Part shown: positions 1 through 64,000 of the stretch, one piece after another
Layout: each line of letters begins with the position of its first letter
Numbering within the stretch: position 1 is the stretch's first letter
Program-made: the position numbers and the translations under genes
The notes under the pieces: generated by a model
Seen by the model: the letters and a program-made list of their open reading frames with translations, nothing else
Database searches by the model: none
What the model was told of the DNA's origin: nothing
Assembly (NCBI RefSeq): GCF_058153355.1
Contig: NZ_CM177019.1
Reading direction: 5' to 3' (one strand)
DNA: 64,000 nt

Positions 1-610
1 TAGCTGTGAAGCAAATTAGTCCCAGCGTTTTGACATATCCTCTGGCGGAAATAAAGGTCAGTACTATTGCCCAGACTAACAAAGCCCACCAACCGCTAAA
101 GGGCAAAGGGTGATCGGTCGGTGTTATCGCTTCTAAATTATTCCCCGTCAGACGATTATCAATATCGCTTATTCCCTTTTGCAAGCCGCCAGCAAGGTCG
201 CCATTTTTAAATGCCGGAATAATACTGTTGCGAATAATTTTCCCGGACTGCGCATCCGTAATAACGCCTTCCAGTCCGTAACCGATTTCAATACGCACGG
301 TATGATCCTGCCAGGCGACTAACAGTAGAACGCCATCATCGCGGTCTTTATCACCCGGTTTCCAGCTATCGAATACCCGCGTAGCGTACTGCTCGATGGT
401 TTCATCGCCCGTTGTTTCAACCACTAACACGACCAGTTGTGCGTGGCTTTTTTGCATCAGCTCTTTAATCTGATTGGTCAACGTATTTACTTCATCGTTC
501 GTCAATTTGCCGGTTAAGTCATTCACATACCTGGGTGATTCAGGTACTGGAATTTGTATGGCAAACACAGATGAACAAAAGAAAGCCATAAGGAAGATAA
601 AATTTCGCAC
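1..610 (-). CDS. ygcG: TPM-domain protein (YgcG-like), partial; 3' end runs off the window edge
   Basis: Minus-strand frame open to position 1; GTG start at 610 preceded by GAGGAAG; N-terminus MRNFIFLMAFFCSSVFA is signal-peptide-like; not in ORF track because it has no stop in the window. Confidence 0.6.
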   Translation of the reverse strand, partial: MRNFIFLMAFFCSSVFAIQIPVPESPRYVNDLTGKLTNDEVNTLTNQIKELMQKSHAQLVVLVVETTGDETIEQYATRVFDSWKPGDKDRDDGVLLLVAWQDHTVRIEIGYGLEGVITDAQSGKIIRNSIIPAFKNGDLAGGLQKGISDIDNRLTGNNLEAITPTDHPLPFSGWWALLVWAIVLTFISARGYVKTLGLICFTA

Positions 611-623
611 AGGACTTCCTCGC

Positions 624-1226
624 TTAATGAGCATTAGCATTCTGGCTAAAATCTATTGTTGGGGTTTTACTCACAGCGGCGACATCATCCGGCAAATAAT
701 TTTTCTTCGGTGTGTAATCCATGACTTTTGCGGTTAACACTGCGGGGAATTTGCGGATAGTGACATTATATTGTTCGATGGCTTTAATATATCTTCCTCG
801 CGCAACGGCAATTCGATTTTCACTTCCTTCGAGCTGTACCATCAAATTTTGATAGAGTTCCTGGGCCTTTAGCTCAGGGTAACGTTCACTAATTATCGTT
901 AACTGACCGAGAGTGCGAGACACCTGCGCCTGAGCTTGTTGCCAGGTTTGTAATTTTTGTTCATCTCCCGGAGTTTGCTGAAGAGCACTACTGGCGCGAT
1001 TAGCCTGACTACGTGCCAATGTTACGGCTTCCAGTACCTCTTGTTCATGGCTGGAATAACCTTTAATACTGGCGACAAGATTAGGAATAAGATCGGCGCG
1101 ACGTTGATATTGATTTAATACCTCAGACCAGGAAGCGTTAACCTGCTCATCATAGGTTTGAATATCGTTATATCCACAGCCTGATAAATTGAAAATAAAT
1201 ATAATTACGATGAATATTCTGAGCAT
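624..1226 (-). CDS. LemA-family protein, probable lipoprotein
   Basis: 200 aa ORF with N-terminal hydrophobic segment ending LSGC (lipobox-like); sits 13 bp upstream of the TPM gene, a common LemA-TPM pairing. Confidence 0.7.
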   Translation of the reverse strand: MLRIFIVIIFIFNLSGCGYNDIQTYDEQVNASWSEVLNQYQRRADLIPNLVASIKGYSSHEQEVLEAVTLARSQANRASSALQQTPGDEQKLQTWQQAQAQVSRTLGQLTIISERYPELKAQELYQNLMVQLEGSENRIAVARGRYIKAIEQYNVTIRKFPAVLTAKVMDYTPKKNYLPDDVAAVSKTPTIDFSQNANAH

Positions 1227-1398
1227 GGTTAAATTCCTTTTAATTAATTTCTTAAAACATAATACGCCACTTCATTTTATTCTTTATGATCTAATCCACT
1301 TTTTGCCTTAAACCTGCCTGTAACAGAATGTTAATAAGACATGATTGTTGTGGCAGGATCTGCAATAATTAACAATTATCCACTTCACAGAGAATGCT

Positions 1399-2070
1399 AT
1401 GCAGTACCCGATTAACGAGATGTTCCAGACCCTGCAAGGTGAGGGTTACTTTACCGGCGTCCCCGCCATTTTTATTCGTTTACAGGGATGCCCGGTCGGC
1501 TGTGCCTGGTGCGACACCAAACACACCTGGGAAAAGCTTGAGGATCGGGAAGTCTCCCTTTTCAGCATTCTGGCGAAGACCAAAGAGAGTGATAAGTGGG
1601 GGGCGGCGAGCAGTGAAGATTTGCTGGCTGTCATTGGTCGTCAGGGATACACCGCGCGGCATGTGGTGATTACGGGTGGTGAGCCTTGCATTCATGATTT
1701 GCTGCCACTGACTGACCTGCTCGAAAAGAACGGTTTTAGCTGCCAGATCGAAACCAGCGGTACTCATGAAGTACGCTGCACGCCGAATACCTGGGTTACC
1801 GTATCGCCAAAGCTGAACATGCGCGGCGGCTATGAAGTGTTGTCACAGGCACTGGAGCGAGCCAACGAAATCAAGCATCCAGTGGGACGCGTACGTGATA
1901 TTGAAGCACTGGATGAACTATTGGCGACGCTGACCGATGATAAACCACGAGTCATTGCACTGCAGCCAATTAGCCAAAAGGATGATGCCACACGTTTGTG
2001 CATTGAAACTTGCATTGCGCGTAACTGGCGTTTGTCGATGCAAACACATAAATATTTAAATATTGCCTGA
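1399..2070 (+). CDS. queE: 7-carboxy-7-deazaguanine synthase QueE (radical SAM)
   Basis: 223 aa ORF; N-terminus MQYPINEMFQTLQGEGYFTGVPAIFIRLQGCPVGCAWCDTKHTW carries the cysteine motif. Confidence 0.9.
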   Translation: MQYPINEMFQTLQGEGYFTGVPAIFIRLQGCPVGCAWCDTKHTWEKLEDREVSLFSILAKTKESDKWGAASSEDLLAVIGRQGYTARHVVITGGEPCIHDLLPLTDLLEKNGFSCQIETSGTHEVRCTPNTWVTVSPKLNMRGGYEVLSQALERANEIKHPVGRVRDIEALDELLATLTDDKPRVIALQPISQKDDATRLCIETCIARNWRLSMQTHKYLNIA

Positions 2071-2353
2071 CAGGTAATGTGAGTAGAGGTTGTGACGATT
2101 AAGCCTCTACTCTTACATCAATCTGTAAATGCCCCATTTTCTCCTCTCTTTGGTCCGACTCCGCAATTTCGTATATTTTTCAATAGTGTTAATGTTTTGT
2201 CCAAGTAAAAATTACCAGACATTCGGAGGTTTTTAACTAACATTTATAGTGGGTAAATTGGTGGGATACGCTTAACCTTAAAAAATCAATATAAACAATA
2301 GGTTATGATTGGTGTTTGTCTTATCGGATGAACTAATTTAAATGGAGTACTAA

Positions 2354-2617
2354 ATGGCTACTTTAATGGAAAAAGATTCTCTCCTGAATGGCGTAAGTCA
2401 AAATATTGCATTTTTATCAAATGTATCAGAAATGATTTACAAGTCCCAGAATGAAGAATTACAAAAGGAGATATATGAATTGGTGAGTTATAGAGACTAT
2501 TTATATTCAACAGGCCATGAACTCGTTGATTTCAAGGAAGGAGTATTGCGATTTCAGCAAGTTAGAAAAAAATACATGCAGGATCTAAAAGCGCTAGGTT
2601 ATCCCGCAACCAATTGA
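2354..2617 (+). CDS. hypothetical small protein in an AT-rich intergenic islet
   Basis: 87 aa ORF in a markedly AT-rich segment (about 2100-2790); no recognisable motif. Confidence 0.3.
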   Translation: MATLMEKDSLLNGVSQNIAFLSNVSEMIYKSQNEELQKEIYELVSYRDYLYSTGHELVDFKEGVLRFQQVRKKYMQDLKALGYPATN

Positions 2618-2797
2618 TAAATATGTCTTTATATTAATTTTAGGATGTGGATAACCTGCTGAAATTTATATTAAAAATGAAATAAAAATATTAAATTCAT
2701 ATCATGCTTGCGTTTTGTTCTCGATAACGCGTAATTTTGTTGAATGCTTTCTCCTGTGAATGCAAAACCAGGCAGTTTCCCGCCCGGCCTTCCTCAC

Positions 2798-4282
2798 TTA
2801 CGCATTCGACCAGCTCTGGATCGAATCTTCATTCCCCAGCTCACCATGCATCACTTCATACGATTTTTTCAGGATCACATCAGTGTGTTTGGTTAGGTCT
2901 TTGAAAATGCCTTTATTCATCGCGTCGTAGCGTTTGGCGTTGCTCTCAACAGGCATAAAGATATCTTTCACGCGAACCATTTTGTCGACAGCCGTTGCGT
3001 AATCCGGGTATAGCCCCAGACCTACCGCCGTATTAATCGCTGCCCCCAGGCTTGCACAACCGTTAATGGCGTTACGTCGTGCCGGAAGGTTGAACACGTC
3101 GGCAAAAATTTGCATAAACAGATCGCTGTTCGAACCGCCGCCAGTAATGATCACATGTTTCGCAAAGTGATTCATTTCATGACACATATTGTCGTAATTG
3201 TTCTTCAGCGTCAGCGTCAGCGCCACGCTTTCCAGTATCGAACGATATATCCATGCGTAATCCATGCTGGAATCAAAGCCGATCATAATCCCGCGTTTGT
3301 ACGGTTCCCACGGATTGGTCAGCCAGTCCAGCACCGTCATCAGACCATTACAGCCAGGCGGCACACAACAAGCTTTTTTGTTGAGCAAATCTTCCGGTGA
3401 AAGATCCTGCGCCCTGGCATCCTGAATTAACGATTCGCCTAGCATGTCGCGCAGCCAACTCACCGTCCACATGCCTTTGCGAATACCGTAACCTTCATAC
3501 AGCAAGGTTTGCGGAATAGAAGACATAATCGGCCAGTACGCTACCGGATCTTTCGGCAGTACTTTGCCGTTCATCATCAACGCGATGTAAGTGCCAAGAG
3601 AAATTACCGCAGTTTCATCATCCAGTAACCCGGCTCCCAGTGCTTCTACCGGTTTATCACTGGTGGTACAAACAACCGGCAGCCCAGCCGGGAAATGTGT
3701 CGCCAGCGCGGCTTGTGGTGTGATATGCCCAAGAACAGTGCCCGGCATTTGCACATCAAAAAGCATCTGTTGGGGAATATTAAACTTCTCCATTACCGCG
3801 GTATCTTCGCTCCATGCCCAGGTCTTATAATCCACCGGCCACTGACCAAAATAGTTGGCGATATTGTCTTTAAACTCGCCGGTTAAACGGTGTGTCAGAT
3901 AACCTGAAAAAGAGGTGACATATGCCACATCAGGATTGGTGTGCTCGTAGGGACGTGTTACGCGTGCATCCTGCCAGCTAATCAACGGCGCAGCTGGCGT
4001 GCCATCGGCTTTCAATAACGCACGGCAGCAACGGATAGATCCCAGACCAATGCCGACAATATCTTCTTTATTCCCGGCAAACTGGCTCATCAAATCGTGA
4101 CCAGCAAAACATAATGATGCCCATAAATCATCGTCAGGATGTTCTGCGGTATCGGCATCTGGAGTGTGCATCGGTTGTAATAAGCCTTTGCCTTCGCAAA
4201 CCACGTTACCTTCCAGATCGTACATCACCACTTTTGTGCTCTGACTTCCGCCATCAATCCCTATGATGTATTTTTTCGACAT
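2798..4282 (-). CDS. ygcE: FGGY-family carbohydrate kinase
   Basis: 494 aa ORF; N-terminal IGIDGGSQSTK kinase signature. Confidence 0.85.
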   Translation of the reverse strand: MSKKYIIGIDGGSQSTKVVMYDLEGNVVCEGKGLLQPMHTPDADTAEHPDDDLWASLCFAGHDLMSQFAGNKEDIVGIGLGSIRCCRALLKADGTPAAPLISWQDARVTRPYEHTNPDVAYVTSFSGYLTHRLTGEFKDNIANYFGQWPVDYKTWAWSEDTAVMEKFNIPQQMLFDVQMPGTVLGHITPQAALATHFPAGLPVVCTTSDKPVEALGAGLLDDETAVISLGTYIALMMNGKVLPKDPVAYWPIMSSIPQTLLYEGYGIRKGMWTVSWLRDMLGESLIQDARAQDLSPEDLLNKKACCVPPGCNGLMTVLDWLTNPWEPYKRGIMIGFDSSMDYAWIYRSILESVALTLTLKNNYDNMCHEMNHFAKHVIITGGGSNSDLFMQIFADVFNLPARRNAINGCASLGAAINTAVGLGLYPDYATAVDKMVRVKDIFMPVESNAKRYDAMNKGIFKDLTKHTDVILKKSYEVMHGELGNEDSIQSWSNA

Positions 4283-4308
4283 GATTTTTCTCCTGTAATT
4301 TTCCTGGC

Positions 4309-5586
4309 TTACTTGCTGCTAGCCATTGCGGGGGCGCTATCAGCAGTACGAATTTTTTGGAACAGCAAAAAGGTAAAGACGATCACCATGGCAAGCGCCG
4401 CCATGCCCATCAGCCACATATTGCGGTAGGCTTCTGCCGCGGGCAGGGTGTCTTGCCAGTGGCCGATAATTGGGTAAACGAAGACATCCGGCAGAAATCC
4501 AATCACCGAACAAATACCTACCGTGGTGCCCATAATGTAAGACGGTGTTCTCGCTTCGCCGGGGCAGGCCCAGTACAGCCCGCGGGAGGCGTAGCAGGTG
4601 AATCCCAGTAGTAAAATCAGGCCAATCCCCATCGCGACCGATTGCGGGTTAGAGTTCGTGATGAGCAGGGCAGTTAACGCCAGCAGGCCGAGTACGGAAA
4701 GGATTTGGATCACGCGGGTAGGGGATTTCACTTTGCTGTAGGTGGTGATAATGCCACCAAGTGGGCCGCACAGTGCGCGGAAGATTTTGTTGATCACAAT
4801 CCCCATGTAGCTCGCCGCCACCAGCGACATGCCGTACATTTCGGTCAGATAGTTGGTGGAGTAACTCAGAATGGCGTAGATGGTGAAGACGCCAAAAATC
4901 ACCATGCTGCAGTACCATGTGGTGCTGATACGCAAAACGGCAAGGATGTCGCTAAGCTGGAATGACTGTTTTTCTTCGGTGTTGGTATTGCGCAGGTTGT
5001 TGTTATCGCTAACAAAAAACCAGCACAGAATCCCCAACAAGATGTAAACCACACTATAGATGATAATGACCGTTTTCAGGCTGGCGCTGTCATCCGGTGC
5101 AAAGCGAGAAAAGACCCACATGGTAAACACCGCCAGCGACATTACACCGACGCCGCGCAGCCCTTCCATCCAGCCCATAATTTTCCCCTGCTCGCTATGA
5201 TCGCCAAGCAACGATGCGGCTTTAATCGACACCGACCACAGCATTAAAATCGTCGTTATCGCAAAGGCGACCTGAATACAGAGCATTACCCACAGCGGTG
5301 GATACGTTGCCATTAACAGACCCAGCAATCCGGTAATGATCATCGCGGAAGTAATCATTTTGCGGTGTGAAAATTTATCGGCAATAACGCTGCTGGGGGC
5401 ATAAAGAATAATAGCCGCAATACCAAAGGTACTCATTATTAAACCTATCTCGGTATTGCTGAATCCCATAAATTTCGCCATGGGAATTTGATAAATATAA
5501 CGTAAATAAGCCAGGTCGAAACTAACGCCGCCGCTAAAACTAATTATCGCGAGGGTTATCCAACGGCGATATGAGTTGTGTTGCAT
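4309..5586 (-). CDS. yqcE: MFS transporter
   Basis: 425 aa ORF, strongly hydrophobic with multiple predicted TM segments. Confidence 0.8.
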   Translation of the reverse strand: MQHNSYRRWITLAIISFSGGVSFDLAYLRYIYQIPMAKFMGFSNTEIGLIMSTFGIAAIILYAPSSVIADKFSHRKMITSAMIITGLLGLLMATYPPLWVMLCIQVAFAITTILMLWSVSIKAASLLGDHSEQGKIMGWMEGLRGVGVMSLAVFTMWVFSRFAPDDSASLKTVIIIYSVVYILLGILCWFFVSDNNNLRNTNTEEKQSFQLSDILAVLRISTTWYCSMVIFGVFTIYAILSYSTNYLTEMYGMSLVAASYMGIVINKIFRALCGPLGGIITTYSKVKSPTRVIQILSVLGLLALTALLITNSNPQSVAMGIGLILLLGFTCYASRGLYWACPGEARTPSYIMGTTVGICSVIGFLPDVFVYPIIGHWQDTLPAAEAYRNMWLMGMAALAMVIVFTFLLFQKIRTADSAPAMASSK

Positions 5587-5764
5587 ATCGTATTCCCATT
5601 TGTAATAGACAAAAAAAAGAGAAAAGTAAGCCGCCCTTTCAGGTGGATTACTTTTCTCAGGTCTCTAGTAATTGCAGTAAGAAATAACATGGAAAGCAGT
5701 GGTGTTGTGTGAGAGTAATCACGCTTCTGCTTTTTAAAATTATTTGACAATTCGAATATCACAC

Positions 5765-5780
5765 TGTGATTACGATCACA
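5765..5780. promoter_or_regulatory. candidate CRP binding site in the yqcE/ygcW divergent region
   Basis: TGTGA-ttacga-TCACA, perfect match to both half-sites of the CRP consensus. Confidence 0.45.
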
Positions 5781-5832
5781 TTAGCGCTTATGCCCTTATG
5801 CTAAAAATTATCTCCAGTTACCAGAGATAATG

Positions 5833-5880
5833 AGAAAGGTAACTTCCCTCTCGCGGGGGAAGTTACCTTTCTTTTTTTTT
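5833..5880 (+). terminator. intrinsic terminator-like hairpin with T-tract, 25 nt upstream of the ygcW start codon (possible leader attenuator)
   Basis: ggtaacttccc-tctcgcgg-gggaagttacc stem-loop followed by tttcttttttttttg on the + strand. Confidence 0.5.
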
Positions 5881-5904
5881 GCCTTACGGAAATTGGAGCT
5901 AACT

Positions 5905-6690
5905 ATGTCAATCGAATCTCTCAATGCGTTCTCAATGGATTTTTTCTCCCTGAAAGGTAAAACCGCAATTGTTACCGGCGGGAATAGCGGTTTAGGCCAG
6001 GCATTTGCCATGGCACTCGCAAAAGCAGGCGCAAATATCTTTATTCCAAGTTTCGTTAAAGATAATGGCGAAACAAAGGAAATGATTGAAAAACAGGGTG
6101 TTGAGGTGGACTTCATGCAGGTGGATATCACCGCAGAAGGCGCGCCGCAGAAGATAATTACCGCCTGTTGTGAACGTTTCGGCACCGTCGATATTCTGGT
6201 TAACAATGCCGGTATATGTAAGCTGAATAAGGTGCTGGATTTCGGTCGTGCCGACTGGGACCCGATGATTGACGTGAACCTGACCGCCGCATTCGAGTTA
6301 AGCTATGAAGCGGCAAAAATTATGATCCCGCAGAAAAGCGGTAAAATCATTAATATCTGTTCATTATTCTCTTACTTAGGTGGACAATGGTCACCTGCAT
6401 ATTCTGCCACTAAACATGCTCTTGCCGGATTCACCAAAGCTTATTGTGATGAACTAGGTCAATATAATATTCAGGTAAATGGTATTGCCCCTGGCTATTA
6501 TGCAACAGATATCACCCTGGCGACACGCAGTAATCCAGAAACCAATCAGCGCGTTCTTGATCATATTCCGGCAAACCGTTGGGGCGATACTCAGGATTTA
6601 ATGGGCGCAGCCGTATTCCTCGCAAGTCCGGCTTCAAATTATGTTAACGGGCATTTATTAGTGGTCGATGGCGGTTATTTAGTGCGCTAA
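5905..6690 (+). CDS. ygcW: short-chain dehydrogenase/reductase (KduD-like)
   Basis: 261 aa from ATG 5905; TGGNSGLG Rossmann motif; the ORF-track start at 5830 is an upstream in-frame extension. Confidence 0.85.
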   Translation: MSIESLNAFSMDFFSLKGKTAIVTGGNSGLGQAFAMALAKAGANIFIPSFVKDNGETKEMIEKQGVEVDFMQVDITAEGAPQKIITACCERFGTVDILVNNAGICKLNKVLDFGRADWDPMIDVNLTAAFELSYEAAKIMIPQKSGKIINICSLFSYLGGQWSPAYSATKHALAGFTKAYCDELGQYNIQVNGIAPGYYATDITLATRSNPETNQRVLDHIPANRWGDTQDLMGAAVFLASPASNYVNGHLLVVDGGYLVR

Positions 6691-6759
6691 TCCATAACGG
6701 TGGTTTCTGATTTCTTTTATTAATGACTATTCCATTTTTATTATCAGGAAGGAATTACT

Positions 6760-8214
6760 ATGTCTTTATCTCGCGCAGCGATTGTCGACCAGCTAAAGGA
6801 AATTGTTGGTGCAGATCGCGTAATTACCGATGAAACGGTATTGAAGAAAAACAGTATTGATCGTTTTCGTAAATTTCCGGATATTCATGGTATTTATACT
6901 TTGCCTATTCCGGCAGCGGTCGTAAAACTCGGTTCCACAGAGCAAGTGTCCCGTGTGCTGAATTTTATGAATGCACACAAAATTAACGGCGTACCACGTA
7001 CCGGTGCTTCCGCTACCGAAGGCGGGCTGGAAACTGTTGTGGAAAACTCGGTGGTGCTCGATGGCTCTGCAATGAATCAAATCATTAATATTGATATAGA
7101 GAATATGCAGGCCACGGCGCAATGTGGCGTTCCGTTGGAAGTGCTGGAAAACGCGTTGCGTGAAAAAGGCTATACCACGGGGCATTCTCCGCAGTCAAAA
7201 CCGTTGGCGCAGATGGGTGGGTTGGTAGCTACCCGCAGCATCGGGCAGTTCTCCACACTCTACGGCGCAATCGAGGATATGGTCGTTGGCCTGGAAGCAG
7301 TACTGGTTGATGGCACCGTGACACGCATTAAAAACGTGCCACGACGCGCGGCGGGCCCGGACATTCGTCACATCATCATCGGCAACGAAGGTGCATTGTG
7401 CTATATCACTGAAATAACAGTGAAAATATTTAAATTCACTCCCGAAAACAACCTCTTTTATGGCTATATCCTGGAAGACATGAAGACCGGCTTCAACATC
7501 CTGCGTGAAATCATGGTGGAAGGATATCGTCCGTCGATCGCTCGTTTGTATGACGCTGAAGATGGCACCCAACACTTCACCCATTTTGCCGACGGAAAAT
7601 GCGTGCTGATCTTTATGGCTGAAGGTAACCCTCGCATTGCGAAGGCGACGGGCGAAGGGATTGCAGAAATCGTGGCACGTTACCCGCAATGCCAGCGCGT
7701 GGACAGTAAGCTGATCGAAACCTGGTTTAACAACCTGAACTGGGGACCGGATAAAGTGGCTGCCGAACGTGTGCAGATCCTCAAAACCGGCAACATGGGC
7801 TTTACCACCGAAGTGTCCGGCTGCTGGAGTTGCATACACGAAATCTACGAAAGCGTTATTAACCGTATTCGTACCGAGTTCGCGCACGCCGACGACATCA
7901 CCATGCTGGGCGGTCACTCCTCTCATAGCTATCAGAACGGCACCAACATGTACTTCGTCTACGACTACAACGTTGTTGACTGTAAGCCGGAAGAGGAAAT
8001 CGACAAATACCACAATCCGCTCAACAAAATCATCTGCGAAGAAACCATTCGCCTCGGCGGTTCGATGGTACACCATCACGGTATCGGTAAACATCGTGTT
8101 CACTGGAGCAAACTGGAACACGGCAGCGCGTGGACATTGCTGGAAGGGCTGAAAAAACAGTTCGATCCTAACGGTATTATGAATACGGGTACTATCTATC
8201 CGATTGAAAAATAA
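6760..8214 (+). CDS. ygcU: FAD-linked oxidoreductase
   Basis: 484 aa ORF; assignment from recalled similarity to K-12 YgcU. Confidence 0.8.
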   Translation: MSLSRAAIVDQLKEIVGADRVITDETVLKKNSIDRFRKFPDIHGIYTLPIPAAVVKLGSTEQVSRVLNFMNAHKINGVPRTGASATEGGLETVVENSVVLDGSAMNQIINIDIENMQATAQCGVPLEVLENALREKGYTTGHSPQSKPLAQMGGLVATRSIGQFSTLYGAIEDMVVGLEAVLVDGTVTRIKNVPRRAAGPDIRHIIIGNEGALCYITEITVKIFKFTPENNLFYGYILEDMKTGFNILREIMVEGYRPSIARLYDAEDGTQHFTHFADGKCVLIFMAEGNPRIAKATGEGIAEIVARYPQCQRVDSKLIETWFNNLNWGPDKVAAERVQILKTGNMGFTTEVSGCWSCIHEIYESVINRIRTEFAHADDITMLGGHSSHSYQNGTNMYFVYDYNVVDCKPEEEIDKYHNPLNKIICEETIRLGGSMVHHHGIGKHRVHWSKLEHGSAWTLLEGLKKQFDPNGIMNTGTIYPIEK

Positions 8215-8307
8215 TGTGTCAGGCAGCGTTTCGCGATGACGGGGCGTTGTCTTTTCGGCTTCTCAACCGGGAAGCCGTTCTTATTACCGGACAATGAAGG
8301 GGTAAAG

Positions 8308-9645
8308 ATGAACACTTCACCGGTGCGAATGGATGATTTACCGCTTAACCGTTTTCACTGTCGAATTGCTGCGCTGACTTTCGGCGCACACCTGACCGAC
8401 GGTTATGTTCTCGGCGTCATTGGTTACGCCATAATTCAGCTTACTCCAGCCATGCAACTGACGCCGTTTATGGCGGGAATGATTGGTGGCTCGGCGCTAC
8501 TTGGCCTGTTTATCGGCAGCCTGGTTTTGGGGTGGATCTCCGACCATATCGGGCGGCAAAAAATCTTCACCTTCAGCTTTATGCTGATTACGCTCGCCTC
8601 GTTCCTGCAATTTTTTGCCACCACGCCAGAGCATCTTATTGGACTACGCATTTTGATCGGCATTGGTCTGGGAGGCGACTATTCAGTAGGTCACACCTTG
8701 CTGGCTGAATTTTCCCCGCGCCGCCATCGCGGTATTTTGCTAGGCGCTTTCAGCGTGGTGTGGACCGTAGGCTATGTGTTGGCAAGTCTTGCCGGACATC
8801 ACTTTATTAGCGAAAGCCCCGAAGCCTGGCGATGGTTACTTGCATCGGCGGCATTTCCTGCCCTGTTGATTACGTTGTTACGTTGGGGAACGCCAGAATC
8901 GCCACGCTGGCTACTGCGCCAGGGGCGTTTTGCAGAAGCTCACGCTATCGTGCATCGCTATTTTGGTCCCCATGTTTTACTGGGCGATGAAGTGGCAACG
9001 GCGACCCATAAACACATCAAAACCTTGTTCTCTTCGCGCTACTGGCGGCGCACGGCGTTTAACAGCGTCTTCTTTGTCTGCCTCGTAATCCCATGGTTTG
9101 TGATTTATACCTGGCTGCCAACTATCGCCCAGACTATTGGACTGGAAGATGCGCTGACTGCCAGCCTGATGCTTAATGCGTTGTTAATTGTGGGCGCGCT
9201 GCTGGGATTATTTCTGACGCACCTGCTGGCACATCGCAAATTTTTACTTGGCAGTTTTTTGTTGCTGGCGGCAACGCTGGTAGTGATGGCCTGTTTGCCT
9301 TCTGCCTGTTCATTAACGCTGCTGCTTTTTGTTCTCTTCAGTACCACCATTTCGGCAGTCAGTAATCTGGTGGGCATTTTGCCTGCGGAAAGTTTTCCTA
9401 CTGACATTCGCTCGCTGGGTGTCGGTTTTGCCACTGCCATGAGTCGGTTGGGGGCGGCGGTAAGTACTGGCCTGCTGCCGTGGGTGCTGGCGCAGTGGGG
9501 AATGCAAGTCACCTTATTGCTCCTGGCGGCAGTGTTGTTGGTTGGTTTTGTTGTGACCTGGCTATGGGCGCCAGAAACCAAAGCACTCCCGCTGGTGGCG
9601 GCGGGAAATGTAGGAGGTACTAATGAACATTCTGTTAGCATTTAA
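8308..9645 (+). CDS. ygcS: MFS sugar/metabolite transporter
   Basis: Hydrophobic ORF; likely start ATG 8308 (MNTSPVRMDDL), ORF-track start 8236 is an upstream extension. Confidence 0.8.
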   Translation: MNTSPVRMDDLPLNRFHCRIAALTFGAHLTDGYVLGVIGYAIIQLTPAMQLTPFMAGMIGGSALLGLFIGSLVLGWISDHIGRQKIFTFSFMLITLASFLQFFATTPEHLIGLRILIGIGLGGDYSVGHTLLAEFSPRRHRGILLGAFSVVWTVGYVLASLAGHHFISESPEAWRWLLASAAFPALLITLLRWGTPESPRWLLRQGRFAEAHAIVHRYFGPHVLLGDEVATATHKHIKTLFSSRYWRRTAFNSVFFVCLVIPWFVIYTWLPTIAQTIGLEDALTASLMLNALLIVGALLGLFLTHLLAHRKFLLGSFLLLAATLVVMACLPSACSLTLLLFVLFSTTISAVSNLVGILPAESFPTDIRSLGVGFATAMSRLGAAVSTGLLPWVLAQWGMQVTLLLLAAVLLVGFVVTWLWAPETKALPLVAAGNVGGTNEHSVSI

Positions 9646-10402
9646 AGCCGAACCAGATGCCGGAATGCTGGCAGAAAAAGAGTGGCAGGTGGCGGCTCAG
9701 GGTAATCGCGGACCGGATGTTTCGCTGCTGCGAAGTTTACTCGGTGCTGATGAACAGGCCGCTGCCGCGCTTCTGTTAGCGCAGAGAAAAAACGGTACGC
9801 CGATGTCTTTAACCGCGTTGAGCATGGGGGATGAACGGGCGTTGCACTGGCTGCGCTATCTTATGGCGTTGGGGTTTGAGAAGGCAGTATTGCTGGAGAC
9901 GGCGGCAGATCTGCGCTTTGCACCGGAATTTGTCGCCCGGCATATTGCCGAATGGCAGTGCCAGAATCCGCTGGATCTGATAATTACCGGCTGCCAGAGC
10001 AGCGAAGGGCAGAACGGGCAAACGCCATTTTTGCTGGCGGAAATGCTGACCTGGCCCTGTTTTACCCAGGTGGAGCGTTTTACTCTCGACGCACCGTTTA
10101 TCTCGCTCGAACAGCGTACTGAACATGGATTACGCTGTTGTCGGGTTCGCTTGCCTGCGGTGATTGCCGTGCGCCAGTGTGGCGAGGTGGCCTTGCCAGT
10201 ACCGGGAATGCGCCAGCGAATGGCTGCGGGGAAAGCTGAAATTATCCGCAAAACTGTTACTGCTGAATCGTCTGCGATGCAGTGCCGGCAACTGGAAAGG
10301 CCAGAGCAACGACGCGGTGCAACGCTTCTTGATGGACAAACGGTAGCAGAAAAAGCGCAAAAGCTATGGCAGGACTATTTACGCCAAAGGATGCAGCCAT
10401 GA
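9623..10402 (+). CDS. ygcR: electron-transfer flavoprotein beta-subunit-like protein (FixA-like)
   Basis: 259 aa ORF; stop overlaps next start (ATGA). Confidence 0.8.
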   Translation: MNILLAFKAEPDAGMLAEKEWQVAAQGNRGPDVSLLRSLLGADEQAAAALLLAQRKNGTPMSLTALSMGDERALHWLRYLMALGFEKAVLLETAADLRFAPEFVARHIAEWQCQNPLDLIITGCQSSEGQNGQTPFLLAEMLTWPCFTQVERFTLDAPFISLEQRTEHGLRCCRVRLPAVIAVRQCGEVALPVPGMRQRMAAGKAEIIRKTVTAESSAMQCRQLERPEQRRGATLLDGQTVAEKAQKLWQDYLRQRMQP

Positions 10403-11259
10403 ATATCGCCATTGTGACAATAAATCAGGAACATGCCGCAATAGCGGGCTGGCTGGCGGAGCAGGATTTCAGCGGCAGCACATTAACGCACTGGCAAATC
10501 GAGCCGCAGCCGATGGTCGCGGAACAGGTGCTGGATGCGCTGGTAGAACAGTGGCAGCGAACGCCTGCGGACGTTGTTCTCTTTCCGCCGGGAACGTTTG
10601 GCGATGAACTGGCTACCCGCCTGTCCTGGCGTTTACATGGTGCCAGTATATGCCAGGTGACTTCATTAAATATTCCAACCGGAAGCGTACGCAAATCCCA
10701 CTGGGGAAATGCGCTAACGGCGACGCTGCAAACAGAAAAACGCCCGCTATGCTTCTCCCTGGCGCGTCAGGCGGGAGCAGATAAAAACGCCTCGTTGCCC
10801 CCGGGTATGCAGCAACTGAACATTGTCCCAGGTGCGCTTCCCGGCTGGCTGGTTAGCATAGTGAACCTGAAAAATGTTACCCGTGACCCATTAGCTGAGG
10901 CCAGACGGGTGCTGGTGGTGGGGCAGGGCGGAGAGGCAGATAACCAGGAAATCGCTATGCTGGCAGAAAAGCTGGGAGCCGAAGTGGGCTACAGTCGGGC
11001 GCGAGTAATGAACGGTGGCGTTGATGCCGAAAAAGTGATTGGTATTTCCGGACATCTGCTGGCACCTGAGGTGTGTATTGTTGTTGGCGCTTCCGGCGCA
11101 GCAGCGTTAATGGCGGGCGTCCGCAATAGCAAGTTTGTGGTGGCGATTAATCATGACGCCAGCGCGGCGGTATTTTCACAGGCAGATGTTGGCGTGGTTG
11201 ATGACTGGAAAGCGGTGCTGGAGGCACTGGTGACAACCATTCACGCAGATTGCCAATAA
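10399..11259 (+). CDS. ygcQ: electron-transfer flavoprotein alpha-subunit-like protein (FixB-like)
   Basis: Start ATG 10399 (MNIAIVT) overlapping the ygcR stop. Confidence 0.8.
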   Translation: MNIAIVTINQEHAAIAGWLAEQDFSGSTLTHWQIEPQPMVAEQVLDALVEQWQRTPADVVLFPPGTFGDELATRLSWRLHGASICQVTSLNIPTGSVRKSHWGNALTATLQTEKRPLCFSLARQAGADKNASLPPGMQQLNIVPGALPGWLVSIVNLKNVTRDPLAEARRVLVVGQGGEADNQEIAMLAEKLGAEVGYSRARVMNGGVDAEKVIGISGHLLAPEVCIVVGASGAAALMAGVRNSKFVVAINHDASAAVFSQADVGVVDDWKAVLEALVTTIHADCQ

Positions 11260-11261
11260 CG

Positions 11262-11390
11262 TGCTGCCGGATGATCCTGCCTACGGTTCTGGGCTGGGGA
11301 CTTGTAAGCCTGATAAGACGCGTCAAGCGTCGTATCAGGCGCTGAATGTCGGATGTGGCGTGCAGCCTACAAATCACACAAATTCAATTC
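11262..11390. repeat. REP/BIME-like palindromic units
   Basis: gcctgataagacgcgtcaagcgtcgtatcaggcgc and gccggatg/ggcctac-type palindromes. Confidence 0.55.
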
Positions 11391-11405
11391 GTTACGATTA
11401 TCTCG

Positions 11406-11981
11406 TCAAAGCAATTTTTTCGCTAACGTCCAGACCCCGGTATTCGTGGTAGAAAGCGCCACTACACCGGCGTTAATCGCATTACGCGCATCTTCTTCAT
11501 CGCACACCAGCCCGCCAGCAATCAGCGGCTGGTGGATTTTCTCCGTTACCCAGCCCAGTACTTTAGGCATACAGCCTGGCAGAATTTCAATACAATCCGG
11601 GTTCGATTGCGCAACCTGTTTATCAATGTTGTGAAATGAAATCGAATCAACAATAAACAAGCGATGAATACAGAAAAAGCCTTCCGCTCTCGCCGCTTTT
11701 AGCATTGACGCTTTGGTACTGATAATGCCGTCCGCCTCGGTCACCAGTTTCAGAAACTGAATTACTACTTCTTTATTTGACGCGCCTTCCAGCAAATCGA
11801 CATGAATAAAAGCATATTTTCCGGCGTTCTTAATCTTTTTGACGATATGACTGATGGTGCAAATATTGCCGTATAACACGGAAATAAACTGGCATTCAGA
11901 ATCGATTGCCAACTGCAGGCTGGCATTATCTTTAACGGCAGCAATCACCGGATTCTGGCGGAGCAGGTGTAAGAGGGGCAT
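11406..11981 (-). CDS. ygcP: GlpP-family glycerol-3-phosphate-responsive antiterminator-like protein
   Basis: 191 aa ORF; assignment from recalled similarity to K-12 YgcP. Confidence 0.8.
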   Translation of the reverse strand: MPLLHLLRQNPVIAAVKDNASLQLAIDSECQFISVLYGNICTISHIVKKIKNAGKYAFIHVDLLEGASNKEVVIQFLKLVTEADGIISTKASMLKAARAEGFFCIHRLFIVDSISFHNIDKQVAQSNPDCIEILPGCMPKVLGWVTEKIHQPLIAGGLVCDEEDARNAINAGVVALSTTNTGVWTLAKKLL

Positions 11982-11997
11982 AAATTATCCTTATTAT

Positions 11998-12258
11998 TTA
12001 TCCAAAGCGGTAGGTGATGCCGAATCCGGAAGGCGGATAGCGCCACTGTTGTAGCGTTTTTTCATCGCACAGCAAACGGCAGGTGCCGCACTCCAGACAA
12101 TTACGATAATCAACGTGCAAATCACCTTCCGGTGTGAGCGAAAAAAGACCAGCCGGACAAGCGTTAATCAACCGTTCTGCCGTCTGGCGCTCAACGGAGT
12201 CAGCCGGAACAATATGTGGCGCATCAGCAGCGCGCCAGAGATTACGGGCTACAGACAT
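11998..12258 (-). CDS. ygcO: ferredoxin-like protein (FixX-like)
   Basis: Cys motif CLECGTCRLLCDEK; likely start MSVARNL. Confidence 0.75.
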   Translation of the reverse strand: MSVARNLWRAADAPHIVPADSVERQTAERLINACPAGLFSLTPEGDLHVDYRNCLECGTCRLLCDEKTLQQWRYPPSGFGITYRFG

Positions 12259-13520
12259 CGAATACTCCTGACAACATCGCCCGCCAGATGCCACAGGCCA
12301 TGACGACGTAAATGACGCCAGAGCAACTGGCGCAGCGGCGGAACAGGTTTATCACCTTGATCCCATAAATCACGGGAAATATCCTGCATTAACACAGGCC
12401 ACTTACGGTACCAGCCCGGGCGTTGCAAAAGCGCCGGAACATGCTGATAGCGCTGTAGAACATCCCACAGCAGGCTGCGCTCTACGTTGTAATGATAAAG
12501 CGGAAACAGATTTTGCGGCTCGCGGTGCTGGCAGGCGCTTATCAGCGTTTGTGCCGCCGCCTGCGCGCCAGTTAGCGCCATATCCATGCCGCGCACGGAA
12601 ATTCCGGTATTGACGCAACTGCGCAACGTATCGCCCACCAGCAGCCAGCCGTTACCGGCGTATTGCACCGGCATACTGTGCAGGCCACCTTCCGGCACCA
12701 GATGCGCGCCATACTCCAGCGATTCCGCGCTTTTGATAAGCTGGCGCACTGCCGGATGCGTTTTAAAGCGGGCCAGCAGCTCGCTTGCCGGAACACGACT
12801 TTGCGTAAGTGAAGAGAGCGGGCAAACAATCCCTAACGAGAGCGTTTGTTGATTAGTATAAAGAAATGCGCCGCCGGGTAAGTCATCACAGATTCCGCCG
12901 CTGAACAGCAACGCTGCGCCTTCGTTATTCTCCAGATGAAAACGTTCTTCAATAGCGGATGTTTCCAGTGAAAGAACTTCTTTGATCCCCAACGCCATCG
13001 CTTCGCCAGCAGGACGAGTCACTAACCCGTGACGCTCAGCCAGGACGCTGTTGGCACCTTCTGCCAGCACCACATAACGGGCGCGGAGAATATCGTCACC
13101 ACAAATAACGCCGCAAACTCTGCCGTTTTCTTCATACAGCGCATCTACCGTCGCACCAGGGATGCATTCGACACCTTCTTTTTCGGCTTCGGCAACCAGC
13201 CACGGATCGAACCGTGCACGTAATACGCTCCAGGATTCACCGCCGGGCTGTAAGCTGGAAAACGTCGTTGCGCCATCCGGCGTTAGCAGAGAAAGACTTT
13301 CGTGAGTGATGCGTCGTTCAAGAGGCGCGGTCAGGTGAAACTGAGGGAGGAGTTCCGCGAGCGCATGGGTGTATAAACGCCCGCCGGAAAGGTTTTTACT
13401 GCCGGGAATTTCAGCGCGTTCCAGTAACAGAACGGATAAACCTGCCCGCGCGCAGCGTAAAGCACAAGCGGTGCCTGCTATACCCGCACCAATAATAATA
13501 ATGTCGCAGTCGTCTTCCAT
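12249..13520 (-). CDS. ygcN: FAD-dependent oxidoreductase (FixC-like)
   Basis: DIIIIGAGIAGTACA dinucleotide-binding motif; likely start MEDDCD. Confidence 0.8.
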   Translation of the reverse strand: MEDDCDIIIIGAGIAGTACALRCARAGLSVLLLERAEIPGSKNLSGGRLYTHALAELLPQFHLTAPLERRITHESLSLLTPDGATTFSSLQPGGESWSVLRARFDPWLVAEAEKEGVECIPGATVDALYEENGRVCGVICGDDILRARYVVLAEGANSVLAERHGLVTRPAGEAMALGIKEVLSLETSAIEERFHLENNEGAALLFSGGICDDLPGGAFLYTNQQTLSLGIVCPLSSLTQSRVPASELLARFKTHPAVRQLIKSAESLEYGAHLVPEGGLHSMPVQYAGNGWLLVGDTLRSCVNTGISVRGMDMALTGAQAAAQTLISACQHREPQNLFPLYHYNVERSLLWDVLQRYQHVPALLQRPGWYRKWPVLMQDISRDLWDQGDKPVPPLRQLLWRHLRRHGLWHLAGDVVRSIRCL

Positions 13521-13597
13521 GTCATGCCCCAGATATCCAGAGCGCAACACCCTAACATAGCGTTACTTAAGGGAAATTGACCGCCGACACACTCTTA

Positions 13598-13963
13598 TCA
13601 TTCGCCGCGATAGATGCAACCTGCGGTGCAGGTTTCTTTCACCATAACCGCACTTAACAGCGGAACAACCGGTTTAACCTGATCCCAAATCCATTTTGCT
13701 AAAACCTCGCTGGTCGGGTTTTCCAGGCCAGGAATATCATTGAGATAATAGTGATCGAGGCGATCATAGGTTGGTTTAAATGCCGCTTTCAGTTCAGCGA
13801 AATCGATAATCCAGCCCGTATGCGGATCGACTTCCCCGGTAATTTCCAGTCGCACCATAAAGGAATGCCCATGCAGGCGACCACATTTATGTCCTTCCGG
13901 GACGTGTGGTAAGCGGTGAGCGGCTTCGAAGGTGAAATCTTTAAATAACGTGGTGGACATCAT
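13598..13963 (-). CDS. queD: 6-carboxy-5,6,7,8-tetrahydropterin synthase QueD
   Basis: 121 aa from [18 protein letters not shown]; CGRLHGHSF zinc motif; ORF-track start 14047 is an upstream extension. Confidence 0.85.
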
Positions 13964-14278
13964 AATTTCTCTACATGACGATAAAACCGCCGTAGAGTAC
14001 CGGAAAGGCTGTTTTTTCGCATTATCTAAAACGACTTTGTTGCGCAAAATCGCTGATTTATCTTAATGATTGGCTAAATTCATTTGTTTTTCATTGGGTT
14101 GGTTAATCTGTTTTGTTGTTAAAGACTATTGCTAAAACAGGTTAGTCGATTTGGTTATTAGTTATCGCTATCCCGTCTTTAATCCACACCGTTCACCCCG
14201 TTAACCTTACCTTCTCTTCTGTTTTATGGGCGCTGACAGGGCGCAGAAACAGCTTTGCTTACTGGAACATAACGACGC

Positions 14279-16084
14279 ATGACGACACAGGTCCCACCTT
14301 CCGCGTTGCTTCCGTTGAACCCGGAGCAACTGGCACGCCTTCAGGCGGCCACGACCGATTTAACTCCCACCCAGCTTGCCTGGGTTTCTGGCTATTTCTG
14401 GGGCGTGCTCAACCAACAGCCTGCTGCGCTTACAGCGACGCCAGCGCCCGCCCCCGCCGCAGAAATGCCGGGTATAACTATTATCTCCGCTTCGCAAACC
14501 GGCAATGCGCGCCGGGTTGCTGAAACATTACGCGATGATTTATTAGCGGCAAAACTGAACGTTAAGCTGGTGAACGCGGGCGACTATAAATTCAAACAAA
14601 TCGCCAGCGAAAAACTGCTCATCGTGGTGACGTCAACGCAAGGTGAAGGGGAACCGCCGGAGGAGGCCGTCGCGCTGCATAAGTTCCTGTTCTCCAAAAA
14701 AGCGCCGAAGCTGGAAAACACCGCGTTTGCCGTGTTTAGTCTCGGCGATAGCTCTTATGAATTTTTCTGCCAGTCCGGGAAAGATTTCGATAGCAAGCTG
14801 GCGGAACTGGGCGGTGAACGCCTGCTCGACCGTGTCGATGCCGACGTTGAATACCAGGCCGCTGCCAGCGAGTGGCGCGCCCGCGTAGTAGATGCTCTTA
14901 AATCGCGTTCGCCTGTCGCGGCACCTTCGCAATCCGTCGCTACTGGCGCGGTAAATGAAATCCACACCAGCCCGTACAGCAAAGACGCGCCGCTGGTGGC
15001 GAGCCTCTCTGTTAACCAGAAAATTACTGGGCGTAACTCTGAAAAAGACGTTCGCCATATCGAAATTGACCTGGGCGACTCTGGCCTGCGTTACCAGCCT
15101 GGCGATGCGCTGTGCGTCTGGTATCAGAACGATCCGGCGCTGGTGAAAGAACTTGTCGAATTGCTGTGGCTGAAAGGCGATGAACCTGTCACCGTCGAGG
15201 GCAAAACGTTGCCTCTGAACGAGGCCCTACAGTGGCACTTCGAACTGACCGTCAACACCTCCAACATCGTTGAGAACTACGCCACGCTAACCCGCAGTGA
15301 AACGCTGCTGCCGCTGGTGGGCGATAAATCGAAGTTACAGCATTACGCCGCGACGACGCCGATTGTCGATATGGTGCGTTTCTCTCCGGCACAGCTTGAC
15401 GCTGAAGCCCTGATTAACTTGCTGCGCCCGCTGACGCCGCGCCTGTATTCCATCGCCTCCTCGCAGGCGGAAGTCGAGAACGAAGTACACGTCACCGTTG
15501 GTGTCGTTCGTTATGACATTGAAGGCCGCGCCCGTGCCGGTGGTGCCTCCAGCTTCCTCGCGGACCGTGTGGAAGAAGAGGGCGAAGTCCGCGTATTTAT
15601 CGAACATAACGACAACTTCCGCCTGCCCGCTAACCCGGAAACGCCGGTGATTATGATTGGCCCAGGCACCGGCATCGCGCCTTTCCGCGCCTTTATGCAG
15701 CAACGCGCCGCTGACGAAGCGCCGGGCAAAAACTGGCTGTTCTTCGGCAACCCACACTTTACCGAAGATTTCCTCTACCAGGTGGAGTGGCAGCGCTATG
15801 TCAAAGAGGGCGTGCTGACACGTATCGATCTTGCCTGGTCGCGCGATCAAAAAGAAAAAATTTACGTACAAGACAAACTGCGCGAACAGGGCGCAGAGCT
15901 GTGGCGCTGGATCAATGACGGTGCCCACATTTATGTCTGCGGCGACGCTAATCGCATGGCGAAAGACGTTGAACAGGCACTTCTGGAAGTGATTGCCGAA
16001 TTTGGTGGCATGGACACCGAAGCGGCGGATGAATTTTTAAGTGAGCTGCGCGTAGAGCGCCGTTATCAGCGAGATGTCTACTAA
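14279..16084 (+). CDS. cysJ: sulfite reductase [NADPH] flavoprotein alpha subunit
   Basis: 601 aa ORF with flavodoxin and FNR-like domains; stop overlaps the cysI start. Confidence 0.95.
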
Positions 16085-17796
16085 TGAACGAAAAACATCC
16101 AGGGCCTTTAGTGGTCGCAGGAAAACTGACAGACGCCGAGCGCATGAAGCTTGAAAGCAACTACCTGCGCGGCACCATTGCGGAAGATTTAAACGACGGT
16201 CTGACCGGCGGCTTTAAGGGCGATAACTTTCTGCTGATCCGCTTCCACGGCATGTATCAGCAGGATGACCGCGACATTCGCGCCGAACGTGCTGAACAGA
16301 AGCTGGAGCCGCGCCACGCGATGCTGCTGCGTTGTCGTCTGCCGGGTGGGGTGATTACCACTAAACAGTGGCAGGCGATCGATAAATTTGCCGGTGAAAA
16401 CACCATTTATGGCAGCATTCGCCTGACCAACCGCCAGACGTTCCAGTTCCACGGCATTCTGAAAAAGAACGTCAAACCGGTGCACCAGATGCTGCACTCG
16501 GTCGGTCTTGATGCGCTGGCGACTGCTAACGACATGAACCGTAACGTACTCTGCACCTCGAACCCTTACGAGTCGCAGCTGCACGCGGAAGCCTATGAAT
16601 GGGCGAAGAAAATCTCTGAACATCTGCTGCCGCGTACCCGCGCCTACGCGGAGATCTGGCTCGATCAGGAGAAAGTCGCCACCACCGATGAAGAACCGAT
16701 CCTCGGTCAGACCTACCTGCCGCGTAAATTCAAAACCACGGTAGTGATCCCACCGCAGAACGATATCGATCTGCACGCCAACGACATGAACTTTGTGGCG
16801 ATCGCGGAAAACGGCAAGCTGGTGGGCTTCAACCTGCTGGTGGGCGGTGGGCTTTCTATCGAACACGGCAACAAGAAAACCTACGCCCGCACGGCGAGCG
16901 AGTTTGGCTATCTGCCACTGGAGCATACGCTGGCGGTGGCGGAAGCGGTCGTTACCACTCAGCGTGACTGGGGTAATCGTACTGACCGTAAAAACGCCAA
17001 AACCAAATACACGCTGGAGCGCGTGGGGGTTGAGACGTTTAAAGCAGAAGTGGAACGTCGCGCGGGGATCAAATTTGAGCCGATCCGTCCATATGAATTT
17101 ACCGGGCGCGGCGATCGTATCGGCTGGGTAAAAGGGATCGACGACAAATGGCACCTGACGCTGTTTATCGAAAATGGCCGAATTCTTGATTATCAGGGGC
17201 GTCCGCTGAAAACCGGCCTGCTGGAGATCGCGAAGATCCACAAAGGTGATTTCCGCATTACGGCGAACCAGAATCTGATCATCGCCGGTGTACCGGAAAG
17301 CGAGAAAGCGAAGATTGAGAAGATCGCCAAAGAGAGCGGATTGATGAATGCCGTCACGCCGCAGCGCGAAAATTCAATGGCCTGCGTGTCATTCCCGACT
17401 TGCCCGTTGGCGATGGCGGAAGCGGAGCGTTTCCTGCCGTCGTTTATCGATAACATCGATAATTTAATGGCGAAACATGGTGTCAGCGATGAGCACATCG
17501 TGATGCGTGTAACAGGCTGCCCGAACGGTTGTGGTCGCGCGATGCTGGCGGAAGTGGGCCTGGTGGGTAAAGCGCCGGGTCGCTACAACCTGCATCTTGG
17601 TGGCAACCGCATTGGGACACGTATCCCACTGATGCATAAAGAAAACATCACCGAGCCGGAAATCCTGGCGACGCTTGATGAACTGATAGGGCGCTGGGCG
17701 AAAGAACGTGAAGCGGGTGAAGGCTTCGGCGACTTTACGGTGCGTGCGGGCATCATTCGCCCGGTGCTCGATCCGGCGCGTGATTTGTGGGATTAA
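16084..17796 (+). CDS. cysI: sulfite reductase [NADPH] hemoprotein beta subunit
   Basis: 570 aa ORF; operon context with cysJ and cysH. Confidence 0.95.
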
Positions 17797-17812
17797 CCAT
17801 CAGTCCAGTCTT

Positions 17813-17850
17813 GTAGGCCTGATAAGACGCGTAAGCGTCGCATCAGGCAA
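17813..17850. repeat. REP palindromic unit
   Basis: gtaggcctgataagacgcgtaagcgtcgcatcaggc. Confidence 0.6.
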
Positions 17851-17869
17851 GGCAAACAGTGAGGAATCT

Positions 17870-18604
17870 ATGTCCAAACTCGATCTAAATGCCCTGAACG
17901 AACTGCCGAAGGTAGATCGCATTCTGGCGCTGGCGGAAACTAACGCCGAGCTTGAAAAACTGGATGCTGAAGGCCGCGTTGCCTGGGCGCTGGATAATCT
18001 GCCCGGTGAATATGTGCTTTCTTCCAGCTTCGGTATCCAGGCGGCGGTTAGCCTGCATCTGGTGAATCAGATTCGCCCGGATATTCCGGTGATCCTCACC
18101 GATACCGGTTATCTGTTTCCGGAAACCTACCGCTTTATTGACGAGTTAACGGACAAACTCAAGCTCAACCTGAAAGTGTACCGCGCTACCGAAAGCGCCG
18201 CCTGGCAGGAAGCACGCTACGGCAAACTGTGGGAGCAGGGCGTTGAAGGCATTGAAAAGTACAACGATATCAACAAAGTCGAACCGATGAACCGGGCGCT
18301 GAAAGAACTGAACGCACAAACGTGGTTTGCTGGCCTGCGCCGTGAACAATCCGGCAGCCGCGCTAATTTACCGGTGTTGGCAATTCAGCGTGGCGTATTT
18401 AAAGTGCTGCCGATTATCGACTGGGATAACCGAACTATTTATCAGTATCTGCAAAAACATGGCCTGAAATATCACCCATTATGGGACGAAGGATATTTAT
18501 CGGTTGGTGATACCCATACAACCCGTAAATGGGAACCTGGTATGGCGGAAGAAGAAACGCGTTTCTTTGGCTTAAAAAGGGAATGTGGGCTGCACGAAGG
18601 GTAA
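17870..18604 (+). CDS. cysH: phosphoadenosine phosphosulfate reductase
   Basis: 244 aa from [14 protein letters not shown]; ORF-track start 17708 is an upstream extension across the REP. Confidence 0.9.
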
Positions 18605-18770
18605 ATATTGCCGGATAAAATAAACGCCTCTGTCAGAAATGATGGGGGCGTTTTTATTTTGCGAGCCGCATTCCGGCATTTAAACGTGAATATAGCAGGG
18701 GAAATCAACAGTTATAGAATGGCGTCGGGTGCTTGAGGCTGTCTGGTGTTGAGCATTCGCGAGGTTCCAG

Positions 18771-18874
18771 ATGGACAAAAGCCCCAGGCGATATATCTAT
18801 CAACCTGAGGCTTACGTTCGAACCCAAACAATTCGAATGTTAGTCTCTTCTTTGCAGGGAGGCAAGACATGCTG
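18771..18874 (+). CDS. Mok-like leader ORF overlapping the hok start (translational coupling)
   Basis: ATG 18771 to TGA 18872-18874, overlapping the hok ATG at 18869; arrangement typical of hok/mok loci. Confidence 0.3.
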
Positions 18875-19021
18875 ACAAAATATGCCCTTGTGGCAATCAT
18901 CGTACTGTGTTGTACAGTACTGGGATTCACGCTGATGGTAGGCGACTCGTTGTGTGAGTTGAGTATCAGAGAACGTGGTATGGAGTTTAAGGCAGTTCTC
19001 GCTTACGAACCGAAGAAGTAG
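18869..19021 (+). CDS. Hok/Gef-family type I toxin (HokE-like membrane peptide)
   Basis: 50 aa [50 protein letters not shown]; close to my recollection of K-12 HokE (not checked against a database); below the ORF-track length cutoff. Confidence 0.7.
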
Positions 19022-19259
19022 CCACCACGCGGGGGTAAAACCCCGCGTATTGAATTGTGATGGTTTGGTCTCCTGCACCCTTTTTTTCATTTATATTGTT
19101 TTTGTGAATATTATGCCTGTGTTTATTATTTATATATATCACAGATGAAAATCATTGAATTATTCATAATGTAAATATTTTATTGAACGATATATATCAC
19201 AGATAATTTTTAATATATGCGTAAATATCCTTTAAGTTTTACTGAAGGATAAAAACATT

Positions 19260-20936
19260 GTGACTTTCTTTGATTTCTGGGGAAAAACCCGACGTGGCGA
19301 GAAAGAGGGTGGCGACGATTATCACCTTCTTTGCTGGCATTCGCTGGATGTAGCCGCGATAGGCTATTTAATGGTCAAAAACAACTGTTTCGGGCTGGCT
19401 GACTATTTTCGTCAATTAGGTTTCGCTGACACGGATCAGGCAGCACAATTTTTCGCCTGGTTGTTGTGCTGGCACGATACTGGAAAATTTGCCCGCTCAT
19501 TTCAGCAACTTTACCTGCACCCACAACTCAAGGTTCCGGAAGGCGCAAGAAAGAATTACGAAAAGATCTCTCATTCAACGCTGGGTTACTGGTTGTGGCA
19601 TCATTATTTAATTGAATGTGAAGAGTTGCTTCCTTCATCTTCACTCTCTTTGCGCAAACTTAAACGGGTAATAGATATGTGGATGCCCGTGACGACCGGG
19701 CATCATGGTCGGCCTCCTGACCGTATCGATGAACTGGACAACTTTCTACCTGAAGACAAAGCTGCCGCACGAGATTTTCTCCTTGAAATCAAGGTACTGT
19801 TTCCGCTCATCGAGATCCCTACATTCTGGGATGATGACGAGGGCGTTGAACTTATAAAACATCTTTCCTGGTATATATCTGCAACCGTCGTACTCGCAGA
19901 CTGGACGGGATCGTCAACGCGGTTTTTTCCACGCGTCGCACATGTAATGGATATTAAAGATTACTGGCAGAATGCTTTAGCTCAGGCTCAAAACGCATTA
20001 ACCGTCTTTCCTCCAAAAGCAGAAACCGCACCTTTCACTGGAATTAACACGCTGTTTCCTTTTATTGAGAACCCAACACCGTTACAGCAAAAGGTGCTGG
20101 ATCTGGATATCAGCCAGCCAGGACCGCAGTTGTTTATTCTGGAAGATGTGACTGGCGCAGGTAAAACAGAAGCGGCGCTTATCTTGGCGCACAGGTTGAT
20201 GTCTGCGGGGAAAGCACAGGGTTTGTTTTTTGGCCTGCCAACAATGGCAACGGCCAATGCCATGTACGATAGGCTGGTAAAAACCTAGCTTGCTTTCTAT
20301 TCGCCACAATCCCGCCCCAGCCTGGTGCTGGCACACAGCGCTCGTTCGCTAATGGATCGCTTTAACGCATCGCTGTGGTCTGGTGATTTTGTGGGGTCAG
20401 AAGAACCGGATGAACAAGCGTTCAGTCAGGGATGTGCGGCCTGGTTTGCTGACAGTAACAAGAAGGCGTTGCTGGCTGAAATTGGCGTCGGCACGCTGGA
20501 TCAGGCGATGATGGCGGTGATGCCGTTCAAACATAATAATCTGCGGCTTCTGGGGCTGAGTAACAAAATCCTGCTAGCCGATGAGATCCACGCCTGTGAC
20601 GCTTATATGTCGTGCATTCTTGAAGGGCTGATCGAGCGGCAGGCGCGTGGCGGAAACAGCGTTATTTTGCTTTCTGCTACGTTGTCTCAACAGCAGCGTG
20701 ACAAACTCGTCGCCGCCTTTGCGCGTGGTGCAGAGGGCCAGCAAGAAGCTCCGTTGCTGGAAAAAGATGATTATCCCTGGCTGACGCATGTCACGAAATC
20801 CGATGTGCATTCGCACCGGGTAGCGACGCGCAAAGACGTTGAGCGCAGCGTGAGTGTGGGTTGGCTTCATAGCGAACAAGAGTGTATTGCGCGTATCGAA
20901 TCGGCGGTAAGGTGTTCCCCGCGCCAGCGGGGATAA
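19260..20936 (+). pseudogene. cas3: cas3 (type I-E) pseudogene: in-frame TAG at 20286-20288 and 3' truncation into a CRISPR repeat
   Basis: HD-nuclease motifs (WHSLDVAA, WHDTGKF) and helicase Walker A (TGAGKTEAAL); ORFs 19260-20288 and 20325-20936 are in the same frame separated by one amber codon; the frame ends inside the first repeat; total about 557 codons versus about 890 expected. Confidence 0.75.
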
Positions 20937-21062
20937 ACCGTCGACAATGGATAAGTTGACTTCAGGTCTGGGGAGTTCCCCGCGCTAGCGGGAATAAACC
21001 GTGCAGTACGCCTGATGACAAACCAAGCATCGGGAGTTCCCCCGCGTCAGCGGGGGAACTCC
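20912..21062 (+). CRISPR. minimal type I-E CRISPR array: 3 repeats, 2 spacers of 32 bp; last repeat degenerate
   Basis: Repeats gtgttccccgcgccagcggggataaaccg (20912-20940), gagttccccgcgctagcgggaataaaccg (20973-21001), degenerate gagttcccccgcgtcagcgggggaactc (from 21034); spacers 20941-20972 and 21002-21033. Confidence 0.85.
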
Positions 21063-21083
21063 CAGCTCCCATTTTCAAACGCC

Positions 21084-22121
21084 TCATGACGCCTTCGCCA
21101 GTTCCTTCACTAGCGGTAGCATTATCCGCATAACGTCACGGCAGCGACGTTCTATTCTTCCAGGAAGCGCCTTATCAATATGCTGTTGATTATCAAGCCT
21201 TACATCATGCCAGCTATTTCCCGCCGGGAAGGCCGGTGTTTTTGCGCGTTGCTGATAACCATCCTTATTTCCAAGATTCCAGTTGGTCGCCTCCACCGAA
21301 AGTACCGCAATACCGGCTTTGTCGAAAACTTCTGCATCGTTACAACACCCAGTGCCTTTCGGATAGTTTTTATTCAAACCTGGATTTGTTGTCGCTGCAA
21401 TCCCATGATTATGCGCAATTGCCAGCGCTCGATCACGGGTTAATTTCCTGACAGCCTCTGGTGTATTTACACCACTATTAAAATACAATTTATCGCCAAC
21501 AATTAAGTTATCGAGATTAATCACCAGCAGCGTATTTTTCTTTTCAGTATCGCTCATGCGCTTGAGTAAATTCTCAGCGCCTAATTTCCCTTCTTCTTCT
21601 CCACTGGTTGCCACAAAACGAATACCATACTCGGTAGGCGTATTTTTCAGACGTTCAGCCAGTTCCAGCATGACACCTAAACCTGCGGCGTTATCATCCA
21701 TTCCTTGTAATGTCAGCCCGCCGAGATTGGCATCGGCGTCGGCATCGCTCAGTGGAGCGTACGTATCAAGATGCGCCATAATAATGATCTGCTGCGGCGC
21801 TTTGCCTTCATGAGCGGCAATCACCGTACTTCCCGTCACGTTGTGCCAGTTTTTGCGGTTATCGCGGGCGGTGTAAATATATCGGCTATTAAATGTCCGA
21901 ATATCACTGCGATAACCCATCTGTTGAAACTGTTGGCGAATATAATCGGCAGATAACATTTCTGCAGGAGTTCCGGTCATGCGTCCCGGAAAGAAAGTAG
22001 CAATATGTCGTGCCTGTGTATTAGCAAAATCACCAGGTTTAGGTGACGAGGCGTGTACGGGGAGAATAAAGCATACGCCGAGCGCCAGGGCAGCGGTACG
22101 GTGGCGCAATGCGGAAAACAT
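21084..22121 (-). CDS. iap: alkaline phosphatase isozyme conversion aminopeptidase
   Basis: 345 aa ORF with signal peptide; position next to the CRISPR array as in K-12. Confidence 0.85.
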   Translation of the reverse strand: MFSALRHRTAALALGVCFILPVHASSPKPGDFANTQARHIATFFPGRMTGTPAEMLSADYIRQQFQQMGYRSDIRTFNSRYIYTARDNRKNWHNVTGSTVIAAHEGKAPQQIIIMAHLDTYAPLSDADADANLGGLTLQGMDDNAAGLGVMLELAERLKNTPTEYGIRFVATSGEEEGKLGAENLLKRMSDTEKKNTLLVINLDNLIVGDKLYFNSGVNTPEAVRKLTRDRALAIAHNHGIAATTNPGLNKNYPKGTGCCNDAEVFDKAGIAVLSVEATNWNLGNKDGYQQRAKTPAFPAGNSWHDVRLDNQQHIDKALPGRIERRCRDVMRIMLPLVKELAKAS

Positions 22122-22372
22122 AGTGAGTCCTTAAATACCATGCAAATTTTTTTACCGCCATAGTATGAAACTGCCGCTGCGCTAAAACAATTTCAAATCT
22201 TCCTAAACGCCCGAAATCCGGTGCCTTAAGCACTTTTTGATATTAGCTTTGCCAAATCGTTATTCCGTTAAGGAACTACTCATTCTAATTGGTAATTTCA
22301 TTCGTTCTCTTACGCTCCCTATAGTCGAAACATCTGATGGCAAGAAAATAGCGGTATTGCAAAGGAACGGTT

Positions 22373-23281
22373 ATGGATCAAAAACGACTTACTCACCTGC
22401 GGCAACTGGAGGCGGAAAGCATCCACATTATTCGCGAGGTGGCGGCAGAATTCTCAAATCCGGTGATGCTCTACTCTATCGGTAAAGATTCCAGCGTCAT
22501 GCTGCATCTGGCGCGCAAGGCGTTTTATCCGGGTACGCTGCCTTTCCCTCTGCTGCATGTTGATACTGGCTGGAAATTCCGCGAGATGTATGAGTTTCGC
22601 GATCGTACGGCTAAAGCCTATGGCTGCGAGTTGCTGGTGCATAAAAACCCGGAAGGCGTGGCGATGGGGATTAATCCATTCGTACACGGCAGCGCAAAAC
22701 ATACCGATATTATGAAAACCGAAGGTTTGAAGCAGGCGTTGAACAAGTACGGTTTTGATGCCGCCTTCGGTGGCGCACGTCGTGACGAAGAGAAATCCCG
22801 CGCTAAAGAGCGTATCTACTCTTTCCGTGATCGCTTCCATCGCTGGGACCCGAAAAATCAGCGCCCGGAACTGTGGCACAACTACAACGGGCAAATTAAC
22901 AAAGGCGAAAGTATTCGTGTCTTCCCGCTCTCTAACTGGACCGAGCAGGATATCTGGCAATACATCTGGCTGGAAAATATTGACATTGTCCCACTGTATC
23001 TCGCCGCTGAACGTCCGGTTCTGGAACGCGACGGTATGTTGATGATGATTGATGACAACCGTATCGACCTGCAACCGGGCGAAGTGATTAAAAAACGGAT
23101 GGTGCGTTTCCGTACGCTGGGCTGCTGGCCGCTGACCGGCGCGGTGGAGTCAAATGCGCAAACACTGCCGGAAATCATCGAAGAGATGCTGGTTTCCACC
23201 ACTAGTGAACGTCAGGGGCGCGTGATTGACCGCGACCAGGCGGGATCCATGGAGCTGAAAAAACGTCAGGGGTATTTTTAA
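22373..23281 (+). CDS. cysD: sulfate adenylyltransferase subunit 2
   Basis: 302 aa ORF; PAPS-reductase-like fold signature. Confidence 0.95.
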
Positions 23282-23282
23282 G

Positions 23283-24710
23283 ATGAACACCGTACTTGCA
23301 CAACAAATCGCCAACGAAGGCGGCGTCGAAGCCTGGATGATTGCGCAACAACATAAAAGCCTGCTGCGTTTTCTGACCTGTGGTAGCGTCGATGACGGCA
23401 AAAGTACCCTGATTGGTCGCCTGCTGCACGATACCCGCCAAATCTACGAAGATCAGCTCTCATCACTGCATAACGACAGTAAACGTCACGGCACCCAGGG
23501 CGAAAAACTGGATCTGGCCCTGCTGGTGGACGGCCTGCAAGCTGAGCGTGAACAGGGCATCACCATTGATGTGGCTTACCGCTATTTCTCCACCGAGAAG
23601 CGTAAATTTATCATTGCCGACACTCCCGGGCACGAGCAGTACACCCGCAATATGGCGACTGGCGCATCGACATGCGAACTGGCGATCTTACTGATCGATG
23701 CCCGTAAAGGCGTGCTCGATCAAACCCGTCGTCACAGTTTTATCTCCACGCTGTTGGGTATCAAACATCTGGTCGTGGCGATCAACAAAATGGATCTGGT
23801 GGGTTACAGCGAAGAGACGTTCACCCGCATTCGTGAAGATTATCTGACCTTTGCCGGGCAGCTGCCGGGTAATCTGGATATCCGCTTTGTGCCGCTCTCC
23901 GCACTGGAAGGCGACAACGTGGCTTCGCAAAGTGAAAGTATGCCGTGGTACAGCGGTCCGACACTGCTCGAAGTGCTGGAAACCGTGGAAATCCAGCGAG
24001 TGGTGGATGCTCAGCCAATGCGCTTTCCGGTGCAGTACGTTAACCGCCCGAATCTCGATTTTCGTGGCTACGCCGGAACGCTGGCATCCGGTCGCGTGGA
24101 AGTCGGGCAACGTGTCAAAGTGCTGCCCTCTGGTGTGGAATCAAACGTCGCGCGGATCGTGACCTTTGATGGCGATCGCGAAGAAGCCTTTGCCGGAGAA
24201 GCGATCACCCTGGTGCTGACGGATGAGATCGACATCAGCCGTGGCGATCTGCTGCTGGCGGCAGACGAAGCGTTACCGGCAGTGCAGAGCGCGTCGGTGG
24301 ATGTGGTGTGGATGGCGGAACAGCCGCTTTCCCCTGGACAAAGCTACGACATCAAAATTGCCGGTAAGAAGACGCGTGCCCGTGTTGATAGTATTCGCTA
24401 TCAGGTTGATATTAATAACCTTACTCAACACGAAGTTGAAAATCTGCCGCTAAACGGCATTGGTTTGGTGGATCTCACTTTTGACGAGCCGCTGGTGTTA
24501 GATCGTTATCAGCAAAACCCGGTTACTGGTGGTCTGATTTTTATCGATCGCCTGAGCAATGTGACCGTGGGTGCCGGTATGGTGCACGAGCCAGTTAGCC
24601 AGGCTACTGCTGTGCCATCTGAATTCAGTGCATTCGAACTGGAATTGAATGCCCTGGTCCGTCGTCATTTCCCGCACTGGGGCGCTCGCGATTTACGGGG
24701 AGATAAATAA
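23283..24710 (+). CDS. cysN: sulfate adenylyltransferase subunit 1 (GTPase)
   Basis: 475 aa ORF; GSVDDGKST and DTPGHEQY GTPase motifs. Confidence 0.95.
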
Positions 24711-25315
24711 TGGCGCTGCATGACGAAAACGTCGTCTGGCATAGCCATCCGGTCACAGTGCAACAACGCGAGCAACACCACGGTCATCGTGGTGTTGTGT
24801 TGTGGTTTACCGGCCTATCCGGGTCCGGTAAATCCACGGTCGCCGGGGCGCTGGAGGAGGCGTTACATAAACTTGGCGTCAGTACGTATTTGCTGGATGG
24901 CGACAACGTTCGCCACGGATTATGCAGCGATCTCGGTTTTAGTGATGCCGATCGTAAAGAAAATATCCGTCGCGTCGGTGAAGTGGCGAATTTAATGGTT
25001 GAAGCTGGACTGGTGGTGCTGACCGCGTTTATCTCGCCACACCGCGCCGAACGCCAGATGGTTCGCGAACGCGTAGGAGAAGGGCGTTTTATCGAAGTGT
25101 TTGTCGATACGCCGCTGGCGATTTGCGAGGCCCGCGATCCAAAAGGCTTATATAAGAAAGCACGTGCCGGTGAACTGCGTAACTTTACGGGAATAGATTC
25201 CGTTTACGAAGCACCTGAATCGGCAGAAATTCATCTCAATGGTGAACAATTAGTAACAAATTTGGTACAGCAATTATTAGATCTGTTGAGACAGAACGAT
25301 ATTATCAGATCCTGA
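24710..25315 (+). CDS. cysC: adenylyl-sulfate kinase
   Basis: 201 aa ORF; [10 protein letters not shown]-loop. Confidence 0.95.
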
Positions 25316-25364
25316 GACACCACCGGGTTTCCATGCCCGGTCCGTCAAAGTTACAGGATCAAAT

Positions 25365-25688
25365 ATGCGTAATAGCCATAACATTACACTAACAAATAAC
25401 GACAGCCTTACTGAGGATGAAGAAACCACATGGTCACTGCCAGGTGCTGTGGTCGGTTTTGTCTCCTGGTTATTTGCGCTGGCGATGCCGATGTTGATTT
25501 ATGGCTCTAACACGCTGTTCTTCTTTATCTACACCTGGCCTTTCTTTCTGGCACTGATGCCTGTCGCGGTGGTGGTGGGGATTGCACTGCATTCATTGAT
25601 GGACGGAAAGCTACGCTACAGTATTGTTTTCACCCTGGTGACAGTCGGCATTATGTTTGGCGCACTGTTTATGTGGCTACTGGGCTAA
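25365..25688 (+). CDS. ygbE: inner-membrane protein YgbE
   Basis: 107 aa hydrophobic ORF. Confidence 0.75.
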   Translation: MRNSHNITLTNNDSLTEDEETTWSLPGAVVGFVSWLFALAMPMLIYGSNTLFFFIYTWPFFLALMPVAVVVGIALHSLMDGKLRYSIVFTLVTVGIMFGALFMWLLG

Positions 25689-25881
25689 TTTGTACTTTCC
25701 CGTCTCCTCTGTTCATAATTCAAACCGTAACGAATAATGAGATTATGTTCTGCACGCCCTGGGTATACGTAACAATGGACAAATGTGGTACATTTGCCCG
25801 CGTTGTCGCGGTATCCCCAACAGAGGATGTAGAGTCGTCTTCGGATGCATGGGATGAAGATGCCGTTTTTCAGGGGGCAGG

Positions 25882-26193
25882 ATGGGTAAACTAACGCTGC
25901 TGTTGCTGGCTATTCTGGTCTGGCTACAGTATTCGCTGTGGTTCGGTAAGAACGGTATACATGACTATACCCGCGTCAATGATGATGTGGCGGCACAGCA
26001 AGCTACAAACGCGAAACTTAAAGCGCGAAACGATCAACTTTTTGCCGAAATTGACGATCTCAATGGCGGCCAGGAGGCGCTCGAAGAGCGTGCGCGTAAT
26101 GAACTCAGCATGACCAGGCCGGGCGAAACTTTTTATCGTCTGGTGCCTGACGCGTCGAAACGCGCACAGTCTGCGGGGCAAAACACTCGATAA
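25882..26193 (+). CDS. ftsB: cell division protein FtsB
   Basis: 103 aa ORF with N-terminal TM segment and coiled-coil region. Confidence 0.9.
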
Positions 26194-26211
26194 ATCAGCC
26201 CGGGAATTAAC

Positions 26212-26922
26212 ATGGCAACCACTCATTTGGATGTTTGCGCCGTGGTTCCGGCGGCCGGATTTGGCCGTCGAATGCAAACGGAATGTCCTAAGCAATATCT
26301 CTCAATCGGTAATCAAACCATTCTTGAACACTCGGTGCATGCGCTGCTGGCGCATCCCCGGGTGACTCGTGTCGTCATTGCCATAAGTCCTGGCGATAGC
26401 CGCTTTGCACAACTTCCTCTGGCGAATCATCCGCAAATCACCGTTGTAGATGGCGGTAATGAGCGTGCCGATTCCGTGCTGGCAGGTCTGAAAGCCGCTG
26501 ACGGCGCGCAGTGGGTATTGGTGCATGACGCCGCTCGTCCTTGTCTGCATCAGGATGACCTTGCGCGATTGTTGGCGTTGAGCGAAACCAGTCGCACAGG
26601 GGGGATCCTCGCCGCACCGGTGCGCGATACCATGAAACGTGCCGAACCTGGCAAAAATGCCATTGCTCATACCGTTGATCGCAACGGCTTATGGCACGCG
26701 CTGACGCCGCAATTTTTCCCTCGTGAGCTGTTACATGACTGTCTGACGCGCGCTTTAAATGAAGGTGCGACTATTACCGACGAAGCCTCGGCGCTGGAAT
26801 ATTGCGGATTCCATCCGCAGTTGGTCGAAGGCCGCGCGGATAACATTAAAGTCACGCGTCCGGAAGATTTGGCACTGGCCGAGTTTTACCTCACCCGAAC
26901 CATCCATCAGGAGAATACATAA
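26212..26922 (+). CDS. ispD: 2-C-methyl-D-erythritol 4-phosphate cytidylyltransferase
   Basis: 236 aa ORF; [11 protein letters not shown] motif. Confidence 0.9.
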
Positions 26923-27401
26923 TGCGAATTGGACACGGTTTTGACGTACACGCCTTTGGCGGTGAAGGCCCAATTATCATTGGTGGCGTACGCATTCCTT
27001 ACGAAAAAGGGTTGCTGGCGCATTCTGATGGCGACGTGGCGTTACATGCACTGACCGATGCATTGCTTGGTGCAGCGGCGTTGGGGGATATCGGCAAGCT
27101 GTTCCCGGATACCGATCCATCATTTAAAGGGGCCGACAGCCGCGAATTGCTGCGCGAAGCCTGGCGTCGTATTCAGGCGAAGGGTTATACCCTTGGTAAC
27201 GTCGATGTCACTATCATCGCTCAGGCACCGAAGATGTTGCCGCATATTCCACAAATGCGCGTGTTTATTGCCGAAGATCTCGGCTGCCATATGGATGATG
27301 TTAACGTGAAAGCCACTACTACGGAAAAATTAGGATTTACCGGGCGTGGGGAAGGGATTGCCTGTGAAGCGGTGGCGCTACTCATTAAGGCAACAAAATG
27401 A
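26922..27401 (+). CDS. ispF: 2-C-methyl-D-erythritol 2,4-cyclodiphosphate synthase
   Basis: 159 aa ORF; [10 protein letters not shown] motif. Confidence 0.9.
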
Positions 27402-28427
27402 TTGAGTTTGATAATCTCACTTACCTCCACGGTAAACCGCAAGGTACCGGGCTGCTGAAAGCCAATCCGGAAGACTTTGTGGTGGTGGAAGATTTGGGCT
27501 TTGAGCCTGATGGTGAAGGTGAGCATATTCTGGTTAGAATCCTCAAAAACGGCTGTAATACCCGTTTTGTGGCGGATGCACTGGCGAAATTCCTGAAAAT
27601 TCATGCCCGTGAAGTCAGCTTCGCTGGGCAAAAAGACAAACATGCTGTTACGGAACAGTGGTTATGCGCTCGCGTGCCAGGCAAAGAGATGCCCGATCTC
27701 AGTGCTTTTCAACTGGAAGGTTGTCAGGTGCTGGAGTATGCGCGGCACAAGCGTAAGCTGCGTTTAGGGGCGCTGAAAGGTAACGCTTTTACCCTGGTAC
27801 TCCGCGAAGTGAGCAATCGTGATGACGTTGAACAACGTCTGATCGATATTTGCGTAAAAGGTGTACCGAACTACTTTGGTGCCCAACGTTTTGGTATTAG
27901 CGGCAGCAACTTGCAGGGTGCGCTGCGCTGGGCGCAAACCCATACTCCGGTGCGTGATCGCAATAAACGGAGTTTTTGGTTGTCGGCAGCCCGCAGTGCG
28001 TTGTTTAATCAGATTGTTGCTGAGCGCCTCAAAAAAGCAGACGTTAATCAAGTTGTTGACGGCGATGCGCTACAATTAGCCGGACGTGGTAGCTGGTTTG
28101 TTGCAACCACCGAAGAACTGGCGGAATTACAGCGTCGCGTCAACGATAAAGAGCTGATGATTACTGCTGCATTGCCGGGCAGTGGCGAATGGGGAACTCA
28201 GCGTGAAGCGCTGGCATTCGAACAAGCAGCTGTCGCCGAAGAAACTGAATTGCAAGCCTTACTGGTGCGCGAAAAAGTTGAAGCCGCGCGCAGAGCGATG
28301 CTGCTGTATCCGCAACAATTAAGCTGGAACTGGTGGGATGACGTCACCGTAGAAATCCGTTTCTGGCTTCCGGCAGGCAGTTTTGCGACCAGCGTTGTCA
28401 GGGAACTTATCAACACAACAGGTGATT

Positions 28428-28447
<20 letters not shown>
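27398..28447 (+). CDS. truD: tRNA pseudouridine13 synthase
   Basis: 349 aa ORF. Confidence 0.9.
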
Positions 28448-29809
<1,362 letters not shown>

Positions 29810-29948
29810 AACGTGAGGAAATACCTGGATTTTTCCTGGTTATTTTGCCGCAGGTCAGCGTATCGTGAACATCTTTTCCAGTGTTCAGTATGGTGCCTTG
29901 CACGGTAATTATGTCACTGGTTATTAACCAATTTTTCTTGGGGGATAA

Positions 29949-31088
29949 ATGAGCGCGGGAAGCCCAAAATTCACCGTTCGCCGCATTGCGGCTTTGTCAC
30001 TGGTTTCGCTATGGCTGGCAGGCTGTTCTGACACTTCAAATCCACCGGCACCGGTCAGCTCCGTTAATGGCAATGCGTCTGCAAACACCAATTCTGGTAT
30101 GTTGATTACGCCGCCGCCGAAAATGGGGACGACGTCTACAACGCAGCAACCGCAAATTCAGCCGGTACAGCAGCCACAAATTCAATCTGCACAACAACCG
30201 CAAATCCAGCCGGTGCAGCCAGTTGCTCAGCCGCCGGTACAGATGGAAAACGGACGCATCGTCTACAACCGTCAGTATGGGAACATTCCGAAAGGCAGTT
30301 ATAGCGGCAGTACATACACCGTGAAAAAAGGCGACACACTTTTCTATATCGCCTGGATTACTGGCAATGATTTCCGTGACCTTGCTCAGCGCAACAATAT
30401 TCAGGCACCATACGCGCTGAATGTAGGTCAGACCTTACAGGTGGGTAATGCTTCCGGTACGCCAATCACTGGTGGAAATGCCATTACCCAGGCCGATGCA
30501 GCAGAGCAAGGAGTTGTGATCAAGCCTGCACAAAATTCCACCGTTGCTGTTGCGTCGCAACCGACAATTACGTATTCTGAGTCTTCGGGTGAACAGAGTG
30601 CTAACAAAATGTTGCCGAACAACAAGCCAACTGGGACCACGGTCACAGCGCCTGTAACGGTACCAACAGCAAGCACAACCGAGCCGACTGTCAGCAGTAC
30701 ATCAACCAGTACGCCTATCTCCACCTGGCGCTGGCCGACTGAGGGCAAAGTGATCGAAACTTTTGGTGCTTCTGAGGGGGGCAACAAGGGGATTGATATC
30801 GCGGGCAGCAAAGGACAGGCAATTATCGCGACCGCAGATGGCCGCGTTGTTTATGCTGGTAACGCGCTGCGCGGCTACGGTAATCTGATTATCATCAAAC
30901 ATAATGATGATTACCTGAGTGCCTACGCCCATAACGACACAATGCTGGTCCGGGAACAACAAGAAGTGAAGGCGGGGCAAAAAATAGCGACTATGGGTAG
31001 CACCGGAACCAGTTCAACACGCTTGCATTTTGAAATTCGTTACAAGGGGAAATCCGTAAACCCGCTGCGCTATTTGCCGCAGCGATAA
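29949..31088 (+). CDS. nlpD: murein hydrolase activator lipoprotein NlpD (LysM + M23 domains)
   Basis: 379 aa ORF; lipobox LAGC, Gln/Pro-rich repeats, LysM and peptidase-M23-like C-terminus. Confidence 0.9.
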
Positions 31089-31150
31089 ATCGGCGGAACC
31101 AGGCTTTTGCTTGAATGTTCCGTCAAGGGATCACGGGTAGGAGCCACCTT

Positions 31151-32143
31151 ATGAGTCAGAATACGCTGAAAGTTCATGATTTAAATGAAGATGCGGAATT
31201 TGATGAGAACGGAGTTGAGGTTTTTGACGAAAAGGCCTTAGTAGAAGAGGAACCCAGTGATAACGATTTGGCCGAAGAGGAACTGTTATCGCAAGGGGCC
31301 ACACAGCGTGTGTTGGACGCGACTCAGCTTTACCTTGGTGAGATTGGTTATTCACCACTGTTAACGGCCGAAGAAGAAGTTTATTTTGCGCGTCGCGCAC
31401 TGCGAGGAGATGTTGCCTCCCGCCGCCGGATGATCGAGAGTAACTTACGTCTGGTGGTAAAAATTGCCCGCCGTTATGGCAATCGTGGTCTGGCTTTGCT
31501 GGATCTTATCGAAGAGGGCAACCTGGGGCTGATCCGCGCGGTAGAGAAGTTTGACCCGGAACGTGGTTTCCGCTTCTCAACATACGCAACCTGGTGGATT
31601 CGCCAGACGATCGAACGGGCGATTATGAACCAAACCCGTACTATTCGTTTGCCGATTCACATCGTAAAGGAGCTGAACGTTTACCTGCGAACCGCACGTG
31701 AGTTGTCCCATAAGCTGGACCACGAACCAAGTGCGGAAGAGATCGCAGAGCAGCTGGATAAGCCAGTTGATGACGTCAGCCGTATGCTTCGTCTTAACGA
31801 GCGCATTACCTCGGTAGACACCCCGCTGGGTGGAGATTCCGAAAAAGCGTTGCTGGACATCCTGGCCGATGAAAAAGAAAACGGCCCGGAAGATACCACG
31901 CAAGATGACGATATGAAACAAAGCATCGTCAAATGGCTGTTCGAACTGAACGCCAAACAGCGTGAAGTACTGGCACGTCGATTCGGTTTGCTGGGGTACG
32001 AAGCGGCAACACTGGAAGATGTAGGTCGTGAAATTGGCCTCACCCGTGAACGTGTTCGCCAGATTCAGGTTGAAGGCCTGCGCCGTTTGCGCGAAATCCT
32101 GCAAACGCAGGGGCTGAATATCGAAGCGTTGTTCCGCGAATAA
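31151..32143 (+). CDS. rpoS: RNA polymerase sigma factor RpoS (sigma-38), apparently intact
   Basis: 330 aa from [22 protein letters not shown] with no internal stop; ORF-track start 31115 is an upstream extension. Confidence 0.95.
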
Positions 32144-32157
32144 GTAAGCATCTGTTA

Positions 32158-32195
32158 GAAAGGCCAGTCTCTTATGAGGCTGGCCTTTTTCTTTT
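32158..32195 (+). terminator. rho-independent terminator of rpoS
   Basis: aggccag-tctcttatgagg-ctggcct stem-loop followed by ttttcttttg. Confidence 0.7.
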
Positions 32196-32263
32196 GTATG
32201 GGGAGTTGGTGTGTTTCGTCGCCTGGATAAGACACGTCAGCGTCCCATCCGGCAATCAACATC

Positions 32264-32671
32264 CTATTTGCTCATCATCTTGCGCACCAGCTGCATAAAC
32301 AGCTCCTGCTCTTCTCCACTCAAACGCCCCAAAAATTCCTCATCCACACTGTCGCCAATCGGTATCGCCGCAGCAAGTACCTTTTCTCCTTCGGCAGTCA
32401 GCCAGACAAAGCGTCGCCGCTTATCAGCGGTGTCATGTTCACGTCTGACTAAGCCACGATTTTCCATTCTTGCCAACATTTCTGCCAGCGTTGCTTTGGT
32501 GCTGACGGCTGCTTCCATCAGTGCCACCTGTTCGATACCAGGTTTATCAGCAATGGCGCGCATCACCGCGTACTGTGGTTTGGTCAGGTCAGGTAACTCG
32601 TGCTGCCAGCGGGCCGTATGCTGCTGAAAAAGCTGTCGTAACTGATGGAACGCTTTATTTCGTAACGCCAT
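32264..32671 (-). CDS. MarR-family transcriptional regulator, divergent from the decarboxylase operon
   Basis: 135 aa ORF; assignment by reading the translation, no domain search run. Confidence 0.75.
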   Translation of the reverse strand: MALRNKAFHQLRQLFQQHTARWQHELPDLTKPQYAVMRAIADKPGIEQVALMEAAVSTKATLAEMLARMENRGLVRREHDTADKRRRFVWLTAEGEKVLAAAIPIGDSVDEEFLGRLSGEEQELFMQLVRKMMSK

Positions 32672-32787
32672 GTAAACTCCGGGCTAATTCTCTGTCGCTA
32701 TCATAGCGGTTTTTCAGTGACGAAGAAGATGTTGTTACTTTTCAATCCTTGCCGCTGTGGAAATGAAGGAGTATGCTAATAATAACG

Positions 32788-32799
32788 TTCGTATACGAA
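32788..32799. promoter_or_regulatory. perfect 12-bp palindrome TTCGTATACGAA in the MarR/decarboxylase divergent promoter region (candidate operator)
   Basis: Self-complementary 12-mer located 19-30 bp upstream of the UbiX-like start codon. Confidence 0.3.
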
Positions 32800-32817
32800 C
32801 AATTAAGAGAGTAAGCA

Positions 32818-33411
32818 ATGAAACTGATCGTCGGGATGACAGGGGCTACCGGTGCGCCTCTTGGTGTGGCATTACTGCAAGCGCTGCGGGAGATGCCGAA
32901 TGTCGAGACTCATCTGGTGATGTCGAAGTGGGCGAAAACCACTATTGAACTGGAAACGCCTTACAGCGCTCGCGATGTTGCCGCCCTCGCTGACTTCAGC
33001 CATAACCCGGCGGATCAGGCTGCGACCATCTCTTCCGGCTCCTTTCGTACCGACGGCATGATCGTTATTCCATGCAGTATGAAAACGCTCGCCGGTATCC
33101 GCGCTGGTTACGCCGATGGTCTCGTAGGGCGCGCGGCGGACGTCGTGCTCAAAGAAGGCCGCAAACTGGTGCTGGTGCCGCGTGAAATGCCGCTTAGCAC
33201 CATCCATCTCGAAAATATGCTCGCACTTTCGCGCATGGGCGTGGCGATGGTGCCGCCGATGCCTGCCTTTTATAACCATCCCGAAACGGTAGATGACATT
33301 GTCCACCACGTGGTAGCCCGCGTGCTGGATCAATTTGGCCTCGAACATCCTCACGCCAGGCGCTGGCAAGGGTTGCCGCAGGCCCGGAATTTTTCTCAGG
33401 AGAATGAATAA
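32818..33411 (+). CDS. UbiX/Pad1-family flavin prenyltransferase (decarboxylase subunit B; EcdB-like)
   Basis: 197 aa ORF; MKLIVGMTGATGAPLG flavoprotein motif. Confidence 0.85.
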   Translation: MKLIVGMTGATGAPLGVALLQALREMPNVETHLVMSKWAKTTIELETPYSARDVAALADFSHNPADQAATISSGSFRTDGMIVIPCSMKTLAGIRAGYADGLVGRAADVVLKEGRKLVLVPREMPLSTIHLENMLALSRMGVAMVPPMPAFYNHPETVDDIVHHVVARVLDQFGLEHPHARRWQGLPQARNFSQENE

Positions 33412-34838
33412 TGGCATTTGATGATTTACGCAGCTTCTTACAGGCGCTTGATGACCACGGCCAGTTACTGAAAATCAGCGAAGAGGTGAACGCGGAACCG
33501 GATCTGGCAGCCGCTGCCAACGCCACCGGGCGTATCGGCGACGGCGCGCCCGCGCTGTGGTTTGATAATATTCGCGGCTTTATCGATGCCCGCGTGGCGA
33601 TGAACACCATCGGCTCCTGGCAGAACCACGCGATTTCCCTCGGGCTGCCACCGAACACACCGGTTAAAAAACAGATTGATGAGTTTATCCGCCGCTGGGA
33701 TAACTTTCCCATTGCCCCGGAACGCCGCGCCAATCCTGCCTGGGCGCAGAACACCGTCGATGGTGACGAGATCAACCTGTTCGATATTCTGCCACTGTTT
33801 CGTTTAAACGATGGCGATGGCGGTTTCTATCTCGACAAAGCGTGCGTGGTTTCCCGCGATCCGCTCGATCCGGATAACTTCGGCAAGCAGAACGTCGGCA
33901 TCTATCGCATGGAAGTGAAGGGTAAGCGTAAGCTCGGCCTGCAACCGGTGCCGATGCACGATATCGCCCTGCATCTGCATAAAGCGGAAGAACGTGGTGA
34001 AGATTTGCCAATTGCCATCACGCTGGGTAACGATCCGATCATCACCCTGATGGGCGCCACCCCGCTGAAATATGATCAATCGGAGTACGAAATGGCGGGC
34101 GCGCTACGCGAAAGCCCGTACCCGATCGCCACCGCCCCGCTGACCGGTTTTGATGTGCCGTGGGGTTCAGAAGTGATCCTCGAAGGGGTTATCGAAAGCC
34201 GCAAACGTGAAATCGAAGGGCCGTTCGGTGAGTTTACCGGGCACTACTCCGGTGGGCGCAACATGACCGTAGTGCGCATCGATAAAGTCTCTTACCGCAC
34301 CAAACCGATTTTTGAATCGCTCTATCTCGGTATGCCGTGGACCGAAATCGACTACCTGATGGGGCCTGCCACCTGCGTGCCGCTTTACCAGCAGTTGAAA
34401 GCCGAGTTCCCGGAAGTGCAGGCGGTGAACGCTATGTACACCCACGGCCTGCTGGCGATTATCTCCACCAAAAAACGCTATGGCGGCTTTGCCCGCGCAG
34501 TGGGCCTGCGTGCGATGACCACGCCGCACGGTCTGGGTTATGTGAAGATGGTGATTATGGTCGATGAAGACGTTGACCCGTTCAACCTGCCGCAGGTGAT
34601 GTGGGCGCTCTCGTCGAAAGTGAACCCGGCAGGGGATCTGGTGCAGTTGCCGAATATGTCAGTACTGGAACTCGACCCTGGCTCAAGCCCGGCGGGGATC
34701 ACCGATAAGCTGATTATCGACGTCACCACGCCTGTCGCCCCGGACAACCGTGGTCACTACAGCCAGCCGGTGGTGGACTTACCGGAAACCAAAGCCTGGG
34801 CTGAAAAACTGACCGCTATGCTGGCCGCACGTAAATAA
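33411..34838 (+). CDS. UbiD-family non-oxidative aromatic acid decarboxylase (subunit C; EcdC-like)
   Basis: 475 aa ORF; assignment from recalled UbiD-family similarity. Confidence 0.85.
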   Translation: MAFDDLRSFLQALDDHGQLLKISEEVNAEPDLAAAANATGRIGDGAPALWFDNIRGFIDARVAMNTIGSWQNHAISLGLPPNTPVKKQIDEFIRRWDNFPIAPERRANPAWAQNTVDGDEINLFDILPLFRLNDGDGGFYLDKACVVSRDPLDPDNFGKQNVGIYRMEVKGKRKLGLQPVPMHDIALHLHKAEERGEDLPIAITLGNDPIITLMGATPLKYDQSEYEMAGALRESPYPIATAPLTGFDVPWGSEVILEGVIESRKREIEGPFGEFTGHYSGGRNMTVVRIDKVSYRTKPIFESLYLGMPWTEIDYLMGPATCVPLYQQLKAEFPEVQAVNAMYTHGLLAIISTKKRYGGFARAVGLRAMTTPHGLGYVKMVIMVDEDVDPFNLPQVMWALSSKVNPAGDLVQLPNMSVLELDPGSSPAGITDKLIIDVTTPVAPDNRGHYSQPVVDLPETKAWAEKLTAMLAARK

Positions 34839-34848
34839 GGAGAACAAG

Positions 34849-35085
34849 ATGATTTGTCCACGTTGTGCCGATGAAAAGATTGAAGTGATGGCGAAATCGC
34901 CGGTGAAAAATGTCTGGACGGTCTACCAGTGCCAGCATTGCCTCTATACATGGCGCGATACCGAACCGCTGCGCCGCACCAGCCGCGAACATTATCCCGA
35001 AGCGTTCCGCATGACGCAGAAAGATATTGATGACGCGCCGATGGTGCCGAGCATTCCGCCGCTGCTGGCGGCAGATAAGCGCTAA
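34849..35085 (+). CDS. small zinc-ribbon subunit of the hydroxyarylic acid decarboxylase (subunit D; EcdD-like)
   Basis: 78 aa ORF with CPRC...CQHC cysteine pairs, immediately downstream of the UbiD-like gene. Confidence 0.7.
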   Translation: MICPRCADEKIEVMAKSPVKNVWTVYQCQHCLYTWRDTEPLRRTSREHYPEAFRMTQKDIDDAPMVPSIPPLLAADKR

Positions 35086-35126
35086 TAAAAAAGGGCCGGG
35101 TAGAGGCTTTGCTTTACCCGGCCACG

Positions 35127-35783
35127 TTATTTGATTTTATAAAACGACAGCCGCCCGCTTTTCGGCGATCCGGTATCAATATAAATCTGGTTTGCGAACG
35201 TCTGGATGTTATCAAACATCATATGACCGAAGATAAAGCAGTCGGCGCCGTTTATTTCCTGTAACTCGCCTTTGAGCGATTTCAGTACGCGATCAACAGG
35301 CCAGAGCAATTCTCTCTCCGCTATTTCTTTGCCAAAGAGATATTCATTCCCCGGATAATCTGCATGCGCGATGACATATTTTATTATGTCGTTAGTGATT
35401 TCAACAATATGCGGAAGATTATGAAAACGTAGCAACAGGTCTATTGCTTCTTTTTGTTCCGTATCACTTAACTCAAAGAACCAGTCGCCACCGCTGGCAA
35501 GCCACATATTGCCATCGCCGGTCGCGAACGCATCCAATGCCATCGCTTCATGGTTGCCTTTAACCGATGTAAACCAGGGCTGGTTTAGCAGGCGCAGCAC
35601 GTTAAGACTCTCCGGCCCACGATCAATATTATCGCCGACAGAAATAAGTAAGTCGGTTTCAGGACAAAAAGATAATTGGTGCAGGCGGGATTGCAATAAT
35701 TGATAATCTCCATGAATGTCACCTACCACCCAGATATGGCGATAATGAGTGGTTTCAATTTTACGATAACGAATATCTGGCAT
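35127..35783 (-). CDS. pphB: serine/threonine protein phosphatase 2
   Basis: 218 aa from MPDIRYRKIET; GDIHGD and GNHE metallophosphatase motifs; ORF-track start 35921 is an upstream extension. Confidence 0.85.
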   Translation of the reverse strand: MPDIRYRKIETTHYRHIWVVGDIHGDYQLLQSRLHQLSFCPETDLLISVGDNIDRGPESLNVLRLLNQPWFTSVKGNHEAMALDAFATGDGNMWLASGGDWFFELSDTEQKEAIDLLLRFHNLPHIVEITNDIIKYVIAHADYPGNEYLFGKEIAERELLWPVDRVLKSLKGELQEINGADCFIFGHMMFDNIQTFANQIYIDTGSPKSGRLSFYKIK

Positions 35784-35805
35784 TGATCGCGCTCCGTAAA
35801 AAGAA

Positions 35806-36669
35806 TTATTCCGGCTTATGAAACAGAATGGTGTTAATCTCGACATCAGTGATTGCGCCAGCTGCTTCTGCTTTATGTAACCAGTATAGCGCTTTGTCTT
35901 TATCCACACCGTTCTCATCAATGCCCCAGGCGTAAATGCGGCCTAAGGATATTTGGGCATGAGGTAAATCTTGTGCGGCAGCTTTTTCAAACCAGTATTT
36001 AGCCTGTTTAATATCAGCGGGTACACCATCGCCCGTTAAAAAGAGCGTACCATAATTATACTGACCAATTTTGTCGCCTTTTTCTGCCGCAAACTTAAGA
36101 TATGTCGCAGCCTGGAGATAATTCTTTTCCTCGGCTGCGAGGAGCCCTAAATTAGCATGTGCAATGGGGTTTCCCTTTTGCGCCGCTTTAACGAGCCAGG
36201 ATTTTGCTTTATCGATATCATGGAACTTCTCTGGACCAAACTGATAGATATTGGCACAGTTTATCTGTGCCTGAAGATTTCCCTGTCTGGCTGATTTCTC
36301 ATACCAGTGAATGGCATTCTGGTAATCCGGCGGTGTGTCTTCATCTCCCTGATGATATAAAAGCCCGACATAAAATTGCGCAATGTCATCTCCCTGACTG
36401 GCTGCCAGATTAAACCAGTAAAATGCTTTATCGCGGTTTTTAACCCCCGTTACCCCTTCCTGGTAAACAATTCCCAATCCTTTTTGCGCAGATTTATCGC
36501 CGCCTTGTGCCCTTGCGATGATATTTTTCAGGTTTTCCTGTTTGTTTTTAGAATAACGTTGTTCAGCCTGGATAAGATCATCAAGCGAGGGTTCTTTGGC
36601 ACAATAACCTGTAAGAGGAAAATGCAAAATTAGTAGAGTAAATAAAATTAACTTTTTCATACATTCCAT
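35806..36669 (-). CDS. Sel1-repeat (TPR-like) secreted protein
   Basis: 287 aa ORF with signal peptide and repeated Sel1-type motifs (A..Y/W..A..G...AQ..LG..Y..G); not recalled at this position in K-12. Confidence 0.7.
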   Translation of the reverse strand: MECMKKLILFTLLILHFPLTGYCAKEPSLDDLIQAEQRYSKNKQENLKNIIARAQGGDKSAQKGLGIVYQEGVTGVKNRDKAFYWFNLAASQGDDIAQFYVGLLYHQGDEDTPPDYQNAIHWYEKSARQGNLQAQINCANIYQFGPEKFHDIDKAKSWLVKAAQKGNPIAHANLGLLAAEEKNYLQAATYLKFAAEKGDKIGQYNYGTLFLTGDGVPADIKQAKYWFEKAAAQDLPHAQISLGRIYAWGIDENGVDKDKALYWLHKAEAAGAITDVEINTILFHKPE

Positions 36670-36768
36670 GAATTAATTGTTGAGTCCTGATTTTAATTAT
36701 ACTCCATCTGTTATTGAGCCAATAATAATTAATAATCCCCGATGGGAAGGCCATCGGGAATTATGCCA

Positions 36769-39330
36769 TTACAGCAAACTCTTCAAGCGATAAATCCACT
36801 CCAGCGCCTGACGCGGAGTCAGTGAATCCGGGTCGAGATTTTCCAGTGCTTCGACCGCTGGCGAGGTTTCTTCCGGTACTGACAGCAAAGACATTTGCGT
36901 ACCATCCACTTGCGTAGCGGCGGCGTTCGGCGAAATGCTTTCCAGTTCACGCAGTTTTTGCCGTGCGCGCTTAATAACCTCTTTTGGCACGCCCGCCAGA
37001 GCAGCAACCGCCAGGCCGTAACTTTTGCTCGCCGCGCCATCCTGCACGCTATGCATAAAGGCAATGGTATCACCGTGCTCCAGCGCATCAAGATGCACGT
37101 TGGCGACGCCTTCCATTTTCTCCGGCAGTTGAGTCAGTTCAAAGTAGTGGGTAGCAAACAACGTCAACGCTTTAATCTTATTCGCCAGATTTTCAGCGCA
37201 CGCCCATGCCAGCGACAGACCATCGTAAGTGGACGTTCCGCGCCCAATCTCATCCATCAACACCAGGCTGTACTCCGTGGCGTTATGCAGAATATTAGCG
37301 GTTTCGGTCATCTCCACCATAAAGGTTGAACGCCCGGATGCCAGATCGTCAGCCGCGCCCACACGGGTAAAGATACGGTCAATCGGGCCAATCTCGACTT
37401 TTTGCGCCGGTACGTAGCTGCCGATATAGGCCATCAGCGCAATCAGTGCGGTCTGGCGCATATAGGTACTTTTACCGCCCATGTTCGGACCGGTGATGAT
37501 CAACATGCGACGCTGCGGCGACAGGTTCAGCGGGTTAGCGATAAACGGCTCATTCAGTACCTGTTCAACCACCGGATGGCGACCTTCGGTAATGCGAATG
37601 CCCGGTTTATCAATGAAGGTCGGGCAGGTGTAGTTCAGGGTATAGGCCCGTTCCGCCAGGTTTACCAGTACGTCGAGTTCTGCCAGTGCGCTCGCGCTCT
37701 GTTGCAACGCTTCCAGATGCGGCAACAACAGGTCGAACAACTCTTCATAAAGCTGTTTTTCCAGTGCCAGCGCTTTACCTTTCGAGGTGAGTACTTTGTC
37801 TTCATACTCTTTTAGCTCTGGAATAATGTAGCGTTCGGCGTTTTTCAGCGTCTGGCGACGCATATAGTTGATGGGTGCCAGATGGCTTTGTCCACGGCTA
37901 ATCTGAATGTAATAACCATGCACCGCGTTAAAGCCGACTTTCAGCGTGTCCAGGCCGGTACGTTCACGCTCGCGAACTTCCAGACGCTCCAGATAATCTG
38001 TCGCGCCGTCAGCCAGCGCTCGCCACTCATCCAGCTCTTCGTTATAGCCTGATGCGATAACACCACCGTCGCGTACCAGCACCGGCGGTGTGTCGATGAT
38101 TGCTCGCTCCAGCAGATCGCGCAGCTCTGCAAACTCGCCCATTTTCTCACGCAGCGCCTGTACCGGTGCACTAGCGACATTTTCTAACTGCGCACGCAGC
38201 TCCGGCAGTTGCTGGAAAGCGTGACGCATACGGGCCAGATCGCGTGGGCGGGCAGTCCGTAAAGCCAGACGTGCCAGAATACGTTCCAGGTCGCCGACCT
38301 GACGCAGTACCGGCTGCAGCTCAGCGGTGAAATCCTGCAATGCGCCAATAGTTTGCTGGCGCTCAAGCAACACGCGGGTATCGCGCACTGGCATATGCAG
38401 CCAGCGTTTCAGCATTCGACTCCCCATCGGCGTTACAGTGCAGTCGAGCACGGAAGCCAGCGTGTTTTCCGCACCGCCCGCCAGGTTCTGGGTAATTTCC
38501 AGGTTACGACGCGTCGCGGCATCCATAATGATGCTGTCCTGCTCACGTTCCATAGTGATAGAACGAATATGCGGCAGAGTCGTACGTTGAGTATCTTTCG
38601 CATACTGCAACAGACAACCGGCGGCACAAAGTCCGCGCGGCGCGTTCTCGACGCCAAAACCGACCAGATCGCGAGTGCCAAATTGTAGATTCAACTGCTG
38701 GCGCGCGGTGTCGATTTCAAACTCCCACAGCGGGCGACGGCGCAAGCCGCGACGACCTTCAATCAGCGACATTTCAGCAAAATCTTCTGCATACAGCAGT
38801 TCCGCCGGATTAGTGCGTTGCAGTTCTGCCGCCATCGTTTCGCGGTCAGCCGGTTCGCTCAGGCGAAAACGACCAGAACTGATATCCAGCGTCGCATAGC
38901 CGAATCCTTTGCTGTCCTGCCAGATAGCAGCCAGCAGGTTGTCCTGACGTTCCTGCAACAGCGCTTCATCGCTGATGGTGCCCGGCGTAACGATACGCAC
39001 AACTTTGCGCTCGACCGGCCCTTTGCTGGTCGCCGGATCGCCAATCTGTTCACAAATAGCAACGGACTCGCCCTGATTCACCAGTTTGGCGAGATAGTTT
39101 TCCACCGCATGGTAGGGAATCCCCGCCATCGGGATCGGCTCTCCCGCCGAAGCGCCGCGTTTGGTCAGTGAAATATCCAGCAGTTGTGACGCACGTTTTG
39201 CGTCGTCATAAAACAGTTCGTAAAAGTCACCCATCCGGTAGAACAGCAGGATCTCGGGATGCTGGGCTTTCAGCTTGAGATACTGCTGCATCATTGGCGT
39301 ATGGGCGTCAAAATTTTCTATTGCACTCAT
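36769..39330 (-). CDS. mutS: DNA mismatch repair protein MutS, apparently intact
   Basis: 853 aa ORF; [10 protein letters not shown] Walker A. Confidence 0.95.
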
Positions 39331-39576
39331 GGGGTTATGTCCGGTTCCCTGATATTAAATGGGGTGTGATGGTTTTTATTTTCGTTGTAATCACATAAGG
39401 CGCACATGATACCGGAGTTAATCATTTCAGGGGAAGAAGCGAACGGCGAGTTCTTGATGGTGATTCCGGGAAAGATGCTGTTTTGCAGCTTTTGCGTGAT
39501 GCTTATGAAGCAAGTACGCAAAATTGTATCAGTTGGCGACCCCTTCTTCTTCAGAGCCATAGTCCCCTTTCAAATT

Positions 39577-39599
39577 AAGTTGTAATATAAATACATCTT
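39577..39599. promoter_or_regulatory. candidate NsrR operator upstream of ygbA
   Basis: aagttgtaatataaatacatctta resembles the NsrR inverted-repeat consensus; ygbA is a recalled NsrR regulon member. Confidence 0.45.
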
Positions 39600-39616
39600 A
39601 ATGAGGTGGAGGCAGC

Positions 39617-39970
39617 ATGTCCGGCAAGCGTATCTCTCGTGAAAAACTGACGATTAAAAAAATGATCGATCTTTATCAAGCGAAATGCCCGCAGGCGTCA
39701 GCGGAGCCGGCGCATTACGAGGCATTGTTTGCTTATGCGCAAAAACGGCTGGATAAATGTGTGTTCGGCGAAGACAAACCCGCCTGTAAGCAGTGTCCGG
39801 TGCACTGTTACCAGTCTGCAAAGCGTGAAGAGATGAAACAGATTATGCGTTGGGCCGGGCCGCGCATGCTGTGGCGTCATCCGATCCTAACCGTACGCCA
39901 TCTCATTGATGACAAGCGTCCGGTGCCGGAGTTGCCAGAAAAATATCGCCCGAAAAAACCTCGTGAATAG
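39617..39970 (+). CDS. ygbA: nitrous-oxide-stimulated-promoter family protein YgbA
   Basis: 117 aa Cys-rich ORF. Confidence 0.85.
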   Translation: MSGKRISREKLTIKKMIDLYQAKCPQASAEPAHYEALFAYAQKRLDKCVFGEDKPACKQCPVHCYQSAKREEMKQIMRWAGPRMLWRHPILTVRHLIDDKRPVPELPEKYRPKKPRE

Positions 39971-39974
39971 TATA

Positions 39975-39996
39975 CCGGACAGGCAGATCTGTCCGG
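39975..39996. terminator. hairpin between the convergent ygbA and fhlA genes (possible bidirectional terminator)
   Basis: ccggacag-gcagat-ctgtccgg, 8-bp stem; no strong T-tract. Confidence 0.35.
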
Positions 39997-40008
39997 TACC
40001 TCATGCAG

Positions 40009-42084
40009 TTAAACCAATGCCGATTTATCAATCCCCAGTCGTTTCATCCGTGATAGCAGTGTGGTGCGTTTTAGTCCCAGACGTTGCGCCGCGCCTTTCG
40101 GCCCGGCAACCACGCCGTTAGTCTCTTTTAATACACGCACAATTAGCTGATATTCATCTTCGCCCTCCTGAGCGACGACCGTTGCAGTCGGCGGCGTTTT
40201 AGGTTCCGGTAAAGCAATATCAGGCAATGACAGCTGCAGCACGTTGCCACGTGTCAGCAATACCGCGCGCTCAATGACGTTTTCCAGCTCGCGTACGTTA
40301 CCTGGCCACTCCATATTGCTCAACGCGCGCAACGTTTCGGCAGGAATGCTGTCGATATTACGCCCCAGACGGCGGGCAATTTTAAAAGTAAAGGATTTTG
40401 CCAGCAGCGGAATATCTTCCGGACGCTCGCGTAGTGGCGGCAGGTGGATCGGGAATACGTTCAGGCGGTAATAGAGATCGCTACGGAACTCGCGGTCGGC
40501 AACCATTTTTTTCAGATCGCGGTTAGTCGCGGCAATTAAACGCACGTCCGTCTGTATAATTTTATTACTGCCGAGACGTTCAAACTCCTGTTCCTGTAAT
40601 ACACGCAGCAACTTCGGTTGTAACTCCAGCGGCATATCACCCACTTCATCGAGGAACAGGGAGCTTTTATCCGCCAGTTCAAAACGACCGATACGCTGGG
40701 CGCTGGCTCCGGTAAACGCACCACGCTCATGGCCAAACAGATCGCTTTCCAACAATCCGGCAGGCATCGCCGCGCAGTTCATTTTTACCATGCGGCGATT
40801 ATTACGCCCACTGAGATTATGGATCGCGCGGGCAATCAGCTCTTTACCAGTGCCAGTTTCACCGAGGATCAGAACTGTACTGTCACTTTGTGCCACCATT
40901 TCAACTTGTTTAAGCACGCTGTACATGGCTTCACTGCGACCAATAATCTCGCCAAATTCACTATCAACATTGTTGAGCTGCTCGGTCAGGGCGAGATTTT
41001 CATCAACCAGTCGTTCTTTCAGACGATGAATTTCCTGATAGGCAAGGGCGTTATCGACAGCGATTGCCACACGTTCAGCAATCTGGCGCAGTAAATTCAG
41101 ATTGGTCGTGGTAAACACTTTCTCTTCGCATTGCGCCAGTTTCAGCACGCCCAGCATGGTGTCGCCAGACATCAGCGGTAATAGGCACAAGGTTTGAATC
41201 TGGTTGCCCCAGGTGTCGAACAACATGCGTTCGTAAGGGGCTAAATTATCTCGCTCGTGGAGATTAATCAGCAGCATCTCTTTGCTTTTAAACACGCGTT
41301 CGGTGAGGGTTCCTGCTTCATCGACTTCGCTCTGTTCGTGAGCGGGATGCTGTTTATCAAGATAGTGAGTGGAGTAGATGTTGAGTTTGTTTTTACGGTG
41401 GCTGCGTAAGACGATGCTGATATCGTCAATGTCGAAATAGTAATGGATTTCTTTGGCGACTTCGCTGACCAGTTCGTCCATATCCAGGCGAGAAAGCACC
41501 GCGTTGGTGATGGCAACCAGGATGCGGAAGTTATCGCGTTCCCGGCATAACAACTCATAGTCGACATTATTGACGACGCGGCTCTGGATTTGTTCGGTGA
41601 CGACAGAAATGATCTGCGTAAAAGTTTGCAGGCGATTGAACTCTTTTTCACTCCACGGGCGATCGTCATAACGAATAAATTCACAGCCACCAAAAATATG
41701 CCCTTCCGCCGCCAGTGGCATCAGGCAATAGTGACCAAATTTGGGGTATAGCCCACCAGCGGCCAGCTGCGGCCAGGTTTCACAAAATTCTTCGTAACTG
41801 CAATGCAGTGTATCAGGGCGCGACAAAATGCTGCGCACCGGACCGTGTGCCAGAACAGTTTCGTCTTCATAATTTATGGGGGTGTCTTTTTCACGCGACG
41901 CGTAATAAGACGCACGTTGAGTCTGCGCTTGCCACAACACAATAGCTGCATTGTCGGCGAGCGCAGAACGCTTTACCAATTGCGAAAGAGCCTCACACAG
42001 CGAGGCCAGATCGGGCTGCTGCAATAGTGTCCGAGTGATGTCGAACAACCCTTGTTGTCCGAGATCACTCATCGGTGTATATGA
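40009..42084 (-). CDS. fhlA: formate hydrogenlyase transcriptional activator FhlA (sigma-54-dependent)
   Basis: 692 aa from MSYTPMSDLGQ; AAA+ sigma-54 activator motifs (GETGTGKE, GAFTGA) and C-terminal HTH. Confidence 0.95.
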   Translation of the reverse strand, partial: SYTPMSDLGQQGLFDITRTLLQQPDLASLCEALSQLVKRSALADNAAIVLWQAQTQRASYYASREKDTPINYEDETVLAHGPVRSILSRPDTLHCSYEEFCETWPQLAAGGLYPKFGHYCLMPLAAEGHIFGGCEFIRYDDRPWSEKEFNRLQTFTQIISVVTEQIQSRVVNNVDYELLCRERDNFRILVAITNAVLSRLDMDELVSEVAKEIHYYFDIDDISIVLRSHRKNKLNIYSTHYLDKQHPAHEQSEVDEAGTLTERVFKSKEMLLINLHERDNLAPYERMLFDTWGNQIQTLCLLPLMSGDTMLGVLKLAQCEEKVFTTTNLNLLRQIAERVAIAVDNALAYQEIHRLKERLVDENLALTEQLNNVDSEFGEIIGRSEAMYSVLKQVEMVAQSDSTVLILGETGTGKELIARAIHNLSGRNNRRMVKMNCAAMPAGLLESDLFGHERGAFTGASAQRIGRFELADKSSLFLDEVGDMPLELQPKLLRVLQEQEFERLGSNKIIQTDVRLIAATNRDLKKMVADREFRSDLYYRLNVFPIHLPPLRERPEDIPLLAKSFTFKIARRLGRNIDSIPAETLRALSNMEWPGNVRELENVIERAVLLTRGNVLQLSLPDIALPEPKTPPTATVVAQEGEDEYQLIVRVLKETNGVVAGPKGAAQRLGLKRTTLLSRMKRLGIDKSALV

Positions 42085-42160
42085 CATTTTGTTCTTCCAG
42101 GAAAGCACCGCAAAGCGGTGCAAAAGGTCATTGACTAACTATAGGAGATTTAGAATTTTA

Positions 42161-43171
42161 TTAGCATATACGCGGAAGCGGTTCGGCGTGTGGTAAATCG
42201 AGGGTTCGTTTCACGCCATACAGACCGGCAAGACGAACACCTTTACGTTCCACCACTTCACCAATCAGCGCCGCGTCTTTCCCCAGTGGATGGGAATGTA
42301 ACGCCGCCAGCACTTGCTCTGCTGCGTTGCGTTCAACGGCGATCACCAGTTTGCCTTCGTTGGCAAAGTTAAGGGCGTCCAGCCCCAGCAGTTCGCAAAC
42401 GCCGCGCACGGCAGGTTTAACCGGCAGTGCCGCTTCTGAAATTTCAATACCACAACCGCAGGCTGCCGCGAACTCATGAACTACCGCGTTCACTCCACCA
42501 CGGGTGGCGTCACGCAGTGCCTTCACACCGGGAATATCACGCAGCGTCTGGATGAGCGGCGTCAGCACTGCGCAGTCGCTGACCAGTTCGCCATCCAGCC
42601 CCAGTTGCTCGCGCAGATTAAGAATAGTTGCTCCGTGGTCGCCGAGAGTTCCACTCACCAGCAGAACATCGCCTGCGGTTAGCGTCTGTGCGCCCCAGTG
42701 AATATTCGCCGGGATCGCGCCCATGCCAGCGGTGTTGATAAACAGTTTATCTGCCGCGCCGCGTTGCACCACTTTAGTGTCGCCTGTAACGATGGCAATG
42801 CCTGCCGCGCGGGCGGTTTCTGCCATGCTGGTCACCACGGCTTTTAGCGTCTCCATCGGCAATCCCTCTTCGAGGATAAAGCCACAAGAGAGATAGCGCG
42901 GAATAGCGCCACTGACCGCAACGTCATTCGCGGTGCCACAAATCGCCAGCTTGCCAATATTGCCACCAGGAAAGAACAGCGGGTCGATGACGTAGCTGTC
43001 GGTGGAGAACGCCAGACGGTCGCCTTCTGCCACCAGCTGCGCCAGCTCAAGGCGCGCCTGGTCTTCCTGTTCTGCCAGCCACGGATTGGCAAAAGCTTCC
43101 ATAAACAGGCTGTTGATTAATTGCTGCATCGCCTGGCCGCCGCTGCCGTGGGCGAGTTGGATATTATTCAC
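42161..43171 (-). CDS. hypE: hydrogenase maturation protein HypE
   Basis: 336 aa ORF. Confidence 0.9.
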   Translation of the reverse strand: MNNIQLAHGSGGQAMQQLINSLFMEAFANPWLAEQEDQARLELAQLVAEGDRLAFSTDSYVIDPLFFPGGNIGKLAICGTANDVAVSGAIPRYLSCGFILEEGLPMETLKAVVTSMAETARAAGIAIVTGDTKVVQRGAADKLFINTAGMGAIPANIHWGAQTLTAGDVLLVSGTLGDHGATILNLREQLGLDGELVSDCAVLTPLIQTLRDIPGVKALRDATRGGVNAVVHEFAAACGCGIEISEAALPVKPAVRGVCELLGLDALNFANEGKLVIAVERNAAEQVLAALHSHPLGKDAALIGEVVERKGVRLAGLYGVKRTLDLPHAEPLPRIC

Positions 43172-44289
43172 GCTTCACTCTCCTGCTGACGATACTGATA
43201 CCACGCGGCGCATGCTCCCTCGGAGGAAACCATCAGCGCGCCAAACGCGGTTTGAGGATTACAGGTGTTACCAAACAGCGGGCATTGATGCGGCTTACAT
43301 TTGCCCGTCAATACTTCGCCACAACGTGCGCGCGGGTCATCGCAAACCTGCTGCGGTGCCGGGCGGAAATGCGCTTCGGCGTCAAATCGTTGATAGTCTG
43401 GCGTCAGGTGTACACCAGAAGATTCAATCACGCCTAAGCCGCGCCATTCGCTGTCGCCGTTGACACAGAACACATCCGCAATCGCCTGTTGCGCCAGCAG
43501 GTTACCGGCATCTGGCACCACCCGCCGATACTGATTTTCTACCTTGCTGTGGGCCGCTATTTTCTGCTCCACCAGCATGACCACGCCTTGTAGTAGATCA
43601 AGCGGTTCGAATCCAGCAACCACCAGAGGACGATGAAAATCACTGGCGATAAAATTATAGGCGTCGGTGCCGATAACCATACTGACGTGGCCCGGCGCGA
43701 GGAACGCATCGATACCGTTATCCGGCTGTTCCAGCAAACTGCGTAGCGTTGGGATCAGCGTAATATGCTGGCAGAAAAAGTAAAAATTTTGCACATCGCG
43801 GGCTTTCGCCTGTTGCAGAGTGATGGCCGTCGTCGGCATGGTGGTTTCAAACCCTAAGCCGAAGAACACCACTTTACGAGTTGGATTCTCCTGCGCCAGT
43901 TTCAACGCATCCATTGGCGAGTAAACGATGCGAACATCGGCACCGCGCGCTTTTGCCTGTAACAGCGACCCTTGTTTCCCTGGTACGCGCATGGCGTCGC
44001 CAAAGGTACAGAAGATGACTTCCGGATGGCTGGCAATCTCCACGCAAGTGTCGATTCTTCCCATCGGCAGTACACATACCGGGCAACCCGGACCGTGGAT
44101 AAACTCGACGTTTTCCGGCAGCAACTGGTCGAGGCCGAATTTAAAAATGGCGTGGGTATGACCGCCGCACACTTCCATAATCCGCAGAGGGCGTTCGGCG
44201 GTGTAAGAGAGATGTGAAGCACGTTCGCGTAGATGCTCAATTAACTGCATCACCTGTTCCGGCGCGCGATATTCATCAACAAAACGCAT
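43168..44289 (-). CDS. hypD: hydrogenase maturation protein HypD
   Basis: 373 aa ORF; CGxH and CPVC motifs. Confidence 0.9.
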   Translation of the reverse strand: MRFVDEYRAPEQVMQLIEHLRERASHLSYTAERPLRIMEVCGGHTHAIFKFGLDQLLPENVEFIHGPGCPVCVLPMGRIDTCVEIASHPEVIFCTFGDAMRVPGKQGSLLQAKARGADVRIVYSPMDALKLAQENPTRKVVFFGLGFETTMPTTAITLQQAKARDVQNFYFFCQHITLIPTLRSLLEQPDNGIDAFLAPGHVSMVIGTDAYNFIASDFHRPLVVAGFEPLDLLQGVVMLVEQKIAAHSKVENQYRRVVPDAGNLLAQQAIADVFCVNGDSEWRGLGVIESSGVHLTPDYQRFDAEAHFRPAPQQVCDDPRARCGEVLTGKCKPHQCPLFGNTCNPQTAFGALMVSSEGACAAWYQYRQQESEA

Positions 44290-44561
44290 TATTTTTCCTC
44301 GCCATACAACAGCGCGCCGACATCCGGCTCAACGTCAAACATGTTTTGTAAGGCGTCGAGGGTGTCGCGCGCTTCGGCTTCATTAATTACGCTCATGGCA
44401 AAGCCAACGTGAACCAGTACCCACTGGCCCACGCGTGGCTGACCGTTTTCATCGCAGCTGCCGACTAACGTTAGGTCGACGTCGCGCTGAATACCGCAGA
44501 CGTCGACTTTCGCCTGGTTGCCGTCAATGGTGCGGATCTGGCCGGGAACGCCTATGCACAT
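44289..44561 (-). CDS. hypC: hydrogenase maturation chaperone HypC
   Basis: 90 aa from MCIGVPGQI. Confidence 0.9.
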
Positions 44562-45424
44562 CGCTGTGTCTCCAGCCAGTTCAGCCACTGGTCCATCCCT
44601 TCGCCGCTGGTGGCGGAAATAAGGATGATTTCAATTTCTGGATTGACTTCGCGGGCGCAGGCGATGCACTTCTCAACGTCGAAATTGAGATACGGTAGCA
44701 GGTCAACTTTGTTGAGCAGCATCAGTGAGGCGGCGGCAAACATATGTGGATATTTCAGCGGTTTGTCTTCACCTTCGGTAACGGAAAGCACCGCCACTTT
44801 GTGTTTTTCACCGAGATCGAAGCTCGCCGGACATACGAGGTTGCCAACGTTTTCGATAAACAGAATACCGTTATCGTCCAGTGGCAGGCGCGGCGCGGCG
44901 TCGGCGATCATCTGTGCGTCAAGATGGCAACCTTTACCGGTATTCACCTGAATCGCTGGCGTGCCGGTAGCGCGAATGCGCGCGGCATCGTTCACGGTTT
45001 GCTGGTCGCCTTCAATCACCGCACACGGAACGCTATCTTTCAGGCGCATTAAGGTTTCAGTCAGCAGCGTGGTTTTACCGGAACCAGGGCTGGAAACCAG
45101 GTTGAGTACCAACTGATTGCGGGCAGCAAAGCGCGCTCGGTTGCGTTCAGCCAGACGGTTGTTTTTGTCCAGCACGTCAATTTCGACTTCCAGCATCCGA
45201 CGCTGGCTCATGCCCGGCGCGTGAGTGCCCGCTTCGCCATGACCGTAATGCAGGTCGCCTTCTTCAGTCTGGCTGGGGGTAAATTCAGGCGCTTTAATGC
45301 CGGTGATTTTCATCTTCGGGCGTGCCGCCGGGGCAAATGGCGCGCTACGAAACGCGGAATGAGGGTTATGTTCATCACCCTCGATATACAGGTTGCCTTC
45401 ACCGCAACCGCATGTTGTACACAT
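44552..45424 (-). CDS. hypB: hydrogenase nickel-incorporation GTPase HypB
   Basis: 290 aa ORF; His-rich N-terminus and [10 protein letters not shown]-loop. Confidence 0.9.
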
Positions 45425-45427
45425 CGC

Positions 45428-45778
45428 TCACTCCTGGTCTATTTCTATCCGCCGAATCTGTAAACCGTCGTCTGCCACAATTTGTAGCATGTCGCCATGA
45501 CACTGTGGACAGCGTCGGACGCGCTGGGTTAATAGCGTCACATATTGTTGGCATGTTTCGCACCAGCATTCGGCCTCTTGTTCTTCGAGGTGCAGTTTAC
45601 AACCTTCCGCTACGCTGCCGCGGCAAACCAGATCAAAACAAAAGGCAAGAGAGCTGGTTTCGACACAAGAAAATGCGCCAATTTTGAGCCAGACCCCAGT
45701 TACGCGTTTTGCACCGTGTTTTGCGGCCTGCTGTTCGATCAATTCCAGTGCCCGTTGGCAGAGGGTTATTTCGTGCAT
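45428..45778 (-). CDS. hypA: hydrogenase nickel-insertion protein HypA
   Basis: 116 aa from MHEITLCQRALELIE; CxxC...CPxC zinc motif. Confidence 0.9.
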   Translation of the reverse strand: MHEITLCQRALELIEQQAAKHGAKRVTGVWLKIGAFSCVETSSLAFCFDLVCRGSVAEGCKLHLEEQEAECWCETCQQYVTLLTQRVRRCPQCHGDMLQIVADDGLQIRRIEIDQE

Positions 45779-45809
45779 ATCGCCTCCCATTAACTATTGC
45801 CAGCTACAA

Positions 45810-45824
45810 GCAATAATTGTGCCA
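45810..45824 (-). promoter_or_regulatory. candidate sigma-54 promoter for hypA
   Basis: Minus-strand TGGCAC-aattat-TGC, about 30 bp upstream of hypA. Confidence 0.45.
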
Positions 45825-45850
45825 GTGTTGATTATCCCTAAAGTGAATAA

Positions 45851-45890
45851 TGTCGATGATGTCGAAATGACACGTCGACACGGCGACGAA
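45851..45890. promoter_or_regulatory. FhlA upstream activating sequence (UAS) in the hypA/hycA divergent region
   Basis: Repeated tgtcgaaatgaca-type motifs, also seen at 46501-46558. Confidence 0.45.
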
Positions 45891-45937
45891 ATTCACCAGA
45901 ATCCTAAAAATCTCTTTTATAACAATAAATTAAAAGT

Positions 45938-45953
45938 TGGCACAAAAAATGCT
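45938..45953 (+). promoter_or_regulatory. candidate sigma-54 promoter for the hyc operon
   Basis: TGGCAC-aaaaaa-TGCT with GG/GC spacing matching the -24/-12 consensus, about 40 bp upstream of hycA. Confidence 0.5.
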
Positions 45954-45989
45954 TAAAGCTGGCATCTCTGTTAAACGGGTAACCTGACA

Positions 45990-46451
45990 ATGACTATTTG
46001 GGAAATAAGCGAGAAAGCCGATTACATCGCACAGCGGCATCGTCGCCTACAGGACCAGTGGCATCTCTACTGCAATTCGCTGGTTCAGGGGATCACGTTA
46101 TCGAAAGCGCGCCTGCATCACGCCATGAGCTGTGCGCCAGACAAAGAACTCTGTTTCGTCCTTTTTGAACATTTTCGCATTTACGTCACCCTGGCGGATG
46201 GCTTTAACAGCCACACCATCGAGTATTACGTCGAAACGAAAGAGGGTGAAGAAAAACAGCGGATTGCGCAGGCACAATTGAGCATTGACGGAATGATAGA
46301 TGGCAAGGTCAACATCCGCGATCGCGAACAGGTACTGGAACACTATCTCGAAAAAATCGCTGGCGTTTACGACAGCTTATACACCGCCATTGAAAACAAT
46401 GTACCGGTGAATTTAAGCCAACTGGTAAAGGGACAAAGCCCGGCGGCATGA
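45990..46451 (+). CDS. hycA: formate hydrogenlyase regulatory protein HycA
   Basis: 153 aa ORF. Confidence 0.9.
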   Translation: MTIWEISEKADYIAQRHRRLQDQWHLYCNSLVQGITLSKARLHHAMSCAPDKELCFVLFEHFRIYVTLADGFNSHTIEYYVETKEGEEKQRIAQAQLSIDGMIDGKVNIRDREQVLEHYLEKIAGVYDSLYTAIENNVPVNLSQLVKGQSPAA

Positions 46452-46500
46452 GCTGAGGCTTTGCCCGTTTTGCAGGCGTTACGCCTGTTTGGGGATGGGC

Positions 46501-46558
46501 GTGTCGATGAGTGTCGAAAATGACATTTCATCGGCATGTTTTCGTCAAAAATGACAAT
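46501..46558. promoter_or_regulatory. second FhlA UAS-like motif cluster in the hycA-hycB intergenic region
   Basis: gtgtcgaaaatgaca and tcgtcaaaaatgaca repeats resembling those at 45851-45890. Confidence 0.4.
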
Positions 46559-46575
46559 CACCTGAGGAATGCCTG

Positions 46576-47098
46576 GTGAATCGTTTTGTAATTGCTGACT
46601 CCACGCTCTGTATCGGCTGCCACACCTGTGAGGCCGCCTGTTCAGAGACGCATCGCCAGCACGGCCTGCAATCAATGCCGCGCCTGCGAGTGATGCTAAA
46701 TGAAAAAGAATCTGCGCCGCAGCTCTGTCACCACTGTGAAGATGCACCCTGTGCGGTGGTCTGCCCGGTTAACGCTATCACCCGCGTTGATGGGGCAGTG
46801 CAGCTGAATGAAAGCCTGTGCGTAAGCTGCAAACTGTGCGGCACCGCCTGCTCCGGCGCGTGTCAGCACGTTGCTTGACTGGGTGCCGGGTATACGCGCG
46901 ATCGCCGTCAAATGTGACCTCTGTAGCTTTGATGAACAAGGTCCAGCCTGCGTGCGGATGTGCCCAACCAAAGCCCTGCATCTGGTGGATAACACCGATA
47001 TCGCCCGCGTCAGCAAGCGTAAGCGTGAGCTGACCTTTAACACGGACTTTGGCGATCTCACCTTGTTTCAGCAGGCTCAAAGTGGAGAGGCTAAATGA
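46576..47098 (+). pseudogene. hycB: hycB (formate hydrogenlyase 4Fe-4S subunit) disrupted by a frameshift, consistent with an internal deletion of about 89 bp
   Basis: N-terminal 100 aa frame (two complete Cx2Cx2Cx3CP clusters and the start of a third) stops at 46878; the C-terminal 75 aa (LLDWVPGIRAIAVKCDLCSFDEQGPACVRMCP...) continues in another frame; combined span 523 bp versus about 612 bp expected. Confidence 0.6.
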
Positions 47099-48921
47099 GC
47101 GCAATTTCCCTGATCAATAGCGGCGTGGCGTGGTTTGTTGCTGCCGCTGTTCTGGCATTTCTCTTTTCTTTTCAAAAGGCGTTAAGCGGCTGGATTGCCG
47201 GAATTGGCGGCGCGGTGGGTAGCCTGTATACGGCAGCCGCAGGCTTCACTGTGCTGACTGGCGCGGTTGGCGTGAGCGGCGCGTTGTCGCTGGTAAGCTA
47301 CAATGTGCAAATCTCTCCGCTTAATGCGATTTGGCTGATAACCCTCGGCCTGTGCGGTCTGTTTGTCAGCCTTTACAACATTGACTGGCATCGCCATGCG
47401 CAGGTGAAATGCAACGGTTTGCAAATCAATATGTTGATGGCTGCTGCCGTCTGTGCCGTCATTGCCAGCAATCTGGGCATGTTCGTAGTAATGGCAGAAA
47501 TCATGGCCCTGTGTGCGGTGTTCCTCACCAGCAACAGCAAAGAGGGCAAACTGTGGTTTGCGCTGGGGCGTCTTGGCACTTTGCTGCTGGCGATTGCTTG
47601 CTGGCTGCTGTGGCAACGTTACGGCACGCTGGATCTGCGCCTGCTGGATATGCGCATGCAACAGCTGCCGCTTGGTTCCGATATCTGGCTGCTCGGTGTG
47701 ATTGGTTTTGGCCTGCTGGCCGGGATTATCCCGCTGCACGGCTGGGTGCCACAGGCTCATGCTAACGCCTCTGCGCCAGCTGCCGCGCTGTTTTCCACGG
47801 TGGTGATGAAAATTGGCCTGCTGGGTATTTTAACCCTGTCTCTGCTGGGCGGTAATGCGCCGCTGTGGTGGGGAATTGCACTTCTGGTACTCGGCATGAT
47901 CACCGCGTTCGTCGGCGGTCTGTATGCGCTGATGGAGCACAACATTCAGCGTCTGCTGGCTTACCACACTCTGGAAAATATCGGCATCATCCTGCTGGGG
48001 CTGGGCGCTGGCGTAACGGGTATCGCGCTTGAACAACCGGCGCTGATTGCCCTTGGTCTGGTCGGTGGTCTGTACCATCTGCTTAACCATAGCCTGTTCA
48101 AGAGCGTACTGTTCCTCGGGGCTGGGAGCGTCTGGTTCCGTACCGGTCATCGCGATATTGAAAAACTCGGCGGTATTGGCAAAAAAATGCCGGTTATCTC
48201 CATCGCCATGTTGGTCGGTCTGATGGCAATGGCTGCGCTGCCACCGCTGAACGGTTTTGCCGGGGAATGGGTTATCTATCAATCCTTCTTCAAACTGAGC
48301 AATAGTGGCGCGTTTGTTGCTCGTCTTCTCGGGCCGCTGCTCGCCGTGGGGCTGGCAATTACCGGTGCGCTGGCAGTGATGTGTATGGCGAAAGTTTATG
48401 GCGTTACTTTCCTTGGCGCGCCGCGTACCAAAGAAGCCGAAAACGCCACCTGTGCGCCGCTCCTGATGAGCGTAAGCGTAGTGGCACTGGCGATTTGCTG
48501 CGTGATTGGCGGTGTTGCTGCGCCGTGGCTGCTGCCGATGTTGTCTGCTGCCGTACCTCTGCCGCTGGAGCCTGCTAATACAACCGTTTCTCAACCAATG
48601 ATCACGTTGCTGCTGATTGCCTGCCCACTTCTGCCATTCATCATTATGGCGATTTGCAAAGGCGACCGTCTGCCGTCGCGTTCCCGCGGCGCTGCCTGGG
48701 TATGTGGCTACGACCATGAAAAATCAATGGTGATTACCGCTCACGGTTTTGCCATGCCGGTGAAACAGGCATTTGCGCCAGTGCTGAAACTGCGCAAATG
48801 GCTGAATCCGGTGTCGCTGGTACCAGGCTGGCAGTGCGAGGGGAGTGCGTTGCTGTTTCGCCGGATGGCGCTGGTTGAACTGGCGGTGCTGGTGGTGATT
48901 ATTGTTTCACGAGGAGCCTGA
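47095..48921 (+). CDS. hycC: formate hydrogenlyase membrane subunit 3 (NuoL-like)
   Basis: 608 aa polytopic membrane ORF. Confidence 0.9.
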   Translation: MSAISLINSGVAWFVAAAVLAFLFSFQKALSGWIAGIGGAVGSLYTAAAGFTVLTGAVGVSGALSLVSYNVQISPLNAIWLITLGLCGLFVSLYNIDWHRHAQVKCNGLQINMLMAAAVCAVIASNLGMFVVMAEIMALCAVFLTSNSKEGKLWFALGRLGTLLLAIACWLLWQRYGTLDLRLLDMRMQQLPLGSDIWLLGVIGFGLLAGIIPLHGWVPQAHANASAPAAALFSTVVMKIGLLGILTLSLLGGNAPLWWGIALLVLGMITAFVGGLYALMEHNIQRLLAYHTLENIGIILLGLGAGVTGIALEQPALIALGLVGGLYHLLNHSLFKSVLFLGAGSVWFRTGHRDIEKLGGIGKKMPVISIAMLVGLMAMAALPPLNGFAGEWVIYQSFFKLSNSGAFVARLLGPLLAVGLAITGALAVMCMAKVYGVTFLGAPRTKEAENATCAPLLMSVSVVALAICCVIGGVAAPWLLPMLSAAVPLPLEPANTTVSQPMITLLLIACPLLPFIIMAICKGDRLPSRSRGAAWVCGYDHEKSMVITAHGFAMPVKQAFAPVLKLRKWLNPVSLVPGWQCEGSALLFRRMALVELAVLVVIIVSRGA

Positions 48922-48923
48922 GA

Positions 48924-49847
48924 ATGAGTGTTTTATATCCGTTAATTCAGGCGCTGGTGTTATTTGCCGTTGCGCCGCTGCTCTCCGGTATTACCCGCGT
49001 GGCGCGCGCCCGCTTGCATAACCGTCGCGGGCCGGGCGTGTTGCAGGAGTATCGCGACATTATCAAACTGCTGGGTCGTCAGAGCGTTGGTCCCGATGCC
49101 TCCGGCTGGGTGTTCCGCCTGACACCGTACGTAATGGTTGGCGTCATGTTGACTATCGCTACCGCGCTGCCGGTAGTGACTGTCGGTTCTCCGCTGCCGC
49201 AACTGGGGGATTTGATCACTTTACTGTATCTCTTCGCCATTGCGCGTTTCTTCTTTGCCATTTCTGGTCTGGATACCGGTAGTCCGTTTACTGCTATTGG
49301 CGCGAGCCGTGAAGCGATGCTGGGCGTGCTGGTTGAACCGATGCTGCTGCTTGGTCTGTGGGTCGCCGCGCAGGTGGCCGGTTCCACCAACATCAGCAAC
49401 ATCACCGACACCGTTTATCACTGGCCGCTGAGCCAGAGCATTCCGCTGGTGCTGGCGCTCTGTGCCTGCGCATTCGCCACCTTTATCGAAATGGGCAAAC
49501 TGCCGTTCGACCTGGCGGAAGCCGAGCAGGAGCTGCAGGAAGGTCCGCTCTCTGAGTACAGCGGCAGCGGCTTTGGCGTCATGAAATGGGGTATCAGCCT
49601 GAAACAGCTGGTGGTGTTACAGATGTTCGTCGGGGTGTTTATTCCGTGGGGACAAATGGAAACCTTCACTGCCGGTGGGCTGCTGCTGGCGCTGGTGATT
49701 GCCATCGTCAAACTGGTGGTCGGCGTACTGGTTATCGCGCTGTTCGAAAACAGCATGGCCCGTCTGCGTCTTGATATTACACCACGCATTACCTGGGCTG
49801 GTTTTGGCTTTGCATTTTTAGCGTTCGTCTCCTTGCTGGCGGCGTGA
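48924..49847 (+). CDS. hycD: formate hydrogenlyase membrane subunit 4 (NuoH-like)
   Basis: 307 aa membrane ORF. Confidence 0.9.
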   Translation: MSVLYPLIQALVLFAVAPLLSGITRVARARLHNRRGPGVLQEYRDIIKLLGRQSVGPDASGWVFRLTPYVMVGVMLTIATALPVVTVGSPLPQLGDLITLLYLFAIARFFFAISGLDTGSPFTAIGASREAMLGVLVEPMLLLGLWVAAQVAGSTNISNITDTVYHWPLSQSIPLVLALCACAFATFIEMGKLPFDLAEAEQELQEGPLSEYSGSGFGVMKWGISLKQLVVLQMFVGVFIPWGQMETFTAGGLLLALVIAIVKLVVGVLVIALFENSMARLRLDITPRITWAGFGFAFLAFVSLLAA

Positions 49848-49864
49848 TTAAAGAGAGTTTGAGC

Positions 49865-51574
49865 ATGTCTGAAGAAAAATTAGGTCAACATTATCTCGCC
49901 GCGCTGAATGAGGCATTTCCGGGCGTCGTGCTGGACCACGCCTGGCAGACCAAAGATCAGCTGACTGTCACCGTGAAGGTGAACTATCTGCCGGAAGTGG
50001 TGGAGTTCCTCTACTACAAGCAGGGGGGCTGGCTGTCGGTGCTGTTTGGTAACGACGAACGCAAACTGAATGGTCATTACGCCGTTTATTACGTGCTGTC
50101 GATGGAGAAGGGCACCAAGTGTTGGATTACGGTTCGCGTCGAAGTTGACGCCAACAAACCAGAATATCCGTCCGTGACGCCGCGCGTTCCGGCGGCGGTG
50201 TGGGGCGAGCGTGAAGTGCGCGATATGTACGGTTTGATTCCGGTAGGGCTTCCGGATGAACGCCGTCTGGTGCTGCCGGATGACTGGCCGGATGAACTCT
50301 ACCCTCTGCGTAAAGACAGCATGGATTATCGTCAACGTCCGGCACCAACTACTGATGCTGAAACCTACGAGTTCATCAACGAACTGGGCGATAAGAAAAA
50401 CAATGTCGTGCCGATTGGTCCGCTGCACGTCACTTCTGACGAACCGGGCCACTTCCGTCTGTTCGTTGATGGCGAAAACATTATCGACGCCGACTACTGC
50501 CTGTTCTATGTCCATCGCGGCATGGAAAAACTGGCGGAAACCCGCATGGGTTACAACGAAGTGACCTTCCTCTCTGACCGAGTTTGTGGGATCTGCGGCT
50601 TTGCCCACAGCACCGCTTACACCACATCGGTGGAAAACGCGATGGGTATTCAGGTGCCAGAACGTGCGCAGATGATCCGCGCCATTTTGCTGGAAGTGGA
50701 ACGCCTGCACTCGCATCTGCTCAACCTTGGCCTTGCCTGCCACTTTACTGGCTTTGACTCCGGTTTTATGCAGTTCTTCCGCGTGCGTGAAACCTCCATG
50801 AAAATGGCGGAGATCCTTACCGGTGCGCGTAAAACCTACGGCCTGAACCTGATCGGCGGGATTCGTCGCGATCTGCTGAAAGACGACATGATCCAGACCC
50901 GTCAACTGGCGCAACAAATGCGTCGTGAAGTACAGGAGCTGGTGGATGTGCTGCTGAGTACGCCAAACATGGAACAGCGCACTGTCGGCATTGGTCGTCT
51001 GGACCCGGAAATTGCCCGCGACTTCAGTAACGTCGGCCCGATGGTCCGCGCCAGTGGTCACGCCCGCGATACCCGCGCCGATCACCCGTTTGTTGGCTAT
51101 GGCTTACTGCCAATGGAAGTTCACAGTGAGCAGGGCTGCGATGTGATTTCCCGTCTGAAAGTGCGTATCAACGAAGTCTATACCGCGCTGAACATGATTG
51201 ACTACGGTCTGGATAACCTGCCGGGCGGCCCGCTGATGGTGGAAGGCTTTACCTACATTCCGCACCGTTTTGCGCTGGGCTTTGCCGAAGCGCCGCGTGG
51301 CGATGATATCCACTGGAGTATGACCGGCGACAACCAGAAGCTGTACCGCTGGCGCTGCCGTGCCGCGACCTACGCGAACTGGCCGACCCTGCGCTACATG
51401 CTGCGCGGCAACACCGTTTCTGATGCGCCGCTGATTATTGGTAGCCTGGACCCTTGCTACTCCTGTACCGACCGCATGACCGTGGTCGATGTGCGTAAGA
51501 AGAAGAGCAAAGTGGTGCCGTACAAAGAACTTGAGCGCTACAGCATTGAGCGTAAAAACTCGCCGCTGAAATAA
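49865..51574 (+). CDS. hycE: hydrogenase 3 large subunit
   Basis: 569 aa from MSEEKLGQHYL; N- and C-terminal Cys motifs; ORF-track start 49844 is an upstream extension. Confidence 0.9.
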   Translation: MSEEKLGQHYLAALNEAFPGVVLDHAWQTKDQLTVTVKVNYLPEVVEFLYYKQGGWLSVLFGNDERKLNGHYAVYYVLSMEKGTKCWITVRVEVDANKPEYPSVTPRVPAAVWGEREVRDMYGLIPVGLPDERRLVLPDDWPDELYPLRKDSMDYRQRPAPTTDAETYEFINELGDKKNNVVPIGPLHVTSDEPGHFRLFVDGENIIDADYCLFYVHRGMEKLAETRMGYNEVTFLSDRVCGICGFAHSTAYTTSVENAMGIQVPERAQMIRAILLEVERLHSHLLNLGLACHFTGFDSGFMQFFRVRETSMKMAEILTGARKTYGLNLIGGIRRDLLKDDMIQTRQLAQQMRREVQELVDVLLSTPNMEQRTVGIGRLDPEIARDFSNVGPMVRASGHARDTRADHPFVGYGLLPMEVHSEQGCDVISRLKVRINEVYTALNMIDYGLDNLPGGPLMVEGFTYIPHRFALGFAEAPRGDDIHWSMTGDNQKLYRWRCRAATYANWPTLRYMLRGNTVSDAPLIIGSLDPCYSCTDRMTVVDVRKKKSKVVPYKELERYSIERKNSPLK

Positions 51575-51583
51575 GGAATCGCC

Positions 51584-52126
51584 ATGTTTACCTTTATCAA
51601 AAAAGTCATCAAAACCGGCACGGCGACCTCGTCTTACCTGCTGGAGCCGATTGCGGTTGATAAAAACTTCCGTGGTAAGCCAGAGCAGAACCCGCAGCAG
51701 TGCATCGGCTGTGCAGCCTGCGTCAATGCCTGCCCGTCAAACGCCTTAACGGTTGAAACTGACCTCGCCACCGGTGAGCTGGCGTGGGAGTTCAATCTTG
51801 GACGCTGCATCTTCTGTGGACGCTGCGAAGAAGTCTGCCCGACGGCGGCGATCAAACTGTCGCAAGAGTACGAACTGGCGGTGTGGAAGAAAGAAGATTT
51901 CCTGCAACAGTCTCGCTTCGCGCTGTGCAACTGCCGCATCTGTAATCGTCCTTTCGCCGTCCAGAAAGAGATCGACTACGCCATTGCGCTGCTTAAGCAC
52001 AATGGTGACAGCCGTGCGGAAAACCACCGCGAAAGCTTTGAGACTTGCCCGGAATGTAAGCGCCAGAAATGCCTGGTGCCGTCCGACCGTATTGAACTGA
52101 CTCGCCATATGAAAGAGGCCATCTGA
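51584..52126 (+). CDS. hycF: formate hydrogenlyase iron-sulfur subunit
   Basis: 180 aa ORF with 4Fe-4S motifs. Confidence 0.9.
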
Positions 52127-52893
52127 TGAGCAATTTATTAGGCCCCCGTGACGCCAACGGCATTCCGGTCCCGATGACGGTGGATGAATCCATCGCCAGT
52201 ATGAAGGCGTCGTTACTGAAAAAAATCAAACGTTCTGCCTACGTTTACCGCGTGGACTGCGGCGGCTGCAACGGCTGCGAAATTGAAATTTTCGCAACCT
52301 TATCGCCGCTGTTCGATGCAGAACGCTTCGGCATTAAAGTCGTTCCGTCTCCGCGTCATGCGGATATTTTACTGTTTACCGGCGCGGTCACCCGTGCAAT
52401 GCGATCCCCTGCGCTGCGTGCGTGGCAGTCCGCGCCGGACCCGAAAATCTGTATCTCCTACGGTGCCTGCGGTAACAGCGGCGGGATCTTCCACGATCTC
52501 TACTGCGTGTGGGGGGGGACGGATAAAATCGTCCCGGTGGATGTCTACATTCCGGGGTGCCCGCCAACGCCAGCCGCCACGCTGTACGGCTTTGCAATGG
52601 CGCTCGGCCTGCTGGAGCAGAAAATTCACGCCCGTGGGCCGGGTGAACTGGATGAACAACCGGCAGAGATCCTGCATGGCGATATGGTGCAGCCGCTGCG
52701 TGTAAAAGTAGATCGCGAAGCACGCCGCCTGGCGGGTTATCGTTACGGTCGCCAGATTGCCGATGATTTCCTGACGCAGTTAGGGCAGGGTGAAGAGCAG
52801 GTTGCACGCTGGCTGGAAGCGGAAAACGATCCGCGTCTGAACGAGATTGTCAGCCATCTGAATCATGTTGTTGAAGAGGCGCGTATTCGATGA
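52126..52893 (+). CDS. hycG: hydrogenase 3 small subunit
   Basis: 255 aa ORF. Confidence 0.9.
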
Positions 52894-53300
52894 GTGAAAA
52901 GGTGGTGTTCAGTCAACTGAGCCGTAAATTTATTGATGAGAACGATGCTACGCCCGCCGAGGCGCAGCAGGTGGTCTATTACAGCCTGGCGATTGGTCAC
53001 CACCTTGGGGTTATCGATTGCCTGGAAGCCGCGCTCACCTGCCCGTGGGATGAATATCTGGCATGGATTGCCACTCTGGAGGCGGGCAGCGAAGCCCGCC
53101 GCAAAATGGAAGGCGTGCCAAAATATGGTGAGATCGTTATCGACATTAACCATGTGCCGATGCTGGCCAACGCATTCGATAAAGCCCGGGCAGCGCAAAC
53201 TTCGCAGCAGAAGGAATGGAGTACCATGCTGTTAAGTATGCTGCATGATATTTATCAGGAAAATGCCATCTATTTGATGGTGAGGAGACTGCGTGACTGA
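52890..53300 (+). CDS. hycH: formate hydrogenlyase maturation protein HycH
   Basis: 136 aa ORF. Confidence 0.85.
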
Positions 53301-53763
53301 CGTTTTACTCTGTGTTGGCAATAGCATGATGGGCGATGATGGCGCAGGTCCGCTGCTGGCGGAAAAGTGCGCCGCCGCGCCGAAAGGTAACTGGGTGGTG
53401 ATTGACGGCGGAAGCGCACCGGAAAATGACATTGTCGCCATCCGCGAACTGCGCCCGACGCGACTGCTGATTGTCGACGCTACGGATATGGGGCTAAACC
53501 CCGGCGAGATCCGCATCATCGACCCGGATGACATCGCTGAGATGTTTATGATGACTACCCATAACATGCCGCTGAACTACCTTATCGACCAGTTAAAAGA
53601 AGACATTGGCGAAGTGATTTTCCTCGGCATCCAGCCGGATATCGTCGGTTTTTACTACCCGATGACCCAGCCGATTAAAGATGCGGTAGAAACCGTTTAT
53701 CAACGACTTGAAGGCTGGGAAGGGAATGGTGGATTTGCGCAGTTAGCGGTGGAAGAAGAGTAG
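53293..53763 (+). CDS. hycI: hydrogenase 3 maturation endopeptidase
   Basis: 156 aa ORF. Confidence 0.9.
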   Translation: MTDVLLCVGNSMMGDDGAGPLLAEKCAAAPKGNWVVIDGGSAPENDIVAIRELRPTRLLIVDATDMGLNPGEIRIIDPDDIAEMFMMTTHNMPLNYLIDQLKEDIGEVIFLGIQPDIVGFYYPMTQPIKDAVETVYQRLEGWEGNGGFAQLAVEEE

Positions 53764-53805
53764 TTTTTCAGTAAGGAATTCAGGGAATTGAAAATCAGAA
53801 CAGGG

Positions 53806-54156
53806 ATGTGCGCTTTTTTATTTTGCTTAGTGCTTCCTACGCAGGCTACCAGCTTTACCGAATATCTGCCAATGAGTGACAGCGAATACGCGCAAAAGCG
53901 GGCGCTGAAACCTCTCCTGACTATGCCTTATTATACCGAGCAAACCTGGCATTTTAGAAAAGTGGGCGTTGCTGGCGTGACGCTTGAGAAGATGCCAAAT
54001 GAAGAGGATTACTGGCAATTAACTGCTAAAGACCGCGCCGGTAAATCCTGGAAGGTGCCTGTGGGTATGCTGGCAAATATGGCGGGCAAAGGGCAACTCT
54101 ATCGCGCCGATCTGGATCGTAACGGCATTCAGGATCTGGTTACCAAGTGCTGGTAA
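53806..54156 (+). CDS. hypothetical secreted protein (islet ORF 1)
   Basis: ORF 53788-54156 with signal-peptide-like N-terminus MCAFLFCLVLPTQA from ATG 53806; no recognised domain. Confidence 0.4.
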   Translation: MCAFLFCLVLPTQATSFTEYLPMSDSEYAQKRALKPLLTMPYYTEQTWHFRKVGVAGVTLEKMPNEEDYWQLTAKDRAGKSWKVPVGMLANMAGKGQLYRADLDRNGIQDLVTKCW

Positions 54157-54187
54157 TGGTCTGGCTCCTTATGCACATTTAATCCTT

Positions 54188-54553
54188 ATGACGTTCACGC
54201 GCGATGGTCGTCCCTGTGTCTTTGAACCCTGGGGATTCTACACCGCAAGCAAAACTGGCGTAGATGATTTGCTGGATTTGCAAGGCAATGGCCACACACA
54301 ATTGCTGGATATGCAGTTTAATTCTGGTTACTGGATAACCAGTCTGTATCAGGTAAAAGACGCCAAATGGCAACGTGTTCACGGCTGGTTTGGCAAGTTA
54401 AGCTATCCCGCGCTCACGCGTTTTACTTATACCCCCAACCGTAAACTCGTCCTCAAACCCATTGCCGGGCGTGACCCGCAAACGGAAGATTTAGCGCTGA
54501 CGCAGCGTTGTTTGATAACAGGGGATGTGCTTGATGGGGTGAATCAGAACTGA
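54188..54553 (+). CDS. hypothetical protein (islet ORF 2); possibly the C-terminal part of a frameshifted gene with ORF 1
   Basis: 121 aa ORF; its frame is open upstream to 54023, overlapping ORF 1 in another frame. Confidence 0.35.
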   Translation: MTFTRDGRPCVFEPWGFYTASKTGVDDLLDLQGNGHTQLLDMQFNSGYWITSLYQVKDAKWQRVHGWFGKLSYPALTRFTYTPNRKLVLKPIAGRDPQTEDLALTQRCLITGDVLDGVNQN

Positions 54554-54715
54554 CTTTTTGCAGAGTGGGTATGAGGATTTTGGGGGAGAATTATATCGCG
54601 CGCAAGTGTTTACATATTGTGAACTTGGATTTGGTGAGCTATAGTTTCTGAACACATAAGGATAGAACTCGCAGATGTGGCTGTTTACTTACTATAAGGA
54701 AGTTAAAACTTAAAA

Positions 54716-55027
54716 ATGCACATCATTTCGAAAGCGCCATTTGAAGAGTCTGCGCGCAAATATCCTAACGACGCTCTGGCTCTACACTCATTGTATCGGG
54801 TTATTAAGGAAACGGATTTTTCTACGCCAGAAGAAATGCGAACGGCGTTTCCCAACCTCGACAATTTTAAATATCGCAACAAATGGTACGTTCTGGATGT
54901 CGGCGGGAACAATCTTAGGGTTATTGCCTACATAAACTTTGTTAATAAGCGGTTCTTTGTGAAGCACATAACGAATCATGCCGAGTATGACAAACTGACA
55001 CGTTACTACAGAGAGAACAAAGAATGA
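54716..55027 (+). CDS. higB: HigB-family type II toxin (RelE/ParE superfamily)
   Basis: 103 aa; shares FPNLDNFKY and VGGNNLRV with my recollection of K-12 HigB. Confidence 0.8.
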   Translation: MHIISKAPFEESARKYPNDALALHSLYRVIKETDFSTPEEMRTAFPNLDNFKYRNKWYVLDVGGNNLRVIAYINFVNKRFFVKHITNHAEYDKLTRYYRENKE

Positions 55028-55443
55028 CTGCTAATGCTGCACGCGCTGTTAAAGCAACAAGAGAACTGGTCAATGCAGTCCCCTTTCTGGGAGGCAGTGA
55101 CTCAGAAGATGATTATCGTGAAGCACTGGAACTGGTCGAATATTTGATTGAAGAAGATGACACCAATCCACTTATCGACTTTCTGGCGAGCCGCATTGCA
55201 GAGTATGAAAACAACCACGAAAAGTTTGCAGAGTTCGACAAAGCCGTTGCTGCAATGCCGGTTGGCGTGGCGTTACTTCGCACGTTGATTGATCAACATA
55301 ATCTGACCTATGCGGATTTGAAGAACGAAATCGGCTCTAAATCCCTGGTCAGTCAGATTTTGTCTGGACAAAGATCCCTGACGATATCCCACATTAAGGC
55401 ACTTTCAGCCCGATTTGGCGTTAAGCCGGAATGGTTTCTTTGA
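55024..55443 (+). CDS. higA: HigA-family antitoxin (HTH, XRE family)
   Basis: 139 aa; start overlaps the higB stop (ATGA); recalled HigA-like motifs including IGSKSLVSQILSG. Confidence 0.8.
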   Translation: MTANAARAVKATRELVNAVPFLGGSDSEDDYREALELVEYLIEEDDTNPLIDFLASRIAEYENNHEKFAEFDKAVAAMPVGVALLRTLIDQHNLTYADLKNEIGSKSLVSQILSGQRSLTISHIKALSARFGVKPEWFL

Positions 55444-55488
55444 TTTTGACTGATGCCAAACGCCAGATTGCCCGATGCGCAACGCTTA

Positions 55489-56718
<1,230 letters not shown>

Positions 56719-56748
56719 CATGCCTGCAATCTGGGAAACCGGGGTAGA

Positions 56749-56779
<31 letters not shown>

Positions 56780-56792
56780 TGTCGCACGAACT

Positions 56793-56830
56793 ATGTAGGC
56801 CGGATAAGGCGTTCACGCCGCATCCGGCAC
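56793..56830. repeat. REP palindromic unit downstream of ascB
   Basis: tgtaggccggataaggcgttcacgccgcatccggca. Confidence 0.6.
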
Positions 56831-56836
56831 GTTTGC

Positions 56837-59727
<2,891 letters not shown>

Positions 59728-59986
59728 CGGATTTTATCCTGTTATCAGTAGGGTAGAGGTAGTTGTTATCAGTCGACGTGACGGGAAATTGCCGATGCTG
59801 AAACGGAATTAAGAAACCGGTTTCACAAAATCATGAATAGTTGATACTGATTAAGCAAGAGAGTTAATTGCTCATTTTTTATATTTGTGAAACCGGTCAC
59901 CTGAATATTTTTCCCGCTGCTTGCGCAAGGACAATCAGCCAACGGTGCAGTACACTGCGTTGATTGCGTGTAAAGGGATGAAAATG

Positions 59987-60997
59987 ATGACGACGATGCT
60001 GGAAGTGGCGAAGCGCGCCGGGGTTTCAAAAGCGACCGTTTCCCGCGTGCTTTCAGGTAATGGCTACGTCAGCCAGGAAACTAAAGATCGCGTGTTTCAG
60101 GCGGTGGAAGAGAGCGGCTACCGCCCAAATTTGCTGGCGCGCAATCTGTCAGCGAAGAGTACCCAGACGCTGGGGCTGGTAGTGACCAACAGGCTTTACC
60201 ACGGCATTTATTTTAGTGAATTACTGTTTCATACCGCGAGAATGGCGGAAGAGAAAGGGCGTCAGCTGCTATTGGCAGATGGCAAACATAGCGCCGAAGA
60301 AGAACGCCAGGCGATTCAGTATCTACTGGATCTGCGCTGCGACGCCATTATGATTTACCCGCGCTTTTTAAGCGTGGATGAGATTGATGACATCATTGAT
60401 GCACACAATCAGCCGATAATGGTGCTCAATCGCCGCCTGCGCAAAAACAGTAGCCATAGCGTCTGGTGCGATCATAAACAGACCAGCTTTAACGCCGTGG
60501 CAGAGTTGATAAACGCCGGACATCAGGAGATTGCTTTCCTTACCGGTTCGATGGATTCCCCCACCAGCATTGAACGCCTTGCCGGATATAAAGACGCGCT
60601 GGCGCAGCATGGTATTGCACTCAATGAAAAACTTATCGCTAACGGTAAATGGACGCCTGCCAGCGGGGCCGAAGGGGTAGAAACGTTGCTCGAACGTGGG
60701 GCTAAATTTAGCGCGTTAGTTGCCAGTAACGACGATATGGCGATAGGTGCGATGAAAGCGTTGCATGACCGTGGTGTAGCGGTGCCGGAGCAAGTATCGG
60801 TTATTGGATTTGATGATATCGCAATTGCCCCCTACACCGTTCCGGCGCTCTCCAGCGTAAAAATTCCGGTGACTGAGATGATTCAGGAAATAATTGGGCG
60901 GCTGATATTTATGCTCGATGGTGGTGCTTACACACCGCCGAAAACCTTCAGCGGAAAACTGATCCGCCGCGACTCCCTCATTGATCTTTCGCGATAA
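59987..60997 (+). CDS. ascG: LacI-family repressor AscG, apparently intact
   Basis: 336 aa from MTTMLEVAKRAGVSKATVSRVLSG with HTH; ORF-track start 59921 is an upstream extension. Confidence 0.85.
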   Translation: MTTMLEVAKRAGVSKATVSRVLSGNGYVSQETKDRVFQAVEESGYRPNLLARNLSAKSTQTLGLVVTNRLYHGIYFSELLFHTARMAEEKGRQLLLADGKHSAEEERQAIQYLLDLRCDAIMIYPRFLSVDEIDDIIDAHNQPIMVLNRRLRKNSSHSVWCDHKQTSFNAVAELINAGHQEIAFLTGSMDSPTSIERLAGYKDALAQHGIALNEKLIANGKWTPASGAEGVETLLERGAKFSALVASNDDMAIGAMKALHDRGVAVPEQVSVIGFDDIAIAPYTVPALSSVKIPVTEMIQEIIGRLIFMLDGGAYTPPKTFSGKLIRRDSLIDLSR

Positions 60998-61010
60998 GCA
61001 TTGTCATCAC

Positions 61011-61046
61011 ATGTCATCGTCACTAGTGTCGATGACATCGTTTTTT
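61011..61046 (+). terminator. rho-independent terminator downstream of ascG
   Basis: atgtcatcg-tcactagtgt-cgatgacat stem-loop followed by cgttttttct. Confidence 0.55.
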
Positions 61047-61145
61047 CTGCATTGCAGAATTTAATTTCTTTAAATAACAATCAATTAAAAATTGGCATGA
61101 TTTGTGAATGTATCGGCGCATTAACTGTCATTGCTGGAGAATTTG

Positions 61146-61673
61146 ATGAACCGTTTCATCATTGCTGACGCGAGTAAATGTATTGGTTGTCGTACCTGTG
61201 AAGTGGCGTGCGTGGTTTCTCATCAGGAGAATCAGGACTGTGCATCGCTGACCCCGGAAACTTTTTTACCGCGAATCCATGTCATTAAAGGTGTGAACAT
61301 TTCCACGGCGACAGTCTGCCGTCAGTGTGAAGATGCACCGTGCGCTAACGTCTGCCCGAATGGTGCTATCAGCCGTGATAAAGGGTTTGTTCATGTCATG
61401 CAGGAACGTTGCATTGGTTGCAAAACCTGCGTTGTGGCTTGCCCGTATGGTGCGATGGAAGTGGTAGTGCGTCCGGTGATTCGCAACAGCGGCGCAGGGC
61501 TTAACGTACGCGCTGACAAAGCCGAAGCTAATAAATGCGACCTCTGTAACCATCGTGAAGACGGCCCGGCCTGTATGGCTGCTTGCCCGACCCATGCGCT
61601 GATTTGTGTCGATCGTAATAAACTTGAACAACTGAGCGCAGAAAAACGCCGCCGCACGGCGCTGATGTTCTAA
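61146..61673 (+). CDS. hydN: electron-transport iron-sulfur protein HydN
   Basis: 175 aa from [22 protein letters not shown] with four 4Fe-4S motifs; ORF-track start 61131 is an upstream extension. Confidence 0.9.
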
Positions 61674-61825
61674 AAATCTTACAGAACTGTTCTGGCATCA
61701 AAGGAATTCCCGGAAATATTCGTAGAATACGGAGCGGGCGGTATCGCCAACCTGTGACTACCGGATGCGACGCGGTCGTGTCCGGCTGGGCGGGTTACGC
61801 AATTCATGATGGCGGGAATAACTCA

Positions 61826-64000
61826 ATGGCAAAAAACACATCTTGCGGTGTCCAACTGCGTATTCGTGGCAAAGTGCAGGGCGTCGGTTTTCGTCCCTTT
61901 GTCTGGCAACTGGCACAGCAATTAAATCTTCACGGCGATGTCTGTAATGACGGCGATGGCGTAGAAGTCCGGCTGCTGGAAGACCCGGAAACGTTTCTTG
62001 TTCAATTGCATCAGGATTGTCCGCCGCTGGCGCGTATTGATAGCGTCGAATGTGAGCCGTTTATCTGGATGCAGCCGCCCACTGAGTTCATCATCCGCCA
62101 GAGTGCGGGCGGCGTCATGAATACGCAAATTGTTCCCGATGCCGCTACTTGTCCTGCCTGTCTTGCCGAAATGAATACCCCAGGCGAACGGCGTTATCGT
62201 TATCCGTTTATCAACTGTACCCATTGCGGCCCGCGTTTCACCATTATTCGCGCGATGCCTTACGACCGTCCATTTACCGTGATGGCGGCGTTTCCGCTAT
62301 GTCCGGCCTGCGATAAAGAATATCGCGACCCGCTCGATCGTCGCTTCCACGCCCAGCCGGTGGCCTGCCCGGAGTGTGGCCCACATCTTGAATGGCTAAG
62401 TCATGGTGAACATGCGAAACAAGAGGCGGCATTACAGGCGGCTATCGCTCAGTTAAAAATGGGCAACATTGTCGCTATCAAAGGGATTGGCGGATTTCAT
62501 CTCGCCTGCGATGCGCGTAACAGTAGCGCGGTGGCGACACTACGGGCGCGCAAACATCGCCCGGCGAAACCGCTGGCGGTTATGTTGCCAACGGCAGAAG
62601 GTTTGCCCGACGCTGCCCGTCAGTTGCTCACCACGCCCGCCGCGCCGATTGTACTGGTGGATAAAATATATGTTCCGGAACTTTGTGACGATATCGCCCC
62701 TGGCCTTAACGAAGTCGGGGTGATGTTGCCTGCGAATCCGCTCCAGCATTTGCTGTTACAGGAACTGCAATGCCCACTGGTGATGACCTCCGGCAACCTG
62801 AGCGGTAAACCACCGGCTATCAGCAACGAACAGGCGCTGGAGGACTTGCAGGACATTGCCGACGGATTCTTGATTCATAACCGCGACATCGTGCAGCGGA
62901 TGGATGATTCAGTGGTGCGCGAAAGTGGCGAAATGTTGCGCCGCTCGCGGGGGTATGTACCGGATGCGCTGGCTTTGCCTCCGGGCTTTAAAAATATTCC
63001 TCCTGTGCTGTGTCTCGGTGCGGATCTGAAAAATACCTTCTGTCTGGTGCGTGGTGAACAGTCGGTGTTGAGTCAACATTTGGGCGATTTAAGTGACGAT
63101 GGCATTCAGATGCAGTGGCGCGAAGCGTTGCGCCTGATGCAAAACATCTACGATTTTACTCCACAGTTTGTGGTGCATGATGCGCATCCGGGCTATGTCT
63201 CCAGCCAGTGGGCGCGTGAGATGAATCTGCCGACGCAAACGGTGCTGCATCACCATGCCCACGCGGCGGCGTGTCTGGCAGAACATCACTGGCCGCTGGA
63301 TGGCGGTGATGTCATTGCTTTGACGCTCGACGGTATTGGTATGGGCGAGAACGGCGCTTTATGGGGCGGCGAGTGCTTGCGGGTGAACTATCGCGAATGC
63401 CAGCACCTGGGCGGTTTGCCTGCGGTGGCGCTTGCTGGTGGCGATTTGGCTGCAAAGCAGCCGTGGCGAAACCTGCTGGCGCAGTGCCTGCGCTTTGTAC
63501 CGGAGTGGCAGAATTACCCTGAAACGGCAAGTGTGCAACAGCAAAACTGGAGCGTGCTGGCGCGGGCCATTGAGCGTGGAATTAACGCGCCGCTGGCGTC
63601 ATCGTGTGGGCGTTTGTTCGATGCTGTGGCGGCGGCACTGGGCTGTGCGCCAGCCACGTTAAGTTATGAAGGTGAAGCGGCTTGTGCTCTGGAGGCGCTC
63701 GCAGCTTCGTGCCACGGAGTGACGCATCCGGTGACGATGCTGCTGGTGGACAATCAACTGGATCTCGCCACTTTCTGGCAGCAGTGGCTGAACTGGCAGG
63801 CACCGGTTAATCAACGCGCGTGGGCATTTCATGATGCGCTGGCGCAGGGTTTTGCCGCGTTGATGCGTGAGCAGGCCACGATGTGCGGTATCACTACGCT
63901 GGTATTTAGCGGTGGGGTTATTCATAACCGTTTGCTGCGTGCACGTCTGGCGCATTATCTTGCTGATTTTACGTTGCTCTTCCCGCAGAGTTTACCGGCG
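61826..64000 (+). CDS. hypF: carbamoyltransferase HypF, partial; 3' end runs off the window edge
   Basis: ATG 61826, [25 protein letters not shown] acylphosphatase domain then zinc-finger CxxC pairs; frame open to the window end, so absent from the ORF track. Confidence 0.9.

Follow-up and report, generated by a model that had tools for sequence, protein, structure and literature searches.

Results

A Hok-family toxin gene between cysH and cas3

Within the window (by which we mean the whole 64-kb stretch of DNA that was analysed), cysH ends at 18604 and cas3 starts at 19260, and between them lies a 50-aa open reading frame (ORF) with an ATG start (18869–19021, + strand), hereafter hokX. A Shine–Dalgarno sequence, GGAGG (18858–18862, + strand), was read from the sequence 6 nt before the ATG and is invariant in the 40 aligned loci described below. 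An earlier reading of the DNA by eye (the original prediction) had proposed a Hok-family peptide here, and the translated product indeed matched Pfam PF01848 (HOK_GEF) over the full model (positions 1–42 of 42) with E = 6.3e-10. HokE is its closest K-12 paralogue, with 40 of 50 residues identical (80% at the amino acid level, and ~81% DNA identity over 245 nt), and the DSLCE... tail, which the original prediction had likened to HokE, is among the residues shared by the two peptides. Scores against NCBIfam models were all sub-threshold (52.8 bits against a cut-off of 89 for the HokA equivalog NF007290, and 36.2 bits against 73 for the Hok subfamily NF007279). A HokA identity is hence ruled out by the curated cut-off and no equivalog name applies to the peptide, which PGAP labels only as 'Hok/Gef family protein'. 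Over the 40 aligned loci, drawn from several genera, the peptide is under purifying selection, with a mean pN/pS of 0.21.

The hok leader and its putative promoter

Of all Rfam families, RF01794 ('sok') was the only one to exceed its threshold anywhere in the 64-kb window. It was matched at full length (model positions 1–157) by 18727–18884 on the + strand and scored 111.5 bits, the gathering threshold being 59. This hok-strand match begins at the mRNA 5′ end and extends through the hok start, and accordingly describes the hok leader. Despite its title, 'sok antitoxin', this family in practice models the leader of the toxin mRNA and not the ~59-nt antisense RNA. The Rfam leader, the Pfam peptide and the K-12 alignment thus agree on a hok/sok-type type I locus between cysH and cas3, as originally predicted. 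A sub-threshold match to ctRNA_p42d at 18620–18662 (30 bits against 50) is most likely due to chance and corresponds to the cysH terminator hairpin, a 14-bp stem followed by a T-run.

The putative hok promoter has its −10 element, TAGAAT (18715–18720, + strand), 7 nt upstream of the first Rfam-matched base, and a weak −35 element, ATAGCA, read from the sequence at 18692–18697 (+ strand); TATAGAAT at this promoter is kept in hokX alleles. With its 5′ end placed at the start of the Rfam model and its 3′ end at a T-run, the full-length hok mRNA would span 18727–19087 (+ strand). A consensus promoter/terminator scan called neither the hok promoter nor the Sok promoter described below, and no terminator after hok; all it called in this region was the cysH terminator (18622–18653) and a pair of promoter-like sites at odds with the layout of the locus. 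Both promoters are therefore by-eye readings, and what backs them is conservation.

The antisense RNA SokX

The Sok antisense RNA, which the original prediction had been unable to locate by eye, could be mapped through K-12 SokX to 18829→18771 on the − strand, where 55 of 59 nucleotides are identical to the annotated K-12 ncRNA sokX (b4701). In its predicted fold (z = −4.3), an unpaired 5′ tail precedes an 11-bp GC-rich hairpin, which UUUUG follows as a tail, and the predicted RNA lies opposite the leader without overlapping the hok ORF. A promoter for it can be read on the − strand at 18865→18837, with a −35 TTGCCT (18865→18860), a 17-nt spacer and a −10 TAACAT (18842→18837), overlapping the hok Shine–Dalgarno region. 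At 8 of 12 consensus matches it falls below the threshold of the generic scan, so that the minus-strand promoter prediction suggested earlier as a check gave no call, but the TTGCCT-17-TAACAT arrangement read by eye is conserved: all 40 loci have the same −35 and a 17-nt spacer, with TAACAT, TACTAT or TACCAT as the −10.

Alternative folds of the hok mRNA

For plasmid R1 hok/sok, a 5′–3′ tac/fbi helix is described as locking the full-length RNA, followed by slow 3′ trimming and by tac/ucb refolding that permits translation and Sok binding, and the nascent RNA has a metastable 5′ hairpin (PMC9841398). We folded the predicted hokX transcript in its full-length, trimmed and nascent forms. The tac element, the 5′ end of the mRNA (18727–18740, + strand), has a different partner in each, namely fbi, ucb and 18748–18758, respectively. 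The full transcript (18727–19085) has a minimum free energy (MFE) of −132.2 kcal/mol (z = −4.6), and its MFE fold joins 18727–18740 by 12 pairs to 19067–19080 (+ strand), the fbi element GGUCUCCUGCACCC. The duplex of tac with the 3′ UTR, at −21.2 kcal/mol, was equalled by 15 of 3637 background windows (0.4%) and by 4 of 2000 shuffles (0.2%). In the same fold a second 3′ UTR segment (19050–19066, + strand) pairs with 18820–18836, the region of the Sok-target loop, and ucb, AAGCCCC (18779–18785, + strand), pairs with GGCUU at 18809–18813.

When the RNA was cut at 19052, with 33 nt taken off its 3′ end, the MFE structure flipped to one in which GGG.GCUU of tac pairs with AAGCCCC of ucb. The fold of this trimmed form (18727–19052) is the Rfam consensus structure and presents the Sok-target hairpin (18807–18847, + strand, from the Rfam structure and folding), whose loop CCCAAACAA (18823–18831) can base-pair with the 5′ tail of Sok. 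In the nascent RNA, the first 30–56 nt form the tac hairpin, at −15 kcal/mol. An mRNA devoid of fold-back elements would have spoken against the original prediction; folding predicts both the 5′–3′ pairing and the refolding.

The 3′ end of the transcript

Directly after the hokX stop codon, folding predicts a stable GC hairpin, ACGCGGGG/CCCCGCGU (19027–19048, + strand), and a run of seven T residues (19081–19087, + strand) directly after fbi marks the probable 3′ end of the mRNA. Both the hairpin and the T-tract noticed earlier are thus present, but the scan and the local fold disagree with a single canonical terminator. The two are 32 nt apart, the bases just before the T-run are those of fbi, which pairs with the mRNA 5′ end, and the local 3′ UTR fold is unexceptional (z = −1.65), with no convincing hairpin beside the T-run. 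We consequently dropped the reading of hairpin plus T-tract as a terminator, given the 32-nt gap, the absence of a terminator call and the weak local fold. The GC hairpin is presumed to block 3′ trimming. Because the T-run directly follows fbi without a good local hairpin, the long-range 5′–3′ helix could contribute to setting where the transcript ends; many relatives, though not all, have a T-run after fbi.

Candidate coupling ORFs upstream of hokX

A 34-codon ORF on the + strand starts at ATG 18771, 6 nt after a GAGG, and ends with TGA at 18873–18875, that is, 7 nt into hok, whose start it overlaps as ATGCTGA. The original prediction had likened this ORF to mok and placed its end at 18874; the overlap with the hok start stands, with the end corrected to 18875. 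The ORF starts at the edge of the Sok region, its Shine–Dalgarno sequence being outside the Sok-complementary region, and the ATGCTGA overlap would allow termination–reinitiation coupling.

The likeness to mok holds for this allele, in which the ORF is open and overlaps the hok ATG, but not for most orthologues. The 34-codon ORF is also open in the K-12 and NCTC9087 alleles, whereas CFT073-type alleles have it closed: in CFT073 by a C→T change at 18825 that creates TAA, and in ZH063 and PapRG by a 1-nt deletion at 18824–18826. In most Escherichia and Pseudocitrobacter relatives the ORF is likewise truncated, and of the wider relatives half lack a start codon at the site of ATG 18771. As the ORF is closed in most orthologues, its assignment as mok is tentative. 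The only part that is conserved open in the hokX group is a 12-codon frame from ATG 18837 to 18875; in the hokE group, the equivalent of ATG 18837 is in frame with hok. Both candidate coupling ORFs, of 34 and 12 codons, are intact in the allele studied here.

The GAGG at 18807–18810 is presumably the counterpart of the Shine–Dalgarno sequence of plasmid R1 mok; in E. coli hokX, unlike R1, no start codon was found 5–10 nt after it, where that of mok would be expected. In R1, the mok frame differs from that of hok and spans most of it, whereas the candidate upstream ORFs of hokX extend 7 nt into hok. An ATG ~50 nt before hok is present in some Klebsiella relatives.

Conservation across Enterobacteriaceae

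Relatives were gathered with a degenerate DNA pattern for EFKAVLAYE, which matched 41 stretches in GTDB species genomes. The matched genera include Escherichia, Citrobacter, Klebsiella, Enterobacter, Pseudescherichia, Phytobacter and Pseudocitrobacter, among others, and the stretches encode HokX/HokE-like peptides. Forty distinct loci, the window's own included, were aligned from tac to fbi. A locus from the plasmid search (L008), in which the tac pattern had no match, was left out of this comparison.

The long-range pairs of the full-length fold were paired in 82.8% of cases, compared with 31–48% when the partner was slid, and the leader pairs of the trimmed form in 91%, compared with 32–52%, these contrasts being inflated since the fold of the window itself supplied the structures. 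Eight of the long-range pairs and 12 of the leader pairs changed on both sides. Among individual helices over the 40 loci, GGGUGC/GCACCC (tac/fbi) was 99.6% paired and almost invariant, and hence demonstrates conservation, not covariation; the tac/ucb helix was 94% paired, and the Sok-target helix 84%, with four pairs changed on both sides. The main helix between 19050–19066 and 18820–18836 was 82% paired, and five of its nine pairs changed on both sides in the relatives. Within E. coli, A18836/T19050 of this helix is replaced by G/C in CFT073 and ZH063 and by G/T in PapRG. The fbi element complementary to tac is found 41–52 nt after the stop codon in 38 of the 40 loci, and the remainder of the 3′ UTR diverges.

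Linkage of hok to cysH extends to other Escherichia species, Pseudocitrobacter and related genomes. Outside Escherichia, hok was observed beside cysH in five loci (L017, L018, L023, L042 and L048) from Pseudocitrobacter, a Pluralibacter MAG and Enterobacteriaceae bacterium RIT691. The CysH proteins of Pseudocitrobacter are 98–100% identical to that of the window, which is unexpectedly high for another genus. Some contigs carry two hok loci, either ~500 bp apart (L029, Enterobacter sp. JUb54; L031, of the hokE type, E. whittamii; L039, Klebsiella spallanzanii) or ~1200 bp apart (L040, K. spallanzanii). One further pattern match comes from a short, low-coverage contig of Marinobacter sp. B9-2 (L020), which may be contamination or a fragment; no Hok-length ORF could be assigned in this 353-nt piece.

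A scan of viral contigs with the peptide yielded only one hokE-like locus, not enough to compare. In tblastn searches of plasmids, the plasmid Hok peptides were ~42% identical to that of hokX, except for a few higher records, of which the example H71 is a chromosome-sized record filed as a plasmid. A recent plasmid origin of hokX is rejected on account of this ~42% identity.

Distribution and alleles in E. coli

At least 80% of the 364-nt locus is held by 4146 of the 5426 complete E. coli genomes in RefSeq, annotated as 'Hok/Gef family protein', with 95–100% DNA identity among the matches listed. The window's allele is uncommon in detail, with at least 99% identity in five records only; strain N96 is identical to it over 18600–19260, and the gene product is WP_000956457.1.

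The locus has been described before. A 2014 study counted 'the hok sok system' among the elements of the E. coli CRISPR-I locus and reported it from every strain apart from carriers of the K-12-type cas-E2 variant (PMC3903273). The gene between cysH and iap was named hokX, having first been seen in E. coli B, where an insertion element inactivates it; it is intact in strain NRG857c, and all five hok loci of K-12 are reported to be non-functional (PMC7232551). Of 237 urinary isolates, 90% carry hok and sokX beside cysH, and the rest have sokX alone, as in K-12 (PMC12736100).

The variants that we found were the full locus beside cas3, cysH–hok–iap without cas genes (CFT073), the K-12 type without hok, and one in which IS421/IS186 sits in the 3′ hairpin and fbi is removed (NCTC9087). 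In this last variant, seen in a set of strains, the IS421/IS186 element occupies 2817–4339 of the NCTC9087 locus (L005), equivalent to ~19043 of the window, within the GC hairpin 3′ of hokX. K-12 hokE (L004, 1508) has IS186 at the same relative place, and both insertions separate fbi from the mRNA.

Downstream of hokX, the window holds a remnant of a type I-E CRISPR-Cas system (19260–21064) from which casA–E, cas1 and cas2 are absent. Its cas3 is broken into ORFs at 19260–20288 and 20325–20936 and fused at ~20910 to three CRISPR repeats (20911–20941, 20972–21002 and 21034–21064), and iap (21084–22121, − strand) directly follows the third. None of the complete E. coli genomes had the cas3–CRISPR junction contiguous. 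In strain N96, whose hok region is identical, casA is retained.

Discussion

The peptide and leader analysed here are members of the hok/sok family, Sok is positioned opposite the leader, and the alternative pairings of the mRNA are present and conserved. The locus is very probably the chromosomal E. coli hokX/sokX, a type I toxin–antitoxin module of the hok/sok family with every recognisable part intact. Counting against this reading are the two promoters below the consensus threshold of the scan, the lack of a called terminator at the 3′ end, the sub-threshold NCBIfam scores, the missing start codon after GAGG 18807–18810, the closure of the 34-codon ORF in most relatives and the reported lack of function of the K-12 hok loci. 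From E. coli hokX/sokX as described at cysH–cas3 or cysH–iap it has no essential difference, sharing both position and gene. As the known, published and widely annotated hokX/sokX (PMC7232551, PMC12736100, PMC3903273; 4146/5426 genomes), the locus is an ordinary finding, and the suggestion in the original prediction that it is noteworthy is not upheld.

The original prediction had named only sokX near cysH in K-12, and alignment to the K-12 intergenic region bears this out: leader and sokX are there, the toxin gene is not. The K-12 sokX remnant (b4701) aligns to the window without gaps and with scattered differences from cysH up to the hok ATG, and so shares the leader, the Sok gene and the start of the upstream ORF. 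It diverges right after that ATG and consequently lacks the hok ORF in its entirety, along with the 3′ hairpin and fbi. Since the K-12 reference is truncated at hokX, the locus is unexpected to a reader who knows K-12.

The hokE/sokE locus of K-12 has the same leader architecture and, as in hokX, a GC hairpin after the stop codon, and an intact hokE locus (L009) also has the tac/fbi pair. It differs in its site (ybdK–entD instead of cysH–cas3), in a 4-nt insertion before the ATG that alters the frame relations of the upstream ORFs, and, in K-12, in the IS186 that cuts off the 3′ UTR. For the archetype, R1 hok/sok (parB), the elements described are Hok, the antisense Sok, tac/fbi, ucb, refolding and the metastable 5′ hairpin (PMC9841398), and all have in silico counterparts in hokX. 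RF01794, built on hok/sok RNAs, matches the hokX leader, and plasmid Hok peptides have the more distant ~42% identity given above. The copy in the window being chromosomal, it has no obvious object for post-segregational killing.

As far as sequence can show, hokX/sokX would work like R1 hok/sok. A weak promoter would give a transcript of ~360 nt from ~18727, with tac held in a local hairpin while the RNA is nascent. Once the transcript is complete, tac would pair with the 3′-terminal fbi and the second 3′ UTR segment would cover the Sok-target loop; with both in place, the full-length RNA is proposed to be neither translated nor bound by Sok. Slow 3′ trimming, as far as the GC hairpin at 19027–19048, would take off fbi, and tac could then pair with ucb, whereupon the refolded leader would expose the region of translation initiation as well as the Sok-target hairpin. 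Constitutive transcription of the opposite strand (18829→18771) would supply the 59-nt Sok, whose 5′ tail would bind the target loop, leading to destruction of the mRNA. If Sok were lost, the upstream ORF, whose UGA overlaps the hok AUG, would be translated, which would allow ribosomes to initiate at hok; the resulting membrane peptide of 50 aa would then kill or arrest the cell. In this scheme, transcription, trimming, decay by RNase III, translational coupling and toxicity are modelled on the R1 paradigm.

Two other origins for the toxin ORF can be set aside. That it arose by chance in intergenic DNA is hardly credible: its small size is all that would suggest this, and the Pfam match, the Rfam score (111.5 bits against 59), the orthologues across many genera and the purifying selection contradict it. 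An equally negligible probability attaches to the locus being hokE itself or having been copied from it recently. Among K-12 paralogues HokE is indeed the closest (80% in amino acids and ~81% in DNA over 245 nt), but hokE sits between ybdK and entD and not between cysH and cas3, other Escherichia hold both loci at separate sites (L013/L014, L030/L031, L035/L036 and L050/L051), and alignment of the 3′ UTRs breaks down past the hairpin. Another role might be sought in the type I-E CRISPR-Cas system next door, which the module would guard against loss. CreTA RNA toxin–antitoxin pairs are reported to guard cas genes in this manner, and hokX directly adjoins cas3. The presence of hok sok also correlates with the cas-E variant, in that all strains except E2 carriers have it (PMC3903273). 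Such a tie is nevertheless very improbable: hok persists without cas genes in the order cysH–hok–iap (CFT073, ZH063 and PapRG), it is intact in the window, where cas3 is a broken remnant and casA–E, cas1 and cas2 are gone, and nothing in the sequence links Sok to cas expression.

A further question is whether the toxin is made. In our estimate, the odds that this strain expresses the module, and in a toxic-competent form, are about even. The converse, a structurally complete but translationally silent RNA/antisense pair from which no toxin is made, like the inactive K-12 hok loci, is a serious possibility, if somewhat short of even. Consistent with silence are the missing start codon 5–10 nt after GAGG 18807–18810 (where R1 mok would start), the break in the long leader ORF in most orthologues and the weak −35 of the hok promoter. 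The reported lack of function of the K-12 hok loci points the same way (PMC7232551). Expression of an active toxin is favoured instead by the leader ORF, which is open in this allele up to a UGA overlapping the hok AUG, by the 12-codon ORF ending at the same stop, which is kept across the hokX group, and by the purifying selection on the peptide across genera (pN/pS 0.21); moreover, there is no IS element or rearrangement here, unlike in NCTC9087 or K-12. Were hokX translation to depend on the leader ORF from ATG 18771, 98 nt upstream, alleles would differ in the translatability of the toxin, with that of this strain being translatable; we consider this dependence doubtful.

The locus is an intact copy of a published and very common chromosomal type I toxin–antitoxin locus, and has little significance beyond its correct annotation. 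For the specialist, the identity of the coupling frame (mok) is uncertain throughout the hokX/hokE group and differs from allele to allele, and if the leader ORF is the coupling frame, the C→T change and the 1-nt deletion that close it could be a natural on/off polymorphism. A further point of specialist interest is that the full set of hok mRNA switch elements is computationally recoverable for hokX and conserved across several enterobacterial genera.

What the first reader, a model, noticed from the sequence alone, without database searches (positions are those of the whole stretch)
19260..21062. Decayed type I-E CRISPR-Cas locus: cas3 pseudogene fused to a three-repeat array, other cas genes absent
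cas3 carries an in-frame amber codon at 20286-20288 and its frame runs directly into the first CRISPR repeat at about codon 557, so roughly the last 330 codons are missing. casA-E, cas1, cas2 and the leader are absent, and only three repeats (the last degenerate) and two spacers remain before iap. The locus cannot be functional. A deletion joining cas3 to the array is the simplest explanation.
Basis: partly seen in the sequence, partly recalled or inferred. Interest (0 to 1): 0.6.

Follow-up and report, generated by a model that had tools for sequence, protein, structure and literature searches.

The report
Decayed CRISPR locus: cas3 stump plus repeats
This is a dead remnant of an E. coli type I-E CRISPR-Cas immune system, a known kind of decay, in which a 7-kb deletion joined a broken cas3 gene exactly to the first base of a CRISPR repeat; at least nine other E. 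coli lineages made the same precise kind of joint independently.

Summary
Between cysH/hok-sok and iap lies the 5' 61% of an E1-variant (non-K-12) cas3 gene (19260-20911). It has a private TGG>TAG nonsense codon at 20286-20288. It is fused without any gap to a CRISPR2.1 repeat (20912-20940), then spacer, repeat, spacer and the conserved degenerate trailer repeat (to 21063).

At least 6,964 bp are missing: the cas3 3' end, casA-E, cas1, cas2 and the leader. The second I-E array site (queE-ygcE, 2071-2797) has no repeats either. The system is dead.

This exact junction occurs in none of 5,426 complete E. coli genomes. The close relative EC42405 keeps the whole operon.

The state "only a cas3 stump and a few repeats" is already documented (Touchon and Rocha 2010; Geue 2017), so the finding itself is ordinary.

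What I add: ten distinct cas3-to-array fusion alleles, this one included. All break cas3 at different places between nt 1196 and 2459. All resume at nucleotide 1 of a repeat, with no microhomology above 1 nt and no PAM signal.

Chance cannot explain that precision. It points to the adaptation machinery, either Cas1-Cas2 joining or recombination with a self-derived spacer. That mechanism is inferred, not shown.

The parts
18727..18884 (+). hok/sok regulatory RNA region (marker of the cas-E1 arrangement)
   Evidence: Rfam RF01794 sok, 111.5 bits, E 7e-26. Almendros 2014 (PMC3903273) reports hok-sok in all strains except those carrying the E2 variant.
18869..19021 (+). hok-family toxin ORF (50 aa)
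   Evidence: NCBIfam HokA E 2.9e-14. Annotated as Hok/Gef in all relatives.
19217..19259 (+). Former 5' end of cas3 (annotated ATG start of intact E1 cas3), out of frame because of an extra T at 19237
   Evidence: Alignment with L004. The insertion is shared with L001 and L007, and cas3 of L007 is annotated 'frameshifted'.
19260..20911 (+). cas3 pseudogene: 5' fragment with a complete HD nuclease domain and the first part of the helicase core, equal to nt 44-1694 of the 2700-nt gene
20286..20288 (+). Private nonsense codon TAG (TGG in relatives; G>A at 20287)
   Evidence: L001, L004 and L007 all have TGG.
20911..20912 (+). Deletion junction: last cas3 base | first base of a CRISPR repeat
20912..20940 (+). 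CRISPR2.1 repeat 1 (perfect I-E consensus GTGTTCCCCGCGCCAGCGGGGATAAACCG)
20941..20972 (+). Spacer 1 (32 nt), identical to the penultimate spacer of strain GF131
20973..21001 (+). Repeat 2 (3 mismatches; the same variant repeat as in GF131)
21002..21033 (+). Spacer 2 (32 nt), the trailer-end spacer shared with 2020CK-00188 and GF131
21034..21063 (+). Degenerate terminal (trailer) repeat, a 14+14 nt perfect palindrome, conserved next to iap in other strains
21084..22121 (-). iap, the right-hand boundary gene of the CRISPR-I locus
   Evidence: annotations of relatives.

Best explanation
The segment is the non-functional remnant of a type I-E (cas-E1 variant) CRISPR-Cas locus at the cysH-iap site of a divergent E. 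coli lineage. One deletion of at least 6,964 bp removed the 3' 1,006 nt of cas3, casA-B-C-D-E, cas1, cas2 and the leader. It joined cas3 nt 1694 to nucleotide 1 of a CRISPR2.1 repeat. A G>A change then, or independently, made an amber codon in the stump, and the array now holds only the two oldest spacers. All of this is shown by comparison. Nothing here can make Cascade, process crRNA, acquire spacers or degrade targets. How the joint was made is inferred. Ten independent E. coli alleles break cas3 at unrelated sequences, yet all resume exactly at a repeat's first base. The array-side end was therefore set by something that measures repeat boundaries. I think the most likely agent (about 0.4) is the Cas1-Cas2 integrase. 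Its normal first step joins a DNA 3'-OH to the 5' end of the leader-proximal repeat on this very strand. If the 3'-OH belonged to the cas3 top strand (a nick, a broken end or a stalled nascent strand) rather than to a trimmed prespacer, replication of that branched product would give exactly cas3|repeat with the leader and cas genes lost. The system would then have deleted itself.
For: Anatomy and deletion map. Private amber codon. A close relative has an intact operon: EC42405. Loss of the second array. The exact junction is unique. Ten distinct cas3->repeat alleles all start at repeat nt 1 (cas3 nt 1196, 1470, 1486, 1555, 1569, 1671, 1694, 2046, 2168, 2459). My own arithmetic puts the chance of a hit in the 61-nt register, with 1-nt tolerance, at 2/61 per event, or about 1e-15 for ten events. 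No microhomology above 1 nt and no shared motif at the cas3 ends. No IS at the junction. One allele (13E0767) was described with the same repeat-edge endpoint by Geue 2017, PMC5359238. The strand polarity of the product matches the established first transesterification of E. coli Cas1-Cas2 (established knowledge, not tested here).
Against: No experiment or intermediate ties Cas1-Cas2 to these joints. The integrase is known to use short trimmed prespacers, and use of a chromosomal 3' end is unprecedented to my knowledge. All ten left ends lie in cas3. None was found in casA, casB or cas7, and neither mechanism explains that. The survey was biased towards short arrays and towards cas3 nt >700. 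One casA-to-array fusion (EC596) ends inside a repeat, so other routes exist. The window's array keeps only trailer-end spacers, so it cannot be shown that the joined repeat was the leader-proximal one.
Confidence: 0.85

Rival explanations
1. Self-spacer recombination. Cas1-Cas2 first acquired a normal 32-nt spacer from the cell's own cas3. Homologous recombination, or single-strand annealing after self-targeting damage, between that spacer and its source in cas3 then deleted everything in between. This leaves cas3 sequence running into the next repeat at its first base.
For: It predicts the exact repeat-edge junction and the direct orientation seen in all ten alleles. The window has AAG at 20878-20880, which would be a canonical PAM for a 31-nt spacer. 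Spacers of 31 nt do occur in these arrays. GF131 has ATG and 2020CK-00188 has GAG at exactly -35..-33. Self-cas targeting followed by cas loss has been proposed for I-F (Vercoe 2013 discussion; Touchon and Rocha 2010).
Against: Only 1 of 10 alleles has the E1 acquisition motif AWG at the required position, and the triplets are TCT, GAA, GCT, CCA, CGT, GTG, CAA, ATA, ATG, GAG. None of 89 distinct spacers in the fetched arrays matches the cas operon. It needs two rare events, including recombination over only 32 bp. It does not explain why casA, casB and cas7 never serve as the left end.
Confidence: 0.3
2. Ordinary illegitimate deletion (replication slippage or microhomology end joining) whose array-side end fell at a repeat edge by chance or because of the repeat hairpin.
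For: Other deletions in the same operon do look like this: KL53 has TTA microhomology and PI12 has CCG(C)TTA. EC596 ends inside a repeat.
Against: Ten of ten cas3->array alleles sit at repeat nt 1 with at most 1 nt of microhomology. The repeat's stem begins 5 nt inside the repeat, so a hairpin would not mark nt 1.
Confidence: 0.07
3. IS-mediated loss of the cas genes, the route documented for several E. coli and Shigella arrangements.
For: Almendros 2014 infers IS186/ISu recombination for some cas-less arrangements. IS421 and IS1 sit in or near cas3 in several relatives.
Against: No IS, IS end or target duplication lies at or near 20911/20912. cas3 sequence abuts a perfect repeat.
Confidence: 0.02
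4. The remnant is retained because it still does something, for example the palindromic trailer repeat acting as the iap terminator, or the mini-array serving a system encoded elsewhere.
For: The trailer repeat and the oldest spacers are conserved across lineages, a persistence also noted by Touchon and Rocha 2010.
Against: The terminator scan does not call the palindrome. No leader or promoter signal exceeds the shuffles. No I-E Cas6e or Cascade gene is present in the window. B2-type strains lose the whole block without replacement (L006).
Confidence: 0.05

Closest known systems
Degraded Ecoli-subtype (I-E) CRISPR/cas loci of Escherichia, Shigella and Salmonella (Touchon and Rocha 2010, PMC2886076)
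   Same: [quoted passage not shown] This window is in exactly that state.
   Different: That work does not give junction coordinates. This lineage and breakpoint are new, and here the second array locus is also empty.
aEPEC O156:H8 strain 13E0767 cas3-to-CRISPR2.1 deletion (Geue et al. 2017, PMC5359238)
   Same: A deletion from inside cas3 (codon Gly683) to the edge of a CRISPR2 repeat, leaving a cas3 stump plus a short array. I re-derived it as cas3 nt 2046/2047 | repeat nt 1 (L012).
   Different: The cas3 breakpoint differs (2046 versus 1694). It is a different lineage, has no amber codon, and keeps 6 repeats there. It was reported as a single case without comparison to other alleles.
CRISPR-I locus arrangements and the cas-E1/E2 variants (Almendros et al. 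2014, PMC3903273)
   Same: Same chromosomal site (cysH-iap), the hok-sok plus E1 cas3 module, and cas loss as a recurrent event.
   Different: Their loss routes are IS-IS recombination and module replacement. The text read does not mention the cas3|repeat fusion class.
Cas1-Cas2 spacer integration (first transesterification at the leader-repeat junction) in E. coli I-E
   Same: The product joins a 3' end to the 5' end of the repeat on the leader-containing strand. That is the topology of the cas3|repeat joint. This is established knowledge, not tested here.
   Different: The normal donor is a 33-nt trimmed prespacer and the reaction adds a unit. Here the donor would be chromosomal cas3 DNA and the result is a 7-kb loss.
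Self-cas targeting / anti-cas spacers in orphan I-F arrays of E. coli (Touchon and Rocha 2010; discussed in Vercoe 2013, PMC3630108)
   Same: The idea that the system's own adaptation can lead to loss of its cas genes.
   Different: That evidence is spacers matching cas-F genes in arrays. No cas-matching spacer is seen here, and this is subtype I-E.

Membership tests
[quoted passage not shown] | Full-length Cas3 (HD nuclease plus complete SF2 helicase and C-terminal domain) | tested here: not met
   Only profile positions 6-523 of 878 are covered, with an internal TAG, and 1,006 nt of the 3' end are absent.
[quoted passage not shown] | Cascade genes casA-E (cse1, cse2, cas7, cas5, cas6e) | tested here: not met
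   No space and no ORFs between 20911 and iap. The block present in L004 and L007 is missing.
[quoted passage not shown] | cas1-cas2 and an AT-rich leader upstream of the first repeat | tested here: not met
   cas3 coding sequence abuts repeat 1. The 96-nt leader of L004/L007 is absent.
[quoted passage not shown] | 29-nt I-E repeats separated by 32-nt spacers | tested here: met
   Two repeats 61 nt apart plus a degenerate third; 0 expected by chance.
E. coli CRISPR2.1 (iap-proximal) array | Position between cysH and iap, with a conserved degenerate trailer repeat next to iap | tested here: met
E. coli CRISPR2.1 (iap-proximal) array | Trailer-end spacers shared with other strains | tested here: met
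   Spacer 1 is identical to one in GF131. Spacer 2 is identical to one in 2020CK-00188 and differs by 1 nt in GF131.
cas-E1 variant (non-K-12) of E. coli I-E | cas3 homologous to E1 cas3, not to K-12 ygcB, and linked hok-sok module | tested here: met
   91-99% identity to E1 cas3 in 2,698 genomes; K-12 genomes match only iap. hok/sok present. The criterion comes from Almendros 2014.
cas3|repeat-edge fusion class of decayed loci (defined here) | Uninterrupted cas3 5' sequence ending at the base before nt 1 of a consensus repeat, with no leader | tested here: met
   Junction at 20911|20912. Nine further alleles have the same property.
Deletion by recombination with a cas3-derived spacer | Acquisition motif AWG at -35..-33 from the repeat, i.e. 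immediately 5' of a 32-nt protospacer | tested here: inconclusive
   The window has CAA there, and AAG is displaced by one base (it fits only a 31-nt spacer). Across the alleles 1 of 10 has AWG.
Cas1-Cas2-catalysed joining | Dependence on the Cas1 active site, with a branched half-site intermediate | not testable with these tools
   Needs experiments. Only product topology and repeat-edge precision are consistent.
IS-mediated cas deletion | IS copy or IS end at the deletion joint | tested here: not met
   None in 19000-21100.

The most novel reading that the evidence does not exclude
The adaptation machinery of E. coli I-E systems recurrently destroys its own locus. Cas1-Cas2 acts either by joining a chromosomal cas3 3' end to the leader-proximal repeat, or by installing a cas3-derived spacer that then recombines with its source. 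Either route produces cas3|repeat fusions at single-base precision. On this reading CRISPR-Cas loss in Enterobacteria is partly an enzymatic, self-inflicted reaction with a readable scar, and this window carries one such scar.
Probability: 0.55. Interest if true: 0.6.

Novelty: new member of a known kind. Interest (0 to 1): 0.38.

Why it matters
As a single locus it matters little. It is one more E. coli lineage that has lost I-E immunity, which is useful only for typing and for knowing the strain has no I-E defence. The wider pattern it belongs to could matter. Why CRISPR-Cas is so often lost, and how, is an open question. A single-base scar that recurs in at least ten independent events and in at least about 50 of 5,426 complete genomes would give a countable signature of one loss route. 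It would also give a directly testable hypothesis: Cas1-dependent self-deletion versus self-spacer recombination.

Tried and rejected
1. PAM test for a cas3-derived spacer: there is no enrichment, 1 AWG in 10 alleles.

2. Microhomology or a shared motif at the cas3 breakpoints: none beyond 1 nt, and no conserved column.

3. Chi-guided RecBCD ends: the E1 operon has three co-oriented Chi sites (cas5:593, casA:1026, cas3:2531). The breakpoints do not sit at Chi. No fusions were found left of the casA or cas5 Chi sites, so I dropped this as an explanation.

4. Spacers matching cas genes in the fetched arrays: none of 89.

5. IS involvement at this junction: none.

6. Search for the same junction: absent from 5,426 complete E. 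coli genomes and from GTDB species representatives.

7. Searches for fusions with left ends in cas3 nt <700, casA, casB or cas7 found none of the repeat-edge type. These searches only see arrays shorter than about 1-2.8 kb. cas5, cas6 and cas1 could not be surveyed with this tool.

8. Literature: no paper in the held library describes the recurrent repeat-edge rule. Touchon 2011 could not be read, and Diez-Villasenor 2010 carries no PMC id and was not looked up, so prior description cannot be excluded.

9. The promoter/terminator scan of the remnant gave nothing above the shuffles.

Full report
**What is in the window**

The region lies in the conserved cysJIH - [CRISPR-I] - iap - cysDNC neighbourhood of Escherichia. 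From left to right it contains:
- a hok/sok type I toxin-antitoxin module (Rfam sok at 18727-18884; Hok ORF at 18869-19021);
- an AT-rich spacer;
- a cas3-like reading frame starting at GTG 19260.

That frame is stopped by TAG at 20286-20288 and, read through, continues to 20911. NCBIfam places the two pieces on positions 6-351 and 366-523 of the 878-position Cas3 model. The HD domain is complete and only the first part of the helicase core is present.

At 20912 a perfect 29-nt type I-E repeat begins. It is followed by a 32-nt spacer, a second repeat with three mismatches, a second 32-nt spacer and a degenerate palindromic terminal repeat ending at 21063. The stop codon of iap (minus strand) is at 21084.

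The repeat pattern is found nowhere else in the 64 kb, and none is expected by chance.

**Which system, and what is missing**

The gene is the E1 variant of E. coli I-E cas3, not the K-12 (E2) type. It matches cas3 in 2,698 of 5,426 complete E. coli genomes at 91-99% identity, whereas K-12 genomes match only the iap end of the query. The linked hok-sok module is the marker that Almendros et al. 2014 associate with non-E2 arrangements.

I aligned the window with a complete E1 locus (L004, CP086623: cas3, casA, casB, cas7e, cas5e, cas6e, cas1e, cas2e, leader, array, iap). Homology runs without a break up to cas3 nt 1694 of 2700 and resumes at the trailer end of the array.

The missing block is the last 1,006 nt of cas3, all of casA to cas2 and the 96-nt leader. 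That is 6,964 bp plus an unknown number of repeat-spacer units.

The TAG is TGG in all three relatives compared, so it is a private G>A change and a separate lesion. An extra T at 19237 puts the annotated ATG start (19217) out of frame. This is shared with two close relatives, one of which has an otherwise complete operon annotated as 'frameshifted' cas3.

The other I-E array site, between queE (1399-2070) and ygcE (2798-4282), holds an AT-rich stretch with an 87-codon ORF but not a single repeat. No complete genome reproduces this arrangement. Within the window, I-E immunity is completely gone.

**Lineage and uniqueness**

A 7-kb housekeeping block (ispD to rpoS) is 99.5% identical to strain EC42405 and about 97% identical to ordinary E. 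coli. Only six genomes reach 99%. The source is therefore a divergent E. coli lineage.

EC42405 carries the whole cas operon and an 18-repeat array. Another close relative, 2020CK-00188, has its own different deletion: cas3 nt 2459 fused to a 12-repeat array.

No complete genome has the window's junction. The 36-nt junction string is also absent from the GTDB species representatives. The two remaining spacers are the last two spacers of strain GF131's array, and the last one is also the trailer spacer of 2020CK-00188. What survives is the oldest end of the array.

**The junction is not random**

In the window the last cas3 base (20911) is followed directly by nucleotide 1 of the repeat. I checked whether this was a coincidence by collecting other E. 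coli genomes in which a cas3 fragment lies close to iap and mapping each against L004.

Ten distinct alleles emerged, the window's included. Their cas3 breakpoints are at nt 1196, 1470, 1486, 1555, 1569, 1671, 1694, 2046, 2168 and 2459. Together they are carried by at least about 50 genomes.
- In every one the cas3 sequence stops at the base before repeat nt 1. In two alleles a single G is ambiguous.
- With a 61-nt repeat-spacer period, my own arithmetic puts the chance of this for ten independent breakpoints at about (2/61)^10, or 1e-15.
- The cas3 sides share no motif and have no microhomology to the repeat or to the leader end.
- One of these alleles (13E0767) was described by Geue et al. 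2017 as a deletion running from within codon 683 of cas3 to the edge of a repeat.
- Within the widespread 2046 allele the arrays differ by internal losses of units while the joint stays the same. So arrays keep shrinking after the fusion, which can explain why the window has only two spacers.

**Other deletions in the operon**

Not every deletion in this operon behaves this way.
- One casA-to-array fusion (EC596) ends inside a repeat.
- KL53 and PI12 are internal cas-to-cas deletions with short microhomologies.
- Three different left ends (cas3:2037, casA:420, casB:106) are all joined to one right end at cas2 nt 70. I noted this second recurrent right end but did not explain it.

Searches designed to find fusions with left ends in casA, casB, cas7 or the first 700 nt of cas3 found none of the repeat-edge type. 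These searches only detect short arrays, and cas5 to cas1 could not be surveyed.

**Mechanism (inferred)**

Only two processes 'know' where a repeat starts.

(a) The Cas1-Cas2 integrase. Its first chemical step joins a DNA 3'-OH to the 5' end of the leader-proximal repeat on the leader-containing strand (established knowledge). If the 3'-OH belongs to the cas3 top strand, the product after replication is cas3|repeat, with the leader and the cas genes lost. This matches the observed polarity and needs no PAM and no homology.

(b) A spacer taken from cas3, followed by recombination between spacer and source. This also gives a repeat-edge joint, but predicts the acquisition motif AWG 32 nt upstream.
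- That motif is present in 1 of 10 alleles.
- In the window AAG is displaced by one base, compatible only with a rare 31-nt spacer.
- None of 89 spacers in the fetched arrays matches the cas operon.

I therefore rank (a) above (b), but neither is demonstrated, and neither explains the restriction of left ends to cas3. Chi sites were considered and do not fit.

**Comparison with what is known, and verdict**

Relic I-E loci in which only a cas3 pseudogene and a few repeats remain were reported for Salmonella and Shigella by Touchon and Rocha 2010. IS-mediated and modular losses at this site were reported by Almendros et al. 2014, and one repeat-edge allele by Geue et al. 2017.

The finding is thus a new allele of a known kind of decay.

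The recurrent single-base precision of the array-side breakpoint is the one feature I could not find described as a rule in the papers available to me. It turns the question of how CRISPR-Cas loci are lost into something that can be counted in genomes and tested at the bench.

Noticed in passing
window 2071-2797 (queE-ygcE intergenic, the CRISPR-II / CRISPR2.2-2.3 site): There are no CRISPR repeats at all. Only an AT-rich stretch remains, with an 87-codon ORF (2354-2617) that has no NCBIfam match. Parts of it resemble at about 90% the 'hypothetical protein' stretch that lies beside CRISPR2.2/2.3 in other strains. No complete E. coli genome covers 80% or more of this arrangement.
   Followed up: partly
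L015, L017 (cas3:2037), L021 (casA:420), L022 (casB:106), all joined to cas2 nt 70 (L004 19554); L019 cas3:2037 -> cas2:61: Three different left breakpoints share one identical right breakpoint inside cas2 ('...TA|CTGGAAGTGCG', with AAG 4 nt downstream). All left ends finish in GTTA or GTA. This is a second recurrent fixed right end in the same operon, and it is unexplained.
   Followed up: partly
L020 (strain EC596) 1962-2008: casA nt ~1165 is fused inside a repeat, leaving '...ATAAACCG' (the crRNA 5'-handle part of the repeat) followed by a normal spacer. This is the only cas-to-array fusion found that is not at a repeat edge.
   Followed up: partly
L004 13747, 15039, 17782 (cas3:2531, casA:1026, cas5:593); same sites in L007: The E1 cas operon carries three Chi sites. 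All are on the coding strand, the orientation active for RecBCD entering from the array side, and none is on the other strand in L004. All three lie in the block deleted from the window.
   Followed up: partly
window 19237; L001 and L007 equivalents: An extra T in a T-run shifts the annotated ATG start of cas3 out of frame in this lineage, including in EC42405, whose operon is otherwise complete. Either the real start is the GTG at 19260 or cas3 was already impaired before the deletion.
   Followed up: partly
window 26000-33000: The housekeeping block (ispD, ispF, truD, surE, nlpD, rpoS) is about 97% identical to typical E. coli, and only 6 of 5,426 genomes reach 99%. The source belongs to a rare divergent E. 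coli lineage, together with EC42405. Part of the block (from about 6190 of the query) is missing in many genomes, the known variable region next to rpoS.
   Followed up: no
L010 (strain LHM10-1) array: The 33-nt spacer CCAGAAAAGACATACATTATTTCAGCCTGATGC is present twice in tandem in an array that has no cas1-cas2. This is a repeat-spacer unit duplication after loss of the adaptation genes.
   Followed up: no
window 18620-18662: There is a weak sub-threshold Rfam match to ctRNA_p42d (30 bits against a gathering score of 50). It coincides with the cysH terminator hairpin and is most likely chance.
   Followed up: no

What the first reader, a model, noticed from the sequence alone, without database searches (positions are those of the whole stretch)
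20941..21033. Two retained CRISPR spacers of unknown origin
Spacers tcgacaatggataagttgacttcaggtctggg (20941-20972) and tgcagtacgcctgatgacaaaccaagcatcgg (21002-21033) record past invaders. In a locus lacking an adaptation module they are likely old and may help type the strain.
Basis: seen in the sequence. Interest (0 to 1): 0.3.

Follow-up and report, generated by a model that had tools for sequence, protein, structure and literature searches.

The report
Two old orphan CRISPR spacers
These are two genuine but stranded immune-memory spacers of an E. coli-type CRISPR array whose cas genes were deleted; one records a past encounter with an SSU5-like phage-plasmid, the other has no identifiable source, and the feature itself is ordinary.

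Summary
It lies between a truncated cas3 pseudogene and iap, the CRISPR2.1/CRISPR-I site of E. coli.

- **No cas module.** The 64 kb contain no cas1, cas2, Cascade gene or leader.
- **Spacer 1 has a source.** It matches the 3' end of a DUF6651 head gene, between portal and major capsid, in SSU5/pHCM2-like phage-plasmids. The match is 31/32 to 28/32. The PAM is AAG or AGG, and mismatches fall only at codon wobble positions.
- **Spacer 2 has none.** Phage, plasmid, IMG/VR, GTDB-representative and JGI metagenome searches found nothing. The one partial match is 24/32 to IncI1 sog, with the seed mismatched and a GTG PAM.
- **Both are old.** They are the two iap-proximal spacers in 7 of 5,426 complete E. 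coli genomes, and spacer 2 alone occurs in an eighth. No complete genome shares this cas3|repeat junction, so the allele is a usable lineage marker.

The feature is known and of low interest. One side observation is unexplained. In ten independent alleles cas3 is fused exactly to the 5' base of a CRISPR repeat, and the expected PAM is present in only one.

The parts
19217..20911 (+). cas3 pseudogene remnant (cas-E1 / O157-type variant). ATG at 19217. An extra T lies in the T-run 19237-19240. A TGG>TAG nonsense codon lies at 20286-20288. The gene is cut after nt 1695 (codon 565 of about 900).
   Evidence: tblastn finds Cas3 residues 8-564 at 93.7% identity. Translation shows the stop and the read-through into R1. 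The start and frameshift were compared with the reference. The +T is shared with 2013C-4282, WL297, LHM10-1 and VE-T9. Of the 24 fetched loci covering this site, only the window has the TAG.
20911..20912 (+). Deletion junction. cas3 sequence abuts the first base of repeat R1. The 3' third of cas3, cse1, cse2, cas7, cas5, cas6e, cas1, cas2, the leader and any younger spacers are missing.
   Evidence: Homology to intact cas3 ends at 20911 and intact cas3 continues TCAGGGG.... No complete E. coli genome covers the junction.
20912..20940 (+). Repeat R1, type I-E, the GTGTT form that accompanies the cas-EO (O157-type) variant.
20941..20972 (+). Spacer S1 (TCGACAATGGATAAGTTGACTTCAGGTCTGGG). Its protospacer lies in the DUF6651 head gene of SSU5/pHCM2-like phage-plasmids.
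   Evidence: 31/32 with AGG or AAG PAM in Salmonella plasmids and IMG/VR contigs of about 100 kb. 29/32 with AAG in phage SSU5 and E. coli pTB212. Mismatches fall at positions 6, 19, 21 and 24 only.
20973..21001 (+). Repeat R2, an old variant (GAGTT...CTAGCGGGAAT), identical in every strain that carries S1-S2.
21002..21033 (+). Spacer S2 (TGCAGTACGCCTGATGACAAACCAAGCATCGG), the terminal and oldest spacer. No protospacer found.
   Evidence: It occurs only in CRISPR arrays of 8 of 5,426 E. coli genomes. The G25 allele is in GF131 and SCU-172; the A25 allele is in the window and 2020CK-00188. The best non-array match is 24/32 to IncI1 sog with a GTG PAM. Searches found nothing.
21034..21063 (+). 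Degenerate terminal repeat R3 (GAGTTCCCCCGCGTCAGCGGGGGAACTCC). It contains a perfect 12-bp palindrome and lies just downstream of the iap stop codon.
   Evidence: 65% identity to R1. The minimum-free-energy fold gives a 14-bp stem.
21084..22121 (-). iap (alkaline phosphatase isozyme conversion aminopeptidase). This is the conserved right-hand neighbour that identifies the array as CRISPR2.1/CRISPR-I.
   Evidence: ORF. Homologous regions are annotated iap in all compared genomes.

Best explanation
The two spacers are the trailer-end (oldest) units of the chromosomal type I-E CRISPR2.1/CRISPR-I array, of the cas-E1 (O157-type) variant, in an Escherichia coli-group genome.

A deletion removed everything from nucleotide 1696 of cas3 through cse1-cas2 and the leader. 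It fused cas3 directly to the repeat in front of S1 and left an orphan two-spacer array.

S1 was captured from an SSU5/pHCM2-family phage-plasmid. The source is the last codons of the DUF6651 head gene, next to an AAG PAM. The source of S2 is not in any collection searched.

Shown here: the anatomy, the absence of cas and leader sequences within the 64 kb, the S1 protospacer with its PAM, and the sharing of these spacers across divergent strains.

Inferred from the established I-E pathway: the array lacks a leader promoter, Cas6e, Cascade and Cas3, so it cannot gain spacers or direct interference in cis. The spacers persist as neutral relics and lineage markers. If an E1 cas operon were supplied in trans, an S1 crRNA should still recognise SSU5-like elements. 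Its mismatches lie at positions 6 and 24, which Cascade does not pair, plus one or two positions outside the seed.
For: - **Array anatomy.** Repeats, spacing and chance expectation. Position between cas3 and iap, as in annotated E. coli genomes.
- **Missing module.** Only Cas3 residues 8-564 are encoded and no leader is present.
- **Decay of the remnant.** cas3 carries an extra nonsense codon found only in the window among the 24 fetched loci covering this site.
- **S1 source.** The match is 31/32 at E = 3e-5 in plasmid records that carry terminase, portal and capsid genes. It is 29/32 in phage SSU5. Four IMG/VR contigs of 60-107 kb contain it. The PAM is AAG or AGG. The match is in frame and the mismatches fall at third codon positions.
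- **Age.** The same S1-R2-S2-R3 block ends the arrays of SCU-172 (full cas operon, 3 spacers) and GF131 (11 spacers). Their sequence from the array into iap and cysD is only 93.6-95.1% identical to the window's.
- **Secondary loss of S1.** The last repeat of 2020CK-00188 is a hybrid of a canonical repeat and R2.
- **Literature.** Conserved ancient trailer spacers and frequent decay of cas-E loci are already described for E. coli (PMC2886076; PMC3903273).
Against: - Only 64 kb were visible. A second I-E cas operon, or an I-F system, elsewhere in the genome cannot be excluded.
- S2 has no protospacer, so 'invader-derived' is an assumption for it.
- Expression and processing of the array were not tested and cannot be tested here.
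- The best S1 match is 31/32, not 32/32, so the exact donor is not in the databases.
Confidence: 0.88

Rival explanations
1. S2 derives from the sog primase gene of an IncI1-like conjugative plasmid that has since diverged.
For: The 3' 24 nt of S2 match sog (annotated 'LPD7 domain protein', lying between nuc and traL of pEK204) at 23/24. The match is present in about 1,300 IncI1-type plasmid records. In the sog reading frame S2 is in frame: CSTPDDKPSIG against MTEPDDKQSIG.
Against: - The E-value is only 0.06.
- Seven of the first 8 positions, the seed, mismatch.
- The flanking trinucleotide is GTG, not AWG.
- Wobble-degenerate patterns in that frame found nothing in IMG/VR, GTDB representatives or JGI metagenomes.
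- The mismatch pattern is a solid block rather than third positions, which does not look like coding divergence.
Confidence: 0.15
2. The mini-array is still functional. It is transcribed by read-through from the cas3 promoter and used in trans by cas-E proteins encoded elsewhere or brought in by transfer, and it is retained by selection against SSU5-like phage-plasmids.
For: - R1 and R2 are intact hairpin-forming repeats.
- S1 keeps a near-perfect, PAM-flanked match to elements that are common in E. coli. One search found 234 plasmid places among the 5,426 genomes.
- Exchange of cas-E modules between strains is documented (PMC3903273).
Against: - There is no leader and no cas gene other than the broken cas3 in 64 kb.
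- The consensus scan found no promoter-like site on the array strand between 19130 and the array.
- The cas3 remnant carries a nonsense codon seen in none of the other fetched loci.
- In E. coli the I-E cas genes have a single chromosomal site, and it is the deleted one (established knowledge; PMC3903273).
Confidence: 0.06
3. The repeats and spacers persist mainly because the terminal hairpins, R3 above all, act as a terminator or insulator for the convergent iap gene. On this view they are not kept as immune memory.
For: R3 forms a perfect 12-14 bp G+C-rich stem about 20 nt beyond the iap stop codon. R3 and the trailer spacers are the most conserved part of all the arrays compared.
Against: The terminator scan reported no terminator-like site at R3 on either strand. 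This idea explains retention of R3 but not of S1-R2-S2. Other strains keep different trailer spacers.
Confidence: 0.08

Closest known systems
E. coli CRISPR2.1 (CRISPR-I) array of the type I-E system, cas-E1 / cas-EO (O157:H7-type) variant
   Same: The window shares the 29-nt repeat, the 32-nt spacers, the 61-nt period and the degenerate terminal repeat next to iap. It also shares hok/sok upstream of cas3 and the GTGTT repeat form. The AWG PAM of S1 agrees with the CWT acquisition motif reported for this variant (PMC3737337).
   Different: The leader, cas1, cas2, the Cascade genes and the 3' third of cas3 are missing. Only two spacers remain.
Degraded or orphan cas-E loci of E. coli and Shigella (Touchon & Rocha 2010, PMC2886076; Almendros et al. 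2014, PMC3903273)
   Same: A cas3 pseudogene is left beside a short residual array. Ancient trailer spacers are conserved across distant strains.
   Different: The published arrangements are explained by recombination between IS elements. Here there is no IS at the junction, and cas3 is joined directly to the first base of a repeat.
Arrays of E. coli GF131, SCU-172, MS 21-1, MSB1_4I and three OZ-series genomes
   Same: In GF131 and SCU-172, which were read in full, the S1-R2-S2-R3-iap block is identical apart from one base in S2. The other five match both spacers at the same spacing and identity.
   Different: SCU-172 keeps the full cas operon and leader. GF131 has 11 spacers and a different cas3|repeat junction. 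Their sequence from the array into iap and cysD is only 93.6-95.1% identical to the window's.
SSU5 / pHCM2 / pMT1-like phage-plasmids (target of S1)
   Same: The protospacer with its AAG PAM lies at the 3' end of the DUF6651 gene, between portal and major capsid.
   Different: No database member matches 32/32. The best is 31/32, with the mismatch at position 24.

Membership tests
Type I-E CRISPR array (E. coli CRISPR2.1/CRISPR-I) | At least two direct copies of the 29-nt I-E repeat with a palindromic core | tested here: met
   R1 has 1 mismatch and R2 has 2 mismatches to the consensus. No match occurred in 100 shuffles. Both form hairpins.
Type I-E CRISPR array (E. coli CRISPR2.1/CRISPR-I) | Unique spacers of about 32 nt with a 61-nt period | tested here: met
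   Both spacers are 32 nt and the spacing is 61/62 nt. Each spacer is unique in the window (for S2).
Type I-E CRISPR array (E. coli CRISPR2.1/CRISPR-I) | Chromosomal position between the cas-E operon (cas3 side) and iap, ending in a degenerate repeat | tested here: met
   The order cas3 remnant, array, iap, cysD is colinear with annotated genomes.
Type I-E CRISPR array (E. coli CRISPR2.1/CRISPR-I) | An A+T-rich leader with promoter and IHF site upstream of the first repeat | tested here: not met
   A leader from an intact locus has no match in the window. cas3 coding sequence abuts R1. The array is therefore a remnant, not a complete array.
[quoted passage not shown] | cas1 and cas2 (adaptation), cse1-cse2-cas7-cas5-cas6e (Cascade) and an intact cas3 | tested here: not met
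   tblastn finds only Cas3 residues 8-564, and that fragment carries an internal stop. This applies within the 64-kb window only.
Invader-derived I-E spacer | A protospacer in a mobile element flanked 5' by an AWG-type PAM | tested here: met
   This is met for S1: 28-31/32 in SSU5-like phage-plasmids, with an AAG or AGG PAM.
Invader-derived I-E spacer | The same criterion applied to S2 | tested here: inconclusive
   There is no match apart from 24/32 to IncI1 sog with a GTG PAM.
Functional crRNA source | Transcription of the array and Cas6e processing into 61-nt crRNAs | not testable with these tools
   This needs RNA data from the strain. No cas6e gene lies in the window.

The most novel reading that the evidence does not exclude
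The junction that orphaned these spacers may be the footprint of a site-specific, CRISPR-machinery-dependent route to cas-operon loss.

- Ten independent E. coli alleles join different internal cas3 positions exactly to the 5' base of a repeat. That base is where Cas1-Cas2 makes its first strand transfer. Microhomology is 0-1 nt.
- Three other alleles join cas3 or casA to one and the same cas2e nucleotide.
- The left ends cluster in hot spots.
- The obvious model is recombination between a cas3-derived spacer and its protospacer in cas3. It predicts an AWG PAM 33 nt upstream of the repeat, and only 1 of 10 junctions has one.

An untested alternative is that a chromosomal 3' end within cas3 is joined by the integrase to the leader-repeat junction or to an off-target site, deleting the intervening cas genes.
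Probability: 0.3. Interest if true: 0.6.

Novelty: already known. Interest (0 to 1): 0.2.

Why it matters
For the finding itself, little is at stake. It documents a decayed I-E locus of a kind already described in E. coli. It gives a compact lineage marker: the S1 + S2(A25) pair together with the cas3-1695|R1 junction, which is absent from 5,426 complete genomes. It also adds one spacer-to-target link. SSU5/pHCM2-like phage-plasmids were past targets of E. coli type I-E immunity.

The side observation could matter more. If cas loss in E. coli often happens through a precise event at the integration site, that would bear on how and why the species so often sheds this silent system. It would also give a sequence signature for finding such events in other genomes.

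Tried and rejected
**S2 origin.**
- blastn against phages found no hit at E <= 10.
- blastn against plasmids found only the partial IncI1 sog match.
- In E. coli genomes S2 occurs only within arrays.
- Exact 5' and 3' sub-patterns and a wobble-degenerate pattern found nothing in IMG/VR.
- The wobble-degenerate pattern and a sog-like pattern found nothing in GTDB species representatives.
- The wobble-degenerate pattern found nothing in JGI metagenomes.
- Full-text search for either spacer sequence found no paper.

**Spacer/protospacer recombination as the cause of the deletion.**
- The trinucleotides at -35..-33 before the repeat are CAA, ATG, GAG, ATA, GCG, CGT, CCA, GAA, TCT and GCT in the ten junctions.
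- Only one is AWG. The window has AAG one base out of register.
- No CWT lies just downstream of the breakpoints either.
- None of 113 unique spacers from 24 arrays matches a cas operon.
- I therefore downgraded this model but did not exclude it.

**Other rejected ideas.**
- Microhomology-mediated deletion at repeat junctions: overlap is 0-1 nt.
- IS-mediated deletion: no IS lies at any of these junctions.
- A non-E. coli species as the reason for the 92% cas3/iap identity: a few E. coli genomes match at 98.5-99.7%, so the locus is simply polymorphic.
- Rfam at gathering thresholds found only sok.

Full report
**Observation**

The region reads cas3 coding sequence, then R1 (20912-20940), S1 (20941-20972), R2 (20973-21001), S2 (21002-21033) and a degenerate R3 (from 21034). 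The stop codon of iap, on the minus strand, follows at 21084.

R1 and R2 differ from the E. coli I-E consensus GAGTTCCCCGCGCCAGCGGGGATAAACCG by 1 and 2 bases. They are the only such matches in 64 kb, against zero in 100 shuffles. The repeats form the expected hairpins.

**Context**

tblastn with the eight Cas proteins of an intact operon (E. coli SCU-172) finds only Cas3 residues 8-564 of 899. The leader has no match.

The cas3 remnant runs from 19217 to 20911 and has three lesions:
- An extra T in the run 19237-19240. Several related strains share it, including 2013C-4282, which has a full operon.
- A TGG>TAG nonsense codon at 20286-20288. The window alone has it among the 24 fetched loci covering this site.
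- Truncation after nucleotide 1695, where the reading frame runs into R1.

A sok antitoxin RNA lies upstream. This fits the cas-E1 (O157-type) arrangement described by Almendros et al. (PMC3903273).

The window belongs to the E. coli group but is not among 5,426 complete RefSeq genomes. The best identity over 25 kb is 98.9%. No genome spans the cas3|R1 junction.

**Spacer 1**

blastn finds S1 in hundreds of non-mobilizable plasmid records from Klebsiella, Escherichia, Enterobacter, Yersinia, Salmonella and Citrobacter, and in phage SSU5 and its relatives.

The target is the last 11 codons (STMDKLTSGLG) of a DUF6651 protein. Its gene lies between the portal and major capsid genes.
- The best matches are 31/32. 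They occur in Salmonella plasmids and in IMG/VR contigs of 60-107 kb, with AGG or AAG immediately 5'.
- SSU5 and E. coli pTB212 match 29/32 with AAG. E. coli p503025_100 matches 28/32.
- All mismatches (positions 6, 19, 21, 24) are at third codon positions.

From established I-E structural work, not tested here, positions 6 and 24 are ones that Cascade does not pair. AWG is the acquisition motif reported for this cas variant (PMC3737337). S1 is therefore a bona fide record of an SSU5/pHCM2-like phage-plasmid.

**Spacer 2**

S2 has no hit in the phage collection. In E. coli genomes it occurs only inside arrays.

In plasmids the only signal is 23/24 over its 3' part, in the sog primase gene of IncI1 plasmids, at E = 0.06. 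Seven of the first eight positions mismatch and the flanking trinucleotide is GTG.

Exact and wobble-degenerate pattern scans of IMG/VR, GTDB species representatives and JGI metagenomes found nothing. Its origin stays unknown. I give the sog reading about 15%.

**Age and typing value**

- Seven complete genomes carry S1 and S2 at the same spacing, and an eighth carries S2 alone. In GF131, SCU-172 and 2020CK-00188, which were read in full, they are the iap-proximal units.
- SCU-172 has a complete cas operon with three spacers. GF131 has eleven spacers and a different cas3 truncation.
- Both strains are only 93.6-95.1% identical to the window from the array into iap and cysD, yet they differ in the spacers by one base: A or G at S2 position 25.
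- Strain 2020CK-00188 is the closest relative for the flanks, at 98.6-99.7%. It has S2(A25) without S1. Its last repeat is a hybrid of a canonical repeat and R2. This is the signature of a repeat-repeat crossover that removed S1.
- S2 is one of three terminal-spacer classes seen among 24 arrays.

This matches the published picture of ancient, conserved trailer spacers (PMC2886076). It also makes the combination in the window a usable lineage marker.

**How it works now**

The array has no leader, Cas6e, Cascade or Cas3. From the known I-E pathway I infer that it can neither grow nor interfere in cis. The consensus scan found no promoter-like site on the array strand between 19130 and the array. 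The spacers are best seen as neutral relics.

**An unexplained side observation**

Homology to intact cas3 stops at 20911, and the next base is the first G of R1. I then compared other truncated alleles and found the following.

- *Repeat-fused junctions.* Nine further independent junctions join cas3 to the first base of a repeat. In coordinates of the SCU-172 reference locus they lie at 2548, 2822, 2838, 2907, 2921, 3023, 3398, 3520 and 3811. The window lies at 3046. Overlap is 0-1 nt and no IS is present.
- *A recurrent cas2e endpoint.* Three further alleles join cas3-2909, cas3-3389 or casA-4561 to the same cas2e nucleotide, 9682.
- *Other fusions.* cas3 is also found fused to cas1, cas5e and cas6e.
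- *Clustered left ends.* The median gap between left ends is 19.5 nt. A Monte Carlo test gives P of about 0.0005, though the statistic was chosen after seeing the data.

The natural model is that a spacer acquired from cas3 later recombined with its own protospacer. That predicts an AWG PAM at -35..-33, and only 1 of 10 junctions has one. None of 113 unique spacers matches a cas gene.

The repeat's first base is the site of the first Cas1-Cas2 strand transfer. An integrase-mediated joining of a chromosomal 3' end is therefore conceivable, but I could not test it.

I found no description of these junctions in the searchable literature. Published arrangements invoke recombination between IS elements.

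**Verdict**

One spacer's origin is resolved and the other is not. The kind of feature is already known and interest is low. The junction phenomenon is recorded separately as the most novel reading not excluded by the evidence.

Noticed in passing
window 20911/20912; loci L001, L003, L007/8/21, L009, L010, L012, L031/32, L033, L034: Ten independent E. coli alleles fuse different internal cas3 positions exactly to the 5' G of a CRISPR repeat. Microhomology is 0-1 nt and no IS is present. The AWG PAM expected for a cas3-derived spacer is present in only 1 of 10.
   Followed up: partly
L011 (1875), L019/L020/L025-27 (cas3 nt 2037), L028 (6282/6283): Three different left ends (cas3-2909, cas3-3389, casA-4561 in L013 coordinates) are all joined to the same cas2e nucleotide (L013 9682, ...|CTGGAAGTGCGTGCCGG). 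All three left ends finish in TA. No explanation was found.
   Followed up: partly
cas3, L013 coordinates 2548-3811 (window about 20410-20911 and beyond): Deletion left ends cluster. The median gap is 19.5 nt and Monte Carlo P is about 0.0005, with the statistic chosen post hoc. Repeat-fused and cas-gene-fused alleles pair up within 2-16 nt: 2818/2822, 2907/2909, 3389/3398 and 3508/3520.
   Followed up: partly
window 19237-19240 and 20286-20288: The cas3 remnant has a +T in a T-run. 2013C-4282 (full operon), WL297, LHM10-1 and VE-T9 share it. A GTG at 19260 could serve as an alternative start. The remnant also has a TGG>TAG nonsense codon found in none of the other fetched loci.
   Followed up: yes
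L003 2972-3000 (E. coli 2020CK-00188): The last full repeat is a hybrid of a canonical repeat (5' part) and R2 (3' part, A21). This shows that S1 was lost there by repeat-repeat recombination.
   Followed up: yes
window 21034-21061: The degenerate terminal repeat contains a perfect 12-bp palindrome (GAGTTCCCCCGC/GCGGGGGAACTC) about 20 nt beyond the iap stop codon. It may act as a transcription terminator, but the simple terminator scan did not call it.
   Followed up: partly
window 18727-18884: A sok antitoxin RNA (Rfam RF01794, 111.5 bits), part of a hok/sok module, lies between cysH and cas3. This is typical of the cas-E1 arrangement.
   Followed up: no
window 24000-48999: The best identity to any of 5,426 complete E. 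coli genomes is 98.9% over 25 kb of the mutS-hyc region, and some relatives carry about 6 kb more there. The source lineage is poorly represented among complete genomes.
   Followed up: partly
window 21026 (S2 position 25): S2 is polymorphic. The window and 2020CK-00188 have A; GF131 and SCU-172 have G. The partial IncI1 sog match has A at this position.
   Followed up: yes

What the first reader, a model, noticed from the sequence alone, without database searches (positions are those of the whole stretch)
32200..35100. rpoS-mutS variable region carries a MarR regulator and a UbiX/UbiD/small-subunit decarboxylase operon
Instead of the K-12 ygbI-N genes I would expect after rpoS, this strain has a MarR-family regulator divergent from a three-gene hydroxyarylic acid decarboxylase operon (UbiX-like prenylated-FMN synthase, UbiD-like decarboxylase, zinc-ribbon small subunit). 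This resembles the rpoS-mutS polymorphism I recall from O157-like and other non-K-12 lineages. A perfect palindrome TTCGTATACGAA at 32788-32799 is a candidate operator.
Basis: partly seen in the sequence, partly recalled or inferred. Interest (0 to 1): 0.45.

Follow-up and report, generated by a model that had tools for sequence, protein, structure and literature searches.

The report
Known HosA-regulated hydroxybenzoate decarboxylase operon

Summary
After rpoS (ends 32143) come a MarR-family gene (32264-32671, minus strand) and, divergent from it, three genes: a UbiX-like B subunit (32818-33411), a UbiD-like C subunit (33411-34838) and a zinc-ribbon D subunit (34849-35085). pphB, an extra Sel1-repeat gene and mutS follow. 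K-12 has ygbI-N at this position; O157:H7 has the same cassette.

All of this is already described. The regulator is HosA (130 of 134 aligned residues identical to PDB 8AGA). The B subunit is 196/197 identical to E. coli O157:H7 Pad1 (PDB 1SBZ). C and D are the EcdCD/VdcCD 4-hydroxybenzoate/vanillate decarboxylase.

The palindrome extends to 14 bp, GTTCGTATACGAAC (32787-32800). This is the published HosA binding site, from which 4-hydroxybenzoate releases the protein.

New here: that box is kept with at most one mismatch in 76 of 79 related loci (the other three have two) across Enterobacterales, at 95.5% column identity against 50% for the rest of the spacer. It lies just downstream of a conserved -35/-10 pair.

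The cassette is in 2380 of 5426 complete E. coli genomes. The catalytic and ligand-contact residues I checked are all conserved.

Verdict: already known, low interest. One minor unreported detail: many other genera have a second HosA-like box that Escherichia lacks.

The parts
31151..32143 (+). rpoS (left flank of the variable region)
   Evidence: ORF. RpoS is 100% identical at protein level to the E. coli loci and is annotated in the matching records.
32157..32190 (+). rpoS terminator hairpin. Homology to K-12 ends at 32189, just inside it.
   Evidence: Terminator scan, inverted repeat I5, breakpoint from blastn.
32264..32671 (-). hosA, the MarR-family repressor (135 aa)
   Evidence: Pfam MarR, E = 1.1e-12. 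130 of 134 aligned residues identical to PDB 8AGA 'Transcriptional regulator HosA'. The ligand-contact residues F8, H9, R12, F15, H18, K31 and D110 named in bioRxiv 10.1101/2024.04.24.590444 are all present in the translation.
32696..32708 (-). Conserved CGCTATCATAGCG block. On the hosA strand it reads TATGAT, the likely hosA -10 element (inferred).
   Evidence: The columns cTAT.ATAgC are at least 90% conserved over 72 loci. No experiment was seen by me.
32749..32777 (+). Inferred promoter of the decarboxylase operon: -35 TTGCCG (32749-32754), a 17-nt spacer, -10 TATGCT (32772-32777)
   Evidence: Phylogenetic footprint: TTG and TA...T are at least 90% conserved in 72 loci. The consensus scan did not call it, because it matches only 8 of 12 positions.
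32787..32800 (.). HosA operator, a perfect 14-bp palindrome GTTCGTATACGAAC. It lies 17 nt upstream of the vdcB ATG and about 10 nt downstream of the -10.
   Evidence: Sequence. Published HosA binding-site probes carry the same sequence and flanks (PMC6261655 suppl. table S1). At most 1 mismatch in 76 of 79 related loci, 2 in the other three. 95.5% column identity against 49.7% for the rest of the spacer.
32805..32811 (+). Ribosome-binding site AAGAGAG of vdcB
   Evidence: Read directly from the sequence.
32818..33411 (+). B subunit (vdcB/ecdB/pad1/kpdB): UbiX-family flavin prenyltransferase that makes prenylated FMN
   Evidence: Pfam Flavoprotein, 1.9e-44. NCBIfam VdcB 312.2 bits against a cut-off of 290. 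196/197 identical to PDB 1SBZ.
33411..34838 (+). C subunit (vdcC/ecdC/yclC/kpdC): UbiD-family, prFMN-dependent reversible decarboxylase
   Evidence: Pfam UbiD_N, UbiD and UbiD_C. NCBIfam VdcC 786.7 bits against 650. E = 1.3e-159 to ShVdcC, PDB 7AE4. N161, R166, H183, E225, E269, E274, H345 and Y377 are present.
34849..35085 (+). D subunit (vdcD/ecdD/kpdD): zinc-ribbon partner of C
   Evidence: NCBIfam VdcD 121.3 bits against 30. Matches ShdD in PDB 7AE4. Cys3, 6, 28, 31. Proline-rich tail VPSIPPL.
35094..35123 (+). Terminator hairpin between the convergent vdcD and pphB genes
   Evidence: Terminator scan: 12 pairs, 8 of them G-C. Inverted repeat I7.
35127..35783 (-). pphB, a serine/threonine phosphatase (right flank; divergent allele)
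   Evidence: NCBIfam PRK09968 453 bits, match starting at ORF residue 47. 85.7% nt identity to K-12 pphB.
35806..36669 (-). Sel1/TPR-repeat protein gene. It is an extra module of the variable region and not part of the decarboxylase system.
   Evidence: Pfam Sel1, 9.7e-43. Absent from K-12 and O157:H7. Annotated in strain 2020CK-00188.
36769..39330 (-). mutS (right boundary)
   Evidence: ORF. 99-100% protein identity to E. coli MutS.

Best explanation
This is the HosA / non-oxidative hydroxyarylic acid decarboxylase (HAD; EcdBCD = VdcBCD = KpdBCD) module, at its usual place between rpoS and mutS, in the O157:H7-type arrangement.

Mechanism:
1. A HosA dimer (MarR family) binds the 14-bp palindrome GTTCGTATACGAAC. 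The box sits just downstream of the operon's -10 element, around the transcription start, and blocks RNA polymerase.
2. 4-hydroxybenzoate binds at the HosA dimer interface and releases the protein from DNA, which induces B-C-D.
3. B (UbiX-type) prenylates reduced FMN to make prFMN.
4. C (UbiD-type), held in its active form by the zinc-ribbon D subunit, uses prFMN to decarboxylate 4-hydroxybenzoate to phenol and vanillate to guaiacol. The reaction is reversible.

Basis of each step:
- Shown here: gene content, order, intactness, orthology, conserved residues, operator conservation and position.
- Taken from published work on near-identical proteins: HosA binding to this site, release by 4-HBA, repression of the operon, the enzyme's substrates, and the need for D.
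- Inferred: the exact promoter hexamers and the start site in this strain.
For: Gene order and ORFs. Family assignments above curated cut-offs; Pfam.

HosA: 130 of 134 aligned residues identical to PDB 8AGA, and the ligand contacts F8/H9/R12/F15/H18/K31/D110 are all kept. B: 196/197 identical to PDB 1SBZ. C: full-length match to ShVdcC, E = 1.3e-159. It keeps ShVdcC E273/E278 (here E269/E274), the N/R of NVGxYR (N161, R166), H183, E225, and the substrate-positioning H349/Y381 (here H345/Y377). D: four zinc cysteines.

Operator: HosA from E. coli UMN026 binds a 14-bp palindromic site and 4-HBA dissociates it (PMC6261655). The probe sequences ...AATAATAAC-GTTCGTATACGAAC-AATTAAGAGA... match window 32778-32810. 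Repression of the HAD operon, autorepression and a site downstream of the start site are attributed to Roy & Ranjan 2016 (summarised in bioRxiv 10.1101/2024.04.24.590444).

Enzyme: recombinant E. coli O157:H7 EcdCD is listed under '4-hydroxybenzoate decarboxylases' with two accepted substrates, the same two compound codes as B. subtilis BsdBCD (PMC6644310; I did not resolve the codes to compound names). VdcD is strictly required for VdcC activity (PMC8379154).

Box columns are 95.5% identical against 49.7% for the rest of the spacer. A conserved TTG-17 nt-TA...T promoter lies just upstream.
Against: Nothing contradicts it. The limits are these:
- No experiment exists on this strain's own alleles. 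Its DNA is only about 93-95% identical to the studied strains, although the proteins are 95-100% identical.
- The primary paper (Roy & Ranjan 2016) is not in the held library, so start-site and repression data come second-hand.
- The simple sigma-70 scan called no promoter in the spacer.
- HosA was first described as affecting motility in EPEC. I recall this from memory and from the preprint's introduction. It may therefore have targets beyond this operon.
Confidence: 0.93

Rival explanations
1. The palindrome is not a protein-binding site. It would be a chance inverted repeat, or a small RNA hairpin or attenuator in the 5' leader of the operon.
For: Perfect 12- and 14-bp palindromes occur at about the chance rate in this window (12 and 3). 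The terminator-like scan flags 32786-32801 on the minus strand as a weak hairpin followed by T's.
Against: The published EMSA and BLI work used this very sequence with HosA. The two 5-bp arms are 96-100% conserved across 72 aligned loci, and variation is concentrated in the central four bases. The one arm change seen (G1 to A in Rahnella) is not compensated. That is the pattern of sequence-specific recognition, not of base pairing. A 5-bp stem with a 4-nt loop would also be only marginally stable.
Confidence: 0.03
2. The physiological role of the C/D enzyme in this lineage is not 4-hydroxybenzoate/vanillate decarboxylation. It might act on another hydroxyaromatic acid, or work mainly in the carboxylating direction on phenol under anoxic, CO2-rich gut conditions.
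For: The reaction is reversible, and substrate ranges differ among close homologues. The Enterobacter cloacae P240 enzyme lists as a tested non-substrate one of the two compounds that the E. coli O157 and Klebsiella enzymes accept (PMC6644310 table). No assay exists for this allele.
Against: The C subunit is 99% identical to the O157:H7 protein, which is listed among the 4-hydroxybenzoate decarboxylases. The cognate regulator responds specifically to 4-HBA and not to close analogues (PMC6694116). The substrate-positioning residues are conserved.
Confidence: 0.1
3. HosA is mainly a global regulator (motility, virulence-related genes), and its position next to the decarboxylase operon is incidental.
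For: HosA was named for effects on motility in EPEC. [quoted passage not shown]
Against: hosA lies divergent from vdc(B)CD in 79 of the 80 loci recovered from other Enterobacterales, with the operator conserved in front of the operon. The operon's substrate is HosA's ligand. A wider regulon is not excluded, but local control is the conserved function.
Confidence: 0.05

Closest known systems
E. coli HosA / HAD operon (strain UMN026; O157:H7 slyA-pad1-yclC-yclD = EcdBCD; EPEC E2348/69 HosA structures such as PDB 8AGA; Pad1 structure PDB 1SBZ)
   Same: The gene set, order and orientation are the same, and so is the position next to rpoS. The 14-bp operator and its flanks are identical. HosA is 130/134 identical, B 196/197, C 99% and D 95%.
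   Different: This is only an allelic variant. The DNA is about 93-95% identical to O157:H7 and most E. coli, and at best 98.5% identical to any complete E. coli genome. HosA has four substitutions relative to the crystallised EPEC protein, none at a ligand contact. An extra Sel1-repeat gene lies between pphB and mutS.
Sedimentibacter hydroxybenzoicus ShdBCD / VdcCD (PDB 7AE4, 7AE5, 7AE7) and Bacillus subtilis BsdBCD
   Same: The same B/C/D enzyme system. The C subunit aligns over its full length (E = 1.3e-159) with the catalytic Glu-Arg-Glu residues conserved. The D subunit is a zinc ribbon with the same four cysteines and a proline-rich tail.
   Different: These are distant orthologues from Firmicutes. 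From memory, the B. subtilis operon is controlled by the LysR-type regulator BsdA, not by a MarR protein. They have no rpoS-mutS context.
Klebsiella KpdBCD / Enterobacter EcdBCD loci
   Same: Orthologous cassettes with a HosA orthologue (70-81% identity) between rpoS and mutS. The main operator is the same.
   Different: These genera carry a second HosA-like box (GATCGTrTACGAAC) abutting the -35, about 57 bp upstream of the main box, and a spacer about 25 bp longer. Escherichia, including this window, has one box only.
PcaV (PDB 4FHT), a protocatechuate-responsive MarR repressor of Streptomyces
   Same: The next-best solved relative of the regulator (E = 5e-16). It too is a MarR repressor released by a hydroxybenzoate-type ligand.
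   Different: The relation is only distant in sequence. From memory, PcaV controls a ring-cleavage pathway rather than a decarboxylase.
K-12 type rpoS-mutS region (ygbI-ygbN)
   Same: The flanks are the same: rpoS with its terminator on one side, pphB and mutS on the other.
   Different: K-12 has 6.1 kb of tetronate-utilisation-type genes where this window has the 2.94-kb hosA-vdcBCD segment.

Membership tests
HosA (MarR-family repressor of the HAD operon) | Winged-helix MarR domain | tested here: met
   Pfam MarR PF01047, E = 1.1e-12, residues 29-85.
HosA (MarR-family repressor of the HAD operon) | Orthology to experimentally studied HosA | tested here: met
   130 of 134 aligned residues identical to PDB 8AGA 'Transcriptional regulator HosA', E = 2e-82.
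HosA (MarR-family repressor of the HAD operon) | 4-hydroxybenzoate contact residues (F8, H9, R12, F15, H18, K31, D110 in the EPEC structures) | tested here: met
   The residues are named in bioRxiv 10.1101/2024.04.24.590444. All are present in the window's protein.
HosA (MarR-family repressor of the HAD operon) | Divergent from the decarboxylase operon, with the 14-bp palindromic operator in the spacer | tested here: met
   The operator is identical to the published probes and conserved in 79 loci.
HosA (MarR-family repressor of the HAD operon) | DNA binding that 4-HBA relieves; repression of the operon in vivo | not testable with these tools
   Shown for UMN026 HosA in the literature (PMC6261655 and PMC6694116; Roy & Ranjan 2016 as cited there). 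Not shown for this allele.
VdcB / UbiX-family flavin prenyltransferase | Flavoprotein fold and a family model score above the cut-off | tested here: met
   PF02441, 1.9e-44. NF041206 VdcB 312.2 bits against 290. TIGR00421 ubiX_pad 246 bits against 108.9. 196/197 identical to PDB 1SBZ.
VdcB / UbiX-family flavin prenyltransferase | Formation of prFMN from FMNH2 and dimethylallyl phosphate | not testable with these tools
   Established for UbiX/Pad1 homologues (PMC6644310). Not assayed here.
VdcC / UbiD-family prFMN-dependent decarboxylase | Three-domain UbiD architecture and a family model score above the cut-off | tested here: met
   UbiD_N, UbiD and UbiD_C. NF041204 VdcC 786.7 bits against 650, covering residues 4-469.
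VdcC / UbiD-family prFMN-dependent decarboxylase | Catalytic E(D)-R-E motif and the conserved metal/prFMN-site residues | tested here: met
   R166 in NVGIYR. E269 and E274 in EGPFGEF, where E274 aligns with the catalytic E278 of ShVdcC. N161, H183 and E225 are conserved against ShVdcC and UbiD. The assignment of N161, H183 and E225 as metal ligands rests on my recollection of Fdc1 N168/H191/E233.
VdcC / UbiD-family prFMN-dependent decarboxylase | Substrate-positioning residues of the hydroxyarylic acid subgroup (ShVdcC H349, Y381) | tested here: met
   H345 and Y377 align with them.
VdcC / UbiD-family prFMN-dependent decarboxylase | Decarboxylation of 4-hydroxybenzoate and vanillate | not testable with these tools
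   The 99%-identical O157:H7 EcdCD is listed among the 4-hydroxybenzoate decarboxylases in the PMC6644310 table.
VdcD zinc-ribbon subunit | Two CXXC knuckles (C3, C6, C28, C31) and a proline-rich C-terminal tail | tested here: met
   Cysteines at 3, 6, 28 and 31. NF041205 121.3 bits against 30. Aligned to ShdD of PDB 7AE4. The features are defined in PMC8379154.
O157:H7-type state of the rpoS-mutS polymorphism | slyA(hosA)-pad1-yclC-yclD directly after rpoS, ygbI-N absent, pphB retained | tested here: met
   It corresponds to the EDL933-type layout (o454/ygbN-negative 'pattern I', with a mutS-yclC amplicon) in PMC4209514. It differs by the extra 945-bp Sel1 segment.

The most novel reading that the evidence does not exclude
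The one feature I did not find described is a second HosA-like box. It abuts the -35 of the operon promoter in Klebsiella, Enterobacter, Kluyvera and related genera, and it is missing, along with about 25 bp of spacer, from every Escherichia locus including this window. If that box is a real second operator, Escherichia would have simplified an ancestral two-site repression scheme to a single roadblock site. Basal expression, inducibility or hosA autoregulation might differ as a result.
Probability: 0.4. Interest if true: 0.2.

Novelty: already known. Interest (0 to 1): 0.08.

Why it matters
It matters little as a discovery. The locus, the regulator, its operator, its inducer, the enzyme's activity and three of the four protein structures (or those of close homologues) are all published, and HosA with this operator is already used in 4-hydroxybenzoate biosensors.

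The check is still useful as annotation. It gives precise names and a mechanism to four genes in a divergent Escherichia lineage. It shows that the cassette is intact there. It shows that the cassette and its operator hold the same rpoS-mutS position across much of the Enterobacteriaceae, so the K-12 state is one alternative among several rather than the norm. That distribution also argues against a recent preprint's claim that hosA was acquired from Shigella.

Tried and rejected
- Consensus sigma-70 scan of 32100-35200: no promoter called. The promoter proposed here matches only 8 of 12 consensus positions and rests on conservation instead.
- Rfam scan of the whole window: nothing in 32100-35200. 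The single hit is sok at 18727-18884.
- The second palindrome, CGCTATCATAGCG (32696-32708), considered as a second operator: rejected. It does not resemble the HosA half-site, and on the hosA strand it reads TATGAT, a good -10.
- Hairpin or terminator reading of the 14-bp palindrome: rejected (see rivals).
- Repeat search of the region: only short matches of chance size, apart from the two terminators.
- Antisense ORFs inside hosA, vdcB and vdcC (for example 32211-32627, 32872-33417, 33194-33775): treated as by-products of G+C-rich coding sequence. The sense-strand proteins have near-identical solved homologues.
- Fetching Roy & Ranjan 2016 by PubMed id: not held.
- Two searches for the E. coli UbiD maturation paper, to get residue numbers: both failed. 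I used the ShVdcC paper instead.
- Statistical rarity of the palindrome as evidence: rejected, because palindromes of 12-14 bp occur at the expected rate.
Full report
**What is in the sequence.** The ORF list and the raw sequence show the following order:
- truD, surE, pcm, nlpD and rpoS (31151-32143, +)
- a hairpin terminator (32157-32190)
- a 135-aa gene on the minus strand (32264-32671)
- a 146-bp spacer
- three tightly packed plus-strand genes of 197 aa (32818-33411), 475 aa (33411-34838; the TAATG overlap joins it to the previous gene) and 78 aa (34849-35085)
- a second hairpin terminator (35094-35123)
- pphB (35127-35783, -), a Sel1-repeat gene (35806-36669, -) and mutS (36769-39330, -)

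It extends to a perfect 14-mer, GTTCGTATACGAAC, at 32787-32800.

**Is the palindrome more than chance?** Not on symmetry alone. The window contains twelve perfect 12-bp palindromes and three of 14 bp, close to the roughly 16 and 4 expected. Its significance rests on other evidence, given below.

**Identity of the genes.**
- Pfam finds a MarR domain in the regulator, a Flavoprotein domain in B and all three UbiD domains in C. It finds nothing for the small D protein.
- NCBIfam places B, C and D in the models 'non-oxidative hydroxyarylic acid decarboxylases subunit B/C/D' (VdcB, VdcC, VdcD). All three score above the curated cut-offs: 312 vs 290, 787 vs 650, 121 vs 30.
- The regulator is 130/134 identical to 'Transcriptional regulator HosA' (PDB 8AGA and six further entries).
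- B is 196/197 identical to the E. coli O157:H7 Pad1 structure, PDB 1SBZ.
- C matches the Sedimentibacter hydroxybenzoicus phenolic acid decarboxylase of PDB 7AE4 over its whole length (E = 1.3e-159).
- D matches that structure's partner chain, ShdD.

[quoted passage not shown] It also states that VdcD is a zinc ribbon using C3, C6, C28 and C31, and that it is strictly required for VdcC activity.
- In the alignment these positions map to E274 (with E269), R166, H345 and Y377 of the window's protein. All are conserved.
- N161, H183 and E225 also match ShVdcC. They correspond to what I recall as the metal ligands of Fdc1.
- The D protein has cysteines at exactly 3, 6, 28 and 31.
The refutation condition is therefore not met.

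**Synteny.**
- K-12 MG1655 has mutS-pphB-ygbI-ygbJ-ygbK-ygbL-ygbM-ygbN-rpoS.
- O157:H7 has mutS-pphB-D-C-B-MarR-rpoS.
- Pairwise blastn places the K-12 breakpoints at window 32189 and 35128. A 2.94-kb segment here replaces the 6.1-kb ygbI-N segment.
- A second, smaller difference is the 945-bp Sel1 segment (35784-36728), which both K-12 and O157:H7 lack.
- The polymorphism is well documented. PMC4209514 describes the mosaic mutS-rpoS region and lists slyA(kpdR), kpdB, kpdC(yclC) and kpdD as the content of some patterns, including EDL933 and E2348/69.
- The cassette covers at least 80% of the query in 2380 of 5426 complete E. coli genomes, always on the chromosome.

**The regulator and operator are already characterised.**
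[quoted passage not shown] It used a probe containing the '14-bp TFBS of HosA' and showed by EMSA that 4-HBA dissociates the complex.
- Its supplementary primer table contains ...TAATAATAAC-GTTCGTATACGAAC-AATTAAGAGA.... In some rows the stored text shows an extra T. This matches window 32778-32810.
- PMC6694116 shows the response is specific to p-hydroxybenzoate over close analogues.
- A 2024 preprint summarises the primary study (Roy & Ranjan 2016) as follows: HosA autorepresses and represses the HAD operon; 4-HBA strongly induces the operon; and the palindromic site lies downstream of the transcription start, which suggests a roadblock.
- The same preprint names the ligand contacts F8, H9, R12, F15, H18, K31 and D110. 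All are present here.
- A review table lists recombinant E. coli O157:H7 EcdCD among the 4-hydroxybenzoate decarboxylases (PMC6644310).

I scanned one representative genome per species with the HosA protein and recovered 80 loci. They come from Escherichia, Citrobacter, Klebsiella, Salmonella enterica subspecies arizonae and diarizonae, Enterobacter, Kluyvera, Kosakonia, Lelliottia, Leclercia, Phytobacter, Atlantibacter, Rahnella, Erwinia, Leminorella and others.
- In 79 of the 80, hosA lies divergent from vdcBCD. In eight of those it faces vdcCD with no B gene.
- In most Enterobacteriaceae the cassette lies between rpoS and mutS.
- The 14-bp box is present with at most one mismatch in 76 of the 79 loci and with two in the remaining three, usually 15-24 nt before the first gene (one search lists every box).
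- In an alignment of 72 spacers, the box columns are 95.5% identical to the window, against 49.7% for the rest of the spacer. The two 5-bp arms are 96-100% conserved, and variation is concentrated in the central four bases.
- The same alignment shows a conserved TTG, a 17-nt gap, then TA...T. In the window these read TTGCCG at 32749-32754 and TATGCT at 32772-32777. The box therefore starts about 10 nt after the -10, around the expected start site, as the literature describes.
- The simple consensus scan did not call this promoter, because it matches only 8 of 12 positions. The hexamers are therefore an inference.
- A conserved CTATCATAG block near hosA reads TATGAT on the hosA strand and is probably the hosA -10.

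**Mechanism.** A HosA dimer sits on the box at the start of the operon and blocks transcription. 4-hydroxybenzoate binds at the dimer interface and releases it. B makes prFMN. The C/D complex then decarboxylates 4-hydroxybenzoate and vanillate, reversibly. Steps shown here, steps taken from the literature and steps inferred are separated in the Best explanation section.

**Novelty and score.** The only point I could not find described is a second HosA-like box (GATCGTrTACGAAC). It abuts the -35 about 57 bp upstream of the main box in 38 of 82 loci, from Klebsiella, Enterobacter, Kluyvera and others. It is absent from all Escherichia loci, whose spacer is about 25 bp shorter. This is a small comparative detail and not a feature of the window. 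Interest is low.

**A note on origin.** The window's flanking core genes are only about 95.3% identical to most E. coli. They are about 99% identical to two strains, EC42405 and 2020CK-00188, and the latter has the same gene order including the Sel1 gene. The window therefore comes from a divergent Escherichia lineage.

The wide, position-conserved distribution of the cassette argues for old residence at this site with replacement in some E. coli lineages. It argues against the recent transfer from Shigella proposed in the preprint.

Noticed in passing
window 35784-36728 (gene 35806-36669, minus strand): An extra gene for a Sel1/TPR-repeat protein sits between pphB and mutS. Its hydrophobic N-terminus looks like a signal peptide (not tested). 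K-12 and O157:H7 lack it. Only 192 of 5426 complete E. coli genomes cover at least 80% of 32100-36800. Homologues lie at the same position in Citrobacter werkmanii (65%) and a Pseudocitrobacter MAG (54%).
   Followed up: partly
L009, L011, L019-L022, L027, L029, L032-L035, L037-L040, L042-L059, L062, L063, L066: spacer between hosA and vdcB: A second HosA-like box (GATCGTrTACGAAC, with the right arm intact) lies about 57 bp upstream of the main operator and abuts the -35. It occurs in Klebsiella, Enterobacter, Kluyvera, Lelliottia, Leclercia, Pseudocitrobacter and related genera. It is absent from every Escherichia locus and from the window.
   Followed up: partly
L049, L064, L065, L068, L074, L079, L081, L083: In eight species (Pluralibacter, Superficieibacter, Cedecea, some Rahnella, Erwinia endophytica, Mangrovibacter), hosA faces vdcC directly and no vdcB lies in between. 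These would presumably rely on the housekeeping UbiX for prFMN.
   Followed up: no
window 18727-21064: A decayed type I-E CRISPR-Cas locus lies between cysH and iap. It consists of a sok/CssrC antitoxin RNA (18727-18884, 111.5 bits), an ORF with only the Cas3 HD domain (19260-20288), and three CRISPR-like repeats at 20911-21064 with 61-62 bp spacing.
   Followed up: partly
window 39400-64000 (and the window as a whole): The hyp/hyc/asc core region is only about 95.3% identical to most complete E. coli genomes and about 99% identical to strains EC42405 and 2020CK-00188. No complete genome matches the cassette above 98.5%. The source is a divergent Escherichia lineage near the species boundary.
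   Followed up: partly
window 35127-35783: The pphB allele is only 85.7% identical in DNA to K-12 pphB (86-90% at protein level against most E. coli). The neighbouring rpoS and mutS are 98% and 94% identical. Recombination in this region therefore extends into pphB.
   Followed up: no
L004 (contig DXKH01000072.1 of a 'Citrobacter sp.' MAG): A 6-kb contig binned into a Citrobacter metagenome-assembled genome carries an Escherichia-type mutS-pphB-vdcDCB-hosA segment whose HosA is 99% identical to the window's. The same MAG also has its own Citrobacter-type copy (L017). This is probably a binning contaminant.
   Followed up: no

What the first reader, a model, noticed from the sequence alone, without database searches (positions are those of the whole stretch)
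35127..36669. Sel1-repeat secreted protein co-oriented with pphB, next to mutS
A 287 aa signal-peptide-bearing protein made of Sel1/TPR-like repeats lies 23 bp upstream of the pphB start codon, probably in one operon. I do not recall a gene here in K-12, where pphB abuts mutS. Sel1-repeat proteins often mediate protein-protein interactions, and pairing with a Ser/Thr phosphatase is unusual.
Basis: partly seen in the sequence, partly recalled or inferred. Interest (0 to 1): 0.4.

Follow-up and report, generated by a model that had tools for sequence, protein, structure and literature searches.

The report
Rare exported Sel1-repeat gene beside mutS
Between mutS and the phosphatase gene pphB sits a real but uncharacterised gene for an exported Sel1-repeat (protein-binding) protein that only about 4% of sequenced E. 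coli carry; it is an ordinary accessory gene in a known recombination hot spot, and nothing ties its function to the phosphatase.

Summary
On the minus strand the order is mutS, a 284-aa ORF (35806-36660; the conserved start is ATG 36660, not 36669), a 22-nt gap, then pphB (35127-35783).

- **What the protein is:** Pfam Sel1 E=9.7e-43. AlphaFold gives six Sel1-like repeats with capping helices. The N-terminus has signal-peptide form and no conserved lipobox.
- **Presence in E. coli:** K-12, O157 and about 96% of 5,426 complete genomes lack it, with pphB 105 bp from mutS. This allele is in 11 genomes, including cryptic clade I strain EC42405. A second allele at the same site (54-59% aa identity) is in 182, including ST69 strain EC6868.
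- **Orthologues elsewhere:** found only in Citrobacter and Pseudocitrobacter, always directly after mutS.
- **Selection:** dN/dS is 0.1-0.2, but the protein diverges far faster than PphB or MutS.
- **Expression:** a mutS terminator, a conserved -10 box and no terminator before pphB support co-transcription. This is inferred, not shown.
- **Link to PphB:** Citrobacter kept the gene but lost pphB, and most E. coli show the reverse. PphB has no signal peptide. A functional partnership is therefore unsupported.

Most likely it is a periplasmic binder of an unknown partner. It is a new member of a known kind, of low to moderate interest.

The parts
36769..39330 (-). mutS, the upstream neighbour (context). 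Its 3' end belongs to the divergent haplotype.
   Evidence: The ORF is 853 aa. It is 98.4-98.8% nt identical to mutS of cryptic clade I strains and about 94% to K-12/O157. Identity to K-12 is lowest (91-93% in 300-nt bins) over the last ~760 nt next to the Sel1 gene, against 94-96% further in (same trend).
36732..36764 (-). Terminator-like hairpin just after the mutS stop codon
   Evidence: 14-pair stem followed by a T-rich tail; inverted repeat I5. A hairpin sits at the same place in K-12, O157, allele B, Pseudocitrobacter and Citrobacter.
36696..36701 (-). Putative -10 box (TATAAT) of a sel1(-pphB) promoter, 35 nt before the start codon
   Evidence: Read from the sequence. A G(A/C)GTA(T/A)AAT motif is aligned at about the same distance from the ATG in all seven sel1 loci from three genera, although the rest of the spacer differs. 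No good -35 hexamer exists, and the simple consensus scan did not list the site. Its function is inferred.
35806..36660 (-). Sel1-like-repeat protein gene (284 aa including the signal peptide; mature form about 263-266 aa, about 29.5 kDa, pI about 6.0)
   Evidence: The identical protein is in NCBI as 'sel1 repeat family protein / tetratricopeptide repeat protein [Escherichia coli]'. GC is 42.9%, against 55-57% in mutS and ecdC.
36598..36660 (-). Signal-peptide coding part (residues 1 to about 21)
   Evidence: The basic, hydrophobic and cleavage regions are kept in all orthologues. pLDDT is below 50 for residues 1-20. There is no conserved lipobox: the cysteine is absent in C. enshiensis and in allele B.
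35860..36501 (-). Six Sel1-like repeats (residues 54-267). Repeat 4 is a short 32-residue unit.
   Evidence: Twelve paired helices in the model. The degenerate DNA repeat family D1 reflects the repeats.
35784..35805 (-). 22-nt spacer between the sel1 stop and the pphB start, with GGAG at 35792-35795
   Evidence: Read from the sequence. No terminator-like site lies here. The spacer is 22-24 nt in allele B and in Pseudocitrobacter.
35127..35783 (-). pphB (PrpB), a PPP-family Ser/Thr phosphatase with no signal peptide
   Evidence: Pfam Metallophos. NCBIfam PRK09968 at 454 bits against a 332 cut-off. Catalytic motifs are present. It is a mosaic gene: its first 110 nt are only 76% identical to K-12, and in the four genomes compared that segment follows the presence or absence of sel1.
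35094..35123 (.). Hairpin shared by the convergent ecdD and pphB genes (bidirectional terminator)
   Evidence: 12-pair stem; inverted repeat I8. The reverse strand is followed by CTTTTTTATT.

Best explanation
This is a lineage-restricted accessory gene for a soluble, Sec-exported protein that most likely stays in the periplasm. The protein consists only of six Sel1-like repeats, which form a curved alpha-solenoid. Like other proteins of this fold, it most likely binds another protein in the cell envelope, acting as an adaptor or inhibitor. The likely binding surface is the groove lined by the first helices of repeats 3-6, which are the best-conserved part of the family. The partner is unknown.

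The gene is probably transcribed from its own promoter just after the mutS terminator, and the transcript probably runs on into pphB. The order mutS-sel1-pphB is old and is shared with Citrobacter and Pseudocitrobacter. In Escherichia it exists as two very different alleles, moved in and out by homologous recombination within the mutS-rpoS hot spot. Most E. coli lack it.

Shown here: the gene, the fold class, the export-signal features, the distribution, purifying selection and the mosaic flanks. Inferred: periplasmic location, protein binding through the groove, the promoter and co-transcription.
For: - Repeat family and fold: Pfam Sel1 E=9.7e-43. The model is confident (pLDDT 89) with 12 paired helices. 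The best structural matches are all Sel1-like-repeat proteins: EsiB 4BWR (TM 0.74, 32% id), Oxalobacter Sel1 proteins, LceB, LpnE and HcpC.
- Export: signal-peptide features are conserved in all orthologues and no other domain is present.
- Real, constrained gene: dN/dS is 0.11-0.21. 180 of 182 allele-B copies are uninterrupted and full-length at >=99% identity. Allele A covers the full query in all 11 genomes, and it is annotated as an intact 855-nt CDS in the five I opened.
- Where conservation lies: the first helices of repeats 3-6 have 7-10 invariant residues of 13. Those of repeats 1-2 have 2-3 of 13.
- Fast divergence: alleles A and B share 54-59% aa identity, while the adjacent PphB shares 90% and MutS 99.8%.
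- Conserved position after mutS in three genera.
- Transcription signals: mutS terminator, conserved -10 box, 22-24 nt spacer, no internal terminator, and a terminator after pphB.
- Recombination: the pphB and mutS 3' ends are mosaic, with breakpoints that follow the presence or absence of sel1 within cryptic clade I. Allele B is 92.8% nt identical to Pseudocitrobacter corydidari, although mutS is only 85.7%.
- Both sel1 and pphB have low GC (43-44%) against 55-57% in the flanks.
Against: - No experiment or expression data exists for this gene, and no paper mentions it.
- No signal-peptide predictor was run. The most obvious cleavage site (after A21) has a disfavoured Tyr at -3.
- The promoter has only a -10 box, and the consensus scan did not report it.
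- The gene is dispensable. It is absent from about 96% of E. coli. A frameshifted form of this allele (170-aa fragment) is recorded on 54 contigs, more than the 20 contigs carrying the exact intact protein. Two allele-B copies are interrupted; in the one I opened the interruption is an IS3 element.
- 'Binds a protein' is a family-level inference that names no partner.
Confidence: 0.6

Rival explanations
1. Orphan type VI secretion immunity protein. The periplasmic Sel1-repeat protein would bind and neutralise a toxin injected by competing bacteria, as do Pseudomonas PA5086-PA5088 (against the phospholipase PldB) and Klebsiella Sel1E (against VgrG4).
For: Sel1-repeat proteins are documented T6SS immunity proteins, and orphan copies have been proposed for E. 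coli (PMC7108748; PMC7216683). The export signal, small repeat-only build, patchy strain distribution, two very divergent alleles and fast protein divergence all fit an arms-race gene. PA5087, PA5088 and PA5086 appear among the structural matches.
Against: The immunity proteins match far worse than generic Sel1 proteins (TM 0.47-0.51, 17-18% identity) and did not appear in the PDB sequence search. No effector, VgrG, PAAR or Rhs gene lies next to the gene in any locus I opened. The T6SS genes near mutS in C. enshiensis are on the other side, about 5 kb away. The groove residues are conserved across three genera, which suggests a conserved partner rather than a changing one. Two remote homologues I checked have unrelated neighbours.
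Confidence: 0.12
2. Two-compartment signalling pair with PphB. The periplasmic Sel1-repeat protein would bind a sensor-kinase periplasmic domain or a misfolded envelope protein, as ExoR does with ExoS. The co-transcribed cytoplasmic phosphatase PphB would adjust the same pathway (Cpx / htrA).
For: The genes share a strand with a conserved 22-24 nt spacing and probably share a transcript in E. coli and Pseudocitrobacter. PrpA/PrpB were described as modulators of the CpxRA response to extracytoplasmic protein misfolding (Missiakas & Raina 1997, as cited in PMC6213207 and PMC6610125). ExoR is a periplasmic Sel1-repeat regulator, and its model gives a weak hit.
Against: Each gene persists without the other. 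Citrobacter has sel1 without pphB, and most E. coli and Salmonella have pphB without sel1. The ExoR model scores 28.9 bits against a 450 cut-off. The two proteins evolve at very different rates: dN between alleles A and B is 0.355 for the Sel1 protein and 0.056 for PphB.
Confidence: 0.1
3. EsiB-like host-interaction factor. The protein would reach the cell surface and bind a host molecule such as secretory IgA.
For: EsiB (c5321, PDB 4BWR) is the best sequence and structure match (E=1.5e-53; TM 0.74). A UniRef entry names the Pseudocitrobacter orthologue EsiB. The best-aligned stretch begins at EsiB's mapped IgA-binding peptide. Allele B is in the uropathogenic lineage ST69, represented by EC6868.
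Against: Identity is only about 32% and is typical of any pair of Sel1 proteins; Oxalobacter and Legionella proteins score almost as well. The locus differs, since esiB lies between ytfP and ppa. The size differs too: 6 repeats in 284 aa, against 11 repeats in a 467-residue solved chain. Only 8 of 17 residues of the IgA-binding peptide match, and the key E251 is Ser here and varies among orthologues. Carriers include bovine, canine and environmental isolates, as well as Citrobacter and an insect-associated Pseudocitrobacter.
Confidence: 0.1
4. A dispensable leftover. In Escherichia the gene would be a hitch-hiker on imported DNA with no current function, on its way to being lost.
For: It is absent from about 96% of genomes. 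A frameshifted allele-A form is common in draft genomes. IS insertions occur. Close clade I relatives differ in presence or absence.
Against: dN/dS is 0.11-0.21 over long divergence. 180 of 182 allele-B copies and all examined complete allele-A copies are intact. The position and upstream signals are conserved in three genera.
Confidence: 0.08

Closest known systems
EsiB / c5321 of uropathogenic E. coli CFT073 (PDB 4BWR; PMC3735183, PMC3851747)
   Same: An E. coli accessory protein with a signal peptide, built only of Sel1-like repeats. It is the best sequence and structure match. It is also strain-variable and apparently gained or lost by recombination.
   Different: Different locus (ytfP-ppa). 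EsiB has 11 repeats in a 467-residue solved chain; this protein has 6 repeats in 284 aa. Identity is about 32%. The residue key to IgA binding, E251, is not conserved here. EsiB is linked to phylogroup B2, whereas this gene is in clade I and ST69 (group D) strains.
Periplasmic Sel1-repeat T6SS immunity proteins (P. aeruginosa PA5086/PA5087/PA5088; K. pneumoniae Sel1E, PMC7108748)
   Same: Small repeat-only proteins that act by binding and blocking a partner protein. They are variable between strains.
   Different: No neighbouring effector gene. Structural similarity is weak (TM about 0.5, 17-18% identity). No sequence-level hit.
ExoR (Sinorhizobium), MotX (Vibrio), AlgK (Pseudomonas) and MerG: exported Sel1/TPR proteins with defined partners
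   Same: The same repeat type and an exported location. Each works by protein-protein contact in the envelope.
   Different: All four NCBIfam equivalog models score far below their cut-offs: ExoR 28.9/450, MotX 52.4/330, AlgK 33.5/700, MerG 76.7/350. The partner systems are not encoded nearby.
The mutS-rpoS polymorphic region of E. coli (Herbelin 2000; Culham & Wood 2000; Ewers 2014, PMC4209514)
   Same: The gene lies in this known mosaic region. The flanking genes (MarR-type regulator, hydroxyarylic acid decarboxylase BCD, pphB) match the published O157-type pattern, and EC42405 has a pattern with the ygb genes.
   Different: The one study of the region I could read (PMC4209514), which defines patterns I-IV, does not mention a gene between pphB and mutS. 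Herbelin 2000 was not available, and Culham & Wood 2000 was not looked up.

Membership tests
Sel1-like repeat (SLR) proteins, Pfam PF08238 | Several repeats matching the Sel1 profile above the curated cut-off | tested here: met
   143.5 bits against a 30.7 cut-off, E=9.7e-43, 5 stretches.
Sel1-like repeat (SLR) proteins, Pfam PF08238 | Alpha/alpha solenoid of paired antiparallel helices | tested here: met
   AlphaFold2 pLDDT 89.2 with 12 paired helices plus caps. The top 14 PDB matches are all SLR proteins, with TM up to 0.74. This is a prediction, not a solved structure.
EsiB (E. coli secretory IgA-binding protein) | Same locus (between ytfP and ppa) and same build (11 repeats, 467-residue solved chain) | tested here: not met
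   The gene lies between mutS and pphB and has 6 repeats in 284 aa.
EsiB (E. coli secretory IgA-binding protein) | IgA-binding peptide VLFSQSAEQGNSIAQFR with E251 | tested here: not met
   The aligned stretch is YWFNLAASQGDDIAQFY, with 8 of 17 residues identical. E251 corresponds to Ser, and to S, N, E, I or K among the nine aligned family members.
EsiB (E. coli secretory IgA-binding protein) | Binds secretory IgA | not testable with these tools
   Needs purified protein.
T6SS Sel1-repeat immunity proteins (PA5086-88, Sel1E) | Encoded next to the cognate effector (or recognisably related to one that is) | tested here: not met
   The neighbours are mutS and pphB in every sel1 locus I opened in E. 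coli and Pseudocitrobacter, and mutS plus a small secreted-protein gene in Citrobacter. There is no sequence hit to PA5086-88 at E<=0.001.
T6SS Sel1-repeat immunity proteins (PA5086-88, Sel1E) | Structural similarity to known immunity proteins beyond the generic fold | tested here: inconclusive
   TM 0.47-0.51 and 17-18% identity, below the scores of generic Sel1 proteins.
T6SS Sel1-repeat immunity proteins (PA5086-88, Sel1E) | Protects against an effector | not testable with these tools
   Needs competition assays.
ExoR / MotX / AlgK / MerG (NCBIfam equivalogs) | Score at or above the curated equivalog cut-off | tested here: not met
   Scores against cut-offs are 28.9/450, 52.4/330, 33.5/700 and 76.7/350.
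Helicobacter cysteine-rich proteins (Hcp) | A disulfide-forming cysteine pair in each repeat | tested here: not met
   The mature protein has only 1-2 cysteines. Only C135 is invariant.
Bacterial lipoproteins | Lipobox L-[AS]-[GA]-C at the end of the signal peptide | tested here: not met
   The sequence here is LTGYC. The cysteine is missing in C. enshiensis and in allele B / Pseudocitrobacter.
sel1-pphB operon | Same strand, short spacer, no terminator between, and shared promoter and terminator | tested here: met
   The spacer is 22 nt with a GGAG. There is no hairpin between the genes. A -10 box is conserved upstream and a hairpin follows pphB.
sel1-pphB operon | One transcript covering both genes | not testable with these tools
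   No transcript data is available for a carrier strain.
PphB (PrpB) phosphatase (the neighbour) | NCBIfam PRK09968 equivalog cut-off and PPP catalytic motifs | tested here: met
   454.3 bits against a 332 cut-off. GDIHG, GDNIDRG and GNHE are present.

The most novel reading that the evidence does not exclude
sel1 and pphB form a two-compartment signalling cassette. The periplasmic Sel1-repeat protein would sequester a sensor-kinase domain or an envelope ligand, in the manner of ExoR. The co-transcribed cytoplasmic PPP phosphatase would reset the same phospho-relay (Cpx). The two deeply divergent alleles would then be alternative tunings of envelope-stress signalling in particular Escherichia lineages.
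Probability: 0.07. Interest if true: 0.55.

Novelty: new member of a known kind. Interest (0 to 1): 0.22.

Why it matters
The practical value is modest.

- It adds an undescribed presence/absence and two-allele polymorphism to the mutS-rpoS region, which is already used as a typing marker for E. coli lineages.
- It could mark lineages. Allele A is seen in a cryptic clade I strain and allele B in an ST69 uropathogenic strain. How fully each allele tracks its lineage was not tested.
- It shows that pphB in these strains probably depends on a promoter in front of another gene.

If the protein turned out to bind a toxin, a sensor kinase or a host molecule, it would give a function to an exported protein confined to a few medically relevant lineages. 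Nothing here shows that.

Tried and rejected
- **Literature:** searches for this gene found nothing. I tried mutS-rpoS/pphB, Sel1+mutS+rpoS, and four RefSeq protein accessions. Herbelin 2000 could not be read.
- **Species-wide scan:** the scan of 100,044 species representatives found only two loci, in Citrobacter werkmanii and a Pseudocitrobacter MAG. It relied on two peptide patterns, so it may miss divergent copies.
- **Known RNAs:** Rfam found nothing in or near the gene.
- **Phage defence:** PADLOC gave only a meaningless 21-bit hit.
- **Remote homologues:** the contexts of two homologues at 33-34% identity were uninformative.
- **Mobile-element insertion:** I looked for flanking direct repeats and found none. 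The only repeats are the degenerate internal Sel1 units.
- **Lipoprotein:** rejected because there is no conserved lipobox.
- **Hcp-like disulfide protein:** rejected because there are too few cysteines.
- **EsiB orthology:** rejected because locus, size and key residue all differ.
- **Phylogroup typing:** I could not type all 193 carriers. Only EC42405 (clade I, PMC10100065) and EC6868 (ST69, group D, PMC10840416) are placed, from the literature.
Full report
**1. What is at the coordinates**

On the minus strand the window reads mutS (39330-36769), then an ORF listed as 36669-35806 (287 aa), then pphB.
- Every orthologue and the RefSeq annotation of five allele-A genomes start at the second in-frame ATG (36660, MKK...). 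The protein is therefore 284 aa.
- The stop codon is at 35806-35808 and the pphB ATG at 35783. The gap is 22 nt, with a GGAG 8 nt before the pphB start.
- The ORF list extends pphB upstream to a TTG (264 aa). The 218-aa form from ATG 35783 matches the annotation. It passes the NCBIfam PphB equivalog (454 bits against a 332 cut-off). It carries the GDIHG, GDNIDRG and GNHE motifs.

**2. The protein**

- Pfam Sel1 scores 143.5 bits (cut-off 30.7; E=9.7e-43).
- An AlphaFold2 model built on nine family members is confident (pLDDT 89.2, pTM 0.80). It shows two N-terminal helices, six helix-turn-helix repeats (residues 54-267, with repeat 4 a short 32-residue unit) and a C-terminal helix. Only residues 1-20 are of low confidence.
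- Those residues (MKKLILFTLLILHFPLTGYCA) have the form of a Sec signal peptide. The form is kept in all orthologues although the sequence is not. There is no conserved lipobox or cysteine. No dedicated predictor was available, so export is inferred.
- The mature protein is about 29.5 kDa with pI about 6 and only one or two cysteines.
- The best PDB matches by sequence and by fold are generic Sel1-like-repeat proteins: EsiB/c5321 (E=1.5e-53; TM 0.74; 32% identity), Oxalobacter Sel1 proteins, Legionella LceB and LpnE, and HcpC.
- The T6SS immunity proteins PA5086-88 match much less well (TM about 0.5, 17-18% identity).
- No NCBIfam equivalog (MerG, MotX, AlgK, ExoR) comes near its cut-off.

**3. 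Distribution**

- Among 5,426 complete E. coli genomes, this allele (99.5% identity or more) is in 11.
- A second allele is about 64-68% identical in DNA and 54-59% in protein. It sits at exactly the same place in 182 genomes, all at 99% identity or more to each other. Of these, 180 are uninterrupted and two are interrupted; in the one opened (M7424) the interruption is an IS3 element.
- Nearly all other genomes have pphB about 105 bp from mutS with nothing between. This includes K-12, BL21, O157:H7 and O145.
- From the literature, EC42405 (allele A) is a cryptic clade I strain (PMC10100065). EC6868 (allele B) is ST69, phylogroup D (PMC10840416).
- The window's mutS is 98.4-98.8% identical to clade I strains and about 94% to K-12, so the window is probably clade I.
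- The exact 284-aa protein is already in NCBI as 'sel1 repeat family protein' on 20 contigs. A frameshifted form of the same allele (170-aa fragment) is on 54 contigs.
- Outside Escherichia, relatives above 50% identity occur only in Citrobacter (64-68%) and Pseudocitrobacter (54-57%). Everything else is at 35% or below.
- A scan of 100,044 species representatives found only Citrobacter werkmanii and a Pseudocitrobacter MAG.

**4. Context and history**

- In Pseudocitrobacter the order is mutS, sel1, pphB with the same short spacer.
- In Citrobacter it is mutS, sel1, then an unrelated small secreted-protein gene on the other strand. C. enshiensis keeps a 48-codon pphB remnant. So mutS-sel1-pphB is the older order. 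Citrobacter lost pphB and kept sel1.
- In Escherichia the polymorphism is carried by recombination. pphB is a mosaic whose first 110 nt are only 76% identical between the sel1-bearing type and the K-12 type. In the four genomes compared, that segment follows the presence or absence of sel1.
- Clade I strain 2013C-4282 lacks sel1 and has a K-12-type spacer and pphB 5' end, joined to a window-type remainder.
- The mutS 3' end is also more divergent than the rest of the gene.
- Allele B and its pphB are 91-93% identical to Pseudocitrobacter corydidari, although mutS is only 85.7%. This points to exchange between genera.
- No flanking direct repeats suggest a mobile element.
- Both sel1 (42.9% GC) and pphB (44.0%) are AT-rich relative to their flanks at 55-57%.
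- The region is the well-known mutS-rpoS hot spot. The one study of it that I could read describes patterns I-IV and does not mention this gene (PMC4209514).

**5. Selection**

- dN/dS is 0.11-0.21 in every pair where dS is not saturated. The gene has therefore been kept functional over long periods.
- It nevertheless changes fast. dN between alleles A and B is 0.355, against 0.056 for PphB and 0.001 for MutS.
- Invariant residues are concentrated in the first helices of repeats 3-6 (7-10 of 13). Repeats 1-2 have 2-3 of 13, and the caps are poorly conserved.
- In TPR and Sel1 proteins these first helices line the concave groove that usually holds the ligand (general knowledge of the fold). A conserved groove with variable ends suggests one conserved partner.

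**6. Expression signals**

- A strong hairpin follows mutS (36764-36732).
- A TATAAT lies at 36701-36696, 35 nt before the ATG. The motif G(A/C)GTA(T/A)AAT is aligned at about the same distance in all seven sel1 loci from three genera.
- It lacks a good -35 hexamer, and the consensus scan did not list it.
- K-12 has a TATAAT in the corresponding place in front of pphB.
- No hairpin lies between sel1 and pphB. A bidirectional hairpin follows pphB (35094-35123).
- Co-transcription is therefore likely but unproven.

**7. Interpretation**

The best-supported reading is an exported Sel1-repeat protein, probably periplasmic, that binds an unknown protein partner. It is encoded by an accessory gene that happens to share a transcript with pphB.

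A functional partnership with PphB is not supported.
- Each gene persists without the other.
- PphB has no export signal.
- The two proteins evolve at very different rates.

More specific ideas cannot be excluded, but each fails at least one defining test or lacks any positive evidence. These are an orphan T6SS immunity protein, an ExoR-like regulator tied to Cpx through PphB, and an EsiB-like host-binding factor. Details are in the rivals and membership table.

**8. Verdict**

This is a new, uncharacterised member of a well-known protein kind, already annotated generically in databases. Interest is low to moderate.

Noticed in passing
window 36769-39330 (mutS) and the wider stretch 28000-46000: The window's mutS is only about 94% identical (dS about 0.28) to K-12, O157 and an ST69-type strain. 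It is 98.4-98.8% identical to cryptic clade I strains EC42405 and 2013C-4282. No complete RefSeq E. coli genome matches the 18-kb stretch above 98.9%. The window probably comes from Escherichia cryptic clade I.
   Followed up: partly
window 18727-18884 (+): Full-length match to the Rfam sok antitoxin RNA (RF01794, 111.5 bits against a gathering score of 59). This indicates a chromosomal hok/sok-type toxin-antitoxin locus.
   Followed up: no
L008 (Pseudocitrobacter corydidari CP087880) 6001-10430: The sel1-pphB-ecdDCB-marR block is 91-96% identical to E. coli, while the adjacent mutS is only about 85%. The far side of the block is flanked by ROK/amidohydrolase genes instead of rpoS. This points to transfer of the whole block between genera.
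   Followed up: partly
L005 6982-7608 and L009 7111-7641 (Citrobacter), plus L009 7735-7878: In Citrobacter, pphB is replaced by a small gene on the opposite strand with no Pfam match. It encodes a protein with a signal-peptide-like N-terminus. C. enshiensis retains a 48-codon pphB remnant beside it.
   Followed up: partly
Protein cluster of the window's Sel1 protein (P0061, P0062, P0063): A frameshift after Lys152 splits allele A into a 170-aa fragment plus 87- or 119-aa fragments. The 170-aa form is recorded on 54 contigs, more than the 20 contigs with the exact intact protein. The gene is therefore a pseudogene in one sub-lineage.
   Followed up: partly
window 35674-35783 (first 110 nt of pphB); L015 and L022: pphB is a recombination mosaic. 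Its first 110 nt are 76% identical between the sel1-linked type and the K-12 type. Two clade I strains show opposite combinations of 5' and 3' segments.
   Followed up: yes
L011 5654-5758 (K-12 mutS-pphB spacer): The K-12-type spacer contains a 7-bp inverted repeat (CCCTGTA...TACAGGG) that encloses the TATAAT in front of pphB. This hairpin is absent from the sel1-bearing spacer, and its role is unknown.
   Followed up: no
L001 2345-3338 and L002 3282-4278: rpoS is annotated as frameshifted in two of the sel1-carrying genomes (2020CK-00188 and Ecol_316), and my translation of the L002 copy shows an internal stop. The window's rpoS appears intact.
   Followed up: no
L002 12142-12570 compared with window 39971-40008: Allele-B genomes carry a TOBE-domain gene between ygbA and fhlA. 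It is absent from the window and from allele-A genomes. This is another presence/absence difference on the other side of mutS.
   Followed up: no
L015 (EC42405) 2272-8271: EC42405 has the ygbI-ygbN (threonate/tetronate) block inserted between ecdD and pphB, and still keeps sel1-pphB next to mutS. The sel1-pphB pair therefore stays together whatever lies to its other side.
   Followed up: partly
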